Origin: Naegleria gruberi
Taxonomy: Eukaryota
Reading direction: 5' to 3' (one strand)
Length of the DNA: 64,000 nt
Assembly (NCBI GenBank): GCA_000004985.1
Contig: GG738921.1
In this document: one piece after another, positions 1 to 64,000 of the stretch
How positions within the stretch are numbered: the stretch's first letter is position 1
How the letters are laid out: every line of letters begins with the position of its first letter
Notes under the pieces: generated by a model
Told to the model about the DNA's origin: nothing
Databases searched by the model: none
Seen by the model: only the letters and a program-made list of their open reading frames with translations
Position numbers and translations under genes: made by a program

Positions 1-75
1 TGCATTTGGGGAATTTTAGCATTTGGAATGTAAGTTGAATTTTAATAGAATTTGAGAAATTTTAACATGTATTAG

Positions 76-1227
76 GTGGTGGGGAGGTAAATTATTACAA
101 GATGGTGAAATTGAATTCCAAAACATGTTCAGAGTTTTCACATTGCTCTTAATGTCAGTTTTGGGTAGCTCACAAATTATGAGTTTCCTTCCAGATTTGA
201 CACGTGCCATTGCTGCCAGTAAGAATCTCTTAAAGGTCATTCACAGAAAACCAGCCATGAGATTTGGAGGTGGAATTACCCCAGAAAAAATTGAAGGAAA
301 GATTGAATTTAAGGATGTTTGTTTTTCATATCCAACTCGTCCAAATATTCAGGTTTTGAAGAACTTTACTTTCAATATCAAACCTGGTCAATCAATTGCT
401 TTAGTTGGTAGTTCAGGATCTGGTAAATCAACCATTGTTAGTTTATTGGAAAGATTTTATGAACCATCGAGCGGTAATATTATTTTGGATGGAAATGAAT
501 TGGCTGAAATTGATCCACATTGGCTTCGTAGTCATATTGGATTGGTTGGACAAGAACCTGTATTGGTAAGTTTTTTTATGAACTTTCGAATATTTATATT
601 GTGAAATAGTTTGGTGGTACTATTAAGGAAAATATTTGTTATGCTATTAGAAAGACTTCTATTGATCCGTTCCCAAGTGATGAAGAAATTATCAATGCTG
701 CTAAAGCTGCCAACGCTCACGATTTCATTTCCTCTCTTCCAGATGGTTACAATACCAAATTAGGAGAACGTGGTGTTTCCTTATCCGGTGGCCAAAAACA
801 ACGTATAGCCATAGCCAGAGCTGTCATCCAAAATCCTGAAATTCTACTTTTGGACGAAGCCACCTCTGCCCTGGACACAAACTCTGAAGCTGTAGTCCAA
901 GATGCCCTCAACAAACTCATGAAAGGAAGAACAACCATTGTCATTGCCCACAGATTGTCCACCATTGTCGATTCAGACATGATTCTCGTTTTCCATAAGG
1001 GTGAATTGAAAGAAGTTGGTACTCATGATCAATTGATGGATTTAGAAGGAGGTCTCTATGCAGAATTGGCCAGAAAACAAATGATGAGAAAGGAAGAAAG
1101 TTTGGATAAAATACCATCAGTTCCATCCGCCATTGATATGTATAAGGAAGATGAGATTGAGATGCAACCATTAGAAAAGATTCCAAGTACTGATTCGGCT
1201 GATTCGAATGAAGATTCTATGGTTTAA
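76..1227 (+). CDS. ABC transporter, B-family (MDR/P-glycoprotein-like) C-terminal nucleotide-binding domain; 5' partial, gene continues upstream of window. Exons approx 76..565 and 610..1227, intron 566..609 (44 nt), plus a probable further intron ending near 75
   Basis: Translation carries Walker [10 protein letters not shown], the Q-loop and [10 protein letters not shown], then the ABC signature [14 protein letters not shown], Walker [13 protein letters not shown] and the H-loop AHRL. The GTAAGT...AATAG intron restores the frame, giving EPVL|FGGTI. Stop is at 1225-1227. Confidence 0.85.
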
Positions 1228-1382
1228 TTTCGTAATTTATTAGAAATGTTGAAAGTTTTGTTATGAACCAATTTTGTAAAGTGTTGTGCTTAGTATTTGA
1301 AAATATTAACACAAGAGGGTAAAGAACTTATTNNNNNNNNNNNNNNNNNNNNNNNNNNNNNNNNNNNNNNNNNNNNNNNNNN

Positions 1383-3394
1383 GTTTCTTTCACTCTTTCG
1401 AATATGTCAATCATATCATTCATGCAGTGAAGTTGAATTTTTCTGAAGAATGGCAAAAGATCAGCATNTGAATCAATTAACCCTTGTAATTCATCATAAA
1501 TTTCGTCCAATTTAGGATGATTCAACTCAAGAGGTGATCCTTTCGTTAAATAGGTTTTCTGAATGTGGATTGCAATCTTCTTTCTGTTTTTTGGTTTCGT
1601 CCTGGTGATCCTTTCCACATCCTTGTAGCAGAGAATCGGTTCTGGACAATAAGACCTTCTGGCAAAGTCCAATATTATCGTAAAGGTCTTCTTATTGGCC
1701 AAACATTGTTCCAATCCAGAATCTTGATTCCAATCCACATGTTTCTTATCCGATAACCAAGCATACACTATTGGCAATGTTATACTAATCACCACATCCG
1801 AAATACTGTAAAACAGCAACACATTTCCATAAGGAATGAAAAAATCCAAAAATTTTGAAAATACTGGAATAAAACCAAACGCCACAAATATCACAATACT
1901 CAATAATTTCAATAACACCAAAACGAGTGTTTCCTTTCTCATATTCCACGTATCTCTATCTGCAATTATACACAAAATAATGAGAATTACCTCAACAACA
2001 ATGTAGAAAAATGTTTCAACTCCAACCAATATAAAAGTTGAATTGGTAATGCCACATCCTCTCTCCACAGTGAATAATCCACCATCATTAGTAAAGATGG
2101 TCGTTCCCTTTCTCAATTTCTGATCCCATTCAATTCCACCCATTATGAGAAATAGAATAACATGAAGTGAAAAGATAATGAAATAGCACAGTACAATAAA
2201 GAGGTTGCTCACGAAAAAGTTTAACACCTTTGCTCGTTTCATTTCCTTTTCAAAATCTTCCCTAGCTACAGAAAACCCATCACTGTATGTGTATGATTTG
2301 ACATCGTCATCTGCCATTGAATATTCAGTAACATCAAAATCCACCATTTTGACAGACCGATCAACGTCTTTTAAGGAGAAGTTACTAGCTGATTTCTTTT
2401 TAAGAAATGCCCTAGGGGAAGTGTTGCTACTTTCATTTCTTGTTAATGCTACTGAACTATCTATTGAAATATTCGAAACTGGACTAGTTGCTCCACTCGA
2501 TTCATTCATAACTCCATTCGACTGCACATCTGCATTATTTTGAAACGCCTCCACAATGGTTGTATTTGTCGATGTATTTGTTGTTGTATTATTACTAGAC
2601 TTGCCATTTCCTTTTTTAGTTATCTTATGAGCTAAAGATTCCAAATTCGTTGTCGATTTTCCAACCGTTCCACCAATCAACATTTTCATCTTTCTCAAAT
2701 TCAACAAGTGTAGCAATACCAATCGATAACATCTAAAAATTGCTGGAAGAATCAACGAAGGAGGCAAGACGAAATAGGTCACCGAATAAATAAAACATGG
2801 ATATTCTCTCCTACCAATTGCATATCTCAGGGAGGTCGAATAGATAATGAATGCACTTGCGAATAGTGTAAGAAACATGTAGACTAAACCTCTGGATTGA
2901 ATGTGTCGAGAGTTTCGTTTCCAATACAAGCCGAAACATGTCAGAATGAAGAGAATGGAATAGAAAAACATGATTGCAATGGAAAACGAAACTGAAAGCC
3001 AAGTTTCTGGACAAATCCCATAAATTACTGTTGCATTAGGTCCGTATCGACTAAAATCGCCCAAATTTAGAAGAATCGTATAACATCCATTGAGTGGATC
3101 TACAGTTGAATTAGTACTCGAGTTATTGAGTTGTTGTGAAGAGGATGATGAATTATCTAAATAGTTGTCAGCTTGATGTCGGGTATTATGTACTATAGAA
3201 TAGTATTCTTTCGAATCGAATATACGAATCAATGAATTCATTTGAAAATTATCCTCTTCGATTGACTGCGATGGAATTAATGTTTGATGACTGCAAATGC
3301 CGAATACTAGCAGTAGCACTGACAATTTTACAGCAATTTCCCTCAGCCGTTTGAAAGTCTGCTGCTGGCATTTGACAGGTTTAATTGCTGGCAT
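1383..3394 (-). CDS. Seven-transmembrane protein with a C-terminal RGS-like domain (AtRGS1-like 7TM-RGS architecture); 3' end runs into N-gap 1333-1382
   Basis: 688-aa ORF with seven hydrophobic ~20-25 aa helices, 3 before and 4 after a long N/S/T-rich loop. The C-terminal segment matches the RGS consensus: FARRSYCPEPILCYKDVE, IAIHIQKTYLTKGSPLELN, FFRKIQLHCMNDMIDIFERV. The ORF is truncated by the gap. Confidence 0.55.
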
Positions 3395-3803
3395 TTTTTT
3401 TAAGTGATCCTTTCATGCGTTTTTGTTTGTGTGCTTACAGCTGACATCAAACCTCGTTTGTCAGGTTTTTGGCCAATTTAGAAATTCAAATAGGCTCCCC
3501 AAAGGGAATGGTTCTTTATATTTCATCTTAATACTTTGCATCACCAATAATTCCACCTCCACAAGACTATTCTCTACATGTGCATTAAACAATTTTAAAG
3601 AATGCCTCGTTGAAAAGGAAAATTATTGGAGGAGATAACTTCTACTACAGAGAAGATTTCTTATAGCGCAGTGTAAGGTTGAGAAGAAAGCCAGTTTGTT
3701 TAATGTACGTGGAGTTCGTTATTAACAAACTACACACATTAAGCAATGCACATCTGTTTCAATTTCTTTGTGGTTAAATTGATATCAATTAATTCGTATT
3801 TAT

Positions 3804-4580
3804 TTACATGTGAGAGTTGGATTTGATTCGTTTGATTTCAATGACTGGCTTTGGAACAATAGTTTGAATGGTGGCAGCTCTACCTCTTGTTGTTGTTGTT
3901 GAATTAAATTCGTATGAGAAGGCAGAAAATGAAAGTCTCTTCTTACTAGTAGTATGGAAAGAAGTGGATTTGAAATCTTGATTGGTGGCAGATTGTTGTG
4001 GAGGTGGAGTATTCAAAAGCTCGAATTGAGGAACTAACAGAGTTTGTGAATTGGAGCTCACAGCTGGGAATGTAAAGTTGCCAAGAGGAGAAATTGGTGG
4101 AGTAATTTGATGGAATCTTGTGTTGGTAGTGTGGACAATTGACTTGGAAGGACTCTTTTTGAGTTTTGGAATCGATGGCTCTACTTCTTGTTGTACCGAA
4201 ATAATTGGAATGGTCAAGTGAAGATTGGAAGCTTGTTTCATCAGGATTGGTTGAAGTTTTGAAGAGGAAGCAACCTTTGATATTGGAGAGATGGAAATGG
4301 ATTTGGTTCTGACGAGAATTGGTTTTGGTAAGGCAGCAACACCCTTAGAAGAAGCAACAGCAGGAATGCCAACACTCTGATTGTCCCTCTCATATAAATT
4401 ATGTAAATCAAGTATATTCTCATGCATTAAAAAGTATCCATTCAAATCCAGCACACAACCTTCATACGATTGTTCAGCCAACATCACAACACATGTCCAC
4501 ACGGAGACCAATAAACCTTTGAGTAATTGCCAGAGTGCGCTATAGCCGATTAAACTAGTTGAGTAAGAAGTGGAAGTCAT
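3804..4580 (-). CDS. Hypothetical S/T/P-rich protein with N-terminal hydrophobic segment (possible signal anchor)
   Basis: 258-aa ORF from ATG at 4580. The N-terminus has a hydrophobic stretch, LLKGLLVSVWTCVVML. The rest is low-complexity S/T/P-rich. No recognisable domain. Confidence 0.4.
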   Translation of the reverse strand: MTSTSYSTSLIGYSALWQLLKGLLVSVWTCVVMLAEQSYEGCVLDLNGYFLMHENILDLHNLYERDNQSVGIPAVASSKGVAALPKPILVRTKSISISPISKVASSSKLQPILMKQASNLHLTIPIISVQQEVEPSIPKLKKSPSKSIVHTTNTRFHQITPPISPLGNFTFPAVSSNSQTLLVPQFELLNTPPPQQSATNQDFKSTSFHTTSKKRLSFSAFSYEFNSTTTTRGRAATIQTIVPKPVIEIKRIKSNSHM

Positions 4581-5228
4581 TCTTTATAGACAACAAAATA
4601 ATTGTTCTTATTGTTTTTCTTGTTGTTGTTGATTTTTTTTTCTGTTATTGTCATCCAACTTGCGTTTGACTCTCTTTATGTTGGTTATGTGTTGGAGGAG
4701 GAGCTTGAGATGTGTAATGTCTTACTAGAGTTAAATCGTTATAAAAAAACAGAATAAGGACAAAAGAAAAATAAATTACATGCAAAGAATGATTCAGCAA
4801 CTTATTTGGAATTTATTTTATGTTGTTATTGCTCAGCTTGATGTTGATAATTTCGGAATGGAAATTTAATACTCAATAAGGATTTAAAAATGCATATATC
4901 TCCAAAGTAAATTGCACCAAGATAAAATCGACTAATTGAATACTGTATTATTGTGTCCATCTCGTTCCTTGAACAATTAATATTAATTTGTTCCACAAGA
5001 GGTGCTTTTTAGTTGAATCTTGAGAGATAATTTTAATCTCAAATTTCAAGAAGTTCTCCTGCTCCATTGGAAGTGAATTAAGACACTCTCATAATTTTTA
5101 CAAATGCTCCACAGATTCTCATTGTATTAAATGATTTCCCAATCATCATATTCTTCATCAAATATCCCAATCACCCGATAATTAATTTATTTTGTTATTA
5201 AATTTAAGTATTTTTAATTTTATAAAAA

Positions 5229-6528
5229 ATGAACTCGCTTAGCCTTAATCTTACTTTGCATTGCGGAAGAGATCTTCCAAAGGTAAGAAGAAATTTCATC
5301 ACAATTTGATTTTTTAATGTTTTAAAATTCTCTATTGATTTGTTTACCATATGATGATGTTGTTGTTATTAATTGCATTGAATTTATGATCATCATTTAG
5401 GCCGATTTGTTATCTTCGATTGATGCCTATGCTGTTGTTATTGTTCCGATTATTGGAGGACAAACCAAAACATTTAAAACAAAATGTGTGCAAGATGACC
5501 CAAATCCTGATTGGGAATTTGATTTGTTCTGTACAGATGTGGATGGAACCAGAGATTGTCTTGTTGAAATTTGGGATGAAGATACTTTGAGAAATGAAAA
5601 GGTTTGCACTGCCATACTTTCTCTTGTTGAGTTGAAATCATCAGGCACATGGCTTGGAAAGCATATAGTCTTGAAATGCTTATCTGGATTCAAACCATTC
5701 AAGGGAGCTAAAGAGTGCTGTATTATCGTATCAGCAAGTGCTCACATTTCTTTTGCTGACCTCACTCGCAAAATCACATCTCCAAACAAGTATGTGGATC
5801 CATCAAAAAAGACTATTGTCTTCCCTTTCTCACCTCATGGTGACAATACTCAACTCTATATTAAAATTTCAGCTGGAAAGAGATTCAAGATTTCGGTTTT
5901 GGACACTTCAGAATTTAGAACAAGACTTGTCATGTTTGAAGTTGCTGGAAAGAATATCACTTCTCAAATTATCAAACTCAAAGAACCAAAGAAAAAGTAT
6001 GGAATTAGCTATTATAGAAAGATTAAGATGAAGAAGGCTGACATTAAATCATGGACAAGCGTCAATCTTTTGGTTTCTAATTGTTCACTAGTTGCAACAA
6101 AGGGTGTGGAAGCTATTGTAAATGAACATGGCTGGTATGGATCCATGACCTTTGATCAAGCTAAAAAGACTTTGAAAAATATTATTGTGGATGAGGAATC
6201 TAAGAGTATTTTCATGCTGGAAAACAACTTTAGCTATATGGTGGACTTTGATTCAGACAACTTTGACCAAAAGGTTTGTCTCTCTGATGAATACTCAGCT
6301 CAAGGATATCATGTCGAGTTTGTATATGCAAAGGGAAATAGATTGAGTATCACTTCACATGGAGAACCAAGAGTTCAAACCAATACAAGAGTAGTATATA
6401 GATATTCTTCACAAGTGAAAGACTCTGAATACGGCACTCCATTCTTCCAATTCAGTGTTGAACTCTATCACAAGATACAACCACAACTTTACCAACTCAA
6501 CAGCTATATTCCTTTAAGTTTGAATTAA
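5229..6528 (+). CDS. C2 domain-containing protein; exon 1 5229..5282, intron 5283..5400 (118 nt), exon 2 5401..6528
   Basis: Exon 1 MNSLSLNLTLHCGRDLPK joins exon 2 ADLLSSIDAYAVVIVPIIGGQTKTFKTKCVQDDPNPDWEFDLF..EIWDED, a canonical C2 beta-sandwich N-terminus. Splice sites are GTAAGA..TTTAG. A long ORF continues to the stop at 6526-6528. Confidence 0.7.
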
Positions 6529-9035
6529 ACTTTATTTTGTTGATCTATGAAAAACCTGCTCTTTACACATGTATTGGAACATTCAAGCAAGATAGATTGT
6601 GTCGAAGGAGTAATCAAGGAAAGGAAATAATCATAATCACTCCTTAGTTCTTCAGATGCGAATGCAAAATTGAGAGCTGAGGATGAAACAGCCATTCTAA
6701 CAATATCCTTATCATTTCTTAATCTATTAGATGCGAAAGCTAAAGATGTTGAATCTGAACTGACTGCCAATTTGACAATTTCTTCTGTATCTCTTATTCT
6801 ATCAGATGCATACTTTAGCAGCGAACCACTATTCTTCAAAATGAGAAGCATAAACTTTGTGTCATCATTTAAATTCAATAACAATTTCTCAATAATATGG
6901 CTATCAATACTTTCATGAAACCGTAAAATAGAGGCAATAATTGACTGTGATAGATTTTGTGGATCTACATGTGCAAAAATTCTACCATGACGTCCACAAG
7001 AGGTTAAAATTGTATCCAGTAAATCTTCATCCTCATAATTGAGCATTTCAAAAGAAAAATTGTCGTATGGGTAGAAAACACCAGAATATATCTTGATGAT
7101 ATTCACGTGACTTGAATTAAAGTAGGCAAGGGATGCTTCTTGTAGCCGTTTCACAAAGGGAAGGTAAATCTCTCCCATATTGCAAAAAAAGTAATTCGTA
7201 CCCTTAACTGATTTGGAGCATGGATCCATGCAATAGAGAGCATATTCACCATAATAATCCAATAATTTTTCATTGAAATGATCTCCATAGATGGAAATAA
7301 AGTATTCTCTATCAAAAAATAGCATTGGATGAGCATATTGCAATGAGGGTTTCTTTTGTGATGGTGGCCTGAGCTGTTGATGAAGTAAGACAAGCTCGGT
7401 CTTGAATTCATCCTTTCCAAAAGAACGACAAATAATCATCTCATAAACTTTTTCCTCTCTAAATCCTTGTTTCAATGCCATATTTACACATTCCTTAATT
7501 ATTTCAATGTTTCCCCTTAATGATCTCGAAAAATTTGCAAATGAGAGAGCATTTCTGCTTGTGGCAAATCTCATAAATTCTGAATTGTTCTTTAAATTAT
7601 CAGAAGCAAACTCTATTATTCTCCAATCAATATCATACATCTGTTTGACAAATTCAAAGTCATCTCTCAATTCCAAAGTAGCACACTTAAAAAATGTATA
7701 GCTCCTTCTCACCAACAGTTCAATAAGATGATGATTAGATCTTAATTCTTTAGGAAATTGCATTGCCGTTTTTAAATCAAATGCTGGTAGAATTGATTTG
7801 ATGAATTCTGCATTCTTCCTTATTGAATCACCAAATAAATTCAATATACTTCCATTTTTAGATAAAAGTTCTTTAGCAACAGAAATGGAATTACGAATCT
7901 CTTTCGATACAAACTCAATCAATTCGTGTTCCCTCTTCAATATTGGTAGTATCAAATCTAAATTGCTCCTCAATCTCTCAGATGCATATTTGAGGGCTTT
8001 TGGGTAGAGTCTTGTGACAATTTGTAAAATCTCCTCGTCATCTACCTCAAAGGATCCATCAAAAACATTTTTCAATACACCTAAATCATCTTTGGCATAC
8101 CTGACTACTTCCTTGATGGTGAAAAATCGTTTTGGAATGAAAGAGGGTGGCAATAGCTCCTTCTCAACTACCATTCTCCAAAATTCTTCTCCTTGTGGTT
8201 GGTAGAGTTGTGAAAATTGCTTGTTGTTATCCTTGTTCATTACCAATTTGAGAGCTAGCTCTGAATATATCTCCTTTTTAATCCATTTACATACGTTCAA
8301 CTCTCCATTCTCCAGTGCAGTGCCTACTATCTCTGGGTCTGCTTTAAATTTTGAATTTGAATATCTGAGCACTGATCCGTAATATTTTACAGCTTGTAAC
8401 ACCAATTCCCTATTCGACTTGATTTCTTTTGCCTTCTTTTTCAATTCTGTATCATTTCTCAATTTTTCACACGTCACATATTTGAATATTCTTGTAGTAA
8501 ACCTAAACAATCCAACAATTCCCAACTCATCCTCATCAGAAAAATCAATTTTTCTCCTCACTTTCTGCAAATCATTTCCACACTCAGATAAATCCAAAGC
8601 AGCTTCCAATAATTCTCTATCAGATCGTAACTCTTTACTGGCAGAACGAAAGCAAACCTGATGCTCCTTCACCACACTCATCATAAACTGCCTATCACTC
8701 GTCAATTGCTGTGATGCATATCTAATCAACCACCCTCTCAACATGATCAATTTCTTCATAAATCCAAAATCATTATTTTCAATCAATGGAAATCTTTTCA
8801 CAAAACATCTCACCGAATAATTATCCTCACACTTTTTCAAACATTCAATATATTCCATCTTTTTTTTAAATAATGCTAATTGATCAATTAATCGGAATTT
8901 TCGTAATTTGTGGAAATTAATATTGTGTGAGTAGAGGTTGGAATTCTTGCATGGTTCCGAGAGGTCATCGAGTAGAATAATAACTGGTTCTCGCCATGAT
9001 GATGATGGTACCATCATTGGCATGGTTGTGTCCAT
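6525..9035 (-). CDS. DUF4116-repeat protein (at least 10 tandem repeats of the [FY]AS.ELR.D.E.V..AV unit), single exon
   Basis: 836-aa ORF. Repeats are YASQQLTSDRQFMMSVVKEH, SASKELRSDRELLEAALD, YASERLRSNLDL, FASDNLKNNSEFMRFA, YASDRIRDTEEIVKLAV, FASNRLRNDKDIVRMAV and FASEELRSDYDYF. The stop codon overlaps the stop of the convergent C2 gene by 4 bp. Confidence 0.75.
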   Translation of the reverse strand: MDTTMPMMVPSSSWREPVIILLDDLSEPCKNSNLYSHNINFHKLRKFRLIDQLALFKKKMEYIECLKKCEDNYSVRCFVKRFPLIENNDFGFMKKLIMLRGWLIRYASQQLTSDRQFMMSVVKEHQVCFRSASKELRSDRELLEAALDLSECGNDLQKVRRKIDFSDEDELGIVGLFRFTTRIFKYVTCEKLRNDTELKKKAKEIKSNRELVLQAVKYYGSVLRYSNSKFKADPEIVGTALENGELNVCKWIKKEIYSELALKLVMNKDNNKQFSQLYQPQGEEFWRMVVEKELLPPSFIPKRFFTIKEVVRYAKDDLGVLKNVFDGSFEVDDEEILQIVTRLYPKALKYASERLRSNLDLILPILKREHELIEFVSKEIRNSISVAKELLSKNGSILNLFGDSIRKNAEFIKSILPAFDLKTAMQFPKELRSNHHLIELLVRRSYTFFKCATLELRDDFEFVKQMYDIDWRIIEFASDNLKNNSEFMRFATSRNALSFANFSRSLRGNIEIIKECVNMALKQGFREEKVYEMIICRSFGKDEFKTELVLLHQQLRPPSQKKPSLQYAHPMLFFDREYFISIYGDHFNEKLLDYYGEYALYCMDPCSKSVKGTNYFFCNMGEIYLPFVKRLQEASLAYFNSSHVNIIKIYSGVFYPYDNFSFEMLNYEDEDLLDTILTSCGRHGRIFAHVDPQNLSQSIIASILRFHESIDSHIIEKLLLNLNDDTKFMLLILKNSGSLLKYASDRIRDTEEIVKLAVSSDSTSLAFASNRLRNDKDIVRMAVSSSALNFAFASEELRSDYDYFLSLITPSTQSILLECSNTCVKSRFFIDQQNKV

Positions 9036-9199
9036 CTCTTGCTTTATTTTTTTTAAAATTCTGTTTACAAAGAATTATTTAATGAAATAATCCACTTCCA
9101 AGTACCCAAATGTTCATGACATATATAATAATGATGATGACAGGTTTAAAGTTCCCCAAAATTATTTCCATGAACATTTGAGTACTTGGAAGTGGATTC

Positions 9200-10162
9200 T
9201 CATCTTTGCATTTCAGTACTGTGTGAAATACAAGTATAGCCAGTGAGTATCATTATTTTAATTGGATCGATAGTTCTATTCCATTCCAATAAGATACTCT
9301 CCTGAAAAACTTTAGTTTCATTTAGTCTCTTTAGGGCGCTTGTTTTAACAATGGATGCATTTTGTAATCGATGTAAAATGATTAGATTTTCAATGGATTT
9401 CTGTGCATTTTCAATGGAAATCTCAATTTCACCTCTTTTTAAATCAATCTTGTTGATTACGAAAACTATCGAAAAAGAGTTTCGTTTTTTAAAACGAATT
9501 ATATCACAAAGAATCTTGTTTAAACTTTGGACTGAATCCTTTTGATCCAAGCTACAAACAAGCACGAAACACGACTGTTCCGTACACATTTTCCTAACTT
9601 CTTCTTCTCTTTTTTCCTTTTCGTCTTGCACTTCATAATAATCTTTTTCCATTATTAGAATGTTAAAATTACATTCAAATTATATTTTCGTACCTAGTTC
9701 TTTAACTCTAATAGTCAATTCTACACCATCAATCTCTAATTTTATCCTCCTTGAAGACAATATCTTCCTATTAGGCGATCTATCAAATAATCCATCAGCA
9801 ACTCGCCTCACAATACACCTCTTTCCAACATTGTCAATTCCCAAAAGAAGAGCAAACATTTCCTTTTCTGGTTTGGATTTCATCCTTAATTTTCTCTTCA
9901 TGCACGAAATTAAAACTTTTCTTCGCATTGAAACCTTTGGATTGGAAAGAATTTTGTAAATTGCTTCAAACTCATGATGGTGTTGTCTGAAATAGAGTGT
10001 ATCCTTCATTTCCTTTTTCTGTTTCAAATTCTGTACATCTTTCCAGGTTTCCATGTCCAATTCCTTGTCCACATCACATTCATATCTAAACAATTTAAAT
10101 TTCATCATGAAATAATTCCACCAAAACTCATCAAAATAATCATCAAGATCCTGCATATGCAT
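9200..10162 (-). CDS. Atypical Ras-superfamily small GTPase-like protein with ~100-aa N-terminal extension; exons approx 9694..10162 and 9200..9642, intron approx 9643..9693 (51 nt)
   Basis: P-loop LLLGIDNVGKRCIV (G1) lies in the upstream ORF. The NKxD motif FVINKIDL (G4) and TSALK (G5, SAK-like) lie in the downstream ORF. Both ORFs share one frame, separated only by a stop that sits inside a GTACG..AAAAAG 51-nt intron. The switch II DxxGQ is absent or degenerate (YEVQDEKEK). Confidence 0.5.
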
Positions 10163-10477
10163 TGCATATTAAACATATCCCAATGATACCCAAGAATATC
10201 CAAATCATCATCTTGATCATTCCTAATAAACTTCATTATCAAGAGAAGAATTTCTGGAGGTAAGGAAGTAAAAAGTTCTCGTTTCATTTTTTTTTAGAAA
10301 AGTTCATCGGGTTTGAGGCATTTAAAAAAAATGAGGTACAAACTTTGATTTATATATAGCTCAATATAAATTATTAAAATTCAAAAATTGAGAATATTGT
10401 ATAATGGTATGCCTAGGTTACAATTTGAAACAATGAGTGACTCAATTGTTATGATGATTAAAAATTAATGTTATGAC

Positions 10478-10864
10478 TGCGTCGACCGGGAATTGAAATT
10501 CCTTTTTAGGAATATTATATTTAATATTTAAATAGTTTACAATATTGAATAATGAACAACGTGTAAATGTGTTGAAGTAGGGTACCCGTGAGTCGATTCA
10601 CCATATTTGGAAAGGTACCATTCAAGAACAACAACAATAAATGTATTTAATATTAATTATTTGATACCGGGAGTCGCTTTTCCTTTTTGGGAATGTTGTA
10701 TGTGTGTTATAAACTGGTCGACGCATTTAAAATTTTTTAATTTTTTTAAAAAAATGAAATTGGGTAACGGGAGACGGTTTACTATATATGGAACATTCAA
10801 ACATACAATTGAACCCGGGTCACGGCGATGGCAACGCCGTATTCTACCACTAAACCATCGACGC
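10478..10864 (-). tRNA. tRNA-Gly(GCC) gene interrupted in the T-loop: 5' part (nt 1-58, acceptor through T-loop) at 10864..10807, 3' part (T-loop, T-stem 3', acceptor 3', discriminator; 20 nt) at 10497..10478
   Basis: The minus strand reads GCGTCGA TG GTTT AGTGGTA GAAT A CGGCG TTGCCAT CGCCG TGAC CCGGG TTCAATT. The remote piece reads TTCAATT CCCGG TCGACGC A. Joining them gives a perfect cloverleaf with anticodon GCC and a D-arm nearly identical to metazoan tRNA-Gly-GCC. The 7-nt TTCAATT is present at both junctions. Confidence 0.6.
10498..10806. repeat. 309-bp insert inside the tRNA-Gly T-loop, flanked by 7-bp direct repeat AATTGAA (+ strand 10491-10497 and 10807-10813); contains 3-4 degenerate ~85-100-bp tandem units
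   Basis: Units start near 10483, 10582, 10666 and 10767. They share the motif ACCGGGA..TCG..TTT.C.TTTTTGGAAT. The first unit is the tRNA 3'-end/insert junction itself. There is also a GGTACC..GGTACC hairpin. ORFs 10607..10954 and 10657..10893 overlap here and are treated as spurious. Confidence 0.5.
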
Positions 10865-11090
10865 TTCACGTTCATTTGGAATGAAATGAACATCTCAAGA
10901 ACAATAATTGCTTATATTTTAATACTGGATTTTTGTGAAACAATTAATCCATGAATGTGCAAAGTTTAACCGACCAATGCTACTTTGTGCCTCGAATGTA
11001 CTTCCAAATTCAAATGGTCCTGCCTCAAAAGATGCTTCCAAATTAAGCAACGGGACACAGTAGTAACTTTTGATTACGTAACAAAACAAA

Positions 11091-11824
11091 ATGCCTCACG
11101 ATCCTACTCGTCTTCAACATTTAATCAAAAACTATTACAAGTCAGACTTGGAAAAGATTCACAAGAATTATGAAAGAATTTGTGATAGATACAATTTGGA
11201 AAAGAAGGATTTTCTGAATGATGTCTCTCTGTACAATCATTGTGATTTACTGAGCGTTTCCAATATTTATTCAACCATCAGGAACGAATCATTAAAGATT
11301 ATTCCAGTAGACTATGTGGAAACCTTCAAGAAGAGAAAGAGAAATCAAAACACCACCACTTTAGGTGAAGACTCTGACGAAACAGAAGCAAAATCTGCCA
11401 AAACATCATCCGACAAGACCTGTGCTCACTGTGGTGGCTCCGAATTCATCTTTGTTTGTAATGGTAACAGTGATGGCATGTATTTGGAGTTTCCAAATGG
11501 TAGAACAGTCTCTGGACAAACTCCACAGCTGACAGCATTAACAGATGGTGATGGAGTTTCTCTCCATGTTTGTGTTGGTAAGTTTTCTTCTTCATCACTG
11601 GAATGTAATATTGTTATTATTATTTGATGAAAATTCGTGATGATATCTTATGATGATGATTAAAAGGATGTGGAATGGTTCATGGATTCAACTCTACCCA
11701 ACTCAAGAGAGATTTGGAAAGGTACGAATTTGCTCTGGAAGATATGAACGAAGCTGATCAAGATGAATTACTCTTCGAAGAGGATGACAACAACAACAGC
11801 AAGAATAAACTTTCACCATGTTGA
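11091..11824 (+). CDS. Hypothetical protein with Cys-rich C-terminal part; exons 11091..11577 and 11667..11824, intron 11578..11666 (89 nt)
   Basis: ORF MPHDPTRLQHLIKNYY... carries CAHCGGSEFIFVC...HVCVG, then GTAAGT..AAAAG intron, then GCGMVHGFNSTQLKRDLERYEFALEDMNEADQDELLFEEDD..SPC and a stop. The phase-1 junction is consistent. No confident homology. Confidence 0.5.
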
Positions 11825-12033
11825 AGGAAAACAGACTTTACATAATTCACACTTGTTCATTGTATCATTCCCCACTTCAACACCTTGAAGATAAATCTGT
11901 TGAATGTACCTGAAGGAAAATATCAACGTGTAATTCGTTAAAGAATATTTTATTTTTTTTCTAAATTTTTAAAAAAAATCATCAACATTCGTAACGGTAA
12001 CTTTTGTGGTTCCTGAAAGATTGGTCTTCAATT

Positions 12034-13924
12034 TTATTTACTATTCACCAAGACAGGACTAAAGTTACCCTTGAAAGAAACAATGAGTACAAAGGCAATA
12101 ATCAAAAATACAAAATCTGTCCACAAAATAATTGATGGAGCTAGAGGAGTACACAATTGCAACACATTAATATAAACCATGAAGAGAATACTCCACAAAG
12201 TAGTCAATGTACTTGAAATGGTCATGGTCGTAGATGGATGAACTGGATAGGTCGTATAGACAATCATTTGATTCAACAATGGCATTGTAGGTACTGAAAA
12301 CATTCCGATCAATACAAAGGACATTCCAGACAAGACTAACAAGACATCATTCTTCTGCCACAACATTAATATACAGAACCATAGGAAGGCTAAACAAGCA
12401 GAGGCACTGGTAATGATTGTGATGAGTTTGAATTGTTTGGTCTTATCAAAGAGGATACTCAACACGATGGAGGAAATTGTAGCAAAGACAATCAAGATAA
12501 TATTCAAATTACCAGAATCAATGGCTGTATACTTGTTACCCTTGATGATTTGTTCCAAAATATAGATGGATTGGAAGAAGGAATTGATGAGTGTGGAAGC
12601 AGCTAATAACATGAAGAAGGATGGTAATCGGATCAACTTTTTCAAACCAAAGACAAATGTTTGAGGAGGATAAACATCTTTTGGTTCTTCTTGTTTTGTC
12701 TTGGATTGTTTGGTTTCAGCTGCTGATGTTTCAAGGTCTTGATTGGATAATGGTTCTTCAGCAGTGTTGGAACCTTCAGTTAGAGATTGTGTGAGGTCAC
12801 CATTAAAGCCAGGATTGGATTCTTCTTTGGTTGGTTCTGGAGCTATAGCAGGTGGTGTAGGTGGCTTACTCTTAAAGAAGAGCAAAACAAGAAAAACACA
12901 CAAGGTTGCCATTACTCCTTGAATTCCCAAAAAGATGCCAAGGCCCAAATCTGAAATCTTTAAATCCTCTTCACTTTCACTTCCAATGGTCATGAGACGA
13001 GGTCCAACAAGATAGGACAAGAGACTTCCGAATACACCTGAGAACAAGACAACAACCTGCACAACTGTTCTCTCCTTATTTCCAAACCAAAAGACTCCAA
13101 ACAAGTCACCACATTGAGTAATGAATGGTTGTCCACATGCAATGAAGATTTGTCCAATTAATGAAAGCCAAAATGAAGTTTCATTTCCCTATTATCATTC
13201 AAATTGTGGAGGTTGAATATGTGTAAAAAGGATATGTGAAATGTATGAAAACTTACTTGAATACCAATTAATCTAATCCATGCACCAATACATGTCAGTA
13301 TAGAATATATAGAAACACTCCATTTTAAACCAAATCGTTTCAGAACGAATGAAACTAGAAAAGTAATTGGAATAGTTGCAATTAAAAAGACCAAAGAAGT
13401 CATATTAATCTTCCAATTAGCATCAAGGCGGTAAAACTTCATCAATAGAGTTCTAATAGCATGGACAATTTCATTAGGACACCACAAATTACTTTTGTTA
13501 CTAGTACTCACCCTGAAGTTGTATAGGTCGACATGCAAATAATAGAAGTGACCATACATAATGCAAATATTGCTAATTGAAACCATCTTCTAATGTATAA
13601 TTTAGGTTCTTGAGTTTGTTCTTGTTGTTGATGTTGACTCGGAAGAGGGGAGGACAAAATCTCTTCCTGTTGTTGTTCATCTTGTGCCTGCAAGCTACCA
13701 TTATTAAGGGATGGATAGGAACCATCAAGCTCCTCTTTATATTGCAGAGTTTGATGAGGTTGCCTTCTCTCATCAAGGAGTTGTTCCCCGACATCTACTT
13801 CATATTGGTGATCTTTCATCATGCGACACTGCTGAATGGTGTAGTGAACTCTTTTTTTAAATAGTGAAATCATTTGTTGCTGGATCATCATTCTATCTCT
13901 CTTTGGATGTTTGTGCGCAGTCAT
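12034..13924 (-). CDS. Major facilitator superfamily transporter, FLVCR/SLC49-like; exons 13512..13924, 13257..13452, 12034..13188; introns 13453..13511 (59 nt) and 13189..13256 (68 nt)
   Basis: After a Q-rich N-terminus: RRWFQLAIFALCM..TLLMKFYRLDANWKINMTSLVFLIATIPITFLVSFVLKRFGLKWSVSIYSILTCIGAWIRLIGIQ|GNETSFWLSLIGQIFIACGQPFITQ. There are about 12 predicted TM helices and a long central hydrophilic loop. Splice junctions are GTGAGT..ATTAG and GTAAGT..AATAG, and the phases are consistent, giving a 588-aa product. Confidence 0.7.
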
Positions 13925-14160
13925 GATGATGTTGAGTTCTTCTTTGGGTGTGTGAATTGTTTATTAAGGAAGATTAAGGGGTTAGATTCTGCTTGAGGAG
14001 GAAGAGGATGAGGGTTTATTCAACTTTCCAATTATCATGGTTGGATGGGGGTGGTAGCGAGAAGGAAAAGGAATTATGATAGATCAAACAAAGCAGATAT
14101 GTCCCATGTATGTTATCATGTTAAGATAAAGATGCATAATGGTGATGAAGATAACATTGT

Positions 14161-15953
14161 TCATCTCAGATAAATATCACCATTCTTTTTGAATAGCTGA
14201 TAGAGGTAGGCATCTCTTTGAGGAATTGGAAAACCATTCCTTTCATTCTCCTTCAAGTATTTGAGTCCAAGCTTGTAGAATTTACTGGCTCGGTTGGTAA
14301 TGACCTTGTCCATCATTAATTTTGGAATGGATCCTTTCATGTCAATATAGTAAATCTCATGGAATTTAGTTTCATTTTCCGAGAGGGATTCAAAGAACCA
14401 ACCGCCCACTACACATGCCTTAATGATTTTCTTTTTGGATTTCTCTTGTTTTTCATTGTGTAATTGGTGCTCTGGATTTTCTTCCAAACACAACGAGTCA
14501 CAACTCTTGAATCCTATAATGTACAGATTGCTCACTCGATCGTGTACTGAGCTGGTGCAGACAATGATTTCTCGATCCTTGATTGGCCAAATGAGTTTGT
14601 ACTTTTCATGATTTATGACTGATGTGAAGAGTTTGTCCTTTGTTTGAATGTGAGGCTCTTCAACATATTTCACCGTTTGAATATCATAAATGTACTCATC
14701 TATCTTTTGTCTATATTCTTGATTGGTAAAAGTTTTCAAAACTTGTTTTACATTGTAAGGAAAGAGAATTTCAAATTTGAAAAATTTCAATCCAACACTA
14801 TTTCCAAAATCATACTTGTCTTTTGTAAAGTAGCACTTGTATTGTTTCTGATTGACTGCCAAAATCCATTCTCTATTGTTGATAGTTTCTCCACAAAACA
14901 CTTTTCTTTTAAGGAAGGCAAAATCACCAAGTGAAAAGTTTTGATTTTTCAAATCGGCCATTGATTCAACAGCCATATACTCTATACCTTCTTTGAGGGT
15001 CCCAATTTCATGTAGAATATCAATGGTCTTGCCACTTTTTATCAAGTAATTATGAAACAAGTCACTTTTCAAAAAACCATGGAAATAATTCAACTTGAGT
15101 GATTCGTGAATAAACATTTCAACCTTTCTAAACAAGTTTTCTGGATTATCGGCATGCTCTTGGAAACACTTTTTGAATGAATTGATGGTTTTCTCTTTCA
15201 AAGTGTGTGGTAAATTGATTCTTTAGGTGAAATATTGCAAATGAAAGTTTCAATAATGCTATTGGCAATTTTCTCAACCTTTTCGAATTTTTCCATTGTT
15301 ACAAAAGAGCTAGACATCCGATCGTAATTTTTGTCTGAAATGTTGTGTGGAATCATTACACCGTTGTGAGCTATTTCATCACTGTCAATGACATCTAGAA
15401 ATGTCATTGAAATTCCATCATGTGACAGCTCATCCTCATGGGATTCAACAGATGAAAGAGAAACATTGGAAATTACAGAAGAGGAAGTATTCTTTCCTTC
15501 AATCAGTGAAGGGGGATTGAAACTAGAGGGAGTGGACGAAACCAAATACTGTTTACATATAAATCTGTAATGTTTGGCGCTTTCCAAGAATTCTACAGCT
15601 TCTTCCATCTTTTTAGTTAGTAGAAACTGCTTAAATATCGAATAGATTTGTTTGTGAGTGATAACTGCTTCGTAGCTGTAATGGAAATTCGAAAGATCTT
15701 GTTCATCAATCACTTTACTATTCGAATGTTGTTTTGATGAGGAAGATGCTGAAGATATATCATCTCTGGAATGCTCAATCTCATATCCCTCGTCTATATC
15801 AAGTAAATGTTGAGTGGAAAAGAATTTTCCTGGTAAATGTGAAGTTTGGCTGATAGTTGTGGACATTGAAGACATGGGTAAAAGATCAAGGTGTGATGGT
15901 TCACTGTTGCTCTTGAAGGCAGAAGTGTGATGCATGGTTTGACTTGATGGCAT
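14161..15953 (-). CDS. RGS domain + START (lipid-binding) domain protein; reading frame broken by an apparent 1-nt frameshift inside the RGS domain near 15198-15201 (possible pseudogene or assembly indel)
   Basis: Upstream ORF (15198..15953) encodes the RGS N-half: IYSIFKQFLLTKKMEEAVEFLESAKHY, IIETFICNISPKESIY. Downstream ORF (14161..15201) continues without any gap in the RGS alignment: KEKTINSFKKCFQEHADNPENLFRKVEMFIHESLKLNYFHGFLKS. It then has a START-like C-terminus, DMKGSIPKLMMDKVITNRASKFYKLGLKYL. There is no GT donor or room for an intron at the frame change. Confidence 0.6.
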
Positions 15954-16088
15954 TTTGTTTTTTCAAAGAAAAGTCATTTCAGTAAGTTTCGCCGTAAAGC
16001 AGGTTCTAATTGGTTAAATTTTGAAATCCTATTTAAGGCAAAAGACCGCCATTAGGTTATATCAGTGATTTTGAGATCTCAATCGTAA

Positions 16089-16160
16089 GCCGCTATAGCT
16101 CAGAGGAAGAGCTTCGATCTCCTAAGTCGAAGGTCGCCGGTTCGAGCCCGGCTAGTGGTA
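16089..16160 (+). tRNA. tRNA-Arg(CCU)
   Basis: GCCGCTA TA GCTC AGAGGAA GAGC T TCGAT CTCCTAA GTCGA AGGTC GCCGG TTCGAGC CCGGC TAGTGGT A. Cloverleaf with anticodon CCT flanked by T33 and A37, and a canonical GGTTCGAGCC T-arm. The acceptor stem has two G-U pairs. Confidence 0.75.
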
Positions 16161-16734
16161 TAATTTTTTATTTTTGTCCATTTTCCATCGACCTTTTCAC
16201 GAGTCTTTGATGTATTTTTCATCCTTCAAGTTTGCTCCTTAATTATTAGTACATTTATGAGAAATGAATATTTAAATTGATTTTAAATTGTAAAAAAATA
16301 TTTCTAATAATTTCTTCTTGATTGTTCTCGTCTAATAATCCTTGACCAAGAATTCTTTCCATCTATTTGCAAACCTAAATTCATTCTATCATGTAATATT
16401 GCTCTATTTCATTGTACTTATTCAAGAAGTTTCACTCATTTCAGGCATTAGGAAGATTTCTAATATCAATGGCAATATTATATTGTTTCGAACCCTTTTT
16501 GGCTAATTCATCAACATGTCCTTTTACCTTTTCCAATTTAATTTCCAAATATTGTTCTATCAAATTCATCTTTAAAAATTGAAAATTTCCCATCATATCT
16601 TGGATTTAGAAATAACATAATGAAGGAGAAAGCAAAAAGAAAAAACTTGTGGCAGAGAAACGATAACTATGGACTTGGAACATTGCAATCACGATTTGGT
16701 TGTAAATCTATTCATTCAAACATCCTGCTTCCTC

Positions 16735-18040
16735 TTATTCCTCTTCTGCTTCCTCTTCTCTATTGTATCCAAATGGATGACAAGTTTTTCTACTCATTAA
16801 GGCAAGACAACAATTTACAACATATTCATAGTAAGGCTTTCCATCTACATGGGTTAGTTTGGGTTGATAGTAGGCTCTTTGTATTGTGCTTCCTGAACTT
16901 GTAAGTGATTGAAATGTATTTTTGAAAACATAGAATGATTCTGTGTGGAAATCAGAATTTGCAAATATTGCTTTAACTTTGATTGATTCCAATTCGTTTT
17001 CTTTGTCATTGTAATCAAATGAAGATAGATATAGGTATATTGATGAGTTTTCTCTAAAATCCTTAACCTCTGTTAATTATCGCGTAGAGAAATACAGTGT
17101 TTGTAACTAATTTCATAAAACTACTTACTTTTGGCAACACCCAAGTGATCGAAACAAGCTGAAAACTTGGCCCCAAATGCTGTGAACTTATCTGAATAAC
17201 AACATCTATCAATATTATCAGGACTAACACGAAATGTCAAAGTATGTATGGATAATGGAAACTCTGCTGCCCATCTATGAACAATAGGAGGATAATTAGT
17301 TGAGGATAATTCCTTTCTTCCAACATGGAACATTTCAATATTGTTGAAAGGTTTGAATGGTTCTTCCTCAACTTTCTTCATCCCAACCACAAATTTAAAC
17401 TTGAGAAAATCATCATCATCTGTTGAGTAAGCGGCAATATGAGTCTTATCAAGAAATACTCCATAAGATGCTTCAGGCATAATGAATTTTCTGCTGTGAA
17501 CAAGATAGGATTGAGGTTCTAGATCAAAATTACAAATAAAAAAGTCGAGTCTTATTCTATCAAATACCTGTTGCTTATTCTCTACTGGAATTGTGGAATT
17601 AAGTGTTAAAAATACTGTAGAATTGCCCAAACATTCATCTTCATCATCTGTTTCCGATTAGACAATTAGAAAATTAATAAAACGCAACATACCTGGCAGA
17701 AGGTCCACAACCCACTCGTGTCCAAACTGTATGAAAGGTTCAGAATAATAGCTAGTATTAAAAGGGCCAGTTTTTGGTACCTTAACATCTGCAATATGAA
17801 TGGTATAATCTTTTTTCTGTGGTGGAATATTCTCCTGCACAAATTGGTAAAGGTCTTCTCCTATAGGTTTCAATATTGGCTCAATTTCTGTTTCTGTGAA
17901 CTCTGTATCTATTTTTGCTTTCTTTTCTGCAATAAGTTCTAAGGTTTTCTTAGAAGATTTGAAAAATTCATTGGACATAACTAGGTTGATAAAGTCCAAA
18001 ATGCTATCATTTTGTGGGAAATGATCCACTACTGCAATAA
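16735..18040 (-). CDS. Hypothetical protein, at least 3 exons (approx 17658..18040, 17129..17630, 16735..17069; introns approx 17631..17657 region and 17070..17128); 5' end runs into N-gap 18041-18828 and may be the 3' part of the F-box/LRR gene
   Basis: Long ORFs 17658..18029, 17121..17630 and 16735..16992 are joined in frame by GTATGT/GTAAGT..ACAG introns: ..HLGVAK|(K)VKDFRENSS..ESIKVKAIFANSDFHTESFYVF... The first ORF stays open into the gap. No recognisable domain. Confidence 0.4.
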
Positions 18041-18828
18041 NNNNNNNNNNNNNNNNNNNNNNNNNNNNNNNNNNNNNNNNNNNNNNNNNNNNNNNNNNNN
18101 NNNNNNNNNNNNNNNNNNNNNNNNNNNNNNNNNNNNNNNNNNNNNNNNNNNNNNNNNNNNNNNNNNNNNNNNNNNNNNNNNNNNNNNNNNNNNNNNNNNN
18201 NNNNNNNNNNNNNNNNNNNNNNNNNNNNNNNNNNNNNNNNNNNNNNNNNNNNNNNNNNNNNNNNNNNNNNNNNNNNNNNNNNNNNNNNNNNNNNNNNNNN
18301 NNNNNNNNNNNNNNNNNNNNNNNNNNNNNNNNNNNNNNNNNNNNNNNNNNNNNNNNNNNNNNNNNNNNNNNNNNNNNNNNNNNNNNNNNNNNNNNNNNNN
18401 NNNNNNNNNNNNNNNNNNNNNNNNNNNNNNNNNNNNNNNNNNNNNNNNNNNNNNNNNNNNNNNNNNNNNNNNNNNNNNNNNNNNNNNNNNNNNNNNNNNN
18501 NNNNNNNNNNNNNNNNNNNNNNNNNNNNNNNNNNNNNNNNNNNNNNNNNNNNNNNNNNNNNNNNNNNNNNNNNNNNNNNNNNNNNNNNNNNNNNNNNNNN
18601 NNNNNNNNNNNNNNNNNNNNNNNNNNNNNNNNNNNNNNNNNNNNNNNNNNNNNNNNNNNNNNNNNNNNNNNNNNNNNNNNNNNNNNNNNNNNNNNNNNNN
18701 NNNNNNNNNNNNNNNNNNNNNNNNNNNNNNNNNNNNNNNNNNNNNNNNNNNNNNNNNNNNNNNNNNNNNNNNNNNNNNNNNNNNNNNNNNNNNNNNNNNN
18801 NNNNNNNNNNNNNNNNNNNNNNNNNNNN

Positions 18829-20288
18829 CAACATTCTCGTTGGTTACCCTTACATTAAGAACCTTTAGAGAACTCCTAGGTAAATGAGGAATAACTGAAG
18901 CTTCAAAGGCCTCACCTAAAACTTCTTCCAGTTTGCAATTTACTATTGCTTGGATATTTTGATGAATAATTTTATCTTCGAACTGTTCACCTTGCAGATC
19001 CAAAATTTTTAAATCTTCACAGTCATGGAAAAAGAATGGTTCCTCTTCAATATCAATATAAGTATCAGTATGGTACAGCAGTTTTTCCAAATGTTGTCCT
19101 ATTAAAGCCTTAACAACATTAAAACAAATTATTTCGTTAGTACCTCCATAAATTTTAAGAATTCTGAGTTGTAAACAACTTTTCAATTGTTCCAAAATAT
19201 CTTCTTTTAAAATTGTAAATTGAAAATTTCTCGGAAATTGTAATGTTAATTTAGACAACTTAGAGAGATTACAGAGACAACCTAGCAATGTATCTAACTC
19301 ATATGAGGGATCATATTCATTAGTGAAAACAACATTCAATCTTTCTAATGTTCTTGAAAGGAGACCCAAATTCTTTTGAAGATTCAATATTGTTTCATCA
19401 GAAGTTGATTTCCATGCCACCTTGAGCTTTTTCAAATGGGAGAATGAATTAGATGAAAATACTGAAAAGAATGAACCAGTTATATTTGATAGTGTGTCTC
19501 GAGCAAAGAGGGAAAATTTTTCAATCTTTTGTGAAACATTGGAAAGTACTAATGACAGGATAGAATCATCAAAATAACTAGGGTTGATAACCAAAACTGT
19601 TAAATTTGGACATTGTTGTGTGATATCCTCAATATTCTTGCGTGTTAGTGGATAGTTAGAACGAAACTCTGTCAAAGATTGAGGAAACCCAATCACGGTT
19701 TGATCCATTTCTTCTTCATGGAGCTTTCGTTCAGATACAAGACGCATCAACTCGAGAGTTTTTAAATTTTTAAACTCTTTCAACAAGTGAAAATATTCAG
19801 TTTTAAGATTAGTAAGTGTCAATACTTTCAAAGATTCCAACAATGGACTTGCATTCATTATCCACTCAACAATGAAACTTCCAGACACGCAAGTTGCAGC
19901 ACTCAACCTCAACTCTTCCATTGACAATCGTCCAAGCTCACACAAACCCACATCTAAAAAAGCATATATTAATCGACCATTCATAAATAATAATAATAAA
20001 TTGATAACAATTACCTGTTAATGACCAGAAATCCAAAGAATTGAATGTAAACAAATCAATAACCTTCAATCGTTTCATCTTGATCAGTAAATTATCCACA
20101 ACTCCTCCGATCCTATGATTATCCAATCCGATGTGAATAAAGTATTGAGTCTTGTTATTCAGGAAATAATACCAGATCCACTCGGCAAAAGTCTTTGAAA
20201 TAAATCTCATCTGCAGCAAGTGGTATTCATTGAAAAAACATAGCAAGTGTTCGGCACACAAATCACAAGGTAAATTCTGAATTTTCAT
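18829..20288 (-). CDS. F-box / leucine-rich-repeat protein; exon 1 20015..20288 (F-box), intron 19954..20014 (61 nt), exon 2 18829..19953 (LRR), 3' end continues into N-gap 18041-18828
   Basis: Exon 1 carries the F-box LPCDLCAEHLLCFFNEYHLLQMRFISKTFAEWI. Exon 2 carries ~12 LRR-like units: LKVLTLTNLK, LKTLELMRL, LTVLVINPS, LKKLKVAWK, LSKLTLQFP, LQLRILKIYG, LKILDLQGE, LKVLNVRVTNE. The GTAATT..TTTTTTAG junction is phase-consistent. Confidence 0.65.
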
Positions 20289-20727
20289 TTTTTTTTTTGA
20301 TTTGACAGGAAATCTTTGTTAAACTGGAATGAAATTGTAATATCTAAATAATTTAAATATTAAATTATTTAATATTTAAATATTTCAATTTTACATGATA
20401 CAATTGAGGGATCTGATCTATTCTTAAATTCATCCTCAAAATATTTGTTTTGAATGAAATTTGAAAATGTCAACAAATAATTGGTTGTTTGACCTACAAC
20501 AAATTAAGGATGATATGATGATAAATAACAATGATGATGGTTGGTAGTTGTTCCGATGGTGATGTACCAACTTGAATTTTTTCCTAATAATAAAATAATT
20601 TCCAAATCATGATGAAGGATTAATTCCAAAAATTGCAATTATTACTATTATTTAAATGATGATGAGATGATGTGGTGAAATTCTTGGAGTTAATAGATGT
20701 GAAACTACTCCAAGAATCAACAGAGTC

Positions 20728-23700
20728 GTGATGGACTGGTTGTTGCCAATATTTTTGACTTTTTCATTCTTTTCAAAATTGAAAAAAATGTTGAAGAGAA
20801 CAAGTACCAGCCTTCAACCCAAGAGAAAATTCGGAGGCTCTCTCCTATCAACAGTGCACAATACCAATGGCACCAACTCTAGGGCAACCAATAGAATTAA
20901 TCATCATGTTGGTTGTCTTTTTTCGAATCCTTCCGTTGGCTTTCATTCAACTATGGGAATTAATTCATCATCATCATCGAATATTAGTACAACAACAACA
21001 TCATCTAATACTACTACTACTTCGAGTAAAAGAACATCAAATAATAATAATATTCAATCGATTAATATTGGAAATATTAATTTATATTCATCAACATCCG
21101 TTCAGGAAGGTGAACAAACAATAGAGCAAGAATTGTTAATACCAAATTATTCATTATTTGGAGAGGATGTTTCACAATTGGATCAACAGAAGGACATTCT
21201 TTCACATCTCAAGTGGATGGCAATGAAGGATAAGATGAAACAGGACATGTTTTTGATTGGACATTACGGAGAATTGAAGAGACATTTGGCATTTACATAT
21301 TGCCAGTTGGCTAGAAGAAGTGTGGAATATGTTTGTATCACTAAAGATACAAGTGAACACGATTTTAAACAAAGAAGAGAAATAGAGACAGGTTCTGCTT
21401 TTTATGTGGATCAAGCTGCTGTTAGAGCTGCAAAGAATGGCTCAGTTTTGATTTTGGAAGGAATTGAAAAGGCAGATCTCAACATTTTGCCAATTTTGAA
21501 TAATCTGATGGAGAATAGAGAAATGGCCCTCGAATCTGGAACCATGCTCATCTCTCCACAACGTTATAAACAATTAATCGAAGAGGAGGGGAAAACACCA
21601 GAAGAATTAAAATTAATGAAGATTGAACCAGTTCATGAAGATTTTAGAATTATTGCTATGGGATTGCCTGTTCCATATTATGATGGAAATACTTTGGACC
21701 CTCCATTGAGATCGAGATTTAATGCTAGAGTTATTGATTTACCATCAATGGAGTCAATCTTCAGTTCCTTGGTCAATCATAGAACCAATGACCAAGTTCT
21801 TTCATTTCTCAGCAATGAACAAAAGAAGAGTCTCTTCTTGTCTCTCATTCAATTCACTCAGTCTATTGTCCATTTGGATAACATGCTGATGAATAGTAAG
21901 GATGCTGTAAATACCAATAGCAAGACTGGCTCTATTGAATTGCTCCCAAGATTTCCAATCGATAATTTGAAGAATTTAATTGAAATGTTGAATGATTACA
22001 GATCGATATTTGCTTCCTCTGTTGAGAATGTCGAAAGTCTCATCCATACCTTATATCCTTTCGAACTCTTCATGTCGAGAGAGAAGGACAAATCTGAAGA
22101 TGAAAAATTAGAGCAAAACAAAATGATTGAAATTATTAAGGAGCAATTGAAGGAGTGCTCGACCAAAATTCATGAAATAATTTCTCAAGATTTCTCTCCA
22201 GCATCATCTTCTGACCAGAAACAAGAATTAATTGGAAATCTTTTATCTCAAGCTAAGGCCACTCACTTTAAAGATATTGGATTTGTTCTGATTGAAAAAC
22301 ATAGACAAGTTCTCACTGAAATGATGAGATCTCATTTGTGTGGAAAGGATATGTGCTTGATTGGAGGCAAGGGTTCAGGAAAATCACTCATTTCTCATGC
22401 CTTTGCAAGTATGGTTGGCTACAAGGCAGTTGTCTTTCCAATGTACAAGGAAATGACTTCGAAGGATTTGCTACAAAAAAGAGGAACAGACTCGGCAGGT
22501 AATACCATTTGGAAAAATTCAGTGCTCATTGACTCAATGATTGATGGCTCGCTGTGTATCTTGGACGGCATTGATAGAATGAGTACAGATATTTTGCTTT
22601 CCATTCAAACTCTTATTCAAGATCGTGTATTGTACTTGTTCAATGGAAATCGTTATGTTTCACATGAATATTATGACAAGTTCCTTTCTCAAGGATTTAC
22701 CAAAGAAGAGTTGAGCAGCAAGGGAATTTATAGAATTCATGAGGATTTTAGAATTATTGCTATCGGATTAAATGATTCCCTCAAGTGGCTCTCATTAGAA
22801 TTATTCAACTTGTTCCATTTCCATACTGTTCCAAAACTTTCCATTGAAGAGGAGGTAGATTTGTTGAGTTCTAGAGTTGGAGCTGATGCATCTAGCCAAA
22901 ATTTGATTAATGCCCTAATCAGAATCAAGAATGATTACAATAACACAGAATTCAACCAAGACCAGCGTTTAATTTCCATGAGAGATTTGATTAGAATTGT
23001 CAAGAGAAGTATGATTTTCAAGGATGAATGCATTTTGACCGCCATAGAAAGAACTACCATGACCTACTTGTTACCAAAGCACCATTTGGAATTATTAAGA
23101 AAATTGGCTATCAAGTACAAGGTTTCACACAATCAAAACACCCCAACTGATAAGCCAGTTCATATCGAAAAGACTGACACTCACATACAAATGGATGATA
23201 TCAAAGTTCCAATTAATTTAAATGCCAATTTATTACTGGTTCCAAAGCCATACTTTGTGCAGACAGAACAACATGCCATTGTGATGAAAGCCATGCTCAA
23301 GGATCATCTCATTGGTGATCACAGTTTACTCATTGGCTATCAAGGTGTTGGTAAAAACAAGATTACAGATCAATTTTTAAATTTGCTCCAATGTGAAAGA
23401 GAGTACATGCAACTCCATCGTGACATTACCATTGCTTCTCTGACAGTTCAACCTTCTGTTGTGGATGGAGTTTTGACCTACATTGATTCTCCACTTGTTA
23501 AAGCTGTTCGCCACGGAAGAATTCTAGTTTTGGATGAAATTGATAAGGCACCTTTGGAAGTTGTTTCAATTTTAAAGTCACTAGTTGAGGATGGAAATAT
23601 GGTTCTCGGAGATGGAAGAACAATTGTAACCATGAAGGAATATCAAAAGAGAAAGCAACAAAATGATCCACATTTACACAAACTCTTACCAATCATGAAG

Positions 23701-26700
23701 GGATTTAGAATTATTGCATTGTCCAATCCTCCAACATTCCCATTCCATGGAAATTCATTCTATGATGCTAGTGGTGATATTTTCTCTAATCACTATGTTA
23801 GTAATCCAAGAGGTGACAGTGAAATCAAATTGTTGCAAAGTTATGGACCAGATGTTCCATTGTTGATTATCAAAAAGTTGAGCGGTGCCTTTGATGATTT
23901 ACGATTGGCAGTCGAAGAGGGTGTCATTCAATATCCATACTCTACAAGAGAATTGGTTCATATCGTCAAACATTTACAAGCATTCCCTAACGAGGCAACT
24001 CTTCAAGATGCACTTGCTAATGTTTTCGATTTTGACTCATTTGATAGAGAAACTCTTGAATTCTTGGCCAAAGTTTTCCAAAAACATGAAATTCCAGTAT
24101 CATTCAACAATATTGGTGAGTAGTTTCAAAAGATTTTCAAAGTGCATCAACAATATTCCTTCTTCAGAACAATTTTCTATTAGGATGGCCCAAGAAGTTC
24201 CACTTGTAAAAACCAATGAAGGAAAAAACATTTGTTTTCTAAGTTCGAGTAAGTTTTCTTTTTTCTTTCCCATACTTAACCTGAGAAAGATCCAAAATTG
24301 ACCTCAAGTTGTGAAATTCAAAACGTACCATATTTTATTAGAAATTACACAAGTAATCAAATGTATTACGATGAACCAGATTCTGGAGCTTTTGCTACAA
24401 AAAATCCAGCAGACAAATTTACAAATTTGATGGAATTTAGTGAATTGAGATATATCATTAACTTGCCATGCAACAAGGCTAAAGAAATTGTTTCTTTGGA
24501 AGATTCTGTACATGTCTTTTCAACATCAAATCCATTTGGAATGATTCATTTTGAGAGTAATGCATGTGATTCATTCAAAGTGACCGAGTTGTACTATATT
24601 CAATCTAAATTGGGTCCAAACTTGAGTTTTGTTTCTCTTAAAAACATCAAGGTAGTTGCCTTATTTTCTGCTAAACTTGCTAGACCAGACAGGTTCAAAG
24701 TCGATACTCAATCCAATTTCATAGACACTGATGTGTATGCACTGATTTATCATCCAAAACTCAATAAGAAATTTGAATTGGACTTTTCATATAGTCAATT
24801 CGTTCAAAATTCTCTGCATAAGGATGTGAGAAGTTTACCGATTCAAATTCTAACAGAATTTACCGATAGCCATTCAATGGTTGGAATCTATCAAAGTGGA
24901 TCAAGAACAATTCAATTAATTGATATGAGCTCATGGGATCCTTCCGTTCCTATCAAAAGAGGTACACCTCCACATAATTCTAAGAGTATCCACTTGCCTT
25001 TTAACATAGACACCGTTAGATGGCTCTCACCAAATACATTCCTGGTTTTAGAGTATGGTGGTGTGAGTAATTATTGGAAAGTTGTGGAATTGAATGGAAA
25101 TTCTGTGGAAATTAAGGATGTAAGCGACATGTCAACAATATCTCTCAAGGAGTATCATGTAAACTCGAGCGGAAAGGAAAATCTCATTTTTGCTCAACCA
25201 TTTATCAAGGAGAATACTCCTCAAGAAGTATATTTGAGAAAGATTGCGAGAAAGGATGATTTACTCACTATTGAAACTGATTTATCTCTTCAAAAAGGAA
25301 ATCCAAAAATTGTCAATGTACAAACCAAGTATTTGAAGAAATCCAACCAATTGGTTCTCCTACATCACGATAACGATGGTCTTCCTACATTGGATGTATT
25401 GAATTTTGAAAGGAATACTTATCGTAGAGTAACTCCCCCTGAGAGAAAGTCCAAAGTTGCACCTTCTTTCGATTCTTCCAAGTCTCGATTTGTAGACCTT
25501 TCCAATGGATACATTGCACTCTTAGATGAGGAAAACAAACTCTTCTTATTCAATTTGAATGTGGACAAGTTAGCAGAGGAAGCTATCAGCTGGAAAAAGT
25601 TCCACACTTCTGGTACCTCTTCTGACTCTCTCAAAATCGAATATATTCAACAAGACAAGGAAGCTAGCTTCCCTAAACACGGAAAAATTGATGATTTGCC
25701 TCATGTTGGAGGTAATACTTTTGCGGGTGGCTCTGGAGGGTTTGATACTGCCGGCTTAGCAGGCGCTGGAGGTCCATACCGATTATACAAGGAGGGAAAT
25801 CCAATTGTTCAAGTTTCCGATGAAGTGAAGAATAATGTTAGTAAGGAAATTTTGGAAAGAGCCAGAGCCATGGCAGAACAAGCATACAAGAAGAGATTGC
25901 AAGAAATTGACATGACAGCGCATGAAATGAACTTGTACTCTCAATATAAGAATAATGTGAGCCAGCAAATTGATCAACTGAGAAAAACTCTTGCAGGATT
26001 AAAGTGGAGAGATGAAGAGGAGGAACGTGTTTGGATTAAAAATCAAACAACAGGTGAAATTGATGATAACAAGATTGTGGAAGGAATTGTTGGAGAAAAG
26101 AACATTTACAAGAGGAGAGCCAATGAAAATGAAAAGAGAAAATCAAATCTTCCTAAAAAGAAGAAGCTACTCCACTTTGTAATGGATGTTTCTGGTTCAA
26201 TGTATCGATTCAATCATCAAGATGAAAGATTGGACAAAATGTTGGAAATTGCTGTCATTATTATGGAAAGTTTTAAAGGATTTGAGGACAGATATGAATA
26301 CAAGATTACAGGGCACTCTGGACAAACAAGTTGTTTGGAATTGGTCAAAAGAGGAGCTCCACCAAAAGATGAAAAGGAACGTCTCAAGGTTCTTCTTAAA
26401 ATGCATGCTCACTCGCAATATTGTTGGAGTGGAGATACGACAGTGCGAGCAATTAGAGATGCTTCAAAGAATGAGGAAAATGATTTTGTTTTTGTCTTTT
26501 CAGATGCCAACTTATCAAGATATGGAATTTCACATCAAGATATTGCTGTTCATTTGAAGAAGAATACCTTTATCATTTTCATTGCATCCATGTTTAATGA
26601 AGCACAAGAACTCAAGCAAGGTCTTCCATCTTCCAATAGTTTCGTATGTTTGGATACACGAGAATTATCAACAACTTTCAAGAAGATCCTATCTCAAAAC

Positions 26701-26724
26701 ATTACCATGAGTAAAAATAAATAA
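20728..26724 (+). CDS. VWA8-like giant AAA+ ATPase with C-terminal von Willebrand A domain; exons 20728..24115, 24168..24248, 24290..26724; introns 24116..24167 (52 nt) and 24249..24289 (41 nt)
   Basis: Multiple dynein/MoxR-like AAA modules: Walker A LIGGKGSGKS and LIGYQGVGKNK, Walker B ILVLDEIDKA. After a G-rich linker comes a VWA domain with the MIDAS motif HFVMDVSGSMYRF. Total ~1967 aa, comparable to metazoan VWA8 (~1900 aa). Both introns are GTGAGT/GTAAGT..AG and keep the frame. Confidence 0.85.
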
Positions 26725-27049
26725 ATTATGAATCATATTAGTACAACCTTAAAAGTCCTTTCCACCATTGGCAATTCCAAATCGTGGAATGATGAGATAT
26801 ATGAAAGATTCATGGAACACAATGTTTTGCACGATCCAAAGAATAGGTTCCACCTCAATAGGATATGAATACATGCCACCATCACCTTCCTAACATATTC
26901 CTCATTATCAAAAACCAATTATCTAATAGAAATATTCCTTGCTCATCATTTTGAGACATTTTTTAAAATATATTAATTAAATAATTTCATTGTAGTAATA
27001 ATAAATTAGGAAATAAATATATTACACAATAAAACTACATTTGAGAATA

Positions 27050-28483
27050 TTAATCAGTTTTGGTCTTCTTTTTTGGTGGCTTGGCAGCCTTTTCATTATT
27101 GCTCACAACTTCCAGAGTGTGCACGAGAGCATTGCAAGCAGTTTCAGTAAGGATATTTCCCTCACTATCTTTGCAGCAAAATCTTGGAACAATAGAGACC
27201 AGCTTGGAAAAGAATGGACACTTGCCATCGTCTCTCTTCTCTTCCAAAATATTGACCAGTTCTTCAGCAAGTTCTTTCTTTGGGAGGTTTCCAGATTCTT
27301 CATCTAGCTCTGCATAAACATCTTTGAGTTCCTTTAAGAGCAATTTCTTGGCGAATTCAGTAAAGAGATCATCAATGCAATTGTTTCCAAATACATCATA
27401 TCTTTCAAAGGATGGAGTTGGAGCTGGTTCTTGAAGTGCCTTATAGAAACAAATGGTGCATAAATCATAGTCATCCTTCTCTGGATCGACATAACGATAA
27501 CCTCTAATTTTCTCTTTACAAGCATTGCAAGAATAGGTATCGAAATTCTCCTCTCCTATAGTTTGGAAAATGTGATCGTGTGGGTGATCGACATCTTTAC
27601 AAATTGGCAAATCAGAGCCCTTTTGTTTCATGACAATCTTTTCACAACAATAGCCACACAAATCATATTCTCCACAATCAAGACAATTGTATCTGATTCC
27701 AGTAATAGGTTCCTCACAAATGTCGCATGTGAATTCGGGCAAATCCTCTTGTTCTTCCTCTTCCTCTTCCTCAAATTCATCAATGGCTTTGACCCTTCCA
27801 ATAATTCTACGTTTGAAGAATGCATTGATCAACTCTCTTTCCACATAACCATAACTATGTCTGCACTGATTGACATTTTCAACTAGCTCATAAAATCTAT
27901 CCTTAGGAAAACAATCAATATGGAAGTTATCACTAGAATCCTTGTCCCAAATATAAGTCTCCCTATGCTCAATCTTGGCACCACACTCGGCACATTCAAC
28001 ACCCCAATATCCATTCTCACCTGGTGTGGAAAATGACAAATCTGTACAACCCAAATCTCTATAGTACATTCTGACAATTTTTATCATCTTTTGTTTCCAA
28101 CTAGTTTCATCTTTCACTAGGTTTAATCTAGCCTCCAAAACCTCTTTCGTCCACTTTTCCTTCTCCTTCATCACATTGAACAGCAAAGGTTCCCACAAGG
28201 CATCAGACAAGGCAAAATTTCTAAATAATTTACAAACTGGTTCGATGCTCTGAGCCAAATCGTACTCATCCAAGAAGGATAATACCCTCAGAAAGAGAGG
28301 TTTAAATCCAATACCATCCATGATCCATTCTGGTGATTTCTCTTGAAATAAGACTCTTGATTTCGAATTATTGTTGTTCGATTGTTCCGAAGTTGTTGAT
28401 TCTTGAGTGTTGTTGTTGATCGGTACGGGATCAGCGAACAAGCAGAGAAAATGATGTAATGGACGAACTTTGATGTCTTTCAT
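27050..28483 (-). CDS. F-box protein with tandem ZZ-type zinc fingers, single exon
   Basis: 477-aa ORF. F-box-like segment: FKPLFLRVLSFLDEYDLAQSIEPVCKLFRNF. Three Cys/His clusters of ZZ type: CAECGAKIEH...HIDCF, CDICEEPITGIRYNCLDCGEYDLCGYCC, CNACKEKIRGYRYVDPEKDDYDLCTICF. Acidic E-rich linker and basic C-terminus. Confidence 0.7.
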   Translation of the reverse strand: MKDIKVRPLHHFLCLFADPVPINNNTQESTTSEQSNNNNSKSRVLFQEKSPEWIMDGIGFKPLFLRVLSFLDEYDLAQSIEPVCKLFRNFALSDALWEPLLFNVMKEKEKWTKEVLEARLNLVKDETSWKQKMIKIVRMYYRDLGCTDLSFSTPGENGYWGVECAECGAKIEHRETYIWDKDSSDNFHIDCFPKDRFYELVENVNQCRHSYGYVERELINAFFKRRIIGRVKAIDEFEEEEEEEQEDLPEFTCDICEEPITGIRYNCLDCGEYDLCGYCCEKIVMKQKGSDLPICKDVDHPHDHIFQTIGEENFDTYSCNACKEKIRGYRYVDPEKDDYDLCTICFYKALQEPAPTPSFERYDVFGNNCIDDLFTEFAKKLLLKELKDVYAELDEESGNLPKKELAEELVNILEEKRDDGKCPFFSKLVSIVPRFCCKDSEGNILTETACNALVHTLEVVSNNEKAAKPPKKKTKTD

Positions 28484-28706
28484 TTTTTTTTATTAATTTT
28501 TTTTCAAAATCTGGAATTATTTATGGCGCCATACTTTACAATAACGCAAAATGTCTAAAAGAAAGAATTATGTTGCCGTAGCATGACTGTTGGCTTCATC
28601 TATAGAATTGATCATCAACTTAGTCTGATTCAGGGAGATTGGATCATTTTCATCATGTCTTGCTAATCGATTCGAGATATGGAGGAGCTTTTCATATTAT
28701 CAAGAA

Positions 28707-28779
28707 GCCGACATAGCTCAGTTGGGAGAGCGTAAGACTGAAGATCTTAAGGTCCCTGGTTCGATCCCTGGTGTCGGCA
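28707..28779 (+). tRNA. tRNA-Phe(GAA)
   Basis: GCCGACA TA GCTC AGTTGGGA GAGC G TAAGA CTGAAGA TCTTA AGGTC CCTGG TTCGATC CCTGG TGTCGGC A. Canonical Phe D-arm, anticodon GAA, perfect acceptor and anticodon stems. One T:T mismatch in the middle of the T-stem. Confidence 0.75.
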
Positions 28780-28836
28780 AATTTTAATTTTCCAATATTC
28801 CTTTCAAACATAAATCTGTCTTTTAGATTTTATTAA

Positions 28837-29662
28837 TAGAGTTCCGGCAAATGCGTATTTTGAAAATGCGCTTTTTTAAAATGCGCATTTTTGGTACTGG
28901 TTTTTTCTGGTAGATATTGAAAGTGGGTATTTGATTAAATTTAGTCAGTGTTTTTCGGTAAATATTGAATTTATTCACTCTTCAACAATTACATCAGAGT
29001 CAATATTGAACATGGATTTTTTTGGCATTACTATATACCTTTGGTTGAAGAAATACTGGTATTTCTATATTCATATCAATTTCCTTTACAGACTTGGTCT
29101 TGAAAGATCCTTTTTTACCTGGTGTTACCAATCCATATGATGCCAATCTATCTTCTTCATCCACACCATGAGAATCAGTTGGCTGAGTTGAAGTGGAATT
29201 TGGATTTTGTGATTGATTTTGTGTAGGATCTGCAGAACTCGAACCAATTTGTATCTAATGAACTGGAACCAAGTTACTATCTCCATGGTAAATATTATGG
29301 AACTAAAGACAACAATGGATCAAGTTTCCGAATTCATACCAGAAAAGGAGAAAGAGTTTGCAGCTTTGGCAGAAACAAAGAAACTACAAAAGAGCTTTTT
29401 CGAATCTCTCAAAAAACCCAAACAAACGGATCAATAATTATCGAAATTAGAAAGAAACTGTTGGGAATAAATTCAATGTTTATCAATTAATTTCGAAAAA
29501 TACCGATTAAACACCATGTGGTGGAACTGGTTTTGATGGGTTCAATAAATTTCGAAAAACGTCGATTGATGGCAATCACCAACACCCACCAAAAAAAACC
29601 GGTACTGAAAATGCGCATTTTTTGAAAATGCGCTTTTTAAATGCGCATTTGCCGGAACTCTA
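28837..29662. mobile_element. MITE-like non-autonomous DNA element (~826 bp) with ~70-bp terminal inverted repeats and no long ORF
   Basis: Left end: TAGAGTTCCGGCAAATGCGTATTTTGAAAATGCGCTTTTTTAAAATGCGCATTTTTGGTACTGG. Right end, as reverse complement: TAGAGTTCCGGCAAATGCGCATTTAAAAAGCGCATTTTCAAAAAATGCGCATTTTCAGTACCGG. Each TIR holds three AAATGCGC(A/T)TTTT subrepeats. Flanks are consistent with a 2-3 bp TSD (TA or AAT). It lies ~57 bp 3' of tRNA-Phe and ~70-110 bp 5' of the next gene start. Confidence 0.65.
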
Positions 29663-29734
29663 ATGTAAAGATAGTTTCAAATTTGCTACAATGAGCGTTT
29701 CAGCGATCACACATCAAAACACAATCCATTAAAC

Positions 29735-30538
29735 ATGCTCAAAACGGTACAACCACGGCTAAAAGAACGAAAAAAAATGTCGCTATTTACACTCCTGCTT
29801 GCCATTTGTTTATGTGGCTTGATTTATGCCATGCCACATGTCAATGCCACGGCTAGTCAATGCACCAGACCATTTAACACATACAGTTCAAGTGCCAAGA
29901 GAAGTACAGCTGCAGCAGTTGCTCTTTCTAAAACATTCGATTTTTCACAAGATATTTTAGCTGCACAAACAGCTGTCAACCAAGAATCTGATGTTTCGAC
30001 ATTGGCAGCTACAAGCTTATTTTCCTTCGGTAAGCTTTCTGCAAAAGCCAAACAAAATGTGAAAATGGCACCAAAACATTTCACTGGTAAAACTGGACCA
30101 TTATTCGCCAAGATTCAGAATCGTATAATGGAATTCACTGGATTGGACGAAACTGCATGTGTTGCATGTCGATTGAATTGTCTAGATGCCATTCCTACCT
30201 TTGGAACTATCTTTAGCGAATGTGAAAATCAATTCTATTATTATGGATGTCAAAAAGTAGCTCCATGTCATTCCATGTCAGATGGCAATGTCGTATTGGA
30301 AACTGCTGTTGGTATTTGTTTGGAAAGAAATAAGTGTAAATTGGTAGATTCATTGGTAGATTTGCAAAATACTAGAAGAAGAATTGGATTTGCTAGGAGA
30401 CGAATGGTTTCGCCAACAATAGACGAAATTAAGAAGGGAGTTGTTTCAAGAGTTGGACAATATATTGATAATTATAATAGAAAACCATTTTCTTTTGGTA
30501 AAAAGAGAGGTTTGTTTGGAGGTAGAGGTAGAAATTAA
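29735..30538 (+). CDS. Secreted cysteine-rich hypothetical protein (signal peptide; start may be the internal Met at ~29777)
   Basis: ORF MLKTVQPRLKERKKMSLFTLLLAICLCGLIYAMPHVNA, then a mature region with about 10 Cys and a basic G/R-rich C-terminus. No recognisable domain. Confidence 0.5.
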   Translation: MLKTVQPRLKERKKMSLFTLLLAICLCGLIYAMPHVNATASQCTRPFNTYSSSAKRSTAAAVALSKTFDFSQDILAAQTAVNQESDVSTLAATSLFSFGKLSAKAKQNVKMAPKHFTGKTGPLFAKIQNRIMEFTGLDETACVACRLNCLDAIPTFGTIFSECENQFYYYGCQKVAPCHSMSDGNVVLETAVGICLERNKCKLVDSLVDLQNTRRRIGFARRRMVSPTIDEIKKGVVSRVGQYIDNYNRKPFSFGKKRGLFGGRGRN

Positions 30539-30758
30539 ATCTTGTTGAGATTCTAATAAAGTTTAGTTTTTTCTTTCGTTTTATATAATAAACATTTTCC
30601 CGCCATTTATAACATACAGTAACAACAGTAAGTTCGAAGTTTAAAAAATAAGCAAAAATAAAAAATTGTTTTCTTAATCCAAAAAAAAAGCGTGGTCTAA
30701 AATATCATCACGAATATTAATTTTTTATTTTTCAATATTTTATACATATATTAGAGAG

Positions 30759-32306
30759 ATGAATTCCAGAATATTTGATTGTGCCCAGACGAATAATAGC
30801 GAGAGGATGGAAATTCTGCTCGGAACCGATGAAAAGAAGAGGAAAATTCTTGCCAATGGAAGAAATAAGAAGAATTTGACTCCGCTGCATATTGCTTGTG
30901 ATTGGAATGCTGCTCAGTGTGTAAGAGTCTTGTTGGAGGCTGGTGCTAATCGTGAGGCTGTTGATGATCATGGAAGAAATGCCTTCTCATTTGCAAAGAG
31001 AGGTGGATTTATTGAAATTATCAACATGTTGGAAACTTACTACCCGAATGGTAGTTTGATCAATGAAAAGATTGGAAATAAGGGTGGTGCTTCGTCTTCC
31101 TCTGCATCAGCATCATCATCATCAGATGTGAAGGAAAATAATGCAAAGATTAGTGATTTAACAATGAATATTGTGCAAGCATCATCAAATCCAATTAAGG
31201 AAAACAGTCAAGAGAAGGAGGTGAGATTTGAAGCTCCTCTTAAAAGAACTGCTTCTTATTTTTCAAAGAGTTCAAAGGTGCCAAAAATGGAAGATGATGA
31301 ATCTGTGAGCAGTGCTGGCTATTCACAATCAGATGATGAATTAGATAGTCCAATAGTCAGTTCTAGAATTCAATGGGTTTCGACTGAGAAACGTAAACAA
31401 AGACCAAAATCAAATCCAAACAAGATATCACCAATATCAAGAGTTAGACCAGTAACAAACCAAGTATCAAAGAATACAGGAAGCGAAACAAAGTCATGTG
31501 CAACAACATTTGATATTATCAAAACAAAACCAATCAGTAAGAAGGAAACTAAACTTGTCACTGAGAGTAAGGACTTTGATGAGAATGAAAAACAAGTTCT
31601 TCTCAATATGAAACGTCAATATTTCAAGATTAACTTACAAGGAGCCGAATATACTATTCATGCAAGACTATTACAAAATGATTCTGAAAAGAAAGTGATA
31701 TGTTGTCATGGATTTTCATACTGCCAGTCTGGTTATCAATGGATCAAGTTGGCTGCAGCTCTTCATCAACGTGGATGGGATGTCATATTATTGGATTTAC
31801 CAGGCTTTGGAAAGAGTTCTGGCGCTACTCATCAAACAAGAATTTGGAAAAATGATGGACCTGATATTGTGAAAACTATTTTGGAAGGTTTGTCTTTACC
31901 AAGGATATGTGTTATTGGAAGATGTGGAGGAGCTGCAACACTCATGAGAACATTTGTAAAATATCCTCATCTATTTCACAAACGATTTTTGACCCACAAC
32001 TCAGTCATTGGTGAATGGCCACTTCAATTCGACAATCTCCTCCAGAAAACCAAAACAAAACTCATGGTGACATGGTGTGCAGATCCTGATCACTCTAAAA
32101 TGTGTGTCGCCTACAAGCATTTGAACTTTTTGAGAAAGACCAATTTTGAAAATGTTAAATTCATGGATATAGACCTCAACTTTTTAGGTAGTGGAAATGG
32201 ATATGTTGAAGGGATAACTAGAACTAATTTTGTAAATTACAACATTCCAAGTCCAGAATATCTAAAGATGGCTATAACCCACTTGGAAGAAGCTTATGCA
32301 CCATAA
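30759..32306 (+). CDS. Ankyrin-repeat + alpha/beta-hydrolase fold fusion protein, single exon
   Basis: N-terminus has ANK repeats: NLTPLHIACDWNAAQCVRVLLEAGANREAVDDHGRNAFSFA. The middle is S/K-rich. The C-terminus has an alpha/beta hydrolase core: VICCHGFSYCQSGYQWIKLAAALHQRGWDVILLDLPGFGKSSG..RICVIGRCGGAA. Confidence 0.7.
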   Translation: MNSRIFDCAQTNNSERMEILLGTDEKKRKILANGRNKKNLTPLHIACDWNAAQCVRVLLEAGANREAVDDHGRNAFSFAKRGGFIEIINMLETYYPNGSLINEKIGNKGGASSSSASASSSSDVKENNAKISDLTMNIVQASSNPIKENSQEKEVRFEAPLKRTASYFSKSSKVPKMEDDESVSSAGYSQSDDELDSPIVSSRIQWVSTEKRKQRPKSNPNKISPISRVRPVTNQVSKNTGSETKSCATTFDIIKTKPISKKETKLVTESKDFDENEKQVLLNMKRQYFKINLQGAEYTIHARLLQNDSEKKVICCHGFSYCQSGYQWIKLAAALHQRGWDVILLDLPGFGKSSGATHQTRIWKNDGPDIVKTILEGLSLPRICVIGRCGGAATLMRTFVKYPHLFHKRFLTHNSVIGEWPLQFDNLLQKTKTKLMVTWCADPDHSKMCVAYKHLNFLRKTNFENVKFMDIDLNFLGSGNGYVEGITRTNFVNYNIPSPEYLKMAITHLEEAYAP

Positions 32307-32710
32307 GTGTTGAATCAACATTTCGAATTTGTTAATGATGACAGTTGGCATTTTGTTGGCTTGTTCATTCTCTTGAGAATCTAGTGTGATGGAATAGCTA
32401 GTCCCCCTTCCTGATATTGGATCCAAATTAGTTCATGTTTGCCACCTTCAATATTTTTACAAAGTTTACAAAAATTGTTAAAAATCAAATTCGAATTGTG
32501 CCAAACAAGCGCAACAACTCTTTCCAAATCTTTTTGTTTTTGGGCCTTTCGCCATGGCTGTTTTTTAATAATACTACATTCGTCATGGATTAGGGCACCT
32601 CGGACGAAACTAAATTGTCGTATCCGCTTAACCAGGTACTAAATTGCACTGATTTTTTGAATGTTTTCAAAGTAAAAACAAACGTCTAGATTGCCACTCA
32701 ACGATGAAAC

Positions 32711-33055
32711 ATGCAACAAGCAAACATTTCTCTACATAATCAAAGAAGAAAGCATACGAAACACATTCGAATATATCTTCTCCTCACAATTCTTGGAATT
32801 CTTTCTTTATTACTCGGATTGATAGAGATTGGCATTTCCATCGTGTTGGGTATTTGGAGTGCCGTGAAATGTCGTGATGATGATTGTGATGAAAACTTAA
32901 CAGCATGGATTATAATTCCATTATGTTTGACGGCTGCCATGTTTGCATGTGTTGGGTTTATTTTGATACCTGTTGGGATTTTGGGAATGTTAAAGTGGAG
33001 GAGAATGGAAATGATGAATGCAGTGATGGAAAGTCAGCATGTTGCGTCTGTTTAG
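32711..33055 (+). CDS. Small hypothetical membrane protein (2 TM helices)
   Basis: 114-aa ORF with two hydrophobic helices: LLLTILGILSLLLGLIEIGISIVLGIW and IIIPLCLTAAMFACVGFILIPVGILGML. Weak support. Confidence 0.3.
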   Translation: MQQANISLHNQRRKHTKHIRIYLLLTILGILSLLLGLIEIGISIVLGIWSAVKCRDDDCDENLTAWIIIPLCLTAAMFACVGFILIPVGILGMLKWRRMEMMNAVMESQHVASV

Positions 33056-33212
33056 TTTGGTTTCGAATGTTTTCTAATTTTTGAAAACTTGAGATTTTTT
33101 CCTATTGAGAAACAATGAAATAGTGCCAGAATTGGTCAATTTAGATTTTACTGGTTTTTAACCTTATAAATCTTTCCATTTGTGCATTATTTTCATGAGT
33201 TATGTTTCGTTT

Positions 33213-34830
33213 CAATATTACAATTCCATTAGAAACATGTGTTTATTCTACCACGTAAAAACTTCCTTATGGAGATGGAATCTAATTCCATTTCTTTCAT
33301 TTGCATCCCAAATGGCATTCGAAACTGAAGTTACCAATTGTTCTGGACCACAAACTAAAACACCAACATATGCATTCAATTCTCCTCTTTCTTTCATTTC
33401 CTTTTTCACTTGTTCCAAGAATTGTTTTGGATTGGCTCTTCCTTTATGAATAAATGCTGTTTGTTGTGAATTTTCTTCTTTCATTTTGGAAATGAAAATA
33501 TTTGGTTTTAAATTCTTATTTCCATTCGTTTCCAAGAGTTGAGGAAATACTTGAATCATATCAGTGGTTGGAATTGACCAACAAGTATAAACAGTCTTAT
33601 CTTGAATATTCTTTTCCAACAAGTGTGAATAAATTGAATGAACTGGTGTAATACCAATTCCACCACCAAACATGACAATTGTCTTGTATCTCAATAATGG
33701 AACTGATAATGATCCATAAGCACCTTCAACTCTACAAATTAATTCATTGGCTGATTGAGCCTTCTCTTGAGCAATTTTTGCAACTTGTTTTGACCATCCA
33801 CTTCCAAAATTCTTTACATGAACTGTAAATTCTAATTCCTTCTTTTTAATCATTCCACCATCAATTTCCTTACAACTACTAACTGTGATTGGATGGTGTT
33901 GATATTTTGAAACAGCAGGAATGTATAAGAATATGAAATGTCCCATTGAAGGATTACTGCCAAATGTCAAGAATGGTTTTCTCATTGTAATGGTTGTAAC
34001 TTGACTCTTTTCATCATATTTGATTGAATCAATTTTGGTTGGAATACCAAATCCAAATACCACTCTCAAAAATACATCAAACAGATATAATAAAATTGAT
34101 AATGCCATATAAGGTAATAAATTAATATATCCAGAACCATGAATAATTGATAAAATGACAATTAAAATGGACAAGATGACATGTGAAATTAAAAAGACCT
34201 CCCATAGCTTTCTTCTTATGACTGGGAATGTCATTAACCAAAGAATAGTCATGAAAAACCATGCAATAATTCCCAAAATTGGAAATGTTGGAGATGTCAC
34301 ATCAACTAAATATAATCCAGATGCATTATAATGAACAACCATTGCAATTCCATGAGCAGTTACAAAAAACCATTGTAAAATACCCAACCATCTGTGATAT
34401 TTAATTGCTCTATCAAATGAAATTCCAAATAAAACTTGTAAAACTGAATATCTCGTGACTGGAAATAAAATTAATCCAAAATTGAAAACACAAACAGAAG
34501 CAAATGCTTTTCCAGCTTCAGCTGATGTTGCATTCACATATCCAAATGCAAACCAAATGGCCACAAGAATCCAATAACATGAAATTACAACAGCTTCACC
34601 CAAAGTTAAATCTAAAATGGTATTAATGTAAATTCCAATAAATTTCAAATTGACTTGTTTGGTCAATCTTCTGTACAAGATCAAATCAAGGAATAGATTT
34701 GGATTCACTCTTGGTCCAATCACACTCAATAAGAATCCACCAATAACCAACAATCCACAAATGAATGCAGTAGCAATCAAATGCCATCTGTAGGAATTGG
34801 CAAGTTTGGTCAATGAGTTCATTGAGATAC
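33213..34830. repeat. Inverted-repeat arm A (~1.6 kb) of a near-identical inverted duplication; partner arm at ~43900..45499
   Basis: 3' ~520 codons of FRE copies A and B differ at only 4 residues (I/V, I/V, I/V, E/D). Identity extends ~35 bp past the stop codons, where antisense ORFs 33180..33449 and 45272..45484 share the identical string MCLFYHVKTSLWRWNLIPFLSF... Identity breaks at ..GSISMNSLTK/NSYRWHLIATAF. Confidence 0.8.
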
Positions 34831-36136
34831 TTCCATCCTTAATGTTGCCAGTAGAAGAACCACATGTGGCCAATTCACTGCCAGGAGGAGCTGCCAAGTG
34901 TGCCAAAGTAGCTGTTTGTAAAAAGTTAATCATGACATTTTTGCCTCTGTAATTGTGGACATATTCCATGGATGTAGATGTTTTGGCTATAGCCCAAGAA
35001 ATTGAAATTTGTGCATTTGTAAATAAGTGATCCAATGAATCCTTAGTATTGACCAAACGTGTCCATTTCAAATGAAGTTCATAATTTCCACTCACAGATC
35101 TTAATCCTCCATTTTTGGAAATGAAATCTTGAGATGAATCTAATGTTGGTGCTTGAAGATTACCTTGCATGTATGTGTCTAATATAACTGGGTTTCCACT
35201 TGAATCCACATATCCAAACATTGTATCAGCAGTGTCCATTCCAGAGTTGGTTCCATGATTAAATCCAATTGATGCATAGCCATAAATTCCTGTGGCAATC
35301 AATCCAAATTCAATAATTGGTACATTTGCATCATTTGGATTTGTTAAAACTTTCCAATACAATTTCAAAGAATCAGAAGTTCCATAATTAGCAACTAACT
35401 TGTAATTAGCTGTAGGATAATCAGCAGAGTTGACCCACTGAGTTAAAATACTTTGTGAATATCCAGTTTGAAGTGAACAGGTCGAATTACTACTACTAGA
35501 ACCTCCATCCGAAACTACTGGTTGACTTGGCAATACTCCATACTCACCAGTAGCATAACCAGCTGAAAGGAAATTCAAACTTGGACCTTTGCCAGTGCTG
35601 GTATGTCTAACCATTCCAGTACTGGTGGAGTGGAGTGCCCAGGAAGTTTTCATGACTGCATTGGTGAAAATGACATCGTGGGAATCTCCTGTTTTAACGA
35701 AACGTGTCCACTTGATATGTGTCTCACCTGTGGCCGAGTTGTATCCACCATTTCTTTGAAGGATATCATCGGAAGCATCACTCACTGGTGATTGTGGCTT
35801 TGCAACCATCCATGCATCCATGATGGTTACACTTTGAGAAGCACTATTATAATACCCGAAAACTTTATCAATTCATCATCATTAATAATATTAAGTTAAT
35901 ATTGCCAATAACAACTTACTGGTATCACCCTTCATTGGATCTCCATTTAAATAACCAAAGCAAAACGAGACGTAACCTCTCGTGTTTTTGGCCACAGCTC
36001 CAAATTCCAAGATTGCATCATTAATATCAGAGCTTTTTTCATTCCTTAATAATTTCCAATATAGCTTGAGATTGGAACTGAATGTGGCCACATTTCCCGA
36101 TGGATAATCAGTGGAAGATACAAACTGAGTATTCAT
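33248..36136 (-). CDS. DOMON-domain ferric reductase / NADPH-oxidase-like flavocytochrome, copy A; exon 2 33248..35862, intron 35863..35919 (57 nt), exon 1 35920..~36136 with unresolved 5' end (no signal peptide found)
   Basis: Extracellular repeats (NYKLVANYGTSDSLKLYWKVLTNPNDAN..), about 6 TM helices with conserved His (HRWLG..AHG), FAD site HPITVSS, NAD site MFGGGIGITP and CGPEQL. Exon 1 homolog ..VYSQSMNTQFVSSTDYPSGNVATFSSNLKLYWKLL..GDPMKGDT. Upstream in-frame sequence is hydrophilic (..HHHHYKILDTYNNYNTTRRIKGSERK). Confidence 0.7.
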
Positions 36137-37165
36137 ACTCTGACTGTATACAATAGTTGCCTTACGTTCCGAACCTTTTATTCTTCTAGTTGTATTATAA
36201 TTATTATAAGTATCTAATATTTTATAATGATGATGATGAAACTCTTGAAAGCAACAACAACATCATCATCATCGTCAATACAATAATCAAACTCCTTAGC
36301 CATTGACTCGAAATTAAATGATGATTCTTTGATAACGCCATTTTTCTTATTACTTCTTAATTTGTTTTAAAAGTGCATCACAATTTGGCCATTACTGTTC
36401 ATTCATATCTCTCACTTGTGTATGGCCACTGTAATAGAAGAAGGTTCTTAGAAGTGGAGTGGATCAGTCTTTGGGTTTTCCAAGTTCTTCATTCCAATAT
36501 TAGTTCTGATAATTATTAGTGAAAGAATATAATTTGGAAAGTCTGCAATCTTAATCAATGCCATCTTGATGTCATTATCCTATCTCATTTCCTTTGAAAG
36601 TTCAGCATTGCATTAGAAATCATTTCCAACACCGTTAAAGAATTTCAGAAACAATTTCATTGACTTTGGGTATTCTAATCAATTTCTATTTTCCCAGATA
36701 GGAGTGTTAAATCTATTGCTTGCAACCAGATGGTTACCTTTTTGGAAATTTACAGTATTGAAGCTTGTTTCTTTGACATGGTTTACAATGCTATTTTCAA
36801 TTTTGAGTTCTCATAGAACCATTCAAAGTTGATTGTAAATTGTAATTTTATAAAATATATGGAAATCTTTATTAATAATCTTACTATCGTTAAATTAGAG
36901 TTTCACGGTACACATATTTAATTGCCTACCACTTTTTCAAGAAAATCCCTTTAAAAAACCTTGATTTCCATTAATGATTCTACTAGACCATGTTTAGAAC
37001 ACGGTAACCATTTTAAATTTTACAATATCTTTGTGCATTTCCCTTCTTGTAAATTAAATATTGATACGAGACTACTTGTAAACCCTATAAATGAAGCTAA
37101 AATTGCCGTTGCTTCATTCAATAACAAACAAAAAAACAATTAAACTCATTATTCGAATCTCAAAA

Positions 37166-37342
37166 ATGTCTGCCCAACAAACTATGATTGTCATGATGCT
37201 CTTGGCTTGTATCATGTTCTTCTTTGCCTCACCAATTAATGCTCAATATTATGAATCTGAAGTTTATGCTGGTGCTGCTGAACAAGGTTTTGCTGCCATG
37301 TTGTTGATTGCCATCTTGGCTGTTATTGGAATGGTATTCTAA
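37166..37342 (+). CDS. Small hypothetical secreted/membrane peptide (58 aa; signal peptide + C-terminal hydrophobic segment)
   Basis: MSAQQTMIVMMLLACIMFFFASPINAQYYESEVYAGAAEQGFAAMLLIAILAVIGMVF. Short ORF, weak support. Confidence 0.3.
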   Translation: MSAQQTMIVMMLLACIMFFFASPINAQYYESEVYAGAAEQGFAAMLLIAILAVIGMVF

Positions 37343-38166
37343 ACTACTGATGTAATTCTAATAATTTCACTCTTCTTCCTTTGTATATTAACTAGTAGTG
37401 TCAGCACCCATACCGGTATGCCATTAAACAAAGTGGCATACACCATATTGTATAATATTTGTAACAGTAAATAACATTGTTATTTGAATTCATTGTCAAA
37501 ACAATTAACCAACAGAGTTAGAAGAAGATAAGCTGCTCACTTTGTTTGATTGCGAAAACTCAATTAATTACTCGGTAACAATCAGAAAGGATTACAGACA
37601 AGCTTGCACCATGCCAAAATTTACATTTTTCAAATATTGTAAAAAAAAATTGTGAAAAATGTTAGGTTCACTGTGGAGAGGCTGATTTTCGGAGTGGTTT
37701 CTCGTGATGAAACTCTGCGAATTTCACAACATTATTTCAACACGACTTGAATAGTAGTAATAATAGTAATTTTTATTGGTGGATTAGAATTATGAAAATT
37801 GGAAATTATTTTTCGTGATGGAAAAATTCAAGGTGATGTTTCCATCACATCCGTATCATTCACTACTATATCTGCTGGAAAAGTGTCAAAGCAACATTGT
37901 TCGGAATGGTCAATAGTAGGGTAGGGAACTTTCTCTGGTAAATTTTGAGCAAGTTTTGATAGGTAAAAAACGAATTTACAAACAACATAGATGTTAAATG
38001 TGAATAATTTTCACCACTTCAGAAATCACTCAACAACCTGATTTGCAAGCTATAAAACAATAAATAGGTTTTACCAACACAAATAAGAAAACCACATAAT
38101 ATTACCGTTACGAAATTCAACAAAAAAAAATACAACAATCTGTACCAACATGATGACTGAATGCTT

Positions 38167-39384
38167 TTACTTGAGTGGGACGTAGGCAGGTCTTCTCATC
38201 TCACTTCTTCTTCTGCTCACATAAATAATTCCCACCACAGCAATCGAAGTTGCCAAAACCATCAACACCCCACCAATGGTAGCACATATAATGATGGCCA
38301 GATTTTCCTCCTCCTCCAAAAGTGATGATAGACCTCTGGGAGGATGATTCTGAGAGGATTTTCCAACAATTGGATGGAATGGATGTGGAGAAATTCCCCT
38401 CCTAAAGGTGGGATAGTCCTGTACGGAGAAGGTTGTGCCATTCATCATGATGTTTAAATCTCCGTAGAGTGAGTGGATGTAATGGCTGTTTTGGCAGAGT
38501 TTGCATTTGGAGTTTTGACTTCCTTCGATGCAACTTTCCATCTTGTAGCTCATTACTGAGAATTTTGTAAAGATTTCCAGTTGACCTTTGATTTGAGCAG
38601 CAGCTCCTTTGCATTCATCACGTGAAGTTTTCTGAATAATCATTTCATAGTTGGCTGTGAGAATATCATATCTGTTAGTGGTTGGTTCAATTTGAGTTGC
38701 ATTTCTAAACTTGACAAATAATTCAGTGCTTGGATCTGGATTTGTGGAAAACCAATTCGAATCATCATGATACAGAAAATTATATTGGAAAGTATCTGAT
38801 GGATAGGGAATTTCACTCCTTTCCAGAATTACTGTCAATGCATGACTATGTAATGTGATACGAGTGCAATTATTCTCCTCTGAAAATGCAAATGAATATC
38901 CACGAACATATTGAATCCACTTGTAACAGCCATAGGATATGACCGATTGACTAACAGAAGAAAATAATCCAATATTCACCTGACAGGTTAAACTAGCTTG
39001 TGATCCAAATTGAAGAATGGTATCATTTTGGACTAGATTAAATGTTGAATGTTGAATATTGACCATAATATCTTTAAATTCATCGGATTTTCTCTCAAGG
39101 TCAACTATATGGAAACGTGCTGTTGAAGAACCAAACCAGACAAACATTTGATTAAAATCACTTTCTCTCGTTTGGCTTTCCTTCATGTAAATGCTCCGAT
39201 AATAGTTTCCCGATAGACATTCATTACTTTTCACAAATTGACCATTCGTCAGTAGAAGTAGTATGCATATCATCATGATAAAGAAAAGTATTGATGTAAA
39301 ATTAATGTTGTTGTTGGTGCTGAATTGATGAAGTTTAGGTGTAGACATTTTTTCTTTAAATTCAGGAGTTTTGGCAGTTAACAC
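38167..39384 (-). CDS. Hypothetical type-I membrane glycoprotein-like protein (N-terminal signal/anchor, large ectodomain, single C-terminal TM, short basic tail)
   Basis: 405-aa ORF. N-terminal hydrophobic stretch ILFFIMMICILLLLTNG, a Cys-containing ectodomain with many N-x-S/T sites, and a C-terminal TM IIICATIGGVLMVLATSIAVVGIIYV followed by SRRRSEMRRPAYVPLK. Confidence 0.5.
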   Translation of the reverse strand: MLTAKTPEFKEKMSTPKLHQFSTNNNINFTSILFFIMMICILLLLTNGQFVKSNECLSGNYYRSIYMKESQTRESDFNQMFVWFGSSTARFHIVDLERKSDEFKDIMVNIQHSTFNLVQNDTILQFGSQASLTCQVNIGLFSSVSQSVISYGCYKWIQYVRGYSFAFSEENNCTRITLHSHALTVILERSEIPYPSDTFQYNFLYHDDSNWFSTNPDPSTELFVKFRNATQIEPTTNRYDILTANYEMIIQKTSRDECKGAAAQIKGQLEIFTKFSVMSYKMESCIEGSQNSKCKLCQNSHYIHSLYGDLNIMMNGTTFSVQDYPTFRRGISPHPFHPIVGKSSQNHPPRGLSSLLEEEENLAIIICATIGGVLMVLATSIAVVGIIYVSRRRSEMRRPAYVPLK

Positions 39385-39861
39385 ACCGAATCTCCATTGA
39401 GGGCGTTGACACTGTAAAATTTCGTCCGCACCATGATGTATTTGCCCTTAGATTGGTTCAACACCATGTTACCATTGTTGTATCCAAAGCATTAAGTTGA
39501 TGTTATTAATTTCACATATATCCAAATTGGAAATGAATAAATTTGGAATATTGCCAAAGCTGGAAAATAAGGGAGTTTGATAAATAAACTGGACTAAATT
39601 TTTTAAATTTATCAAACAAACTCAAACAAAATGAATAGAGAAGAATCCAAACAAGAACAAATTCTATCCGCACAAAGAAAGCAACATCCACATCTAGGAC
39701 CATCTGGTTGGCCACCAATGAATAAGAAGAGGGATGATACAATCAGCACAGAAAGAATCCAAGGTCGAGAGAATGCTCCTCATGTTGGTGAATCCAGTGT
39801 AAACTTTAATCAAACAGAGGATCATGATTGGGTTGTTTTGTAAATATTTTACATTGATATA

Positions 39862-40830
39862 TTATACAGTTGTTTTAGCAGTAAATTCCTCTTCCAAACC
39901 TTCCAAAGTAGAAAATCCATCTGATAATGTAATGATTGTTACATCACACAAATCTGTCTTTTCGTTAAACTTGTAAATAAAGTGAGTGCCAACATTATTT
40001 TCATCCTCATAGAATAGAACGTTGTAATCAGCTGTTCCATTTCCAGAAATTACACTAGGATACACTCTATACTTGACATTTCGTTTTAATATCAAGTCTC
40101 CTGATTGTTTAAAGTCAATATCTGAAAGTTGAATTTCAAATTTGCTAGGTCCTCCTAAAATTACAAATTTTTCTATTCTCAATCGTTAGAATATTCACAA
40201 TTCTCGTTCAAACTTACCTTTGGCGAGAATGGCAACCTTATTTTGAATCAAATAAGCATCGAATAAGGAACTAGGATTGATTCCGTGCAAACTCAAATCA
40301 ATTTTGGTCCATCCACTGTGCATTTGTGCTGAACCAAGATTTCCAGTAATGTACAATTCATTATTCTCGGTACAAATTAAAGAAACCCATTGTCCAGCAC
40401 TAATAGCCTTAATCTTACTATTTGTTGGAACAGTTAGAGGCATTGGATCATAAATCTTGTTTGGTGTTGCATACCCCAATTGTTGATAATCATTAGATCC
40501 GAAAACAACTCCACTATCATCCTCAAATATTACTATACAATAAGCATAACCAGAAGCAATCAGTTTGACTGATTTCCCCTTCACTAATGGTGATGCTATT
40601 TCAACAGGTGTATGAATATCATGTTCAGAATCTGATGGTTGTTTAGCAAACTGTGCAAGACCTGTATTTCCACAAAAATACAATCTCTTATCAGGTACAG
40701 TCACAAAGTAGGTGTGGCCATATCCAGAGTAGGCAGATCCGAATGCCTGTACACCTTCTGGAACGACAACCTTCTTGGCCTTGATTTGTTTGGTATAATC
40801 GAGTGAATTCTTATCATCAGTTCCAGTTTG
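39862..40830 (-). CDS. RCC1/BLIP-II-like beta-propeller repeat protein, 5' partial (upstream exons likely span N-gap 41035-41084); exons ~40218..40830+ and 39862..40154, intron 40155..40217 (63 nt)
   Basis: Repeats: GQTGTDDKN, YGHTYFVTVPDKRLYFCGNTGLAQ, GYAYCIVIFEDDSGVVFGSNDYQQLG, SAGQWVSLICTENNELYITGNLGSAQ. AAAG|GTAAGT..TTTTAG|G joins ..AILAKG to GPSKFEIQL in a consistent phase. An acidic exon (KEFGDGLEDEKNENGDDG) runs into the gap at 41085-41160. Confidence 0.55.
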
Positions 40831-41177
40831 TCCCCTTTATAATTAGATCCAAAATATTTTACATCATGATCAATTTGTTGATGATTTAATTATTTAATTA
40901 GATCATTTATAATATTTAAATATTCATATGATGATGATGATGATTGATGAGATGGAATAATAAATTTTGATCAATTCCAAGATCATTATATTAATATATT
41001 AATAATATTAAAATTACACACAAATGATCAAAGANNNNNNNNNNNNNNNNNNNNNNNNNNNNNNNNNNNNNNNNNNNNNNNNNNCCATCATCTCCATTTT
41101 CATTCTTTTCATCCTCCAATCCATCACCAAACTCCTTTTTATAAAATAAAAGGAATAATTTAAATTATAATAATTGT

Positions 41178-41939
41178 TTAATATTTATTCCATTTAACAG
41201 ATTCATCAAGCATAGAGCAGAAATAATCAAATTCAATTCTAATCATCTTCTCTTCAGGTTTGTAAATTAATTTAAATTGATTAATTCCAAATTTCCATAA
41301 AATACCATCATGCTCCCATTTAAATGCATACCACTTATCACTAAACAAAGGAGGAAGGCTATAATTTCCAGCAAACAACCAATGATATGTTATCTTTGGA
41401 ACTATTCTTCCTTCCCTTGCAATGCCACCCTCAATCAACATCTCTTCTTTTAAAATGCTATATGGTTTTGCCTTTTGTATTTGATAATCAAAGAATAGCT
41501 TTGCTTCGTGATCATCTGTTACAGAAACATAATGTTGATGATGCCACTTGACATTATGGGTTGTATCTGGCTGAGCATTTCTAATAACTACCTCCTCAAT
41601 AGTTCTCGGAAGTACCTTTAGGTATCTTGTTGCATAATATTCATCAGAATATTTTTCATCCATTATCTCACGCAGTGTTATTGTTGGTAGGGAAGTATCA
41701 AAAAAGTATTCAAGTTGTTGTCTTTTCTCTAATGGTATGTTCACTTTCTTACTCTCTTCACTGCCTTCAAGAATGTTTGTTACTTGGCGTTTAGCTGTTT
41801 TCAAATCATCAACCTTCTCTACAACAAAACGTATTTTGTTTGTATTGTTATTCTTCTCCAACGATTTATTCATAGCTACCCTCTTACTTTTGCTCAACCT
41901 GTATACTTCAAATGTTACTTCTGTTTTGTTGGTGACCAT
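41178..41939 (-). CDS. Hypothetical protein (253 aa), no recognisable domain
   Basis: Clean ORF from ATG at 41939 with ordinary amino-acid composition. A (CAA)n-type microsatellite lies in the upstream leader region. Confidence 0.45.
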   Translation of the reverse strand: MVTNKTEVTFEVYRLSKSKRVAMNKSLEKNNNTNKIRFVVEKVDDLKTAKRQVTNILEGSEESKKVNIPLEKRQQLEYFFDTSLPTITLREIMDEKYSDEYYATRYLKVLPRTIEEVVIRNAQPDTTHNVKWHHQHYVSVTDDHEAKLFFDYQIQKAKPYSILKEEMLIEGGIAREGRIVPKITYHWLFAGNYSLPPLFSDKWYAFKWEHDGILWKFGINQFKLIYKPEEKMIRIEFDYFCSMLDESVKWNKY

Positions 41940-42484
41940 AGAAAATACTTGTTTGTTTTGTTTTGATTTTGTTGTTGCTCATGTTGTTGTTGTTGTTGAT
42001 ATGTGGTGTTGTTGATGTTATTGTATTTTTTTTTACGTGAGTTTACAAATTGAAAAACAAGCAAGAATGAAACGCGGTGCCAAATGGAAATAAGATAAAA
42101 AACTGATAGGTAATGCATTCTGGACATTGTTGAATGAACCATTATCGATATCTAGTGTATAAAATAATCTCCTTTTGGTTAGCGACATGAATTGTTGGGA
42201 GCTGTTAATATGTAAAAGGTCAAAACGAAACACCCAATTTTTCATGTTTCCTTTCCGCTCTACTTCAAGTTTCGAATAACGTCTATTGGGGCTACCTGAA
42301 GAACACAATGATTAAGAGAGAACTTCACATGCCAATTCTTTTGGTGAACGATTTCTCAAAGTTTCCAATGGTTTCGGATAGGTGATGCAAATAGCCACTT
42401 GGATTCTTTTAGCCATTTGTTTCATCAGAAAGTCAATTTAGGTTTCAGCCCTTGCCGAACTTGTAACTGGATACCAACAAAAAA

Positions 42485-45473
42485 ATGGCGTTTTATGTTA
42501 TTCGAAACTCGCAGCTCTTTCTTCTGTCTGCACTCTTGTTGGTAACAGTTTTAGCATGTCATGACCCAGCACATGCAGCAAACGTTACCTATAGCCAAAG
42601 TATTGAAACTCAATTCGTAAATCCCTCTGATTATCCAGCAACAAACGTTGCCTCTTTCGGTTCGAATCTGAAACTTTATTGGAAACTCTTAAAAAACGAA
42701 AAGAGTTCAGATATTAATAATGCCATTCTAGAATTTGGTGCTGTTGCTCTTCGTACTAAAGGTTACCTTTCCTTTTGTTTTGGTTATTTAAGTGGAGATC
42801 CAATGAAGGGAGATACCAGTAAGTTATTTTTTTATTCGAAAGTTCTAAAGCATTAATATTCAATCTAAAGTCTTTGGTTTCTTCAATCAAGCTTCAGGTA
42901 GCATCACTGTTATGGACGCTTGGATGACTAACAAACCTGCACCACCAACCAGTGATCCCTCTGATGATATCATCCAGAAGAATGGAGGGTTTCGAACAGT
43001 TAATGGAATATCCGAAACTCACATGAAATGGACACGTTTCGTCAAGACCAACGATACTAGAGATGTTGTATTTACTAACACTGCCATGAGAATGTCCTGG
43101 GCTATTCACTCAACTAGTACTTCAATGGTGGAACATACCAGTCAAGGAAGTGGCACAACTGTTAACTTTCTTTCGGCTGGATTCGTAACTGGTGAATATG
43201 GAAAGCTTCCACAACCACCAGTGATTGCAACAGGAGGTGGAAATAACTGTTCACTTCCAACTGGATATTCACAAAGTATTTTAACTCAGTGGGTCAATTC
43301 TGCTGATTATCCTGCAGCTAATTACAAGTTAGTTGCTAATTATGGAACATCTGATTCTTTGAAATTGTATTGGAAAGTTTTGACCAATCCAAATGATGCC
43401 AATAATCCAATTATTGAATTTGGATTGTTGGCTACAGGTATTTATGGTTATGCTTCACTTGGTTTCAATCATGGAGCTAGTTCAGGAATGCAAACTGCTG
43501 ATACCATGTTTGGTTATGTAGATTCAACTGGTAAGGCAGTGATTATTGATGCTTACATGCAAGGAAATTTGCAAGCACCAGCTCCAGACACCACTCAAAA
43601 TTTTATTTCAAGCAATGGTGGTTTGAGATCTGTCAATGGCAATTATGAACTCCATTTGAAATGGACACGTTTGGTAAATACTAAGGACGCTATGGATTAT
43701 ACATTCAGCAATGCACAAATTCCAATTTCATGGGCTCTTTCCAAAACTTCTACTTCCATTACTTCTGTTCACAGTTACAGAGACAAGAATGTCATGATTA
43801 ATTTCATGCAAAATGGAGCTTCCACTGAAATGGCAGCTCCTCCTGGCAGTAGTTTGGCATGTGGATCAAGTAGTGGTTCACAAACTGGAACTGTTGTCAT
43901 TGATGAAGGTTTGAAATTAGCAAATTCCTACAGATGGCATTTGATTGCTACTGCATTCATTTGTGGATTGTTGGTCATTGGTGGATTCTTATTGAGTGTG
44001 ATTGGACCAAGAGTGAATCCAAATCTATTCCTTGATTTGATCTTGTACAGAAGATTGACAAAACAAGTCAATTTGAAATTTATTGGAATTTACATTAATA
44101 CCATTTTAGATTTAACATTGGGTGAAGCTGTTGTAATTTCATGTTATTGGATTCTTGTGGCCATTTGGTTTGCATTTGGATATGTGAATGCAACATCAGC
44201 AGAAGCTGGAAAAGCATTTGCCTCTGTTTGTGTTTTCAATTTTGGATTAATTTTATTTCCAGTCACAAGATATTCAGTTTTACAAGTTTTATTTGGAATT
44301 TCATTTGATAGAGCAATTAAATATCACAGATGGTTGGGTATTTTACAATGGTTTTTTGTAACTGCTCATGGAATTGCAATGGTTGTTCATTATAATGCAT
44401 CTGGATTATATTTAGTTGATGTGACATCTCCAACATTTCCAATTTTGGGAATTATTGCATGGTTTTTCATGACTATACTTTGGTTAATGACATTCCCAGT
44501 CATAAGAAGAAAGTTGTGGGAAGTCTTTTTAATTTCACATGTCATCTTATCCATTTTAATTGTCATTTTATCAATTATTCATGGTTCTGGATATATTAAT
44601 TTATTACCTTATATGGCATTATCAATTTTATTATATCTATTTGATGTATTTTTGAGAGTGGTATTTGGATTTGGTGTTCCAACCAAAATTGATTCAATCA
44701 AATATGATGAAAAGAGTCAAGTTACAACCATTACAATGAGAAAACCATTCCTAACATTTGGTAGTAATCCTTCAATGGGACATTTCATATTCTTATATAT
44801 TCCTGCTGTTTCAAAATATCAACACCATCCAATCACAGTTAGTAGTTGTAAGGAAATTGATGGTGGAATGATTAAAAAGAAGGAATTGGAATTTACAGTT
44901 CATGTCAAGAATTTTGGAAGTGGATGGTCAAAACAAGTTGCAAAAGTTGCTCAAGAGAAGGCTCAATCAGCCAATGAATTAATTTGTAGAGTTGAAGGTG
45001 CTTATGGATCATTATCAGTTCCATTATTGAGATACAAGACAATTGTCATGTTTGGTGGTGGAATTGGTATTACACCAGTTCATTCAATTTATTCACACTT
45101 GTTGGAAAAGAATGTTCAAGATAAGACTGTTTATACTTGTTGGTCAATTCCAACCACTGATATGATTCAAGTATTTCCTCAACTTTTGGAAACGAATGGA
45201 AATAAGAATTTGAAACCAAATATTTTCATTTCCAAAATGAAGGATGAGAATTCACAACAAACAGCATTCATTCATAAAGGAAGAGCCAATCCAAAACAAT
45301 TCTTGGAACAAGTGAAAAAGGAAATGAAAGAAAGAGGAGAATTGAATGCATATGTTGGTGTTTTAGTTTGTGGTCCAGAACAATTGGTAACTTCAGTTTC
45401 GAATGCCATTTGGGATGCAAATGAAAGAAATGGAATTAGATTCCATCTCCATAAGGAAGTTTTTACGTGGTAG
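42485..45473 (+). CDS. DOMON-domain ferric reductase / NADPH-oxidase-like flavocytochrome, copy B (intact, with signal peptide); exon 1 42485..42818, intron 42819..42897 (79 nt), exon 2 42898..45473
   Basis: Signal peptide MAFYVIRNSQLFLLSALLLVTVLACHDPAHA. Duplicated extracellular DOMON-like modules. TM region with His pairs, HPITVSS (FAD), GGGIGITP and CGPEQL (NAD). The GTAAGT..TTCAG junction is phase-1 consistent, giving ..GDTS|SITVMDAWM... Confidence 0.85.
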
Positions 45474-45499
45474 AATAAACACATGTTTCTAATGGAATT
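43900..45499. repeat. Inverted-repeat arm B, partner of 33213..34830
   Basis: See arm A. Nucleotide-level near-identity in reverse-complement orientation includes the 3' UTR. Confidence 0.8.
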
Positions 45500-45519
45500 C
45501 CAGAATGTAGTGATTTATT

Positions 45520-48252
45520 CTAGAATAAAAACTCGCAGTCAGCAAATCTTGAACTATCCACTAATTTTTCAAGTTTTCTAATCATGAAAATCCAACTATT
45601 GTTGTGTTCTGTCTTTTTGGTAAAAAACACAATCATATTATCCAATCCAATACTCAGGTTCAAATCATATCCATATCTAGCTAAGTATGGAGCAAATCTA
45701 ACCTTTAGCAAAGACAAATGATTAAATTGAACCATTTTTTCACTCTCTTTGATAAATTTAGTTCCATCCTCTTGCTCGTCTTCATTTTCAGGTACAGCAC
45801 TTATTGATCTGATTCCAGATGAGTCTCCAGAGAAGAAGAATGTTCTATCATCTCTTATTGAGCTATTAGCTTGATGATATTGGAAAGGAACTAACATTTT
45901 GTTCAAATAGTTAGAATTGTGAATACCCGTAATAAATCTAGAATCTAAATTTTTCGTAGCATCTTTAGAACATTCCAGTACCATCGAATATTGTTCAGAA
46001 AAAATTGATGAAGGACGGAGCTTGTTCAAAGTCTCATGTATCTTGAAGTGAGTTGTGAAACTGTAAAATGACGGGTAGCCAATCTCACTATAAGCATTAC
46101 TTCCTAAAATAAAGCTGGTATAGTCTTCTAGTGAAAAAATAACACCTTCTGGTAATTTAGAAATATTTACAATATTACCATGTAACCTATTTTCCAAAGT
46201 ATTAAAGTACATTTTAAATTCAAAATCAGATTTTTCAATCAAAATTGGATAAGGAAGAGGATTTTGAATCCTAGTCAGATCATTACGTTCAATGAGTGTC
46301 AAAACTTCTAAATTTTCCTTCCAGTTATCGTATGCATCTCCAATTAGTATTGATCCTGATTCTGTAAGAACATCCGTAAAGGCTCTAAAGTATTGTGTAT
46401 CGCTATCAAAGTAGGCATCGACTGGTACAACATGTCGTTTTGACTCATTATTAATATCATTTCTATTCCTGAAATTTTCGCATCCTTTTGGCCCTATTTG
46501 CAGGAAAGGATTCAGAAGAGAAAAGGTCAGTAAATGTGCAGCGTAACCCTTTGCTGGGAAGTGATAAAGTTTGTTACATTTAGTAACAATAAATGATTCA
46601 TAAAATGTGTTAACAAGTTGATGAACTCCTTGATAACCTTTCTGAGTAAAGCAAAATTGATTTTCAAAGAAAATGAGATCCTTTCTCTTATGTGAAATGT
46701 TCAAAACAAACAGTTCAGTGATATTTTTTGTCAAATCAATTTCACTGAAAATGTCTAGAGAAAGTAGAGTGCATATTTGAATTGCGAATTGATAATTTGT
46801 AATTATTTCAGTGAAAATCAAGTATGCTAAATCTCTCAAAAATAGTGTTTCAAATGAAGAATACTTTCCTGCTTGAAGATATCCATCCTTAAATACTGCT
46901 ATTAATAATTGAATAATATCATTGGAAGTGATATGTTCTTCAACAGATGATATCAGTTGGATAAGTGTTTCAAGTCTTTTCATGGCATTTTGACTTTGAA
47001 TAGTTTTATCCTCTACTTTAGGTGCTTCATTAATTCCTTCCAGAACAGTGAATCCAATTTGTTCCATTTCGAATGAGAATGAGTTAATCCAATCTTTGAT
47101 AATATGGAAGATATCTAAAGAATTCATTATTTGCCAAAGCCAATAGCACGTAGATTTCTGGACTACATATCCATTAAATATCAAGTCCTTGCTTCTGCCA
47201 ATATTTTGTGAAATTAAGTATTCCCTAATGCTTTCTGTAGTGACTGTTGAGATTCTACAAAGAATAAATTGTGAGCTTTCAAAATTATGTAATCTTCCAG
47301 AAAAGTAAATGTTTCCTTGCTCTGTTACAAGTATTGTGTGCTGAGAACCGCATGCAACTTTGACTGGTCGTTCATTGTGAAATAAAGAAGAAGTTACTTG
47401 TTGAGCTTTGCATGGTTCTGTATGTGAACAATTTGGAATTGATAATTGTTTTTGTAAATTTTGCCCAAAAGCATACAATTGATTAGATTCGGTAATGAAG
47501 AAGGCAAAATCAGCTCCGTTATGAATTGATTCAATTTTTTCTTCCACCATACAATCACCATCGTATAGTGAAATCTTTGATAGAGTTTCCACAGACTGTA
47601 TTCCATCTCCAACATCACCTGTATTTAAAAATATTATTATTGTTTCGAATAGAAATTACAACTTACCAATAATATAAACTTGTGAATCACATTCATTTAA
47701 AATCATGGTACCATTTTCCAAACTAACAATCTGTTTTATCCTAAACTTTGCACCTTCCACTCTATCAGGAATTTTAACTCCGATCAAGTATGTCATCAAG
47801 CTGTCATCCTCTGCCAAATCCAATCCAAAGTTCTTCTCCTTCTCTCCCAACTCTCCATTCGGTTTTAAATCAGCAAGTTCCGCAAAATTTACTCTCCTTT
47901 GCATCCTTTGTACAAATGATTTAATTTGTTTCTCATAATCATCAATATCAATCAAACATTGTGTATTAGTATTTCTACCAGTAACAAATACAATATTTTG
48001 CAACGGATTATCCTCATCACCTTCTTCTCTCCAATATTTTCTCTTCTTTGAACCATCACCATCACCACCAGCACCACTACCATTACCATCATCACTCTCA
48101 TCCATATTTTCGGAAGAGATCGCCCGATCAGATGAAAATAATTCCACTTCACCAGTACCTTCCGGAATGATCGACGTGGAAAATCCTAACAAACTGGCCT
48201 GTAAAGCAAAATTTAGAGCAGCCAAATGGATCGGAGCGGCTGATGAAAGCAT
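45520..48252 (-). CDS. Hypothetical protein with N-terminal RCC1-like repeats (~890 aa); exon 1 47667..48252, intron 47619..47666 (48 nt), exon 2 45520..47618
   Basis: Exon 1 ends ..CDSQVYIIG|GTAAGT. Exon 2 begins after ATACAG| with GDVGDGIQSVE..FAFFITESNQLYAFGQNLQKQL..KVACGSQHTILVTEQGNIYFSG (RCC1-like blades), followed by a ~550-aa region without recognisable domains. Confidence 0.65.
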
Positions 48253-49516
48253 TTTGATGTAATTTTTTTAAAATTTTAATTATAATAAAATTAAAAGATT
48301 TCTTGTTGTGATGGTGATCATCAAATAGTGAAGATTCAGACCATTAGTATTAAAATTCAAGTTTGTTGTTATCAATTAAATCAAACAAATAAAAAATTTG
48401 AAAAAAAAATAATCACTTCATCTCAGCATTGCTGATTATCTTCATCATTTCAATACGGAATACATTGATATTCAATGTACATCATCTTTGGATATCCATC
48501 AATAGTAGAATAGTAATTTTATTGTTTGAAATTTTAATCATCAAGAAATTTAATATCATCATCACTTGGGAAAAATTTCAAATCAATAAATACATCTCGG
48601 ATGTTGTTAGAACAGGTTAATTTGCTGTTCTAATAGTATTTTAAATAGTATTCCGCAAGTTTACTCTTTGAAATTATTTTTAATTTGGCTCAAAGTCGAT
48701 TTTCATCAAAATCATTAAAATCGGCCTATCTACTTGGTCATCACAAAAACCATCAATTGGAGATTGTTCATAATAGTAAATAGTATTTGTGGGGTCAATT
48801 TTGGAGACTGGATCTTTGTCTTCATTGGAATAGATACAAGATTATTTTCAACATGTAATGAATAATACCTCGTCATCTACTTGACCAAATCAAAAACTTT
48901 CTTCTAGTAGTACTATTTATTTTCACAATATATAACATCTTCATCGTTACTTTCTTCAATAGCATTGTCATTGTCATGGTGGAGGTTTCATCACCTATCC
49001 ACACATGTACAATATCGGAACATCATTCCAATATCATGGAGATGCTCCAATAAGTGTGGAGAATCATCCCACCAAGTTTTTTATCTTTAATAAAAGTGTT
49101 TCTCTTTTTTCACACTTTCTCAAGATTTGCAATTGTTCCTTCACATGATACTATTGATTTCAGAATCATATTTTGTTGTTAATTTTCAAAATGGATCATT
49201 ATTTGAGGAGATTTTGAGATACTTGATTTTACAGATCTAATAAAATTGCAGATACATTTTGTAATAACTGCTTAACATGAACTTCTGCAAAATTACAACA
49301 AACAAGCATTCAATAAGGCGGACATTTCCTATTGTCCTCGATGAATATTGATTCTTGAATATATTACTAATGAAAGAATGCGTGCGCAGCAGTATTTTTC
49401 ATTCTCACTAGTATAACCAAGTAGAAGTTTGTTTTAAAAATTTAAAAACTTCAAAAAAAATTAAATCACTTCTCGCCCACAACAAACTTGCAGCAGCACA
49501 TCATTTCTTTAGAAGA

Positions 49517-50593
49517 ATGACAAGTACTGGCACCTCCTCCAGTAATGGTAGAACCATGAAGATTTTGGTAGAGAGGGTTATTATGAATGATAATTCAGCA
49601 ACATCTTCATCTTTGAATACAACAATACCTGATCATTGGGATGTTCCGAAAAATTCATCATCTTCAACATCTTCACCTACTACAGTAGTAATACCTCCAG
49701 AAAAGTTTAAAGATCCTTGGATTGGAGTGAATCATGATAAATCAGTACTCGATGGAATGTCAATGATGAAGGATTTCTTATTTAATTCACCATCAATTCC
49801 GAGTGATGAAGAACTTCCTCAATTGAAACCGAATTGGGATAAATTAATGAACCCTAGTGAGTCTTCTGATGAATATCAAGTGACATGGATTGGACATTCG
49901 ACCTTTCTCATTCAGTACAGAGGTGTAAATATAATAACAGATCCTGTATTTTCAGAGAGATGTAGTCCTTCACAGTATTTTGGTCCAAAGAGAATTAAAC
50001 CAATTCCATTTCCAGATATCTCTAAATTGCCAAAGATTCATTTTGTGATTATATCTCATAATCACTACGATCATTTGGATGAACATGCATTCAAAGAGAT
50101 ACAGAAACATCATGATCCAATTTTCTTGTTACCATTCAAAATGAAATACAAGTGGATGATGAAACATTATTCAAATAGTGATGCCGAGAAGGAAAAACTT
50201 GTAGATTTGGATTGGTGGAAGGAAACTACATTCAAGGTTACAGCTGAGAATCAGACAGTTTCCAATCTGTCATTCGTATGTCTGCCAGCTCAGCATTGGA
50301 GTTCAAGAACAGGGTTTGATAGAAATCACGTCTTGTGGGGTTCTTGGGGATTCAAGTTTGATTATACTGATGGCAATGAGAATGTGACAAGATCTTTCTG
50401 GCATGCAGGTGATACAGGTTACAAGTAAGTAGACTTTTAATATTCATTCCTTAATAATTTTTTCAATAGTGGACAAACATTTAATCAAATTGGAGAACGA
50501 TTTGGTCCAATTGACTTTTCAATGATTCCAATTGGTGCCTATGAACCACGTTGGTTCATGAGTGATCAACATGTTGATCCAGAAGAAGCCATT
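49517..50593 (+). CDS. NAPE-PLD-like metallo-beta-lactamase-fold (zinc) hydrolase; exon 1 49517..50424, intron 50425..50469 (45 nt), exon 2 50470..50593 continuing into N-gap 50594-50867 (3' partial)
   Basis: [32 protein letters not shown] (metal-binding HxHxDH), AGDTGY|N|[40 protein letters not shown]. This closely matches the conserved C-terminal block of animal NAPE-PLD (..[33 protein letters not shown]). The N-terminal ~110 aa are S/T-rich. Confidence 0.8.
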
Positions 50594-50867
50594 NNNNNNN
50601 NNNNNNNNNNNNNNNNNNNNNNNNNNNNNNNNNNNNNNNNNNNNNNNNNNNNNNNNNNNNNNNNNNNNNNNNNNNNNNNNNNNNNNNNNNNNNNNNNNNN
50701 NNNNNNNNNNNNNNNNNNNNNNNNNNNNNNNNNNNNNNNNNNNNNNNNNNNNNNNNNNNNNNNNNNNNNNNNNNNNNNNNNNNNNNNNNNNNNNNNNNNN
50801 NNNNNNNNNNNNNNNNNNNNNNNNNNNNNNNNNNNNNNNNNNNNNNNNNNNNNNNNNNNNNNNNNNN

Positions 50868-50990
50868 GAAAGTAATTTTCTAATTATGAAGAATTGAAAC
50901 ACTATTCATGAATTGTTTGAAATTGTCATCTGTTGCAACAATGGAAGATTTCAATTATAATCATGAACAAATATTTGTGAAAATAAGGCA
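50868..50990 (+). pseudogene. Decayed fragment of a third kinase-HECT gene 3' end (HECT C-terminus) immediately after N-gap
   Basis: Sequence ..TATGAAGAATT-GAAACACTATTCATGAATTGTTTGAAATTGTCATCTGTTGCAACAATGGAAGAT.. encodes (E)TLFMNCLKLSSVATMED. That is near-identical to the C-termini of the two HECT genes (FETLFMNCLRLSSVATMED). It has a 1-nt deletion upstream, in YEEF, that breaks the frame. Confidence 0.5.
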
Positions 50991-51119
50991 GTGACAAATA
51001 TGAATCACAATAAATTTCCACTCTCCTTACTAATTTGTTGTTATTAAATAAAATATTAAATATTCTGGTTTGCGCCAAAATAAATTGTTTAAAAATGTTT
51101 TTGAAAAAAGATCAAAAAA

Positions 51120-54100
51120 ATGTCAACAACATTCGACCAAGTCTTCCATGCAGTTTCGGAAGGAAACATTGAATTTTTGAGACACATTGATTTACGTCCA
51201 TTTATTAATCATGAACAAGATGATCCCGACGATGAAGGTATTGTTACATTATTATGTACAGCGTGCGGCAGAGGACATTTGAAAATTGTAGAATTATTAT
51301 TGAATGTTGATGGAGTTGATGTAAACAAATGTGTATGTTTTCATAGATTAATTATTTGATGTTGAATGTAAATCTTTGAAATTTATATATGAAAATAGGG
51401 ACCGTTGTTTTTTGCTTGCCAAAACGGATACGTAGAAATTGTAAAATTATTGTTGAGTGTTGATGGAATTGATGTTAATCAAATTGTATGTAATAATGGA
51501 ATGAATAATGGAATGGTATATTTATATTAATGATTTTTATGATTATCTATAATAGAGAGTGTTACGTGAAGCATGTGAAAAAGGCTATTTTGAAATTGTA
51601 AAATTATTATTGGACTTTGATGGAATTAATGTTGACGCTTATGTATGTAGCAAATATTAATATTAAGAAGTTTAATATTAATTCTTCTTATTAGAAAGCA
51701 TTGCATGGAGCATGTTATGGAGGGAATTTTAATATTGTAAAATTATTACTTGCCAAGAATGCTCGAATAGGAAAAGAAGAAAGAAAAGAATATGATAAAA
51801 AAATCAAACCGAAAGTAAGTTTAGTTTTCAGATAAGTGTCAAATATAGTCCAATATTAGTTCAATCTCGAATATACTTTGGATGAATTAAAGGATAAAAT
51901 CTCACAATTACGAATTCAACATTGGAGAAATGTGANNNNNNNNNNNNNNNNNNNNNNNNNNNNNNNNNNNNNNNNNNNNNNNNNNNNNNNNNNNNNNNNN
52001 NNNNNNNNNNNNNNNNNNNNNNNNNNNNNNNNNNNNNNNNNNNNNNNNNNNNNNNNNNNNNNNNNNNNNNNNNNNNNNNNNNNNNNNNNNNNNNNNNNNN
52101 NNNNNNNNNNNNNNNNNNNNNNNNNNNNNNNNNNNNNNNNNNNNNNNNNNNNNNNNNNNNNNNNNNNNNNNNNNNNNNNNNNNNNNNNNNNNNNNNNNNN
52201 NNNNNNNNNNNNNNNNNNNNNNNNNNNNNNNNNATAATGATAAGAGAGAGTTGATAAATGAAATTGAAAGAGTTGAAAATAGTTTGAGAGAACATGAAGT
52301 TAATTTTGAATGTTTCCAAAATGTTAACAAATTGAAATTGAAAAAGAAAGATTTGTTCAAGTCACTAGCTGAAATCAAAGACAAAATAGAAGATATTGAA
52401 TATGCTAAAGACACACTTATATTCGAAATTAAAACTCAAAAAAGAAACAAGATTGGTAAAGTTGAGGAAATTGAAAGATTGGAGAAGAAACTTTCTGACA
52501 TGATTCAGGAATTATCAAACATGCACGAAAGAAAATCAGAAATCCAAAACGACTTGATGGAGCTGATTCCTAAATTTCCTGAAATTATTATTGAAATGGA
52601 ACAACCATTAGCAATAGATGGTGTTGTCATTTCATCATCAATGACACCAAAAGAAAAATTCAGAGTATTTGCACTTCAAAACTCTATTTTACTTTTAAAT
52701 ACTCAATTTTCAAATTATACTAACATTCAAACACTTCACACTGGATTATCAGTTGTTTACAAAGCAAGCAAATCTAATAGTCAGGTGGTTATTCTCAAAG
52801 AAATTTCTCTTTCAGAAAATAATTGTGAAACAGTAATGAATGAAATTATGAATTTGGTTATACTCAAAGGTCATCCTAGAATTATCAAATTGAATGGTGT
52901 ATTTATTGAATCACAATTTAATAAGGTTTATATTGAAACACCATATTATTCAAATGGAAATTTACTGGAGTATATCAACAAGATTAGAAATCATCATGAT
53001 TTACCAACTTTGAAGAACATGTTGAGAAGTTTATTTAGAAAAATGACAGAAACACTTCAATTTATCCATTCCAAAGATATTCTGCACAGAGATTTAAAAC
53101 CTCAAAATATTTTGGTGAATGAAAATGGAGAACCAATTATTGCAGATTTTGGATCAAGTAAGAAACTAATTGCTCAATTGACAAATAATACAATGGGAGT
53201 TGGAACATTGAAATATATGGCACCAGAAGTGAAAAGACAAGAAGAATCACCAAGTGAAAAATCAGACATTTGGTCATTGGGTGTTTCATTGTATGAATGT
53301 TGGCAATTGATTCAACAAATAAGTATGATGAATAATGCAACAGTTGAAATATTGAACTTTGACTCGAAGGGTAAGGTAGTTTTACCTACCAGTACTTTGA
53401 ATGATGAAATTGATATAACATTGATGAAAATGTTGAGTCACATGTTCAATAGCAATCCAGAAGACAGACCAAGTTCATTAACACTACTGACAGATTCAGA
53501 TTATTTCACAAATGAAAATCCTACAACAGATATACTTTCTAAATCTAATCAAAAAGAATTGGAAGGTTCTGAAAAGATATCACTTTGGCAAGCAAGATTA
53601 AAGAAGATGAAACAATTTTTGCCTGAAAGCACAGAAGGAGAAATCAAGGTTGACATCTATAGACACCGTCTATTGGAAGATATTGCCTCTATATATAAGG
53701 ATTTGATACCAATAGGGTATTCAGTGATATTTTACAAAACATTTGTGAAATATAAGGGAGAGACTGGAATAGACGCAGGAGGATTATCCAATGAGATGTA
53801 TTCTAAATATATTGAAGCCATACTGGAAAGCAAACATTTTCAAAATAGCGAAAGCTCACCAAATGAAAATTTCATTTTAACTGATGAACCACTCACAGAT
53901 GAATCTAAAAATCAATTGAGAACACTTGGGTTGTTATTGAAAAAGTTATTAATTGACTGTGACGACAAGACAGTTTATCTTCCATTGAATAGCTTTATAT
54001 TTTATTATTTATTGAATGGAAATGCTCTCAACAAAGAAACACTCCAATTTAATGCTATATCCCTTTTACTATCAAAATTCTTGAGAGAATATGATTTTGA

Positions 54101-54773
54101 ATTGGATAATCAAATATTTAGTGTGAAAAAATGTAAAAATGATGAAGAATTACAATCAATTACAATGGAAGAAACATTTATTGATGTTTTATCAAAGAGT
54201 GAGAAACCATTAATAATGGAAAATGTTCAATTATTCATCATTTCACAATTATATTCATATTTTTATTCTGATTTAAAGATTGAAAAATTGAAATTAATCA
54301 AACAAGGATTTGACTGGTTTAATTTGACTAAATTCAAACAAAGCTCAAAATTACCACCCAAGTTGAAAGAATTCCTAGACCTCCAAGGATCAAATTTTGA
54401 TGAGAAGTGTTTGAGTGTGAATGAATTGAAAATTCTCCTCTCAGGTCAATCATATATTGATGCTGATTTATTATTGAATGAAATAGACATGACCAGAATT
54501 TCACCAATAATGCAAGATCACTTCACTAAATGTATTAGAAAATTAACAAAAAGTCAATTGAGACAATTACTTGTTTGGATGACTTCACTTTCAAGCATTC
54601 CAATCAGAGGTTTTTCAAGAAAGATCTCAATTCGTGAATATAACAGATTTGAATCTCATACCTGTTCATTTGTATTTGATATTCCATCTCAAATAACCAA
54701 TTATGAACAATTTGAAACTCAATTCATGAATTGTTTGAGATTGTCATCTGTTGCAACTATGGAAGATCAATAG
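51120..54773 (+). CDS. Ankyrin-repeat / coiled-coil / protein kinase / HECT ubiquitin-ligase multidomain protein (copy A); exons 51120..51332, 51399..51485, 51556..51642, 51695..51814, 51860..(gap 51936-52233)..54773; introns 66, 70, 52, 45 nt
   Basis: Four ANK repeats, one per exon (..GPLFFACQNGYVEIVKLLLSVDGIDVNQI, RVLREACEKGYFEIVKLLLDFDGINVDAY, KALHGACYGGNFNIVKLLLAKNA). A coiled-coil region follows. The kinase domain has VVILKEI (K), HRDLKPQNILV, ADFGSSK, GTLKYMAPE and DIWSLGVSLYE. The HECT domain has GIDAGGLSNEMY and ..FESHTCSFVFDIPSQITNYEQFETQFMNCL, including the catalytic Cys. Confidence 0.8.
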
Positions 54774-55423
54774 GACAATTCTTGTTGGTATTCTTGTCAC
54801 TGCACCAACAGGATTAATTAGAGTATTACTGACTGGTGGTAGTACTTGAGCAATTGGTGGTTGATTCAAATCTACGATCATTATCAGAATTCATTAAAAT
54901 CCAGCTTCTGAAGTGCAGCTTTGATTAGCTTGCCCCAATTCAGTGGAAATTGTTTTTCTTGCATTTGTAAATCATATAATCATCAAATTTAAGGTACTCA
55001 ATTACTTTTGAAGTTTTGGAACTAAGCTGATTTGATATTGTGTTTTTTCTTTGATGGATTGAAATCCTAAGAAGAATTCATGTTATTGCCAACGAACATA
55101 CAACAAGCAACAATAAGGGTAGAACGAGATTGGATGTTTTAAGTGATAATCACTTATTATCCAATAAAAAAAATTCAGCAAATGGCTCTTTGTGTCTGAT
55201 TTTCGGAAGCACACCATCTACCATCTATTTAATTTTTATTGGAGTTCTGATCATTTTGGAATTTATTCTTCATAACCCAATTGGAATCATCATCAATGTT
55301 TTCCAATTATCAAAATAATATTAGTATTTTTGTGGAAATTATTGTATCTATGATTTTACGGTGGTATACAGATATTTCTTTAATATAGCAAAGCATTAAA
55401 GATGATGAAAATTGGAGTGGGTA

Positions 55424-57949
55424 TTAATTCTCCAAAGTGTTCTCCGTATCATTGAAATCTTCCATTGTTGCAACAGATGACAATCTCAAACAATTCATGA
55501 ATAGTGTTTCAAATTCTTCATAAGTGGTTATTTGTGAAGGAATATCAAATGAGAAAGAACATGTATGGGCTTCAAATCTTTTTTGCTCACGAATTGAGAT
55601 CTTTCTTGAAAAACCTCTAATCGGAATGCTTGAAAGTGCTGTCATCCAAACAAGTAATTGTCTCAATTGACTATTTGTTAATTTTCTTATACATTTAGTG
55701 AGGAAATCTTTCATAGTTTCCGAAACAAAATAGAAATTAATTTCATTTAACAATAAATCATCATCAATATATGATTGACCTGATAGGAGAATTTTCAATT
55801 CATTCACACTCAAATCTTGTTCAACAAAGTTTGGTCCTTGAAGGTGGAAAAATTCTCTCAATTCAGATTCAGTTGAAATACTAAAACTACAAATCAATTG
55901 AGTTTTGAATTGTTTCAAATTGAACCAATCAAATCCTTCTTTGATTAATTTCAATTTTTCCATTCTTATAGCACTGTAAAAGTATGGATGTAATTGAGAA
56001 ATGATATAGAGATGGATATTGTCCATAATAAGTGGTTTCTCAGTCTTTGATAAAACATCTGTGAACGTTTCTTCATATGCAATAGATTGTAATTCCTTAT
56101 CATTCTTACATTTTCTCAGATTCATAATTTGATTATCTAATTCAAAATCATATTCTCTCAAGAATTTTGAAAGTGTCAAGATCATGTCATTGATGTGTAG
56201 TGCTTGTTTCTTATAAATTATATCACCATTCAATAAATAATAGAATATAAAACTATTCAATGGAAGATAAACTGTCTTGTCGTCACAGTCAATTAATAAC
56301 TTTTTCAATAACCATCCAAAGGCCTTTAACTGAATTCTTGATTCATCTGTGAGTGGTTCATCAGTTAGAATGAAATTTTCGTTGGAAGATGTTTCACTCT
56401 TTTGAAAATGTTTGCTTTCCATTAACATGGATTCAGTATATTTGGAATAGAGTTCATTTGACAAACCTCCTACGTCTATCCCTTTCTCTTCCTTAAATTT
56501 TACAAATGTTTTGTAAAATATTGAATAGTTGTTATCTTTAGTCATGACTTTTTCAACAGTTAAAGAAGTATCTGTCAATAAATTTTCTCTGTCTATGTCA
56601 AATCTAATTTCGTTGCTAGGTGAAACTAAATAACCTTCTCTTCGGGCTAACGCAAGTTGTTTGAGTTTTTTCAATCTTGCCTGCCACAATGATAACTTTT
56701 CGGAGCTATCTAGTTTTTGATTTGATGTAGAAAGTAATTCGACAGTAATTGGATTTTCATTTGTGAAATAATCTCCATTTTCATTCACCAAAATATTTTG
56801 AGGTTTTAAATCTCTGTGAAGAATATCTTTGGAATGAATAAATTGAAGTGTTTCCGTGATTTTTCTAAATAAACTTCTCAACATGATTTTCAAAGTTTTA
56901 GTGTCGTGTTGAGGTTTAATCTTGTTGACATATTCCAATAAATTTCCATTTGAATAATATGGCGTTTCAATATAAATCTTATTAAAATTAGGTTCGATGA
57001 ACACACCATTCAATTTGATAATTCTTGAATGTACTTTCAATCTTACAATATTCATAATTTCATTCATAATAGCATCACAATTATTGTCTGTTGATTGAGA
57101 AAGTGAAATTTCTTTAAGAATAACCACTTGATTGTTTGACTTGCTTGATTTGTAGACAACTGATAATCCACTATGAACTGTTCCCATGATTGTATAATTT
57201 GAAAATTGAGTATTAAAAAGAAATATTGAGTTTTGAAGTGCAAATATTCTGAATTTTTCTTCAGGTGTGTTGCTTGTTGAAATAACAACACCATCTGCTG
57301 TTAGTGGTTGTTTCATTTCTACAATTATTTCTGGGAATGTTGAAATCAATTCCATTAAATTCTGTTCAATTTCTGTTTTTTGTTCATTCAATTCGGAAAT
57401 CTTTTTTCCCATTTCAGAAAGTTTCTTCTCCAATCTTTCAATATCTTCATTGTTTGTTCCAATTTTGTTTTTTCTAAGCTTTTTAATTTGAAGTCCAATT
57501 TCGTCCTTTTCCAAATCAATTTCATCAATGTCGTCCTTAATTAAGGCAAGTGATTTTAAAAGATCTTTCTTTTTCAATTTCAACTTGTTAATATTTTGAA
57601 AACATTCAAGATTTGTTGCATTTTCTCTAATGTTATCTTCCATTCTCTCAACTTGTTCCAACAATTCCTTGTTGTCCTTATCAAATTCACTTAATTTTCC
57701 AGAATAGTTTGTAATTATTTCGTCTCTAATTCTATCTCTCTCTTCAGTAAGTAGATACAACTCTTTAAATTCAACACTCTTTTCACAAGCGGACATTTCA
57801 GAGATTTGTTTTTCGATTCTATTTAATTCTTTTTTGAGCAAATGAATAGTTTGAGCTGATTTTGGAATTCTCACAACTGGTTCAACAACTGTAATACGAC
57901 TTGCTTCCATTAATTGATTTTCCAAAATTTTGATTCGTTCTAAATGTTC
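55424..57949 (-). CDS. Paralog (copy B) of the coiled-coil / kinase / HECT protein, with an in-frame ~117-codon deletion removing the kinase DFG/activation-loop/APE/C-lobe; 5' end lost in N-gap 57950-62085
   Basis: Same coiled-coil (LECFQNINKLKLKKKDLLKSLALIKDDIDEID..), kinase N-lobe and catalytic loop (VVILKEISL, HRDLKPQNILVNENG). It then jumps directly to DYFTNENPITVELL at about 56775. An intact HECT domain follows: GIDVGGLSNELY, ..FEAHTCSFSFDIPSQITTYEEFETLFMNCL. The ORF remains open into the gap at its 5' side. Confidence 0.75.
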   Translation of the reverse strand, partial: EHLERIKILENQLMEASRITVVEPVVRIPKSAQTIHLLKKELNRIEKQISEMSACEKSVEFKELYLLTEERDRIRDEIITNYSGKLSEFDKDNKELLEQVERMEDNIRENATNLECFQNINKLKLKKKDLLKSLALIKDDIDEIDLEKDEIGLQIKKLRKNKIGTNNEDIERLEKKLSEMGKKISELNEQKTEIEQNLMELISTFPEIIVEMKQPLTADGVVISTSNTPEEKFRIFALQNSIFLFNTQFSNYTIMGTVHSGLSVVYKSSKSNNQVVILKEISLSQSTDNNCDAIMNEIMNIVRLKVHSRIIKLNGVFIEPNFNKIYIETPYYSNGNLLEYVNKIKPQHDTKTLKIMLRSLFRKITETLQFIHSKDILHRDLKPQNILVNENGDYFTNENPITVELLSTSNQKLDSSEKLSLWQARLKKLKQLALARREGYLVSPSNEIRFDIDRENLLTDTSLTVEKVMTKDNNYSIFYKTFVKFKEEKGIDVGGLSNELYSKYTESMLMESKHFQKSETSSNENFILTDEPLTDESRIQLKAFGWLLKKLLIDCDDKTVYLPLNSFIFYYLLNGDIIYKKQALHINDMILTLSKFLREYDFELDNQIMNLRKCKNDKELQSIAYEETFTDVLSKTEKPLIMDNIHLYIISQLHPYFYSAIRMEKLKLIKEGFDWFNLKQFKTQLICSFSISTESELREFFHLQGPNFVEQDLSVNELKILLSGQSYIDDDLLLNEINFYFVSETMKDFLTKCIRKLTNSQLRQLLVWMTALSSIPIRGFSRKISIREQKRFEAHTCSFSFDIPSQITTYEEFETLFMNCLRLSSVATMEDFNDTENTLEN

Positions 57950-60900
57950 NNNNNNNNNNNNNNNNNNNNNNNNNNNNNNNNNNNNNNNNNNNNNNNNNNN
58001 NNNNNNNNNNNNNNNNNNNNNNNNNNNNNNNNNNNNNNNNNNNNNNNNNNNNNNNNNNNNNNNNNNNNNNNNNNNNNNNNNNNNNNNNNNNNNNNNNNNN
58101 NNNNNNNNNNNNNNNNNNNNNNNNNNNNNNNNNNNNNNNNNNNNNNNNNNNNNNNNNNNNNNNNNNNNNNNNNNNNNNNNNNNNNNNNNNNNNNNNNNNN
58201 NNNNNNNNNNNNNNNNNNNNNNNNNNNNNNNNNNNNNNNNNNNNNNNNNNNNNNNNNNNNNNNNNNNNNNNNNNNNNNNNNNNNNNNNNNNNNNNNNNNN
58301 NNNNNNNNNNNNNNNNNNNNNNNNNNNNNNNNNNNNNNNNNNNNNNNNNNNNNNNNNNNNNNNNNNNNNNNNNNNNNNNNNNNNNNNNNNNNNNNNNNNN
58401 NNNNNNNNNNNNNNNNNNNNNNNNNNNNNNNNNNNNNNNNNNNNNNNNNNNNNNNNNNNNNNNNNNNNNNNNNNNNNNNNNNNNNNNNNNNNNNNNNNNN
58501 NNNNNNNNNNNNNNNNNNNNNNNNNNNNNNNNNNNNNNNNNNNNNNNNNNNNNNNNNNNNNNNNNNNNNNNNNNNNNNNNNNNNNNNNNNNNNNNNNNNN
58601 NNNNNNNNNNNNNNNNNNNNNNNNNNNNNNNNNNNNNNNNNNNNNNNNNNNNNNNNNNNNNNNNNNNNNNNNNNNNNNNNNNNNNNNNNNNNNNNNNNNN
58701 NNNNNNNNNNNNNNNNNNNNNNNNNNNNNNNNNNNNNNNNNNNNNNNNNNNNNNNNNNNNNNNNNNNNNNNNNNNNNNNNNNNNNNNNNNNNNNNNNNNN
58801 NNNNNNNNNNNNNNNNNNNNNNNNNNNNNNNNNNNNNNNNNNNNNNNNNNNNNNNNNNNNNNNNNNNNNNNNNNNNNNNNNNNNNNNNNNNNNNNNNNNN
58901 NNNNNNNNNNNNNNNNNNNNNNNNNNNNNNNNNNNNNNNNNNNNNNNNNNNNNNNNNNNNNNNNNNNNNNNNNNNNNNNNNNNNNNNNNNNNNNNNNNNN
59001 NNNNNNNNNNNNNNNNNNNNNNNNNNNNNNNNNNNNNNNNNNNNNNNNNNNNNNNNNNNNNNNNNNNNNNNNNNNNNNNNNNNNNNNNNNNNNNNNNNNN
59101 NNNNNNNNNNNNNNNNNNNNNNNNNNNNNNNNNNNNNNNNNNNNNNNNNNNNNNNNNNNNNNNNNNNNNNNNNNNNNNNNNNNNNNNNNNNNNNNNNNNN
59201 NNNNNNNNNNNNNNNNNNNNNNNNNNNNNNNNNNNNNNNNNNNNNNNNNNNNNNNNNNNNNNNNNNNNNNNNNNNNNNNNNNNNNNNNNNNNNNNNNNNN
59301 NNNNNNNNNNNNNNNNNNNNNNNNNNNNNNNNNNNNNNNNNNNNNNNNNNNNNNNNNNNNNNNNNNNNNNNNNNNNNNNNNNNNNNNNNNNNNNNNNNNN
59401 NNNNNNNNNNNNNNNNNNNNNNNNNNNNNNNNNNNNNNNNNNNNNNNNNNNNNNNNNNNNNNNNNNNNNNNNNNNNNNNNNNNNNNNNNNNNNNNNNNNN
59501 NNNNNNNNNNNNNNNNNNNNNNNNNNNNNNNNNNNNNNNNNNNNNNNNNNNNNNNNNNNNNNNNNNNNNNNNNNNNNNNNNNNNNNNNNNNNNNNNNNNN
59601 NNNNNNNNNNNNNNNNNNNNNNNNNNNNNNNNNNNNNNNNNNNNNNNNNNNNNNNNNNNNNNNNNNNNNNNNNNNNNNNNNNNNNNNNNNNNNNNNNNNN
59701 NNNNNNNNNNNNNNNNNNNNNNNNNNNNNNNNNNNNNNNNNNNNNNNNNNNNNNNNNNNNNNNNNNNNNNNNNNNNNNNNNNNNNNNNNNNNNNNNNNNN
59801 NNNNNNNNNNNNNNNNNNNNNNNNNNNNNNNNNNNNNNNNNNNNNNNNNNNNNNNNNNNNNNNNNNNNNNNNNNNNNNNNNNNNNNNNNNNNNNNNNNNN
59901 NNNNNNNNNNNNNNNNNNNNNNNNNNNNNNNNNNNNNNNNNNNNNNNNNNNNNNNNNNNNNNNNNNNNNNNNNNNNNNNNNNNNNNNNNNNNNNNNNNNN
60001 NNNNNNNNNNNNNNNNNNNNNNNNNNNNNNNNNNNNNNNNNNNNNNNNNNNNNNNNNNNNNNNNNNNNNNNNNNNNNNNNNNNNNNNNNNNNNNNNNNNN
60101 NNNNNNNNNNNNNNNNNNNNNNNNNNNNNNNNNNNNNNNNNNNNNNNNNNNNNNNNNNNNNNNNNNNNNNNNNNNNNNNNNNNNNNNNNNNNNNNNNNNN
60201 NNNNNNNNNNNNNNNNNNNNNNNNNNNNNNNNNNNNNNNNNNNNNNNNNNNNNNNNNNNNNNNNNNNNNNNNNNNNNNNNNNNNNNNNNNNNNNNNNNNN
60301 NNNNNNNNNNNNNNNNNNNNNNNNNNNNNNNNNNNNNNNNNNNNNNNNNNNNNNNNNNNNNNNNNNNNNNNNNNNNNNNNNNNNNNNNNNNNNNNNNNNN
60401 NNNNNNNNNNNNNNNNNNNNNNNNNNNNNNNNNNNNNNNNNNNNNNNNNNNNNNNNNNNNNNNNNNNNNNNNNNNNNNNNNNNNNNNNNNNNNNNNNNNN
60501 NNNNNNNNNNNNNNNNNNNNNNNNNNNNNNNNNNNNNNNNNNNNNNNNNNNNNNNNNNNNNNNNNNNNNNNNNNNNNNNNNNNNNNNNNNNNNNNNNNNN
60601 NNNNNNNNNNNNNNNNNNNNNNNNNNNNNNNNNNNNNNNNNNNNNNNNNNNNNNNNNNNNNNNNNNNNNNNNNNNNNNNNNNNNNNNNNNNNNNNNNNNN
60701 NNNNNNNNNNNNNNNNNNNNNNNNNNNNNNNNNNNNNNNNNNNNNNNNNNNNNNNNNNNNNNNNNNNNNNNNNNNNNNNNNNNNNNNNNNNNNNNNNNNN
60801 NNNNNNNNNNNNNNNNNNNNNNNNNNNNNNNNNNNNNNNNNNNNNNNNNNNNNNNNNNNNNNNNNNNNNNNNNNNNNNNNNNNNNNNNNNNNNNNNNNNN

Positions 60901-62754
60901 NNNNNNNNNNNNNNNNNNNNNNNNNNNNNNNNNNNNNNNNNNNNNNNNNNNNNNNNNNNNNNNNNNNNNNNNNNNNNNNNNNNNNNNNNNNNNNNNNNNN
61001 NNNNNNNNNNNNNNNNNNNNNNNNNNNNNNNNNNNNNNNNNNNNNNNNNNNNNNNNNNNNNNNNNNNNNNNNNNNNNNNNNNNNNNNNNNNNNNNNNNNN
61101 NNNNNNNNNNNNNNNNNNNNNNNNNNNNNNNNNNNNNNNNNNNNNNNNNNNNNNNNNNNNNNNNNNNNNNNNNNNNNNNNNNNNNNNNNNNNNNNNNNNN
61201 NNNNNNNNNNNNNNNNNNNNNNNNNNNNNNNNNNNNNNNNNNNNNNNNNNNNNNNNNNNNNNNNNNNNNNNNNNNNNNNNNNNNNNNNNNNNNNNNNNNN
61301 NNNNNNNNNNNNNNNNNNNNNNNNNNNNNNNNNNNNNNNNNNNNNNNNNNNNNNNNNNNNNNNNNNNNNNNNNNNNNNNNNNNNNNNNNNNNNNNNNNNN
61401 NNNNNNNNNNNNNNNNNNNNNNNNNNNNNNNNNNNNNNNNNNNNNNNNNNNNNNNNNNNNNNNNNNNNNNNNNNNNNNNNNNNNNNNNNNNNNNNNNNNN
61501 NNNNNNNNNNNNNNNNNNNNNNNNNNNNNNNNNNNNNNNNNNNNNNNNNNNNNNNNNNNNNNNNNNNNNNNNNNNNNNNNNNNNNNNNNNNNNNNNNNNN
61601 NNNNNNNNNNNNNNNNNNNNNNNNNNNNNNNNNNNNNNNNNNNNNNNNNNNNNNNNNNNNNNNNNNNNNNNNNNNNNNNNNNNNNNNNNNNNNNNNNNNN
61701 NNNNNNNNNNNNNNNNNNNNNNNNNNNNNNNNNNNNNNNNNNNNNNNNNNNNNNNNNNNNNNNNNNNNNNNNNNNNNNNNNNNNNNNNNNNNNNNNNNNN
61801 NNNNNNNNNNNNNNNNNNNNNNNNNNNNNNNNNNNNNNNNNNNNNNNNNNNNNNNNNNNNNNNNNNNNNNNNNNNNNNNNNNNNNNNNNNNNNNNNNNNN
61901 NNNNNNNNNNNNNNNNNNNNNNNNNNNNNNNNNNNNNNNNNNNNNNNNNNNNNNNNNNNNNNNNNNNNNNNNNNNNNNNNNNNNNNNNNNNNNNNNNNNN
62001 NNNNNNNNNNNNNNNNNNNNNNNNNNNNNNNNNNNNNNNNNNNNNNNNNNNNNNNNNNNNNNNNNNNNNNNNNNNNNNNNNNNNNAAAAATAAATGAGAT
62101 GGAGTATATTCTATATGTTGAAATATGACAATTTGACAGATTGTTATTATTATCATATTGAATTCGATTCTAAAACACTAAAAATGATACCAGTTGTATA
62201 TCAGTGTGACTAAACGTACATGGTAAAGTTACACGATAATAGGATGTACTTTCATTGAGATAGAGTGTACACTTGGATATAATCACTCTTGACATTGAAC
62301 ATTTACTGATTGACTGAATGTAAGTTTCATGAATTGTTTCAAAACGTATATAGATGTATATAAATGATGTATATAATGTGTGTTATCAATTCTAGACTAA
62401 TTTCATATAAAATAAGTGAGTTGGAGCATAATCTTTGATTTTATGTCAAAGTTCTATAGTAAAATGATAGAGTTGACAACTCAATATCTACTGAACCAAT
62501 ATTCATGAAATTGATATCATATGCTAATTAGAGTGTCTACATATCATGGTATTAATTTCAGTGAAAATAGAGTTGTTTCTGGTCCCTTCAGATTTCCATC
62601 CATTCTCCTGACAAATCACCATGTACTATCCACTGGATGTATTTCTTGAAATGAAATTATATAATTTGATGAAAGTACACTTTATTTGAGATGTAGAACT
62701 CGATATTATCATTTATTTTGAGATTAGTAACTTTTCCTAAAGTGTCATCCTTAG

Positions 62755-62943
62755 TTGGGTTTGGGTTTGGGTTTGGGTTTGGGTTTGGGTTTGGGTTTGG
62801 GTTTGGGTTTGGGTTTGGGTTTGGGTTTGGGTTTGGGTTTGGGTTTGGGTTTGGGTTTGGGTTTGGGTTTGGGTTTGGGTTTGGGTTTGGGTTTGGGTTT
62901 GGGTTTGGGTTTGGGTTTGGGTTTGGGTTTGGGTTTGGGTTGA
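62755..62943 (+). repeat. (GGGTTT)n / (TTTGGG)n telomere-type hexamer tract (~31 units), internal, followed by 50-nt N-gap
   Basis: Perfect tandem GTTTGG repeats begin at ..CCTTAGTTGGG|TTTGGG. Unique AT-rich sequence lies 5' of it. G-rich strand is on +, running 5' to 3' toward the window end. Confidence 0.85.
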
Positions 62944-62993
62944 NNNNNNNNNNNNNNNNNNNNNNNNNNNNNNNNNNNNNNNNNNNNNNNNNN

Positions 62994-63636
62994 GATTTTA
63001 CAGATCTAATAAAATTGCAGATACATTTTGTAATAACTGCTTAACATGAACTTCTGCAAAATTACAACAAGTCTATTGAACCAACAAGTTGCTGAAACAA
63101 GCATTCAATAAGGCGGACATTTCCTATTGTCCTCGATGAATTATTGATTCTTGAATATATTACTAATGAAAGAATGCGTGCGCAGCATATTTTTCATTCT
63201 CAAGTAACCAAGTAGAAGTTTGTTTTAAAAAATTTAACAACTCCAAAAAAAATTAAATCACTTCTCGCCCACAACAAACTTGCAGCAGCACATCATTTCT
63301 TTAGAAGAATGACAAGTACTGGCACCTCCTCCAGTAATGGTAGAACCATGAAGATTTTGGTAGAGAGGGTTATTATGAATGATAATTCAACAACATCATC
63401 TTTGAATACAACAATACCTGATCATTGGGATGTTCCGAAAAATTCATCATCTTTGGCATCTTCAACATCTTCACCTACTACAGTAGTAATACCTCCAGAA
63501 AAGTTTAAAGATCCTTGGATTGGAGTGAATCATGATAAATCAGTACTCGATGGAATGTCAATGATGAAGGATTTCTTATTTAATTCACCATCAATTCCGA
63601 GTGATAAAGAACTTCCTCAATTGAAACCGAATTGGG
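62994..63636 (+). repeat. Subtelomeric duplicate (~640 bp, ~96% identical) of 49225..49838 = NAPE-PLD promoter, 5' UTR and first ~107 codons, truncated and capped by telomere repeats
   Basis: Collinear with 49225-49838. Small differences are 26-bp and 9-bp in-frame insertions and a few substitutions (e.g. GATGAAGAA to GATAAAGAA). The identity ends at CCGAATTGGG, where the original continues ATAAATTAATG and the copy continues TTTGGGTTTGGG. Confidence 0.85.
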
Positions 63637-64000
63637 TTTGGGTTTGGGTTTGGGTTTGGGTTTGGGTTTGGGTTTGGGTTTGGGTTTGGGTTTGGGTTTG
63701 GGTTTGGGTTTGGGTTTGGGTTTGGGTTTGGGTTTGGGTTTGGGTTTGGGTTTGGGTTTGGGTTTGGGTTTGGGTTTGGGTTTGGGTTTGGGTTTGGGTT
63801 TGGGTTTGGGTTTGGGTTTGGGTTTGGGTTTGGGTTTGGGTTTGGGTTTGGGTTTGGGTTTGGGTTTGGGTTTGGGTTTGGGTTTGGGTTTGGGTTTGGG
63901 TTTGGGTTTGGGTTTGGGTTTGGGTTTGGGTTTGGGTTTGGGTTTGGGTTTGGGTTTGGGTTTGGGTTTGGGTTTGGGTTTGGGTTTGGGTTTGGGTTTG
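63634..64000 (+). repeat. Terminal (GGGTTT)n telomere-type repeat tract running to the end of the window (at least 60 units)
   Basis: Uninterrupted GGGTTT hexamers from 63634 to 64000. G-rich strand is oriented 5' to 3' toward the right end, as expected for a right-arm chromosome terminus. Confidence 0.85.

Follow-up and report, generated by a model that had tools for sequence, protein, structure and literature searches.

A convergent pair of kinase–HECT fusion genes in Naegleria gruberi, one of them with a truncated kinase domain

The window considered here is the whole stretch of 64,000 nucleotides that was analysed from contig GG738921.1 of the Naegleria gruberi assembly GCA_000004985.1. 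It contains two neighbouring convergent genes, copies A and B, in each of which kinase and HECT sequences are fused in one ORF (table 1). Copy A comprises four ankyrin repeats, a coiled-coil-like stretch, a complete Ser/Thr kinase and a HECT domain, while copy B stays open for 842 codons until it runs into a scaffold gap, where its 5' end, predicted to code for ankyrin repeats, would lie. Two conserved blocks of copy B match copy A at 70% and 67% identity. An earlier note, made from the sequence before any database search, had described the genes as tail-to-tail paralogs with both domains in a single frame, and the continuous ORFs and conserved blocks bear this out. Among the proteins of the collection searched, only two from N. 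gruberi are of this kind: P0001, which corresponds to copy A and shares 100% identity with a ‘predicted protein’ of N. gruberi in which Pfam detects Ank, Pkinase and HECT, and P0002, corresponding to copy B.

Table 1. Coordinates of the features of the kinase–HECT locus (positions within the window).
Feature	Position	Strand	Evidence or remark
Relic, HECT 3' end	50868..50990	+	DNA alignment with the 3' ends of copies A and B
Copy A	51120..54773	+	
Copy A ankyrin exons	51120-51332, 51399-51485, 51556-51642, 51695-51814	+	Exon mapping, splice sites
Copy A probable extra coding exon (FNLEYTLDELKDKISQLRIQHWRNV...)	51864..51935	+	ORF 51878.. open up to gap 51936-52233
Copy A coiled-coil-like region	52236..52658	+	In frame with kinase; homologous to copy B and to Leishmania TKUL pre-kinase helix
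Copy A Ser/Thr protein kinase domain	52659..53522	+	Pkinase 1.1e-41 (Pfam PF00069, ORF aa 171-418)
Copy A kinase motifs	VVILK (beta3 Lys) 52785-52808; HRDLKPQN 53085-53108; DFG 53142-53153; APE 53217-53228	+	
Segment absent from copy B	copy A 53130-53498	+	369 bp, 123 codons
Copy A HECT domain and N-terminal helix	53577..54773	+	Pfam, PDB profile matches, AF2 model
Copy A HECT landmarks	GIDAGG 53766-53783; HTCSF 54657-54671; catalytic Cys codon 54663-54665; stop TAG 54771-54773	+	
Spacer between stop codons, tail-to-tail	54774..55423	.	650 bp
Copy B	55424..57949	-	
Copy B HECT domain	55424..56695	-	67% identity to copy A; 345 bits, family-specific HECT profile
Copy B HECT landmarks	GIDVGG 56465-56482; HTCSF 55553-55567; stop TAA 55424-55426	-	
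Copy B kinase remnant (N-lobe, hinge, catalytic loop)	56765..57253	-	Pkinase profile 13-136 of 263 only
Copy B HRDLKPQN	56795-56818	-	
Copy B deletion junction	between 56774 and 56773	-	2-nt GA microhomology
Copy B coiled-coil-like N-terminal region	57254..57949	-	Open into 4.1-kb gap 57950-62085
Scaffold gaps	50594-50867, 51936-52233, 57950-62085, 62944-62993		

The locus lies within approximately 5-6 kb of telomeric repeats, with relics and gaps around it; a literature search returned no usable description of the Naegleria telomere repeat. The third, frame-shifted HECT 3' fragment reported in the earlier note is real: about 80 nt of it (50883 to 50960) align to the HECT 3' end, it adjoins the first of the gaps, it is nearer to copy B than to copy A in DNA alignment, and its frameshift is a 1-nt deletion, one T having gone from a TTT run. 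When all six frames were scanned with the family HECT profile and the kinase, no further copies emerged in the readable part of the window; the scan itself returned copy A only, copy B dropping out since its ORF merges with the N-run. With no other readable copy in the window, two N. gruberi proteins and a relic of such modest size, these sequences constitute a small local family of two genes plus a relic, which lends little weight to the idea of a locally expanding one.

The reading of four ankyrin repeats on four exons in copy A was confirmed. The three introns (52-70 nt) are of the GT..AG type, with GTATGT or GTAAGT at every donor and AG at every acceptor, and tandem repeats are called by Pfam over residues 10-150 of P0001 (Ank_2 8.4e-23, Ank 7.4e-18, Ank_3 1.9e-14). 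A further coding exon probably follows them, as suggested by the sequence, by the ORF that opens at 51878 and by a jump in the public model (P0001), in which this stretch is omitted and KPK passes straight to KDLFK; the public model also crosses one gap by a spurious intron. The next readable part of copy A is coiled-coil-like by composition (E+K+L+I approx. 54%, Pro and Gly nearly absent), and the putative coiled coil, which the earlier note had seen in both copies, is suggested by this composition and by its homology with the helix that precedes the kinase in Leishmania TKUL. From there (52236/52251) to the stop codon, the ORF of copy A is unbroken through kinase and HECT. Indeed, neither a gap nor a stop of the kind once envisaged as separating two genes is present between the kinase and the HECT domain of either copy.

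The catalytic residues of the copy A kinase are complete (VVILK with the beta3 Lys, K188 in ORF numbering, NEIMN with the alphaC Glu, HRDLKPQN, ADFG and MAPE). Its Gly-rich loop is degenerate (LHTGLSVVY) and departs from GxGxxG; the same loop reads VHSGLSVVY in copy B and LHNGLSIVH in N. lovaniensis, and is degenerate in Leishmania TKUL as well (TLSSTVNSKVY). Among more than 1,500 PDB kinase matches, the best is 9gmp, the kinase domain of L. mexicana TKUL (E 1.2e-22).

Copy B keeps the kinase N-lobe and the HRDLKPQN catalytic loop, and the remainder of its kinase domain, starting immediately ahead of DFG, is lost. The in-frame nature of this deletion and its start near DFG had been correctly anticipated, whereas its size had been put at approximately 117 codons (351 bp) instead of 123 codons (369 bp). 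DFG, APE and subdomains VIII-XI are gone, and copy B does not pass as a protein kinase by its catalytic residues; having lost subdomains VII-XI, it cannot phosphorylate anything itself. The possibility that the 369-bp segment is an intron of copy A was also considered and rejected, since the segment lacks GT..AG ends and codes for the conserved C-lobe of the kinase.

Between copies A and B, dS is approximately 0.7 and dN/dS lies between 0.19 and 0.29 in every region (0.19 in the kinase N-lobe, 0.26 in the HECT region), bearing in mind that a pairwise dN/dS cannot date the deletion. With N. lovaniensis as outgroup, lineage-specific changes number 39 in copy A and 41 in copy B. Thus, with an open ORF, a low dN/dS and a rate equal to that of copy A, copy B is not decaying and is still under purifying selection. 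In the HECT C-lobe, copy B displays 10 lineage-specific changes versus one in copy A (p = 0.012, uncorrected, six tests), an excess that may reflect relaxed constraint.

A possible, if somewhat doubtful, reading of the same data is that copy B is a pseudogene of recent origin within a dynamic subtelomere, in which case the open frame and the low dN/dS would only show that the deletion took place a short time ago. The kinase has lost the core of its C-lobe, making a normal kinase fold impossible; telomeric repeats, relics and gaps lie close by; and both the 10:1 excess in the HECT C-lobe and the fact that the deletion is not datable from the pairwise ratios would fit such a history. However, the 842-codon ORF is intact despite a genome of approximately 30% GC, the deletion is exactly in frame, and overall rates are symmetric. 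Moreover, the N-lobe remnant of copy B has evolved as slowly as the functional N-lobe of copy A (6 versus 7 changes), and in three other family members (P0162, P0172 and P0136) strong HECT domains are preceded by weak or partial kinase remnants, which suggests that kinase-degenerate forms persist.

The HECT domain of copy A scores 38.9 bits against PF00632 (gathering score 23.9, E 1e-9, ORF aa 542-828). The earlier note had proposed profile searches for kinase and HECT domains in both genes; Pfam calls the two domains in copy A, whereas copy B yields the kinase N-lobe and no HECT call, and the HECT call is equally absent from the orthologs of N. lovaniensis and Willaertia. The GxDAGG motif and the HTCSF catalytic Cys that had been pointed out are both found in copy A, where the Cys is residue 810 of the 845 of the ORF, 36 residues from the end, in the context ESHTCSF. 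When a profile of the copy A HECT region was compared with PDB, only HECT E3s were matched, and SHTC aligned onto SHTCFN of Rsp5, a motif that contains the catalytic Cys. An AF2 model built from a 23-sequence family alignment displayed a complete bilobal fold (pLDDT 92, pTM 0.91), the three Naegleria sequences alone giving a pLDDT of 40. When this model was submitted to Foldseek, 50 of the 50 PDB matches listed were HECT domains, the best being HUWE1 (6xz1, E 1.1e-15, TM 0.70). The catalytic Cys and GxDxGG are invariant across 23 diverse family members.

The C-terminal tail departs from this conserved picture. In NEDD4-type HECTs, the -4 Phe of the tail acts in the ligation step; it is replaced in copy A (...ATMEDQ), in copy B (...ATMEDFNDTENTLEN) and in N. 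lovaniensis (...ATQEDR), and is present in TKUL-type members, whose tail ends in ...NDGFHIA. Ligase competence of copy A is thereby not assured. Overall, copy A carries a divergent but complete HECT domain for which, from sequence and model, ligase activity is predicted.

These divergent features leave room for an unlikely alternative in which the HECT domain is catalytically dead and works as a G2E3-like scaffold or a binder of ubiquitin or E2, the protein being a kinase with a HECT-shaped regulatory tail. Great divergence, to which the low Pfam score in copy A and the missing calls in copy B and the orthologs testify, would suit it, as would the tail without the -4 Phe of canonical members and TKUL, and the absence of the Cys segment from one low-coverage ortholog. 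In addition, Grau-Bové et al. (2013, PMC3673628) report that the HECT of human G2E3 is inactive, and place the kinase-bearing HECTs of N. gruberi, which presumably include copies A and B, in a G2E3-like class (‘GL-Bikonta’, class IV). The likeness to class IV extends to a highly divergent HECT domain; yet G2E3 has PHD/RING-like fingers, no kinase and an inactive HECT, whereas the Naegleria copies have kinase sequences and a strictly conserved catalytic Cys. The invariance of Cys and GxDxGG, the confident model of a complete bilobal fold, the dN/dS of the HECT region and the ligase activity reported for the Leishmania homolog (bioRxiv 10.64898/2026.05.08.723729) all speak against a dead domain.

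The earlier note had taken the union of kinase and HECT domains in a single polypeptide to be an undescribed architecture, which is wrong. It has been on record for N. gruberi since 2013, when some HECT proteins of this species and of Ectocarpus were stated to bear protein kinase domains (PMC3673628), and Leishmania TKUL/HECT12 (LmxM.34.4000, LmjF.35.4000) has it too. Exhaustive HMMER profile searches retrieved dozens of kinase–HECT proteins in several eukaryotic groups, with carriers including Willaertia, Anaeramoeba, dictyostelids, Echinamoeba and Leishmania; only this search recovered the family, word-indexed HECT profile searches having given 1 and 6 matches. Among the 49 closest HECT relatives whose upstream sequence is long enough, at least 20 carry a kinase. 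Both domains occur on single transcripts in Echinamoeba (Trinity) and in MMETSP data.

The search of other protists for the same domain order, proposed in that note, was successful in N. lovaniensis, Willaertia and Anaeramoeba. N. lovaniensis C9374_012926 (P0003; 37% identity, with 96% of the query covered) and Willaertia magna KAL9656336 (P0121) have ankyrin repeats, a coiled coil, a kinase and a HECT-like domain as in copy A, with the Cys conserved (HAC/HSC); one such gene with a full kinase was found in each, whereas N. gruberi has a duplicated pair with one kinase truncated. Another ortholog, from a Naegleria-like species, is without the Cys-bearing segment; its contig (L001) is of low coverage (1.6×), contains frameshifts and is too error-prone for deciding on a loss. 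Further afield, Anaeramoeba ignava KAJ5079604 combines ankyrin repeats, kinase and HECT, and Tieghemostelium lacteum KYQ89671 combines RCC1, kinase and HECT; in Echinamoeba exundans and MMETSP transcripts and in metagenomic TPR–kinase–HECT proteins, the kinase likewise directly precedes a HECT belonging to the same subfamily. The N-terminal module is ankyrin in Naegleria, Willaertia and Anaeramoeba, TPR in Leishmania and several metagenomic proteins, and RCC1 in Tieghemostelium. In these more distant proteins, canonical HECT scores are much stronger (E 1e-30 to 1e-57), and the recruitment modules differ.

Another member is Leishmania TKUL/HECT12, in which, as in copy A, a repeat module is followed by a helical or coiled-coil stretch, a Ser/Thr kinase, a linker and a C-terminal HECT. 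BLASTP aligned P0001 (aa 195-662) with L. major LmjF.35.4000 (aa 569-1018) in one colinear HSP of 498 columns (E 4e-37), covering the pre-kinase helix, kinase, linker and start of HECT up to the GIDxG motif, and HECT profile scores between TKUL and Naegleria are mutual. The two differ in the N-terminal module, TPR versus ankyrin, and in the HECT domain, which is canonical in Leishmania (Pfam 182 bits, tail ...NDGFH(V/I)A with the -4 Phe) and has the low Pfam score and an acidic tail in Naegleria. Given the colinear HSP and the continuous ORF, sequence comparison assigns copies A and B to the known TKUL-like kinase–HECT family, of which copy A is an uncharacterised member. An artefactual origin of the fusion in assembly or annotation, namely a scaffold chimera or two adjacent genes merged, as the several scaffold gaps and the spurious gap-bridging intron might suggest, is effectively refuted by the kinase–HECT interval free of gaps and stops in both copies, by the same order and colinear alignment in independent assemblies of N. 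lovaniensis, Willaertia, Anaeramoeba, Leishmania and dictyostelids, and by de novo transcripts carrying both domains.

From the domain identities, fold, residue conservation, colinear homology and selection statistics established here, we infer, with a probability of about 80%, a pair of TKUL-like paralogs in which copy A is a kinase-licensed ligase and copy B an old kinase-truncated duplicate under purifying selection. A preprint (bioRxiv 10.64898/2026.05.08.723729) reports at second hand that Leishmania HECT12/TKUL acts both as a kinase and as a HECT ligase, that it must autophosphorylate to be active as a ligase, and that both activities are important in amastigotes; the hect12 null mutant shows a fitness loss (PMC7647121). 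These functional data are from Leishmania, and the Naegleria copies were analysed from sequence. By homology, the kinase of copy A would autophosphorylate the protein and so license the HECT domain to receive ubiquitin from an E2 for transfer onto targets that the repeat module brings in; the ankyrin repeats would likely bind partners or substrates, and the coiled-coil-like segment would likely serve in oligomerisation. Copy B would stem from an old duplication, followed later by the 369-bp in-frame loss, and would most likely work as a HECT ligase, either without need of a kinase or with copy A activating it in trans. The specific version in which selection has retained copy B as a kinase-dead ligase, pairing with copy A via their common coiled coil and receiving its phosphorylation in trans, is improbable.

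What is new here is a sister copy cleanly lacking the back half of the kinase, and not a new class of enzyme. A kinase–HECT fusion joins two major post-translational signalling chemistries in one enzyme, and Leishmania (TKUL/HECT12) is apparently the only place where the family has been characterised to date. With the Naegleria genes, it extends to free-living heteroloboseans, with ankyrin instead of TPR repeats and a more divergent HECT tail. If copy B were indeed phosphorylated in trans, a self-activating kinase–ligase would have been split into an activator and an effector, a natural separation-of-function system. In any case, the pair offers a natural comparison between kinase-intact and kinase-truncated forms, which could help to dissect how autophosphorylation licenses a HECT domain.

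Copies A and B, two Naegleria gruberi paralogs (51120..54773, + strand, and 55424..57949, − strand), join kinase and HECT sequences with neither a gap nor a stop between the two in either copy, which refutes the fusion as an artefact. Both domains are called by Pfam in the single ORF of copy A (table), whose frame is unbroken from 52236 to the TAG stop at 54771-54773 and whose translation is 100% identical to the deposited P0001 (NCBI ‘predicted protein [Naegleria gruberi]’, 977 aa). The earlier note had regarded such a polypeptide as an undescribed architecture. This view has to be abandoned, as the architecture was already recorded for N. gruberi (Grau-Bové et al.) and for the Leishmania protein HECT12/TKUL, and the L. 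mexicana hect12 null mutant is less fit as promastigotes and axenic amastigotes (PMC7647121). Copies A and B are uncharacterised Naegleria members of a kinase–HECT family that was already known and has been studied functionally, within which they represent an ankyrin variant with a divergent HECT tail.

Coordinates of the kinase–HECT features and of the telomere-like arrays
Feature	Position	Strand	Detail
Copy A ankyrin exons (n = 4)	51120-51332, 51399-51485, 51556-51642, 51695-51814	+	
Copy A Pkinase	ORF aa 171-418		Pfam 1.1e-41, full domain
Copy A HECT	ORF aa 542-828		Pfam 1e-9, 38.9 bits versus gathering score 23.9
Copy B	TAA stop 55424-55426	−	842 open codons up to gap at 57950
Perfect (GGGTTT)n array 1	62755-62941		31 copies; adjoins gap
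Perfect (GGGTTT)n array 2	63632-64000 (window end)		61.5 copies; G-rich strand 5'→3' outward, telomere-like

The Naegleria HECT profile, run exhaustively with HMMER through 1.84 billion cluster representatives, yielded 143 matches. By single-sequence phmmer, a kinase was detected upstream of HECT in 31 of 141 matches (the Naegleria-type sequences P0001 and P0004 left out), and in at least 20 of the 49 having at least 330 residues upstream of HECT, most of the kinase-bearing matches among these 49 lying among the closest relatives. Pfam returned strong Pkinase and HECT pairs with TPR, ankyrin or RCC1 N-termini. The domain order, which the earlier note proposed to seek in other protists, is indeed present in Willaertia (W. 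magna KAL9656336), Anaeramoeba (A. ignava, A. flamelloides), dictyostelids (Tieghemostelium lacteum, Dictyostelium discoideum), Echinamoeba and a Leishmania cluster annotated as ‘MAP kinase kinase-like protein’, ‘HECT12’ or LmjF.35.4000, into which the 285-aa sequence of PDB 9gmp also falls. Both domains were found on de novo transcripts of Echinamoeba exundans and of an MMETSP protist, which gives evidence at the transcript level for the fusion in relatives within the family.

A single 498-column HSP (E 4e-37) links P0001 to L. major LmjF.35.4000, running from the pre-kinase helix through the kinase and linker to the HECT GIDxG motif. When proteins are chosen by HECT similarity alone, their kinases reach 80-93 bits with the Naegleria kinase, on a par with the kinases ranked 9-40 when 5.8 billion proteins were searched. 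Taken together, the co-occurrence of HECT and kinase, the colinear HSP and these kinase scores point to a single kinase–HECT lineage whose N-terminal repeat modules are exchangeable.

The HECT of copy A scores modestly in Pfam, and that of copy B received no Pfam HECT call, nor did those of the N. lovaniensis and Willaertia orthologs. When compared with every sequence in the PDB, a profile built from the three Naegleria sequences matched HECT E3s only (Rsp5 at 6.5e-7, also TOM1, E6AP, WWP1, HUWE1 and SMURF2), its alignment placing the Naegleria SHTC on the SHTCFN motif of Rsp5. The AlphaFold2 model of the HECT reached a pLDDT of 92 and a pTM of 0.91 with a 23-sequence family alignment (pLDDT 40 with three sequences), and a HECT domain was present in all 50 Foldseek matches listed against PDB (HUWE1 6xz1, E 1.1e-15, TM 0.70). 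Alignment positions that never vary among the 23 family members include the Glu and Asp of GE.G.D.GG and the catalytic Cys. Since these lines of evidence agree, the C-terminal domain of copy A is, as modelled, a structurally complete HECT. The canonical C-terminal −4 Phe is absent, Naegleria tails ending ...ATMEDQ or ...ATQEDR; a few relatives share acidic C-termini, ending (M/L/V)EE. In a sub-branch of the family, made up of both copies, P0003 (N. lovaniensis), P0121 (W. magna) and the relatives P0124, P0126, P0127, P0140 and P0232, the canonical ...GF.. ending gives way to an acidic one, (S/A)T(M/L/V/Q)E(E/D).

The copy A kinase possesses the beta3 Lys (VVILK), alphaC Glu, HRDLKPQN, DFG, APE, DIWSLG and DRP, together with a degenerate Gly-rich loop (LHTGLSVVY). 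Its closest solved kinase, ranked first among over 1,500 matches, is PDB 9gmp (E 1.2e-22; ‘Map kinase kinase-like protein’), in which the Gly-rich loop is likewise degenerate. Outside Heterolobosea, its nearest relatives are P0005 (Tritrichomonas musculus, 990 aa; 175 bits) and P0006 (1345 aa; 150 bits), in which the family profile detected no HECT; this kinase lineage may exist outside the fusion too, or HECT may have been lost in these two proteins.

The four ankyrin repeats, each on its own short exon as described earlier, were recovered (Pfam Ank_2 8.4e-23), with AG in front of the exons and GTATGT or GTAAGT behind. The deposited protein is probably shorter than the true one, which would have more coiled coil, because the P0001 model skips an open exon candidate (51864-51935) and its annotated intron 51815-52347, spanning the gap 51936-52233, excises 52236-52346, a stretch that reads in the frame of the main ORF and has homology to copy B (NDKRELINEIERVENSLREHEVNFECFQNVNKLKLKK).

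Copy B (matching a second N. gruberi protein, P0002, 828 aa) lies tail to tail with copy A at a distance of 650 bp. Identity between the two is 70% in the block comprising coiled coil and kinase N-lobe and 67% in that comprising linker and HECT, bearing out the paralog pair. The 5' end of copy B falls inside the 4.1-kb gap, where any ankyrin repeats would lie. Between the two conserved blocks, it is missing the 123 codons (369 bp) of copy A 53130-53498, at a junction (VNENG/DYFTNENP, between 56774 and 56773) exactly in frame with 2-nt GA microhomology. Frame and HRDLKPQN are kept as proposed earlier, whereas the size is not the 117 codons (351 bp) then given; the previous observation is confirmed save for this size, and its interpretation finds only partial support. 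Copy B retains N-lobe, hinge and catalytic loop, and everything from just before DFG up to where the kinase domain ends is lost. As it has no DFG, activation loop, APE or remainder of the C-lobe, copy B cannot phosphorylate any substrate.

Two other readings were considered. That the 369-bp segment is a copy A intron is ruled out, as it does not begin and end with GT..AG and codes for conserved kinase sequence also found in N. lovaniensis. A very recent inactivation of copy B is possible, since neither dN/dS nor substitution counts carry a date for the deletion. By these same measures, copy B does not resemble a pseudogene in decay. Indeed, its dN/dS versus copy A is 0.19-0.29 across all regions at dS ~0.7 (0.19 in the orphaned kinase N-lobe), and lineage-specific substitutions, with N. 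lovaniensis as outgroup, number 39 (A) versus 41 (B) overall and 7 versus 6 in the kinase N-lobe. The sole asymmetry concerns the HECT C-lobe (1 versus 10, p = 0.012, uncorrected for six tests). Elsewhere in the family, P0162, P0172 and P0136 have strong HECT domains and weak or partial upstream kinase matches (under the Pfam gathering score in the first two, chiefly N-lobe in P0136), a hint that kinase competence was lost repeatedly, in parallel to copy B.

The third, frame-shifted HECT 3' fragment described earlier (50868-50990) was also retrieved: ~80 nt align with the HECT 3' end, nearer copy B than copy A, with one T absent from a TTT run, and the relic directly adjoins a gap. A Naegleria-like contig (ERZ2098899 NODE_46, ENA, regions 3853-4200 and 7500-8200; DNA ~81% identical to N. 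lovaniensis, coverage 1.6x) carries a kinase–HECT ortholog with frameshifts and ~35 codons missing around the catalytic Cys. Decayed, partly inverted HECT C-lobe fragments lie ~200 bp upstream of where this gene begins, placed relative to it just as the relic is in N. gruberi; Cys loss and fragments could be real or low-coverage misassembly.

The position of array 1 beside a gap suggests that scaffolding brought in a second contig bearing a telomere. Between the arrays, 62994-63636 is a truncated duplicate (92.5% identical) of 49225-49838, a stretch holding the upstream region and the opening ~107 codons of a + strand gene (at 49517) that lies just upstream of the kinase–HECT cluster. The duplicate breaks off exactly at the GGGTTT array start (...CCGAATTGGG/TTTGGG), and resembles either a gene copy that broke and was healed when a telomere was added, or another haplotype of the subtelomere. 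Given the telomere-like arrays and this duplicate at the window's right end, a subtelomeric location is probable for the kinase–HECT pair; in such a setting, duplications, relics and in-frame deletions are unsurprising.

In the likeliest mechanism, judged by homology, the ankyrin module would recruit partners or substrates, the coiled-coil-like region would mediate self-association, and the kinase would autophosphorylate, thereby licensing the HECT, which would accept ubiquitin from an E2 on Cys810 (numbered along the ORF; nt 54663-54665) and transfer it to targets. A kinase-truncated yet constrained paralog is a modest new detail, of interest to researchers of TKUL-type enzymes.

Follow-up and report, generated by a model that had tools for sequence, protein, structure and literature searches.

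Healing of subtelomeric breaks is textbook biology in yeast, Plasmodium, humans and ciliates. In ciliate macronuclei, and in DNA elimination of the Ascaris type, chromosomes are fragmented in a programmed manner and telomeres are added de novo; among the ciliates, Paramecium has TTGGGG/TTTGGG telomere repeats. Yeast chromosome ends are organized as X-(TG1-3)-Y'-(TG1-3)n, and the boundaries of human subtelomeric duplicons carry internal (TTAGGG)n. Healing by telomerase starts where 3-6 nt anneal to the template (PMC5550746) and commonly leaves truncated genes fused to repeats (PMC5550746, PMC11293586). The telomere biology of the Heterolobosea is essentially unstudied; the sole published statement that we found, from 2013, gives TTTGGG as the candidate telomere repeat of Naegleria gruberi on the basis of genome data (PMC3622300), and our literature search returned nothing usable on a Naegleria TERT. 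The locus described here closely resembles the subtelomeric healing of Plasmodium falciparum (PMC5550746), with which it shares a short seed matching the telomerase template, the loss of a distal, dispensable subtelomere, and an origin in cultured clonal lines. It differs in belonging to the Heterolobosea, with a TTTGGG repeat, and in that P. falciparum is haploid whereas here the intact gene is present in the same assembly, which implies a heterozygous or mosaic genome; the terminal position in N. gruberi is, moreover, a probable one, read from a draft assembly. Human cancer neotelomeres (PMC11293586) and constitutional terminal deletions stabilised by neotelomeres (PMC4427916, PMC3136441) are alike in that repeats in standard orientation begin from a break in unique sequence.

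The window, by which we mean the whole stretch of 64,000 nucleotides that was analysed, belongs to a scaffold of 207,235 bp. As the initial annotation had reported, it contains two (GGGTTT)n tracts. Analysis with Tandem Repeats Finder placed the inner (GGGTTT)n tract at 62755-62941 on the + strand (31.2 copies, period 6, 100% matches, score 374) and the outer array at 63632-64000 on the + strand (61.5 copies, 100% matches, score 738), made up of the TTGGG seed and a terminal (TTTGGG)n tract at 63637-64000, in agreement with the more than 60 perfect, outward-pointing repeats noted earlier. In both tracts the G-rich strand runs 5' to 3' toward the window end, and the 369 bp of the outer tract extend to the final base. 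In the whole window the 12-mer GGGTTTGGGTTT occurred 90 times against 0.21 expected, all inside the two tracts, and no arrays of TTGGGG, TTAGGG, TTTAGGG or TTTTGGGG were present elsewhere in it. Since a full 64-kb window of a 207,235-bp scaffold stops inside a 369-bp tract, base 64000 is very likely the scaffold end. Perfect arrays, an outward G strand and a location only at the window end, together with the published motif, support the identification of the outer tract as the telomere motif of N. gruberi, and a non-telomeric microsatellite was ruled out by the same orientation, location and motif. The suggestion that the unit be recorded as the telomere motif of this organism had been anticipated, as it was already published for this species in 2013 (PMC3622300). 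Self-BLAST of the window also returned other dispersed and inverted duplications (92.5% and about 80% identity), and the distal region combines low GC with an inverted repeat with 2.5-kb arms; Rfam and tRNA scans returned nothing in the end region.

Directly proximal to the outer tract lies a near-identical copy (62994-63636, + strand, 643 bp) of a progenitor or allelic segment at 49225-49838 (+ strand), and self-BLAST identified no other near-identical repeat of that segment in the window. The assembled segment consists of codons 1-107 of a gene for an MBL / NAPE-PLD-like protein, preceded by 292 bp, and the copy comprises 315 bp of upstream sequence followed by an ATG at 63309 and 109 codons, so the earlier description of a copy spanning the 5' region and about 107 codons holds, with 107 codons in the original and 109 in the copy. 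The copy is collinear with 49225-49838 and then passes into repeats, while the progenitor runs on in frame as ATAAATTAATG... The switch takes place at a TTGGG located at 49834-49838 in the intact gene (+ strand, codons 106-108) and at 63632-63636 in the copy (+ strand), five nucleotides which are common to the progenitor sequence and the repeat register: up to and including them the copy matches the progenitor, and from them onward it is in register with the repeat. Here ..CCGAATTGGG is followed by TTTGGG.. in the copy and by ATAAATT.. in the original; the original goes on GGGATAAATT and the copy goes on GGGTTTGGG. The junction was therefore found as first described, with the copy ending exactly where the repeats take over and the original continuing as coding sequence.

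A seed of at least 5 nt is available at only 410 of 57,014 window positions (0.72%), and for this reason de novo telomere addition is well supported; the collinearity up to TTGGG and the rarity of such a seed also uphold the earlier reading of the junction as the footprint of chromosome healing. The orientation of the copy is that expected for a terminal deletion of the same arm, with the proximal part kept and the repeats distal. We consider it highly probable that a copy of this arm broke, or was resected, inside exon 1 of the MBL / NAPE-PLD-like gene and was capped by de novo (TTTGGG)n. In such an event the arm copy would have broken inside, or been resected back to, exon 1; its 3' end ...AATTGGG would have paired with the telomerase template for direct addition of (TTTGGG)n; and a neotelomere would have formed with loss of everything distal, amounting to at least 12.9 kb of ORF-poor, repeat-rich subtelomere.

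That telomerase was the healing agent we infer from the form of the junction, where 5 nt of in-register homology and repeats that are regular from the first unit constitute its classic signature. The same signature argues against recombination or end-joining with an existing telomere, captured via TTGGG microhomology, which would nevertheless leave an identical junction. Human cancer neotelomere junctions, mostly with 0-3 nt of microhomology, were judged to fit end-joining or capture better than strict template pairing (PMC11293586), and the seed of 5 nt at the present locus is longer than the 0-3 nt typical of that human set. Given that healing is real, capture of an existing telomere appears rather unlikely; it concerns the healing agent only and fits either a cis or a trans arrangement of the two tracts. 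The contig that carries the copy and the outer tract (contig B) spans no more than about one or two Sanger reads and lies at the end of a gappy scaffold, as might be expected if it, or its junction, derived from a chimeric clone or read, or from a mis-consensus that linked gene sequence with telomere reads, and no healed end existed. A random chimera would, however, meet a seed of at least 5 nt with a probability of about 0.007 and would be correctly outward-oriented only half the time, and the contig carries real, non-error differences (indels of 26, 9 and 3 bp) which indicate a distinct genomic molecule. A technical artefact is accordingly very improbable.

Programmed fragmentation in ciliates and Ascaris likewise joins repeats onto non-telomeric sequence but differs from the present case, which is a single event with no sign of breakage that is programmed or recurs, of a soma/germline split or of a break-site signal. 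Ciliate macronuclear fragmentation was rejected as an explanation, as Gln is encoded by CAA/CAG in this gene, TAA/TAG do not occur in its frame, and the protein matches Naegleria gruberi.

With respect to the gene itself, the exon 1 ORF of the intact version (49517-50425, + strand) encodes 303 aa with 100% identity to P0001, 'predicted protein [Naegleria gruberi]', whose cluster has one member on one contig; this match identifies the organism. The gene runs on past a short intron and is cut by a gap at 50594-50867. Its product has a metallo-beta-lactamase fold and homologues that bear the name NAPE-PLD, with Pfam matches to Lactamase_B_2 (PF12706; residues 138-302, 61.5 bits, gathering cut-off 27) and Lactamase_B_3 (PF13483; residues 121-236, 41.2 bits, gathering cut-off 24), and it is predicted from sequence to be a NAPE-PLD-like metallo-beta-lactamase-fold hydrolase. 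No Pfam domain was found in the 109-aa fragment encoded by the copy; since the MBL domain begins only at residues 121-138, these 109 codons encode none of the enzyme. The truncated ORF (63309-64000, + strand) has no stop codon, reads into the repeats as (VW)n and contains no MBL domain, which weakens the proposal that the copy could express an N-terminal fragment.

Alignment of the copy with 49225-49838 gave 602 matches, 4 substitutions (0.66%) and 7 indels totalling 45 gap columns, corresponding to 99.3% identity over aligned bases and 92.5% when gap columns are counted; the earlier figure of about 96% falls between the two. The upstream part contains a 26-bp indel (a copy-specific insertion at 63069-63094), four small indels and 2 substitutions. 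In the coding part there are two non-synonymous substitutions, A28T and E99K, and indels of -3 and +9, both in frame and within a Ser-rich low-complexity stretch. Selection on the copy was considered as the source of in-frame indels and set aside, because both lie in a slippage-prone stretch of Ser codons and two substitutions permit no dN/dS.

In Naegleria, aneuploidy and loss of heterozygosity have been described on a heterozygous diploid background (PMC9928731). From the allele-grade differences to the intact gene we infer that the broken copy was not made recently from the assembled allele but came from the other homologue, or from a further chromosome copy, in a heterozygous N. gruberi. 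The description of the segment as a subtelomeric duplicate may be wrong: 0.66% substitutions with slippage-type or short indels fit a second allele in a heterozygous diploid, and the segment may not be duplicated in any single chromosome. A truncated paralogue at a different chromosome end, arising from an older segmental duplication and mis-scaffolded via telomere-repeat reads, would account for the copy in another way. The duplications of 92.5% and about 80% identity elsewhere in the window indicate that duplication is active in the region, and pure-repeat reads can connect any two telomere-bearing contigs. Yet the 99.3% substitution identity is far above that of the other paralogue pairs in the window (80-92%), a chance landing on the scaffold of the progenitor, among dozens of chromosome ends, is unlikely, and the database contained no second near-identical protein, the next match to the intact protein being at 60%. 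We regard such a paralogous end as improbable.

Whether the inner tract is an interstitial telomeric sequence, or two chromosome ends were joined by the scaffolder, was the right question for the initial annotation to ask. The two tracts lie in separate contigs, A of 858 bp and B of 1007 bp; in both of them some 650 bp of unique sequence is joined to repeats. The unique part of contig A, which flanks the inner tract (62086-62754, + strand) and stands behind a gap of 4136 N, is AT-rich and ORF-poor, with a single ORF of 70 aa, and self-BLAST found no match to it elsewhere in the window. It had been noted that the inner tract starts in the same way as the outer, after AGTTGGG; because TTGGG is the incomplete first unit of any TTTGGG array, that start is uninformative without a reference copy of the flank. 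Between the contigs is an unstranded gap of exactly 50 N (62944-62993), as annotated, which is a placeholder or minimum size. Exactly 50 N were present in three of the eight N-runs in the window, and at the other two such gaps no end overlap was found, so that 50 N is to be read as a placeholder and not as evidence of abutting contigs.

We tentatively prefer a trans arrangement, in which the scaffolder stacked a healed end that belongs to another version of the same arm, one with a terminal deletion. Reads with the healed junction would be unmergeable with the intact allele and would yield a read-sized contig of 640 bp of unique sequence plus repeats, which the scaffolder would place behind the full-length end with a placeholder 50-N gap between them; the inner tract would then be the full-length end's own telomere. 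The sequence to the left of the CCGAATTGGG/TTTGGG junction would be allelic upstream sequence (...GAGATACTTGATTTTACAG; ...TTTGAGATACTTGATTTTACAG, with the 26-bp insertion). The sizes of contigs A and B are those of Sanger read clusters anchored on a telomere junction, and the inner tract is perfect although it adjoins a copy that differs at 11 places in 640 bp. The 12.9 kb distal to the break point contain 3 gaps with 4708 N, compared with 4 gaps with 889 N in the 49.8 kb proximal to it; this excess of gaps and N fits reduced (hemizygous) coverage, but is equally explicable by the inverted repeat with 2.5-kb arms and low GC. Long ORFs are almost absent from the distal region, and its loss would therefore be tolerable.

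Alternatively, one chromosome may carry both tracts in cis. The order would be the unique sequence at 62.1-62.75 kb, an internal (TTTGGG)~31, then GATTTTACAG..., CCGAATTGGG and a long terminal (TTTGGG)n, that is, a unique flank, an internal (TTTGGG)31, a 643-bp gene fragment and a terminal telomere, and the sequence next after the short (TTTGGG)n tract would be GATTTTACAGATC... Under this arrangement a truncated homologue would have been healed first. The final ~0.6 kb of that truncated homologue, together with its neotelomere, would then have been passed to the short telomere of the full-length homologue by one of two routes: a small acentric terminal fragment would have been attached by end-joining, or break-induced replication, primed by microhomology at TT/TTG (49223-49225), would have copied through to the end of the donor. 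The result would be a nascent subtelomeric duplicon with an internal telomere tract at its boundary. Contig B does lie directly after contig A, with the minimum gap, on the scaffold that holds the progenitor 13 kb away, a position which counts against the trans arrangement, under which mates from a truncated homologue would be expected to map at about 41-47 kb instead. A donor on the other homologue is in keeping with the allele-grade divergence, and short internal tracts of a few hundred bp on broken fragments, as well as fused neotelomeres, are documented (PMC11293586).

The inner tract ends ...GGGTT, and contig A closes with two non-repeat bases, GA (62942-62943, + strand), which are the first two bases of contig B; TT plus GA corresponds to TTGA at 49223-49226 of the progenitor. 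Contig A thus ends ...GGGTTGA and contig B begins GATTTT, where the progenitor reads cTTGATTTT. Among the eight gaps only the one at 62944-62993 shows an end overlap of at least 2 nt. A real junction would produce such a GA overlap with TT microhomology, and the overlap resembles a read-supported junction of telomere to copy, against the trans arrangement; a chance match is nevertheless expected at about 1/16 to 1/8, contig ends are error-prone, and 50 N does not imply overlap, as the other two gaps of this size demonstrate. The 187-bp internal tract is shorter than a Sanger read, and under the cis arrangement spanning reads should have merged contigs A and B, yet they are unmerged, and contig B has no telomere repeat at its left end. 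Were a separate truncated homologue present too, an assembler branch point would fall there and would explain why both contigs stop at the junction. The cis arrangement also requires at least two rare events. In exact-pattern scans of JGI metagenome contigs neither the A-to-B junction GGGTTTGGGTTGATTTTACAGATCTAAT nor the copy-specific 26-bp insertion had a match (0 matches each). An end stacked in cis is on this evidence possible, and the trans arrangement is slightly favoured over it.

If the scaffold is right, the end would resemble yeast X/Y' ends and human duplicons in having an internal tract, a block from elsewhere and a terminal telomere. It would differ from them in that the block, 0.64 kb long, comes from an ordinary single-copy gene and not from a repeated subtelomeric family, and in that the internal tract is perfect, not degenerate. 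The degeneracy expected of an old internal tract is absent from the inner tract, which is 100% regular and, if internal, is recent. An inner tract of some 190 bp with foreign sequence beyond it would also be comparable to the classes 'short telomere fused to a broken fragment' or 'neotelomere fused to another site' (PMC11293586), with the difference that the human neotelomeres and fusions were proven by repeat-spanning reads and the N. gruberi candidate span is broken by a 50-N gap. That the two tracts lie in cis and represent a subtelomeric duplicon at birth, in which the healed fragment of one homologue was moved onto the short telomere of the other, we consider unlikely.

The healed end is of modest interest as a new example of a known repair outcome, located in read-sized contigs of a JGI Sanger draft, and the healed junction opens no new question. 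Users of the reference genome should treat the final 2 kb of the scaffold as unreliable and should not annotate the extra NAPE-PLD 5' fragment as a gene. The junction can serve to mark either a heterozygous terminal deletion or a stacked end in the reference strain NEG-M, whose heterozygosity is about 0.6% and whose ploidy is higher, and …AATTGGG-3' provides a natural primer for Naegleria telomerase assays. As a clean healing junction it gives functional support for TTTGGG as the unit that the cell adds to DNA ends. Should the tracts prove to lie in cis, and should breakage be frequent, with TTGGG-type healing and transfer of healed ends, this would be a mechanism behind the aneuploidy and the variation in karyotype between strains that have been reported for Naegleria.

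Two (GGGTTT)n arrays, an N gap and a copy of a gene start were found in the final 1.25 kb of the window, as the initial annotation had described. Tandem Repeats Finder resolved an inner tract of 31.2 hexamer copies (62755-62941) and an outer tract of 61.5 copies which runs to the last base of the window (63632-64000), both with 100% matches and both with the G-rich strand pointing towards the window end. The inner tract is followed by two non-repeat bases, GA (62942-62943), and then by exactly 50 N (62944-62993). Across the whole window the 12-mer GGGTTTGGGTTT occurred 90 times against 0.21 expected and was confined to these two arrays, and a search of the window for further telomere-type arrays found none beyond them. 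As the full 64-kb window of a 207-kb scaffold stops inside the 369-bp outer array, the window is best explained as being anchored on the scaffold end. The motif had been put forward as worth recording for the organism; it is not a new record, as TTTGGG was reported earlier from genome data as a candidate N. gruberi telomeric repeat (PMC3622300).

The intact metallo-beta-lactamase (MBL)/NAPE-PLD-like ORF (49517-50425, 303 aa) matches a 'predicted protein [Naegleria gruberi]' of a 207,235-bp contig at 100% identity; its relatives bear the name NAPE-PLD, and its metallo-beta-lactamase domains start at residues 121/138 (Pfam). The 643-bp copy (62994-63636) aligned with 49225-49838 with 602 matches, 4 substitutions and 7 indels making up 45 columns, corresponding to 99.3% identity over aligned bases and 92.5% when gap columns are counted. 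Self-BLAST makes this much the youngest repeat of the window, with 92.5% and ~80% identity for the remaining pairs. Upstream of the ATG the copy carries a 26-bp indel, four indels of 1-2 bp and 2 substitutions; its coding part has 2 non-synonymous substitutions and in-frame indels of -3 and +9, which sit in a slippage-prone stretch of serine codons. The large indels rule out sequencing error as the source of these differences; the copy is a distinct molecule.

The copy and its progenitor agree up to and including CCGAATTGGG, after which the progenitor continues in frame as ATAAATTAATG while the copy passes into TTTGGGTTTGGG. The last five bases in common, TTGGG, are part of the gene sequence and at the same time in register with the repeat. 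Outside the telomere arrays the window has 57,014 N-free positions, and a scan of all of them found a seed of at least 5 nt in register with (TTTGGG)n at 0.72%. A junction of this appearance would rarely be expected from a random break or a random chimera, and a technical chimera is considered highly improbable. The orientation of the copy also fits a terminal deletion of the same arm, with the proximal part retained and the repeats distal. These features agree with the accepted model of de novo telomere addition, in which a broken end is resected until 3-6 nt pair with the telomerase RNA template (PMC5550746), and a truncated gene joined to repeats is a frequent outcome of such healing (PMC5550746; neotelomeres in PMC11293586). 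With collinearity up to TTGGG and repeats from there on, the proposal of a healing footprint was borne out, and we are confident that the junction represents a break healed by de novo telomere addition. We infer that telomerase made it, in preference to microhomology-mediated capture of an existing telomere. The start of the inner tract at TTGGG (62755-62759) had been read as a similar sign; this proved uninformative, as no reference copy shows how the unique sequence would continue there; these five bases are no more than a partial unit opening a TTTGGG array.

The divergence of the copy (0.66% substitutions and small indels) is of the kind expected between alleles, and Naegleria has been described as being, for the most part, a heterozygous diploid that shows aneuploidy and loss of heterozygosity (PMC9928731). 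In every scenario the broken molecule would thus be the second homologue, or a further copy of the chromosome, and not the assembled allele; a paralogous end of another chromosome is unlikely. The initial annotation had left it between an interstitial tract and two ends joined by the scaffolder, and both readings were retained. The two terminal contigs are read-sized and lie behind a 4136-N gap at the scaffold end: the first (62086-62943, 858 bp) consists of 669 bp unique sequence, 187 bp repeats and GA, the second (62994-64000, 1007 bp) of 638 bp unique sequence and 369 bp repeats including the seed. Our tentative preference is that the scaffolder stacked a truncated homologue behind the full-length end. 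The contig sizes fit clusters of Sanger reads with a telomere junction that could not be merged with the main contig; reads should have spanned and merged a 187-bp internal tract, and the two contigs stayed unmerged. The second contig has no repeats at its left side, and the inner tract is perfect throughout. On the distal side of the break point the assembly is of much lower quality, 12.9 kb holding 3 gaps and 4708 N compared with 4 gaps and 889 N in the 49.8 kb proximal to it; this would fit half coverage. Loss of this distal region should be harmless, given its lower GC and near absence of long ORFs. It is a real, if somewhat doubtful, possibility that both tracts and the copy lie on one molecule. 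The second contig sits on the scaffold that also carries its progenitor, straight after the first and at the minimum gap. The first ends in GGGTTGA, the second begins with GATTTT and the progenitor reads cTTGATTTT, giving an overlap by GA plus TT microhomology to the repeat which is absent at the other gaps of the window and has a chance of ~1/16 to 1/8. Structures in which a short telomere is fused to, or copy-extended by, a terminal fragment bearing a neotelomere of its own have been documented as a class (PMC11293586). Nanopore sequencing data from N. gruberi already exist (PMC12695648).

Distal to the NAPE-PLD-like gene (49839-62754) the sequence changes character sharply. Upstream it is gene-dense with long ORFs; here 36% of bases are N, ORFs above 90 aa are hardly present, and ankyrin-repeat fragments (51105-51356) are all that was recognized. 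GC is ~0.28-0.31 in N-free parts against a window mean of 0.336, lower values being deflated by N runs. The last solid gene of the arm seems to be that for the hydrolase. This ORF-poor region contains a large, diverged inverted repeat (52234-54767 / 55457-57681; arms ~2.5 kb, 71-88% complementary, 689-bp spacer) which begins directly where the 51936-52233 gap stops; a fold-back or breakage-fusion-bridge event close to the end of the chromosome could have left it behind, and it probably causes the assembly gaps in this region. A ~70-77-bp sequence at 50882-50959, beside the 50594-50867 gap, recurs with 91-97% identity at both inner ends of the arms (54699-54767 and 55447-55523) and is far better conserved than the arms. 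Gaps of the same 50-N length as that at 62944-62993 occur at 1333-1382 and 41035-41084, along with a single isolated N at 1468. This length is apparently a scaffolder floor or placeholder value, and gap sizes in the scaffold should not be taken for measured distances.

Elsewhere in the window an inverted paralogous gene pair (33222-35480 / 43247-45499, 92.5% identity over 2.27 kb) encodes two 874-aa ORFs (33251-35872, minus strand; 42849-45470, plus strand), both NOX/ferric-reductase-like with DOMON, ferric-reductase transmembrane and FAD/NAD-binding domains. Rfam/ARAGORN matches in the window were limited to two genes, tRNA-Arg(CCT) (16089-16160) and tRNA-Phe(GAA) (28707-28779). Just downstream of the latter, between two protein-coding ORFs, short tandem arrays on the palindromic motif AAATGCGCATTT (28849-28892 / 29606-29650; periods 15 and 17) lie in inverted orientation ~0.7 kb apart and may represent a shared regulatory element.

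The suggestion that an N-terminal fragment could be expressed is weak. The copy keeps its ATG and 315 bp upstream of it, but its ORF has no stop codon, runs on into the repeats as (VW)n and terminates upstream of where the catalytic domain would start. At most it would yield a non-stop transcript for a low-complexity N-terminal extension; the copy does not merit annotation as a gene.

Judged at the sequence level, by its direct fusion, standard orientation and seed, the junction is a neotelomere of the same sort as those of Plasmodium subtelomeric healing and of human terminal deletions and cancer genomes. Nothing in the data suggests programmed fragmentation. In yeast, internal TG tracts lie between X and Y' elements; the inner tract would be comparable to these if both tracts are on one molecule, and would then be an interstitial telomeric sequence of very recent origin. 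The healed end, which lies in a stretch of a draft assembly that is unreliable, is a new example, from a little-studied lineage, of a well-known type of event.
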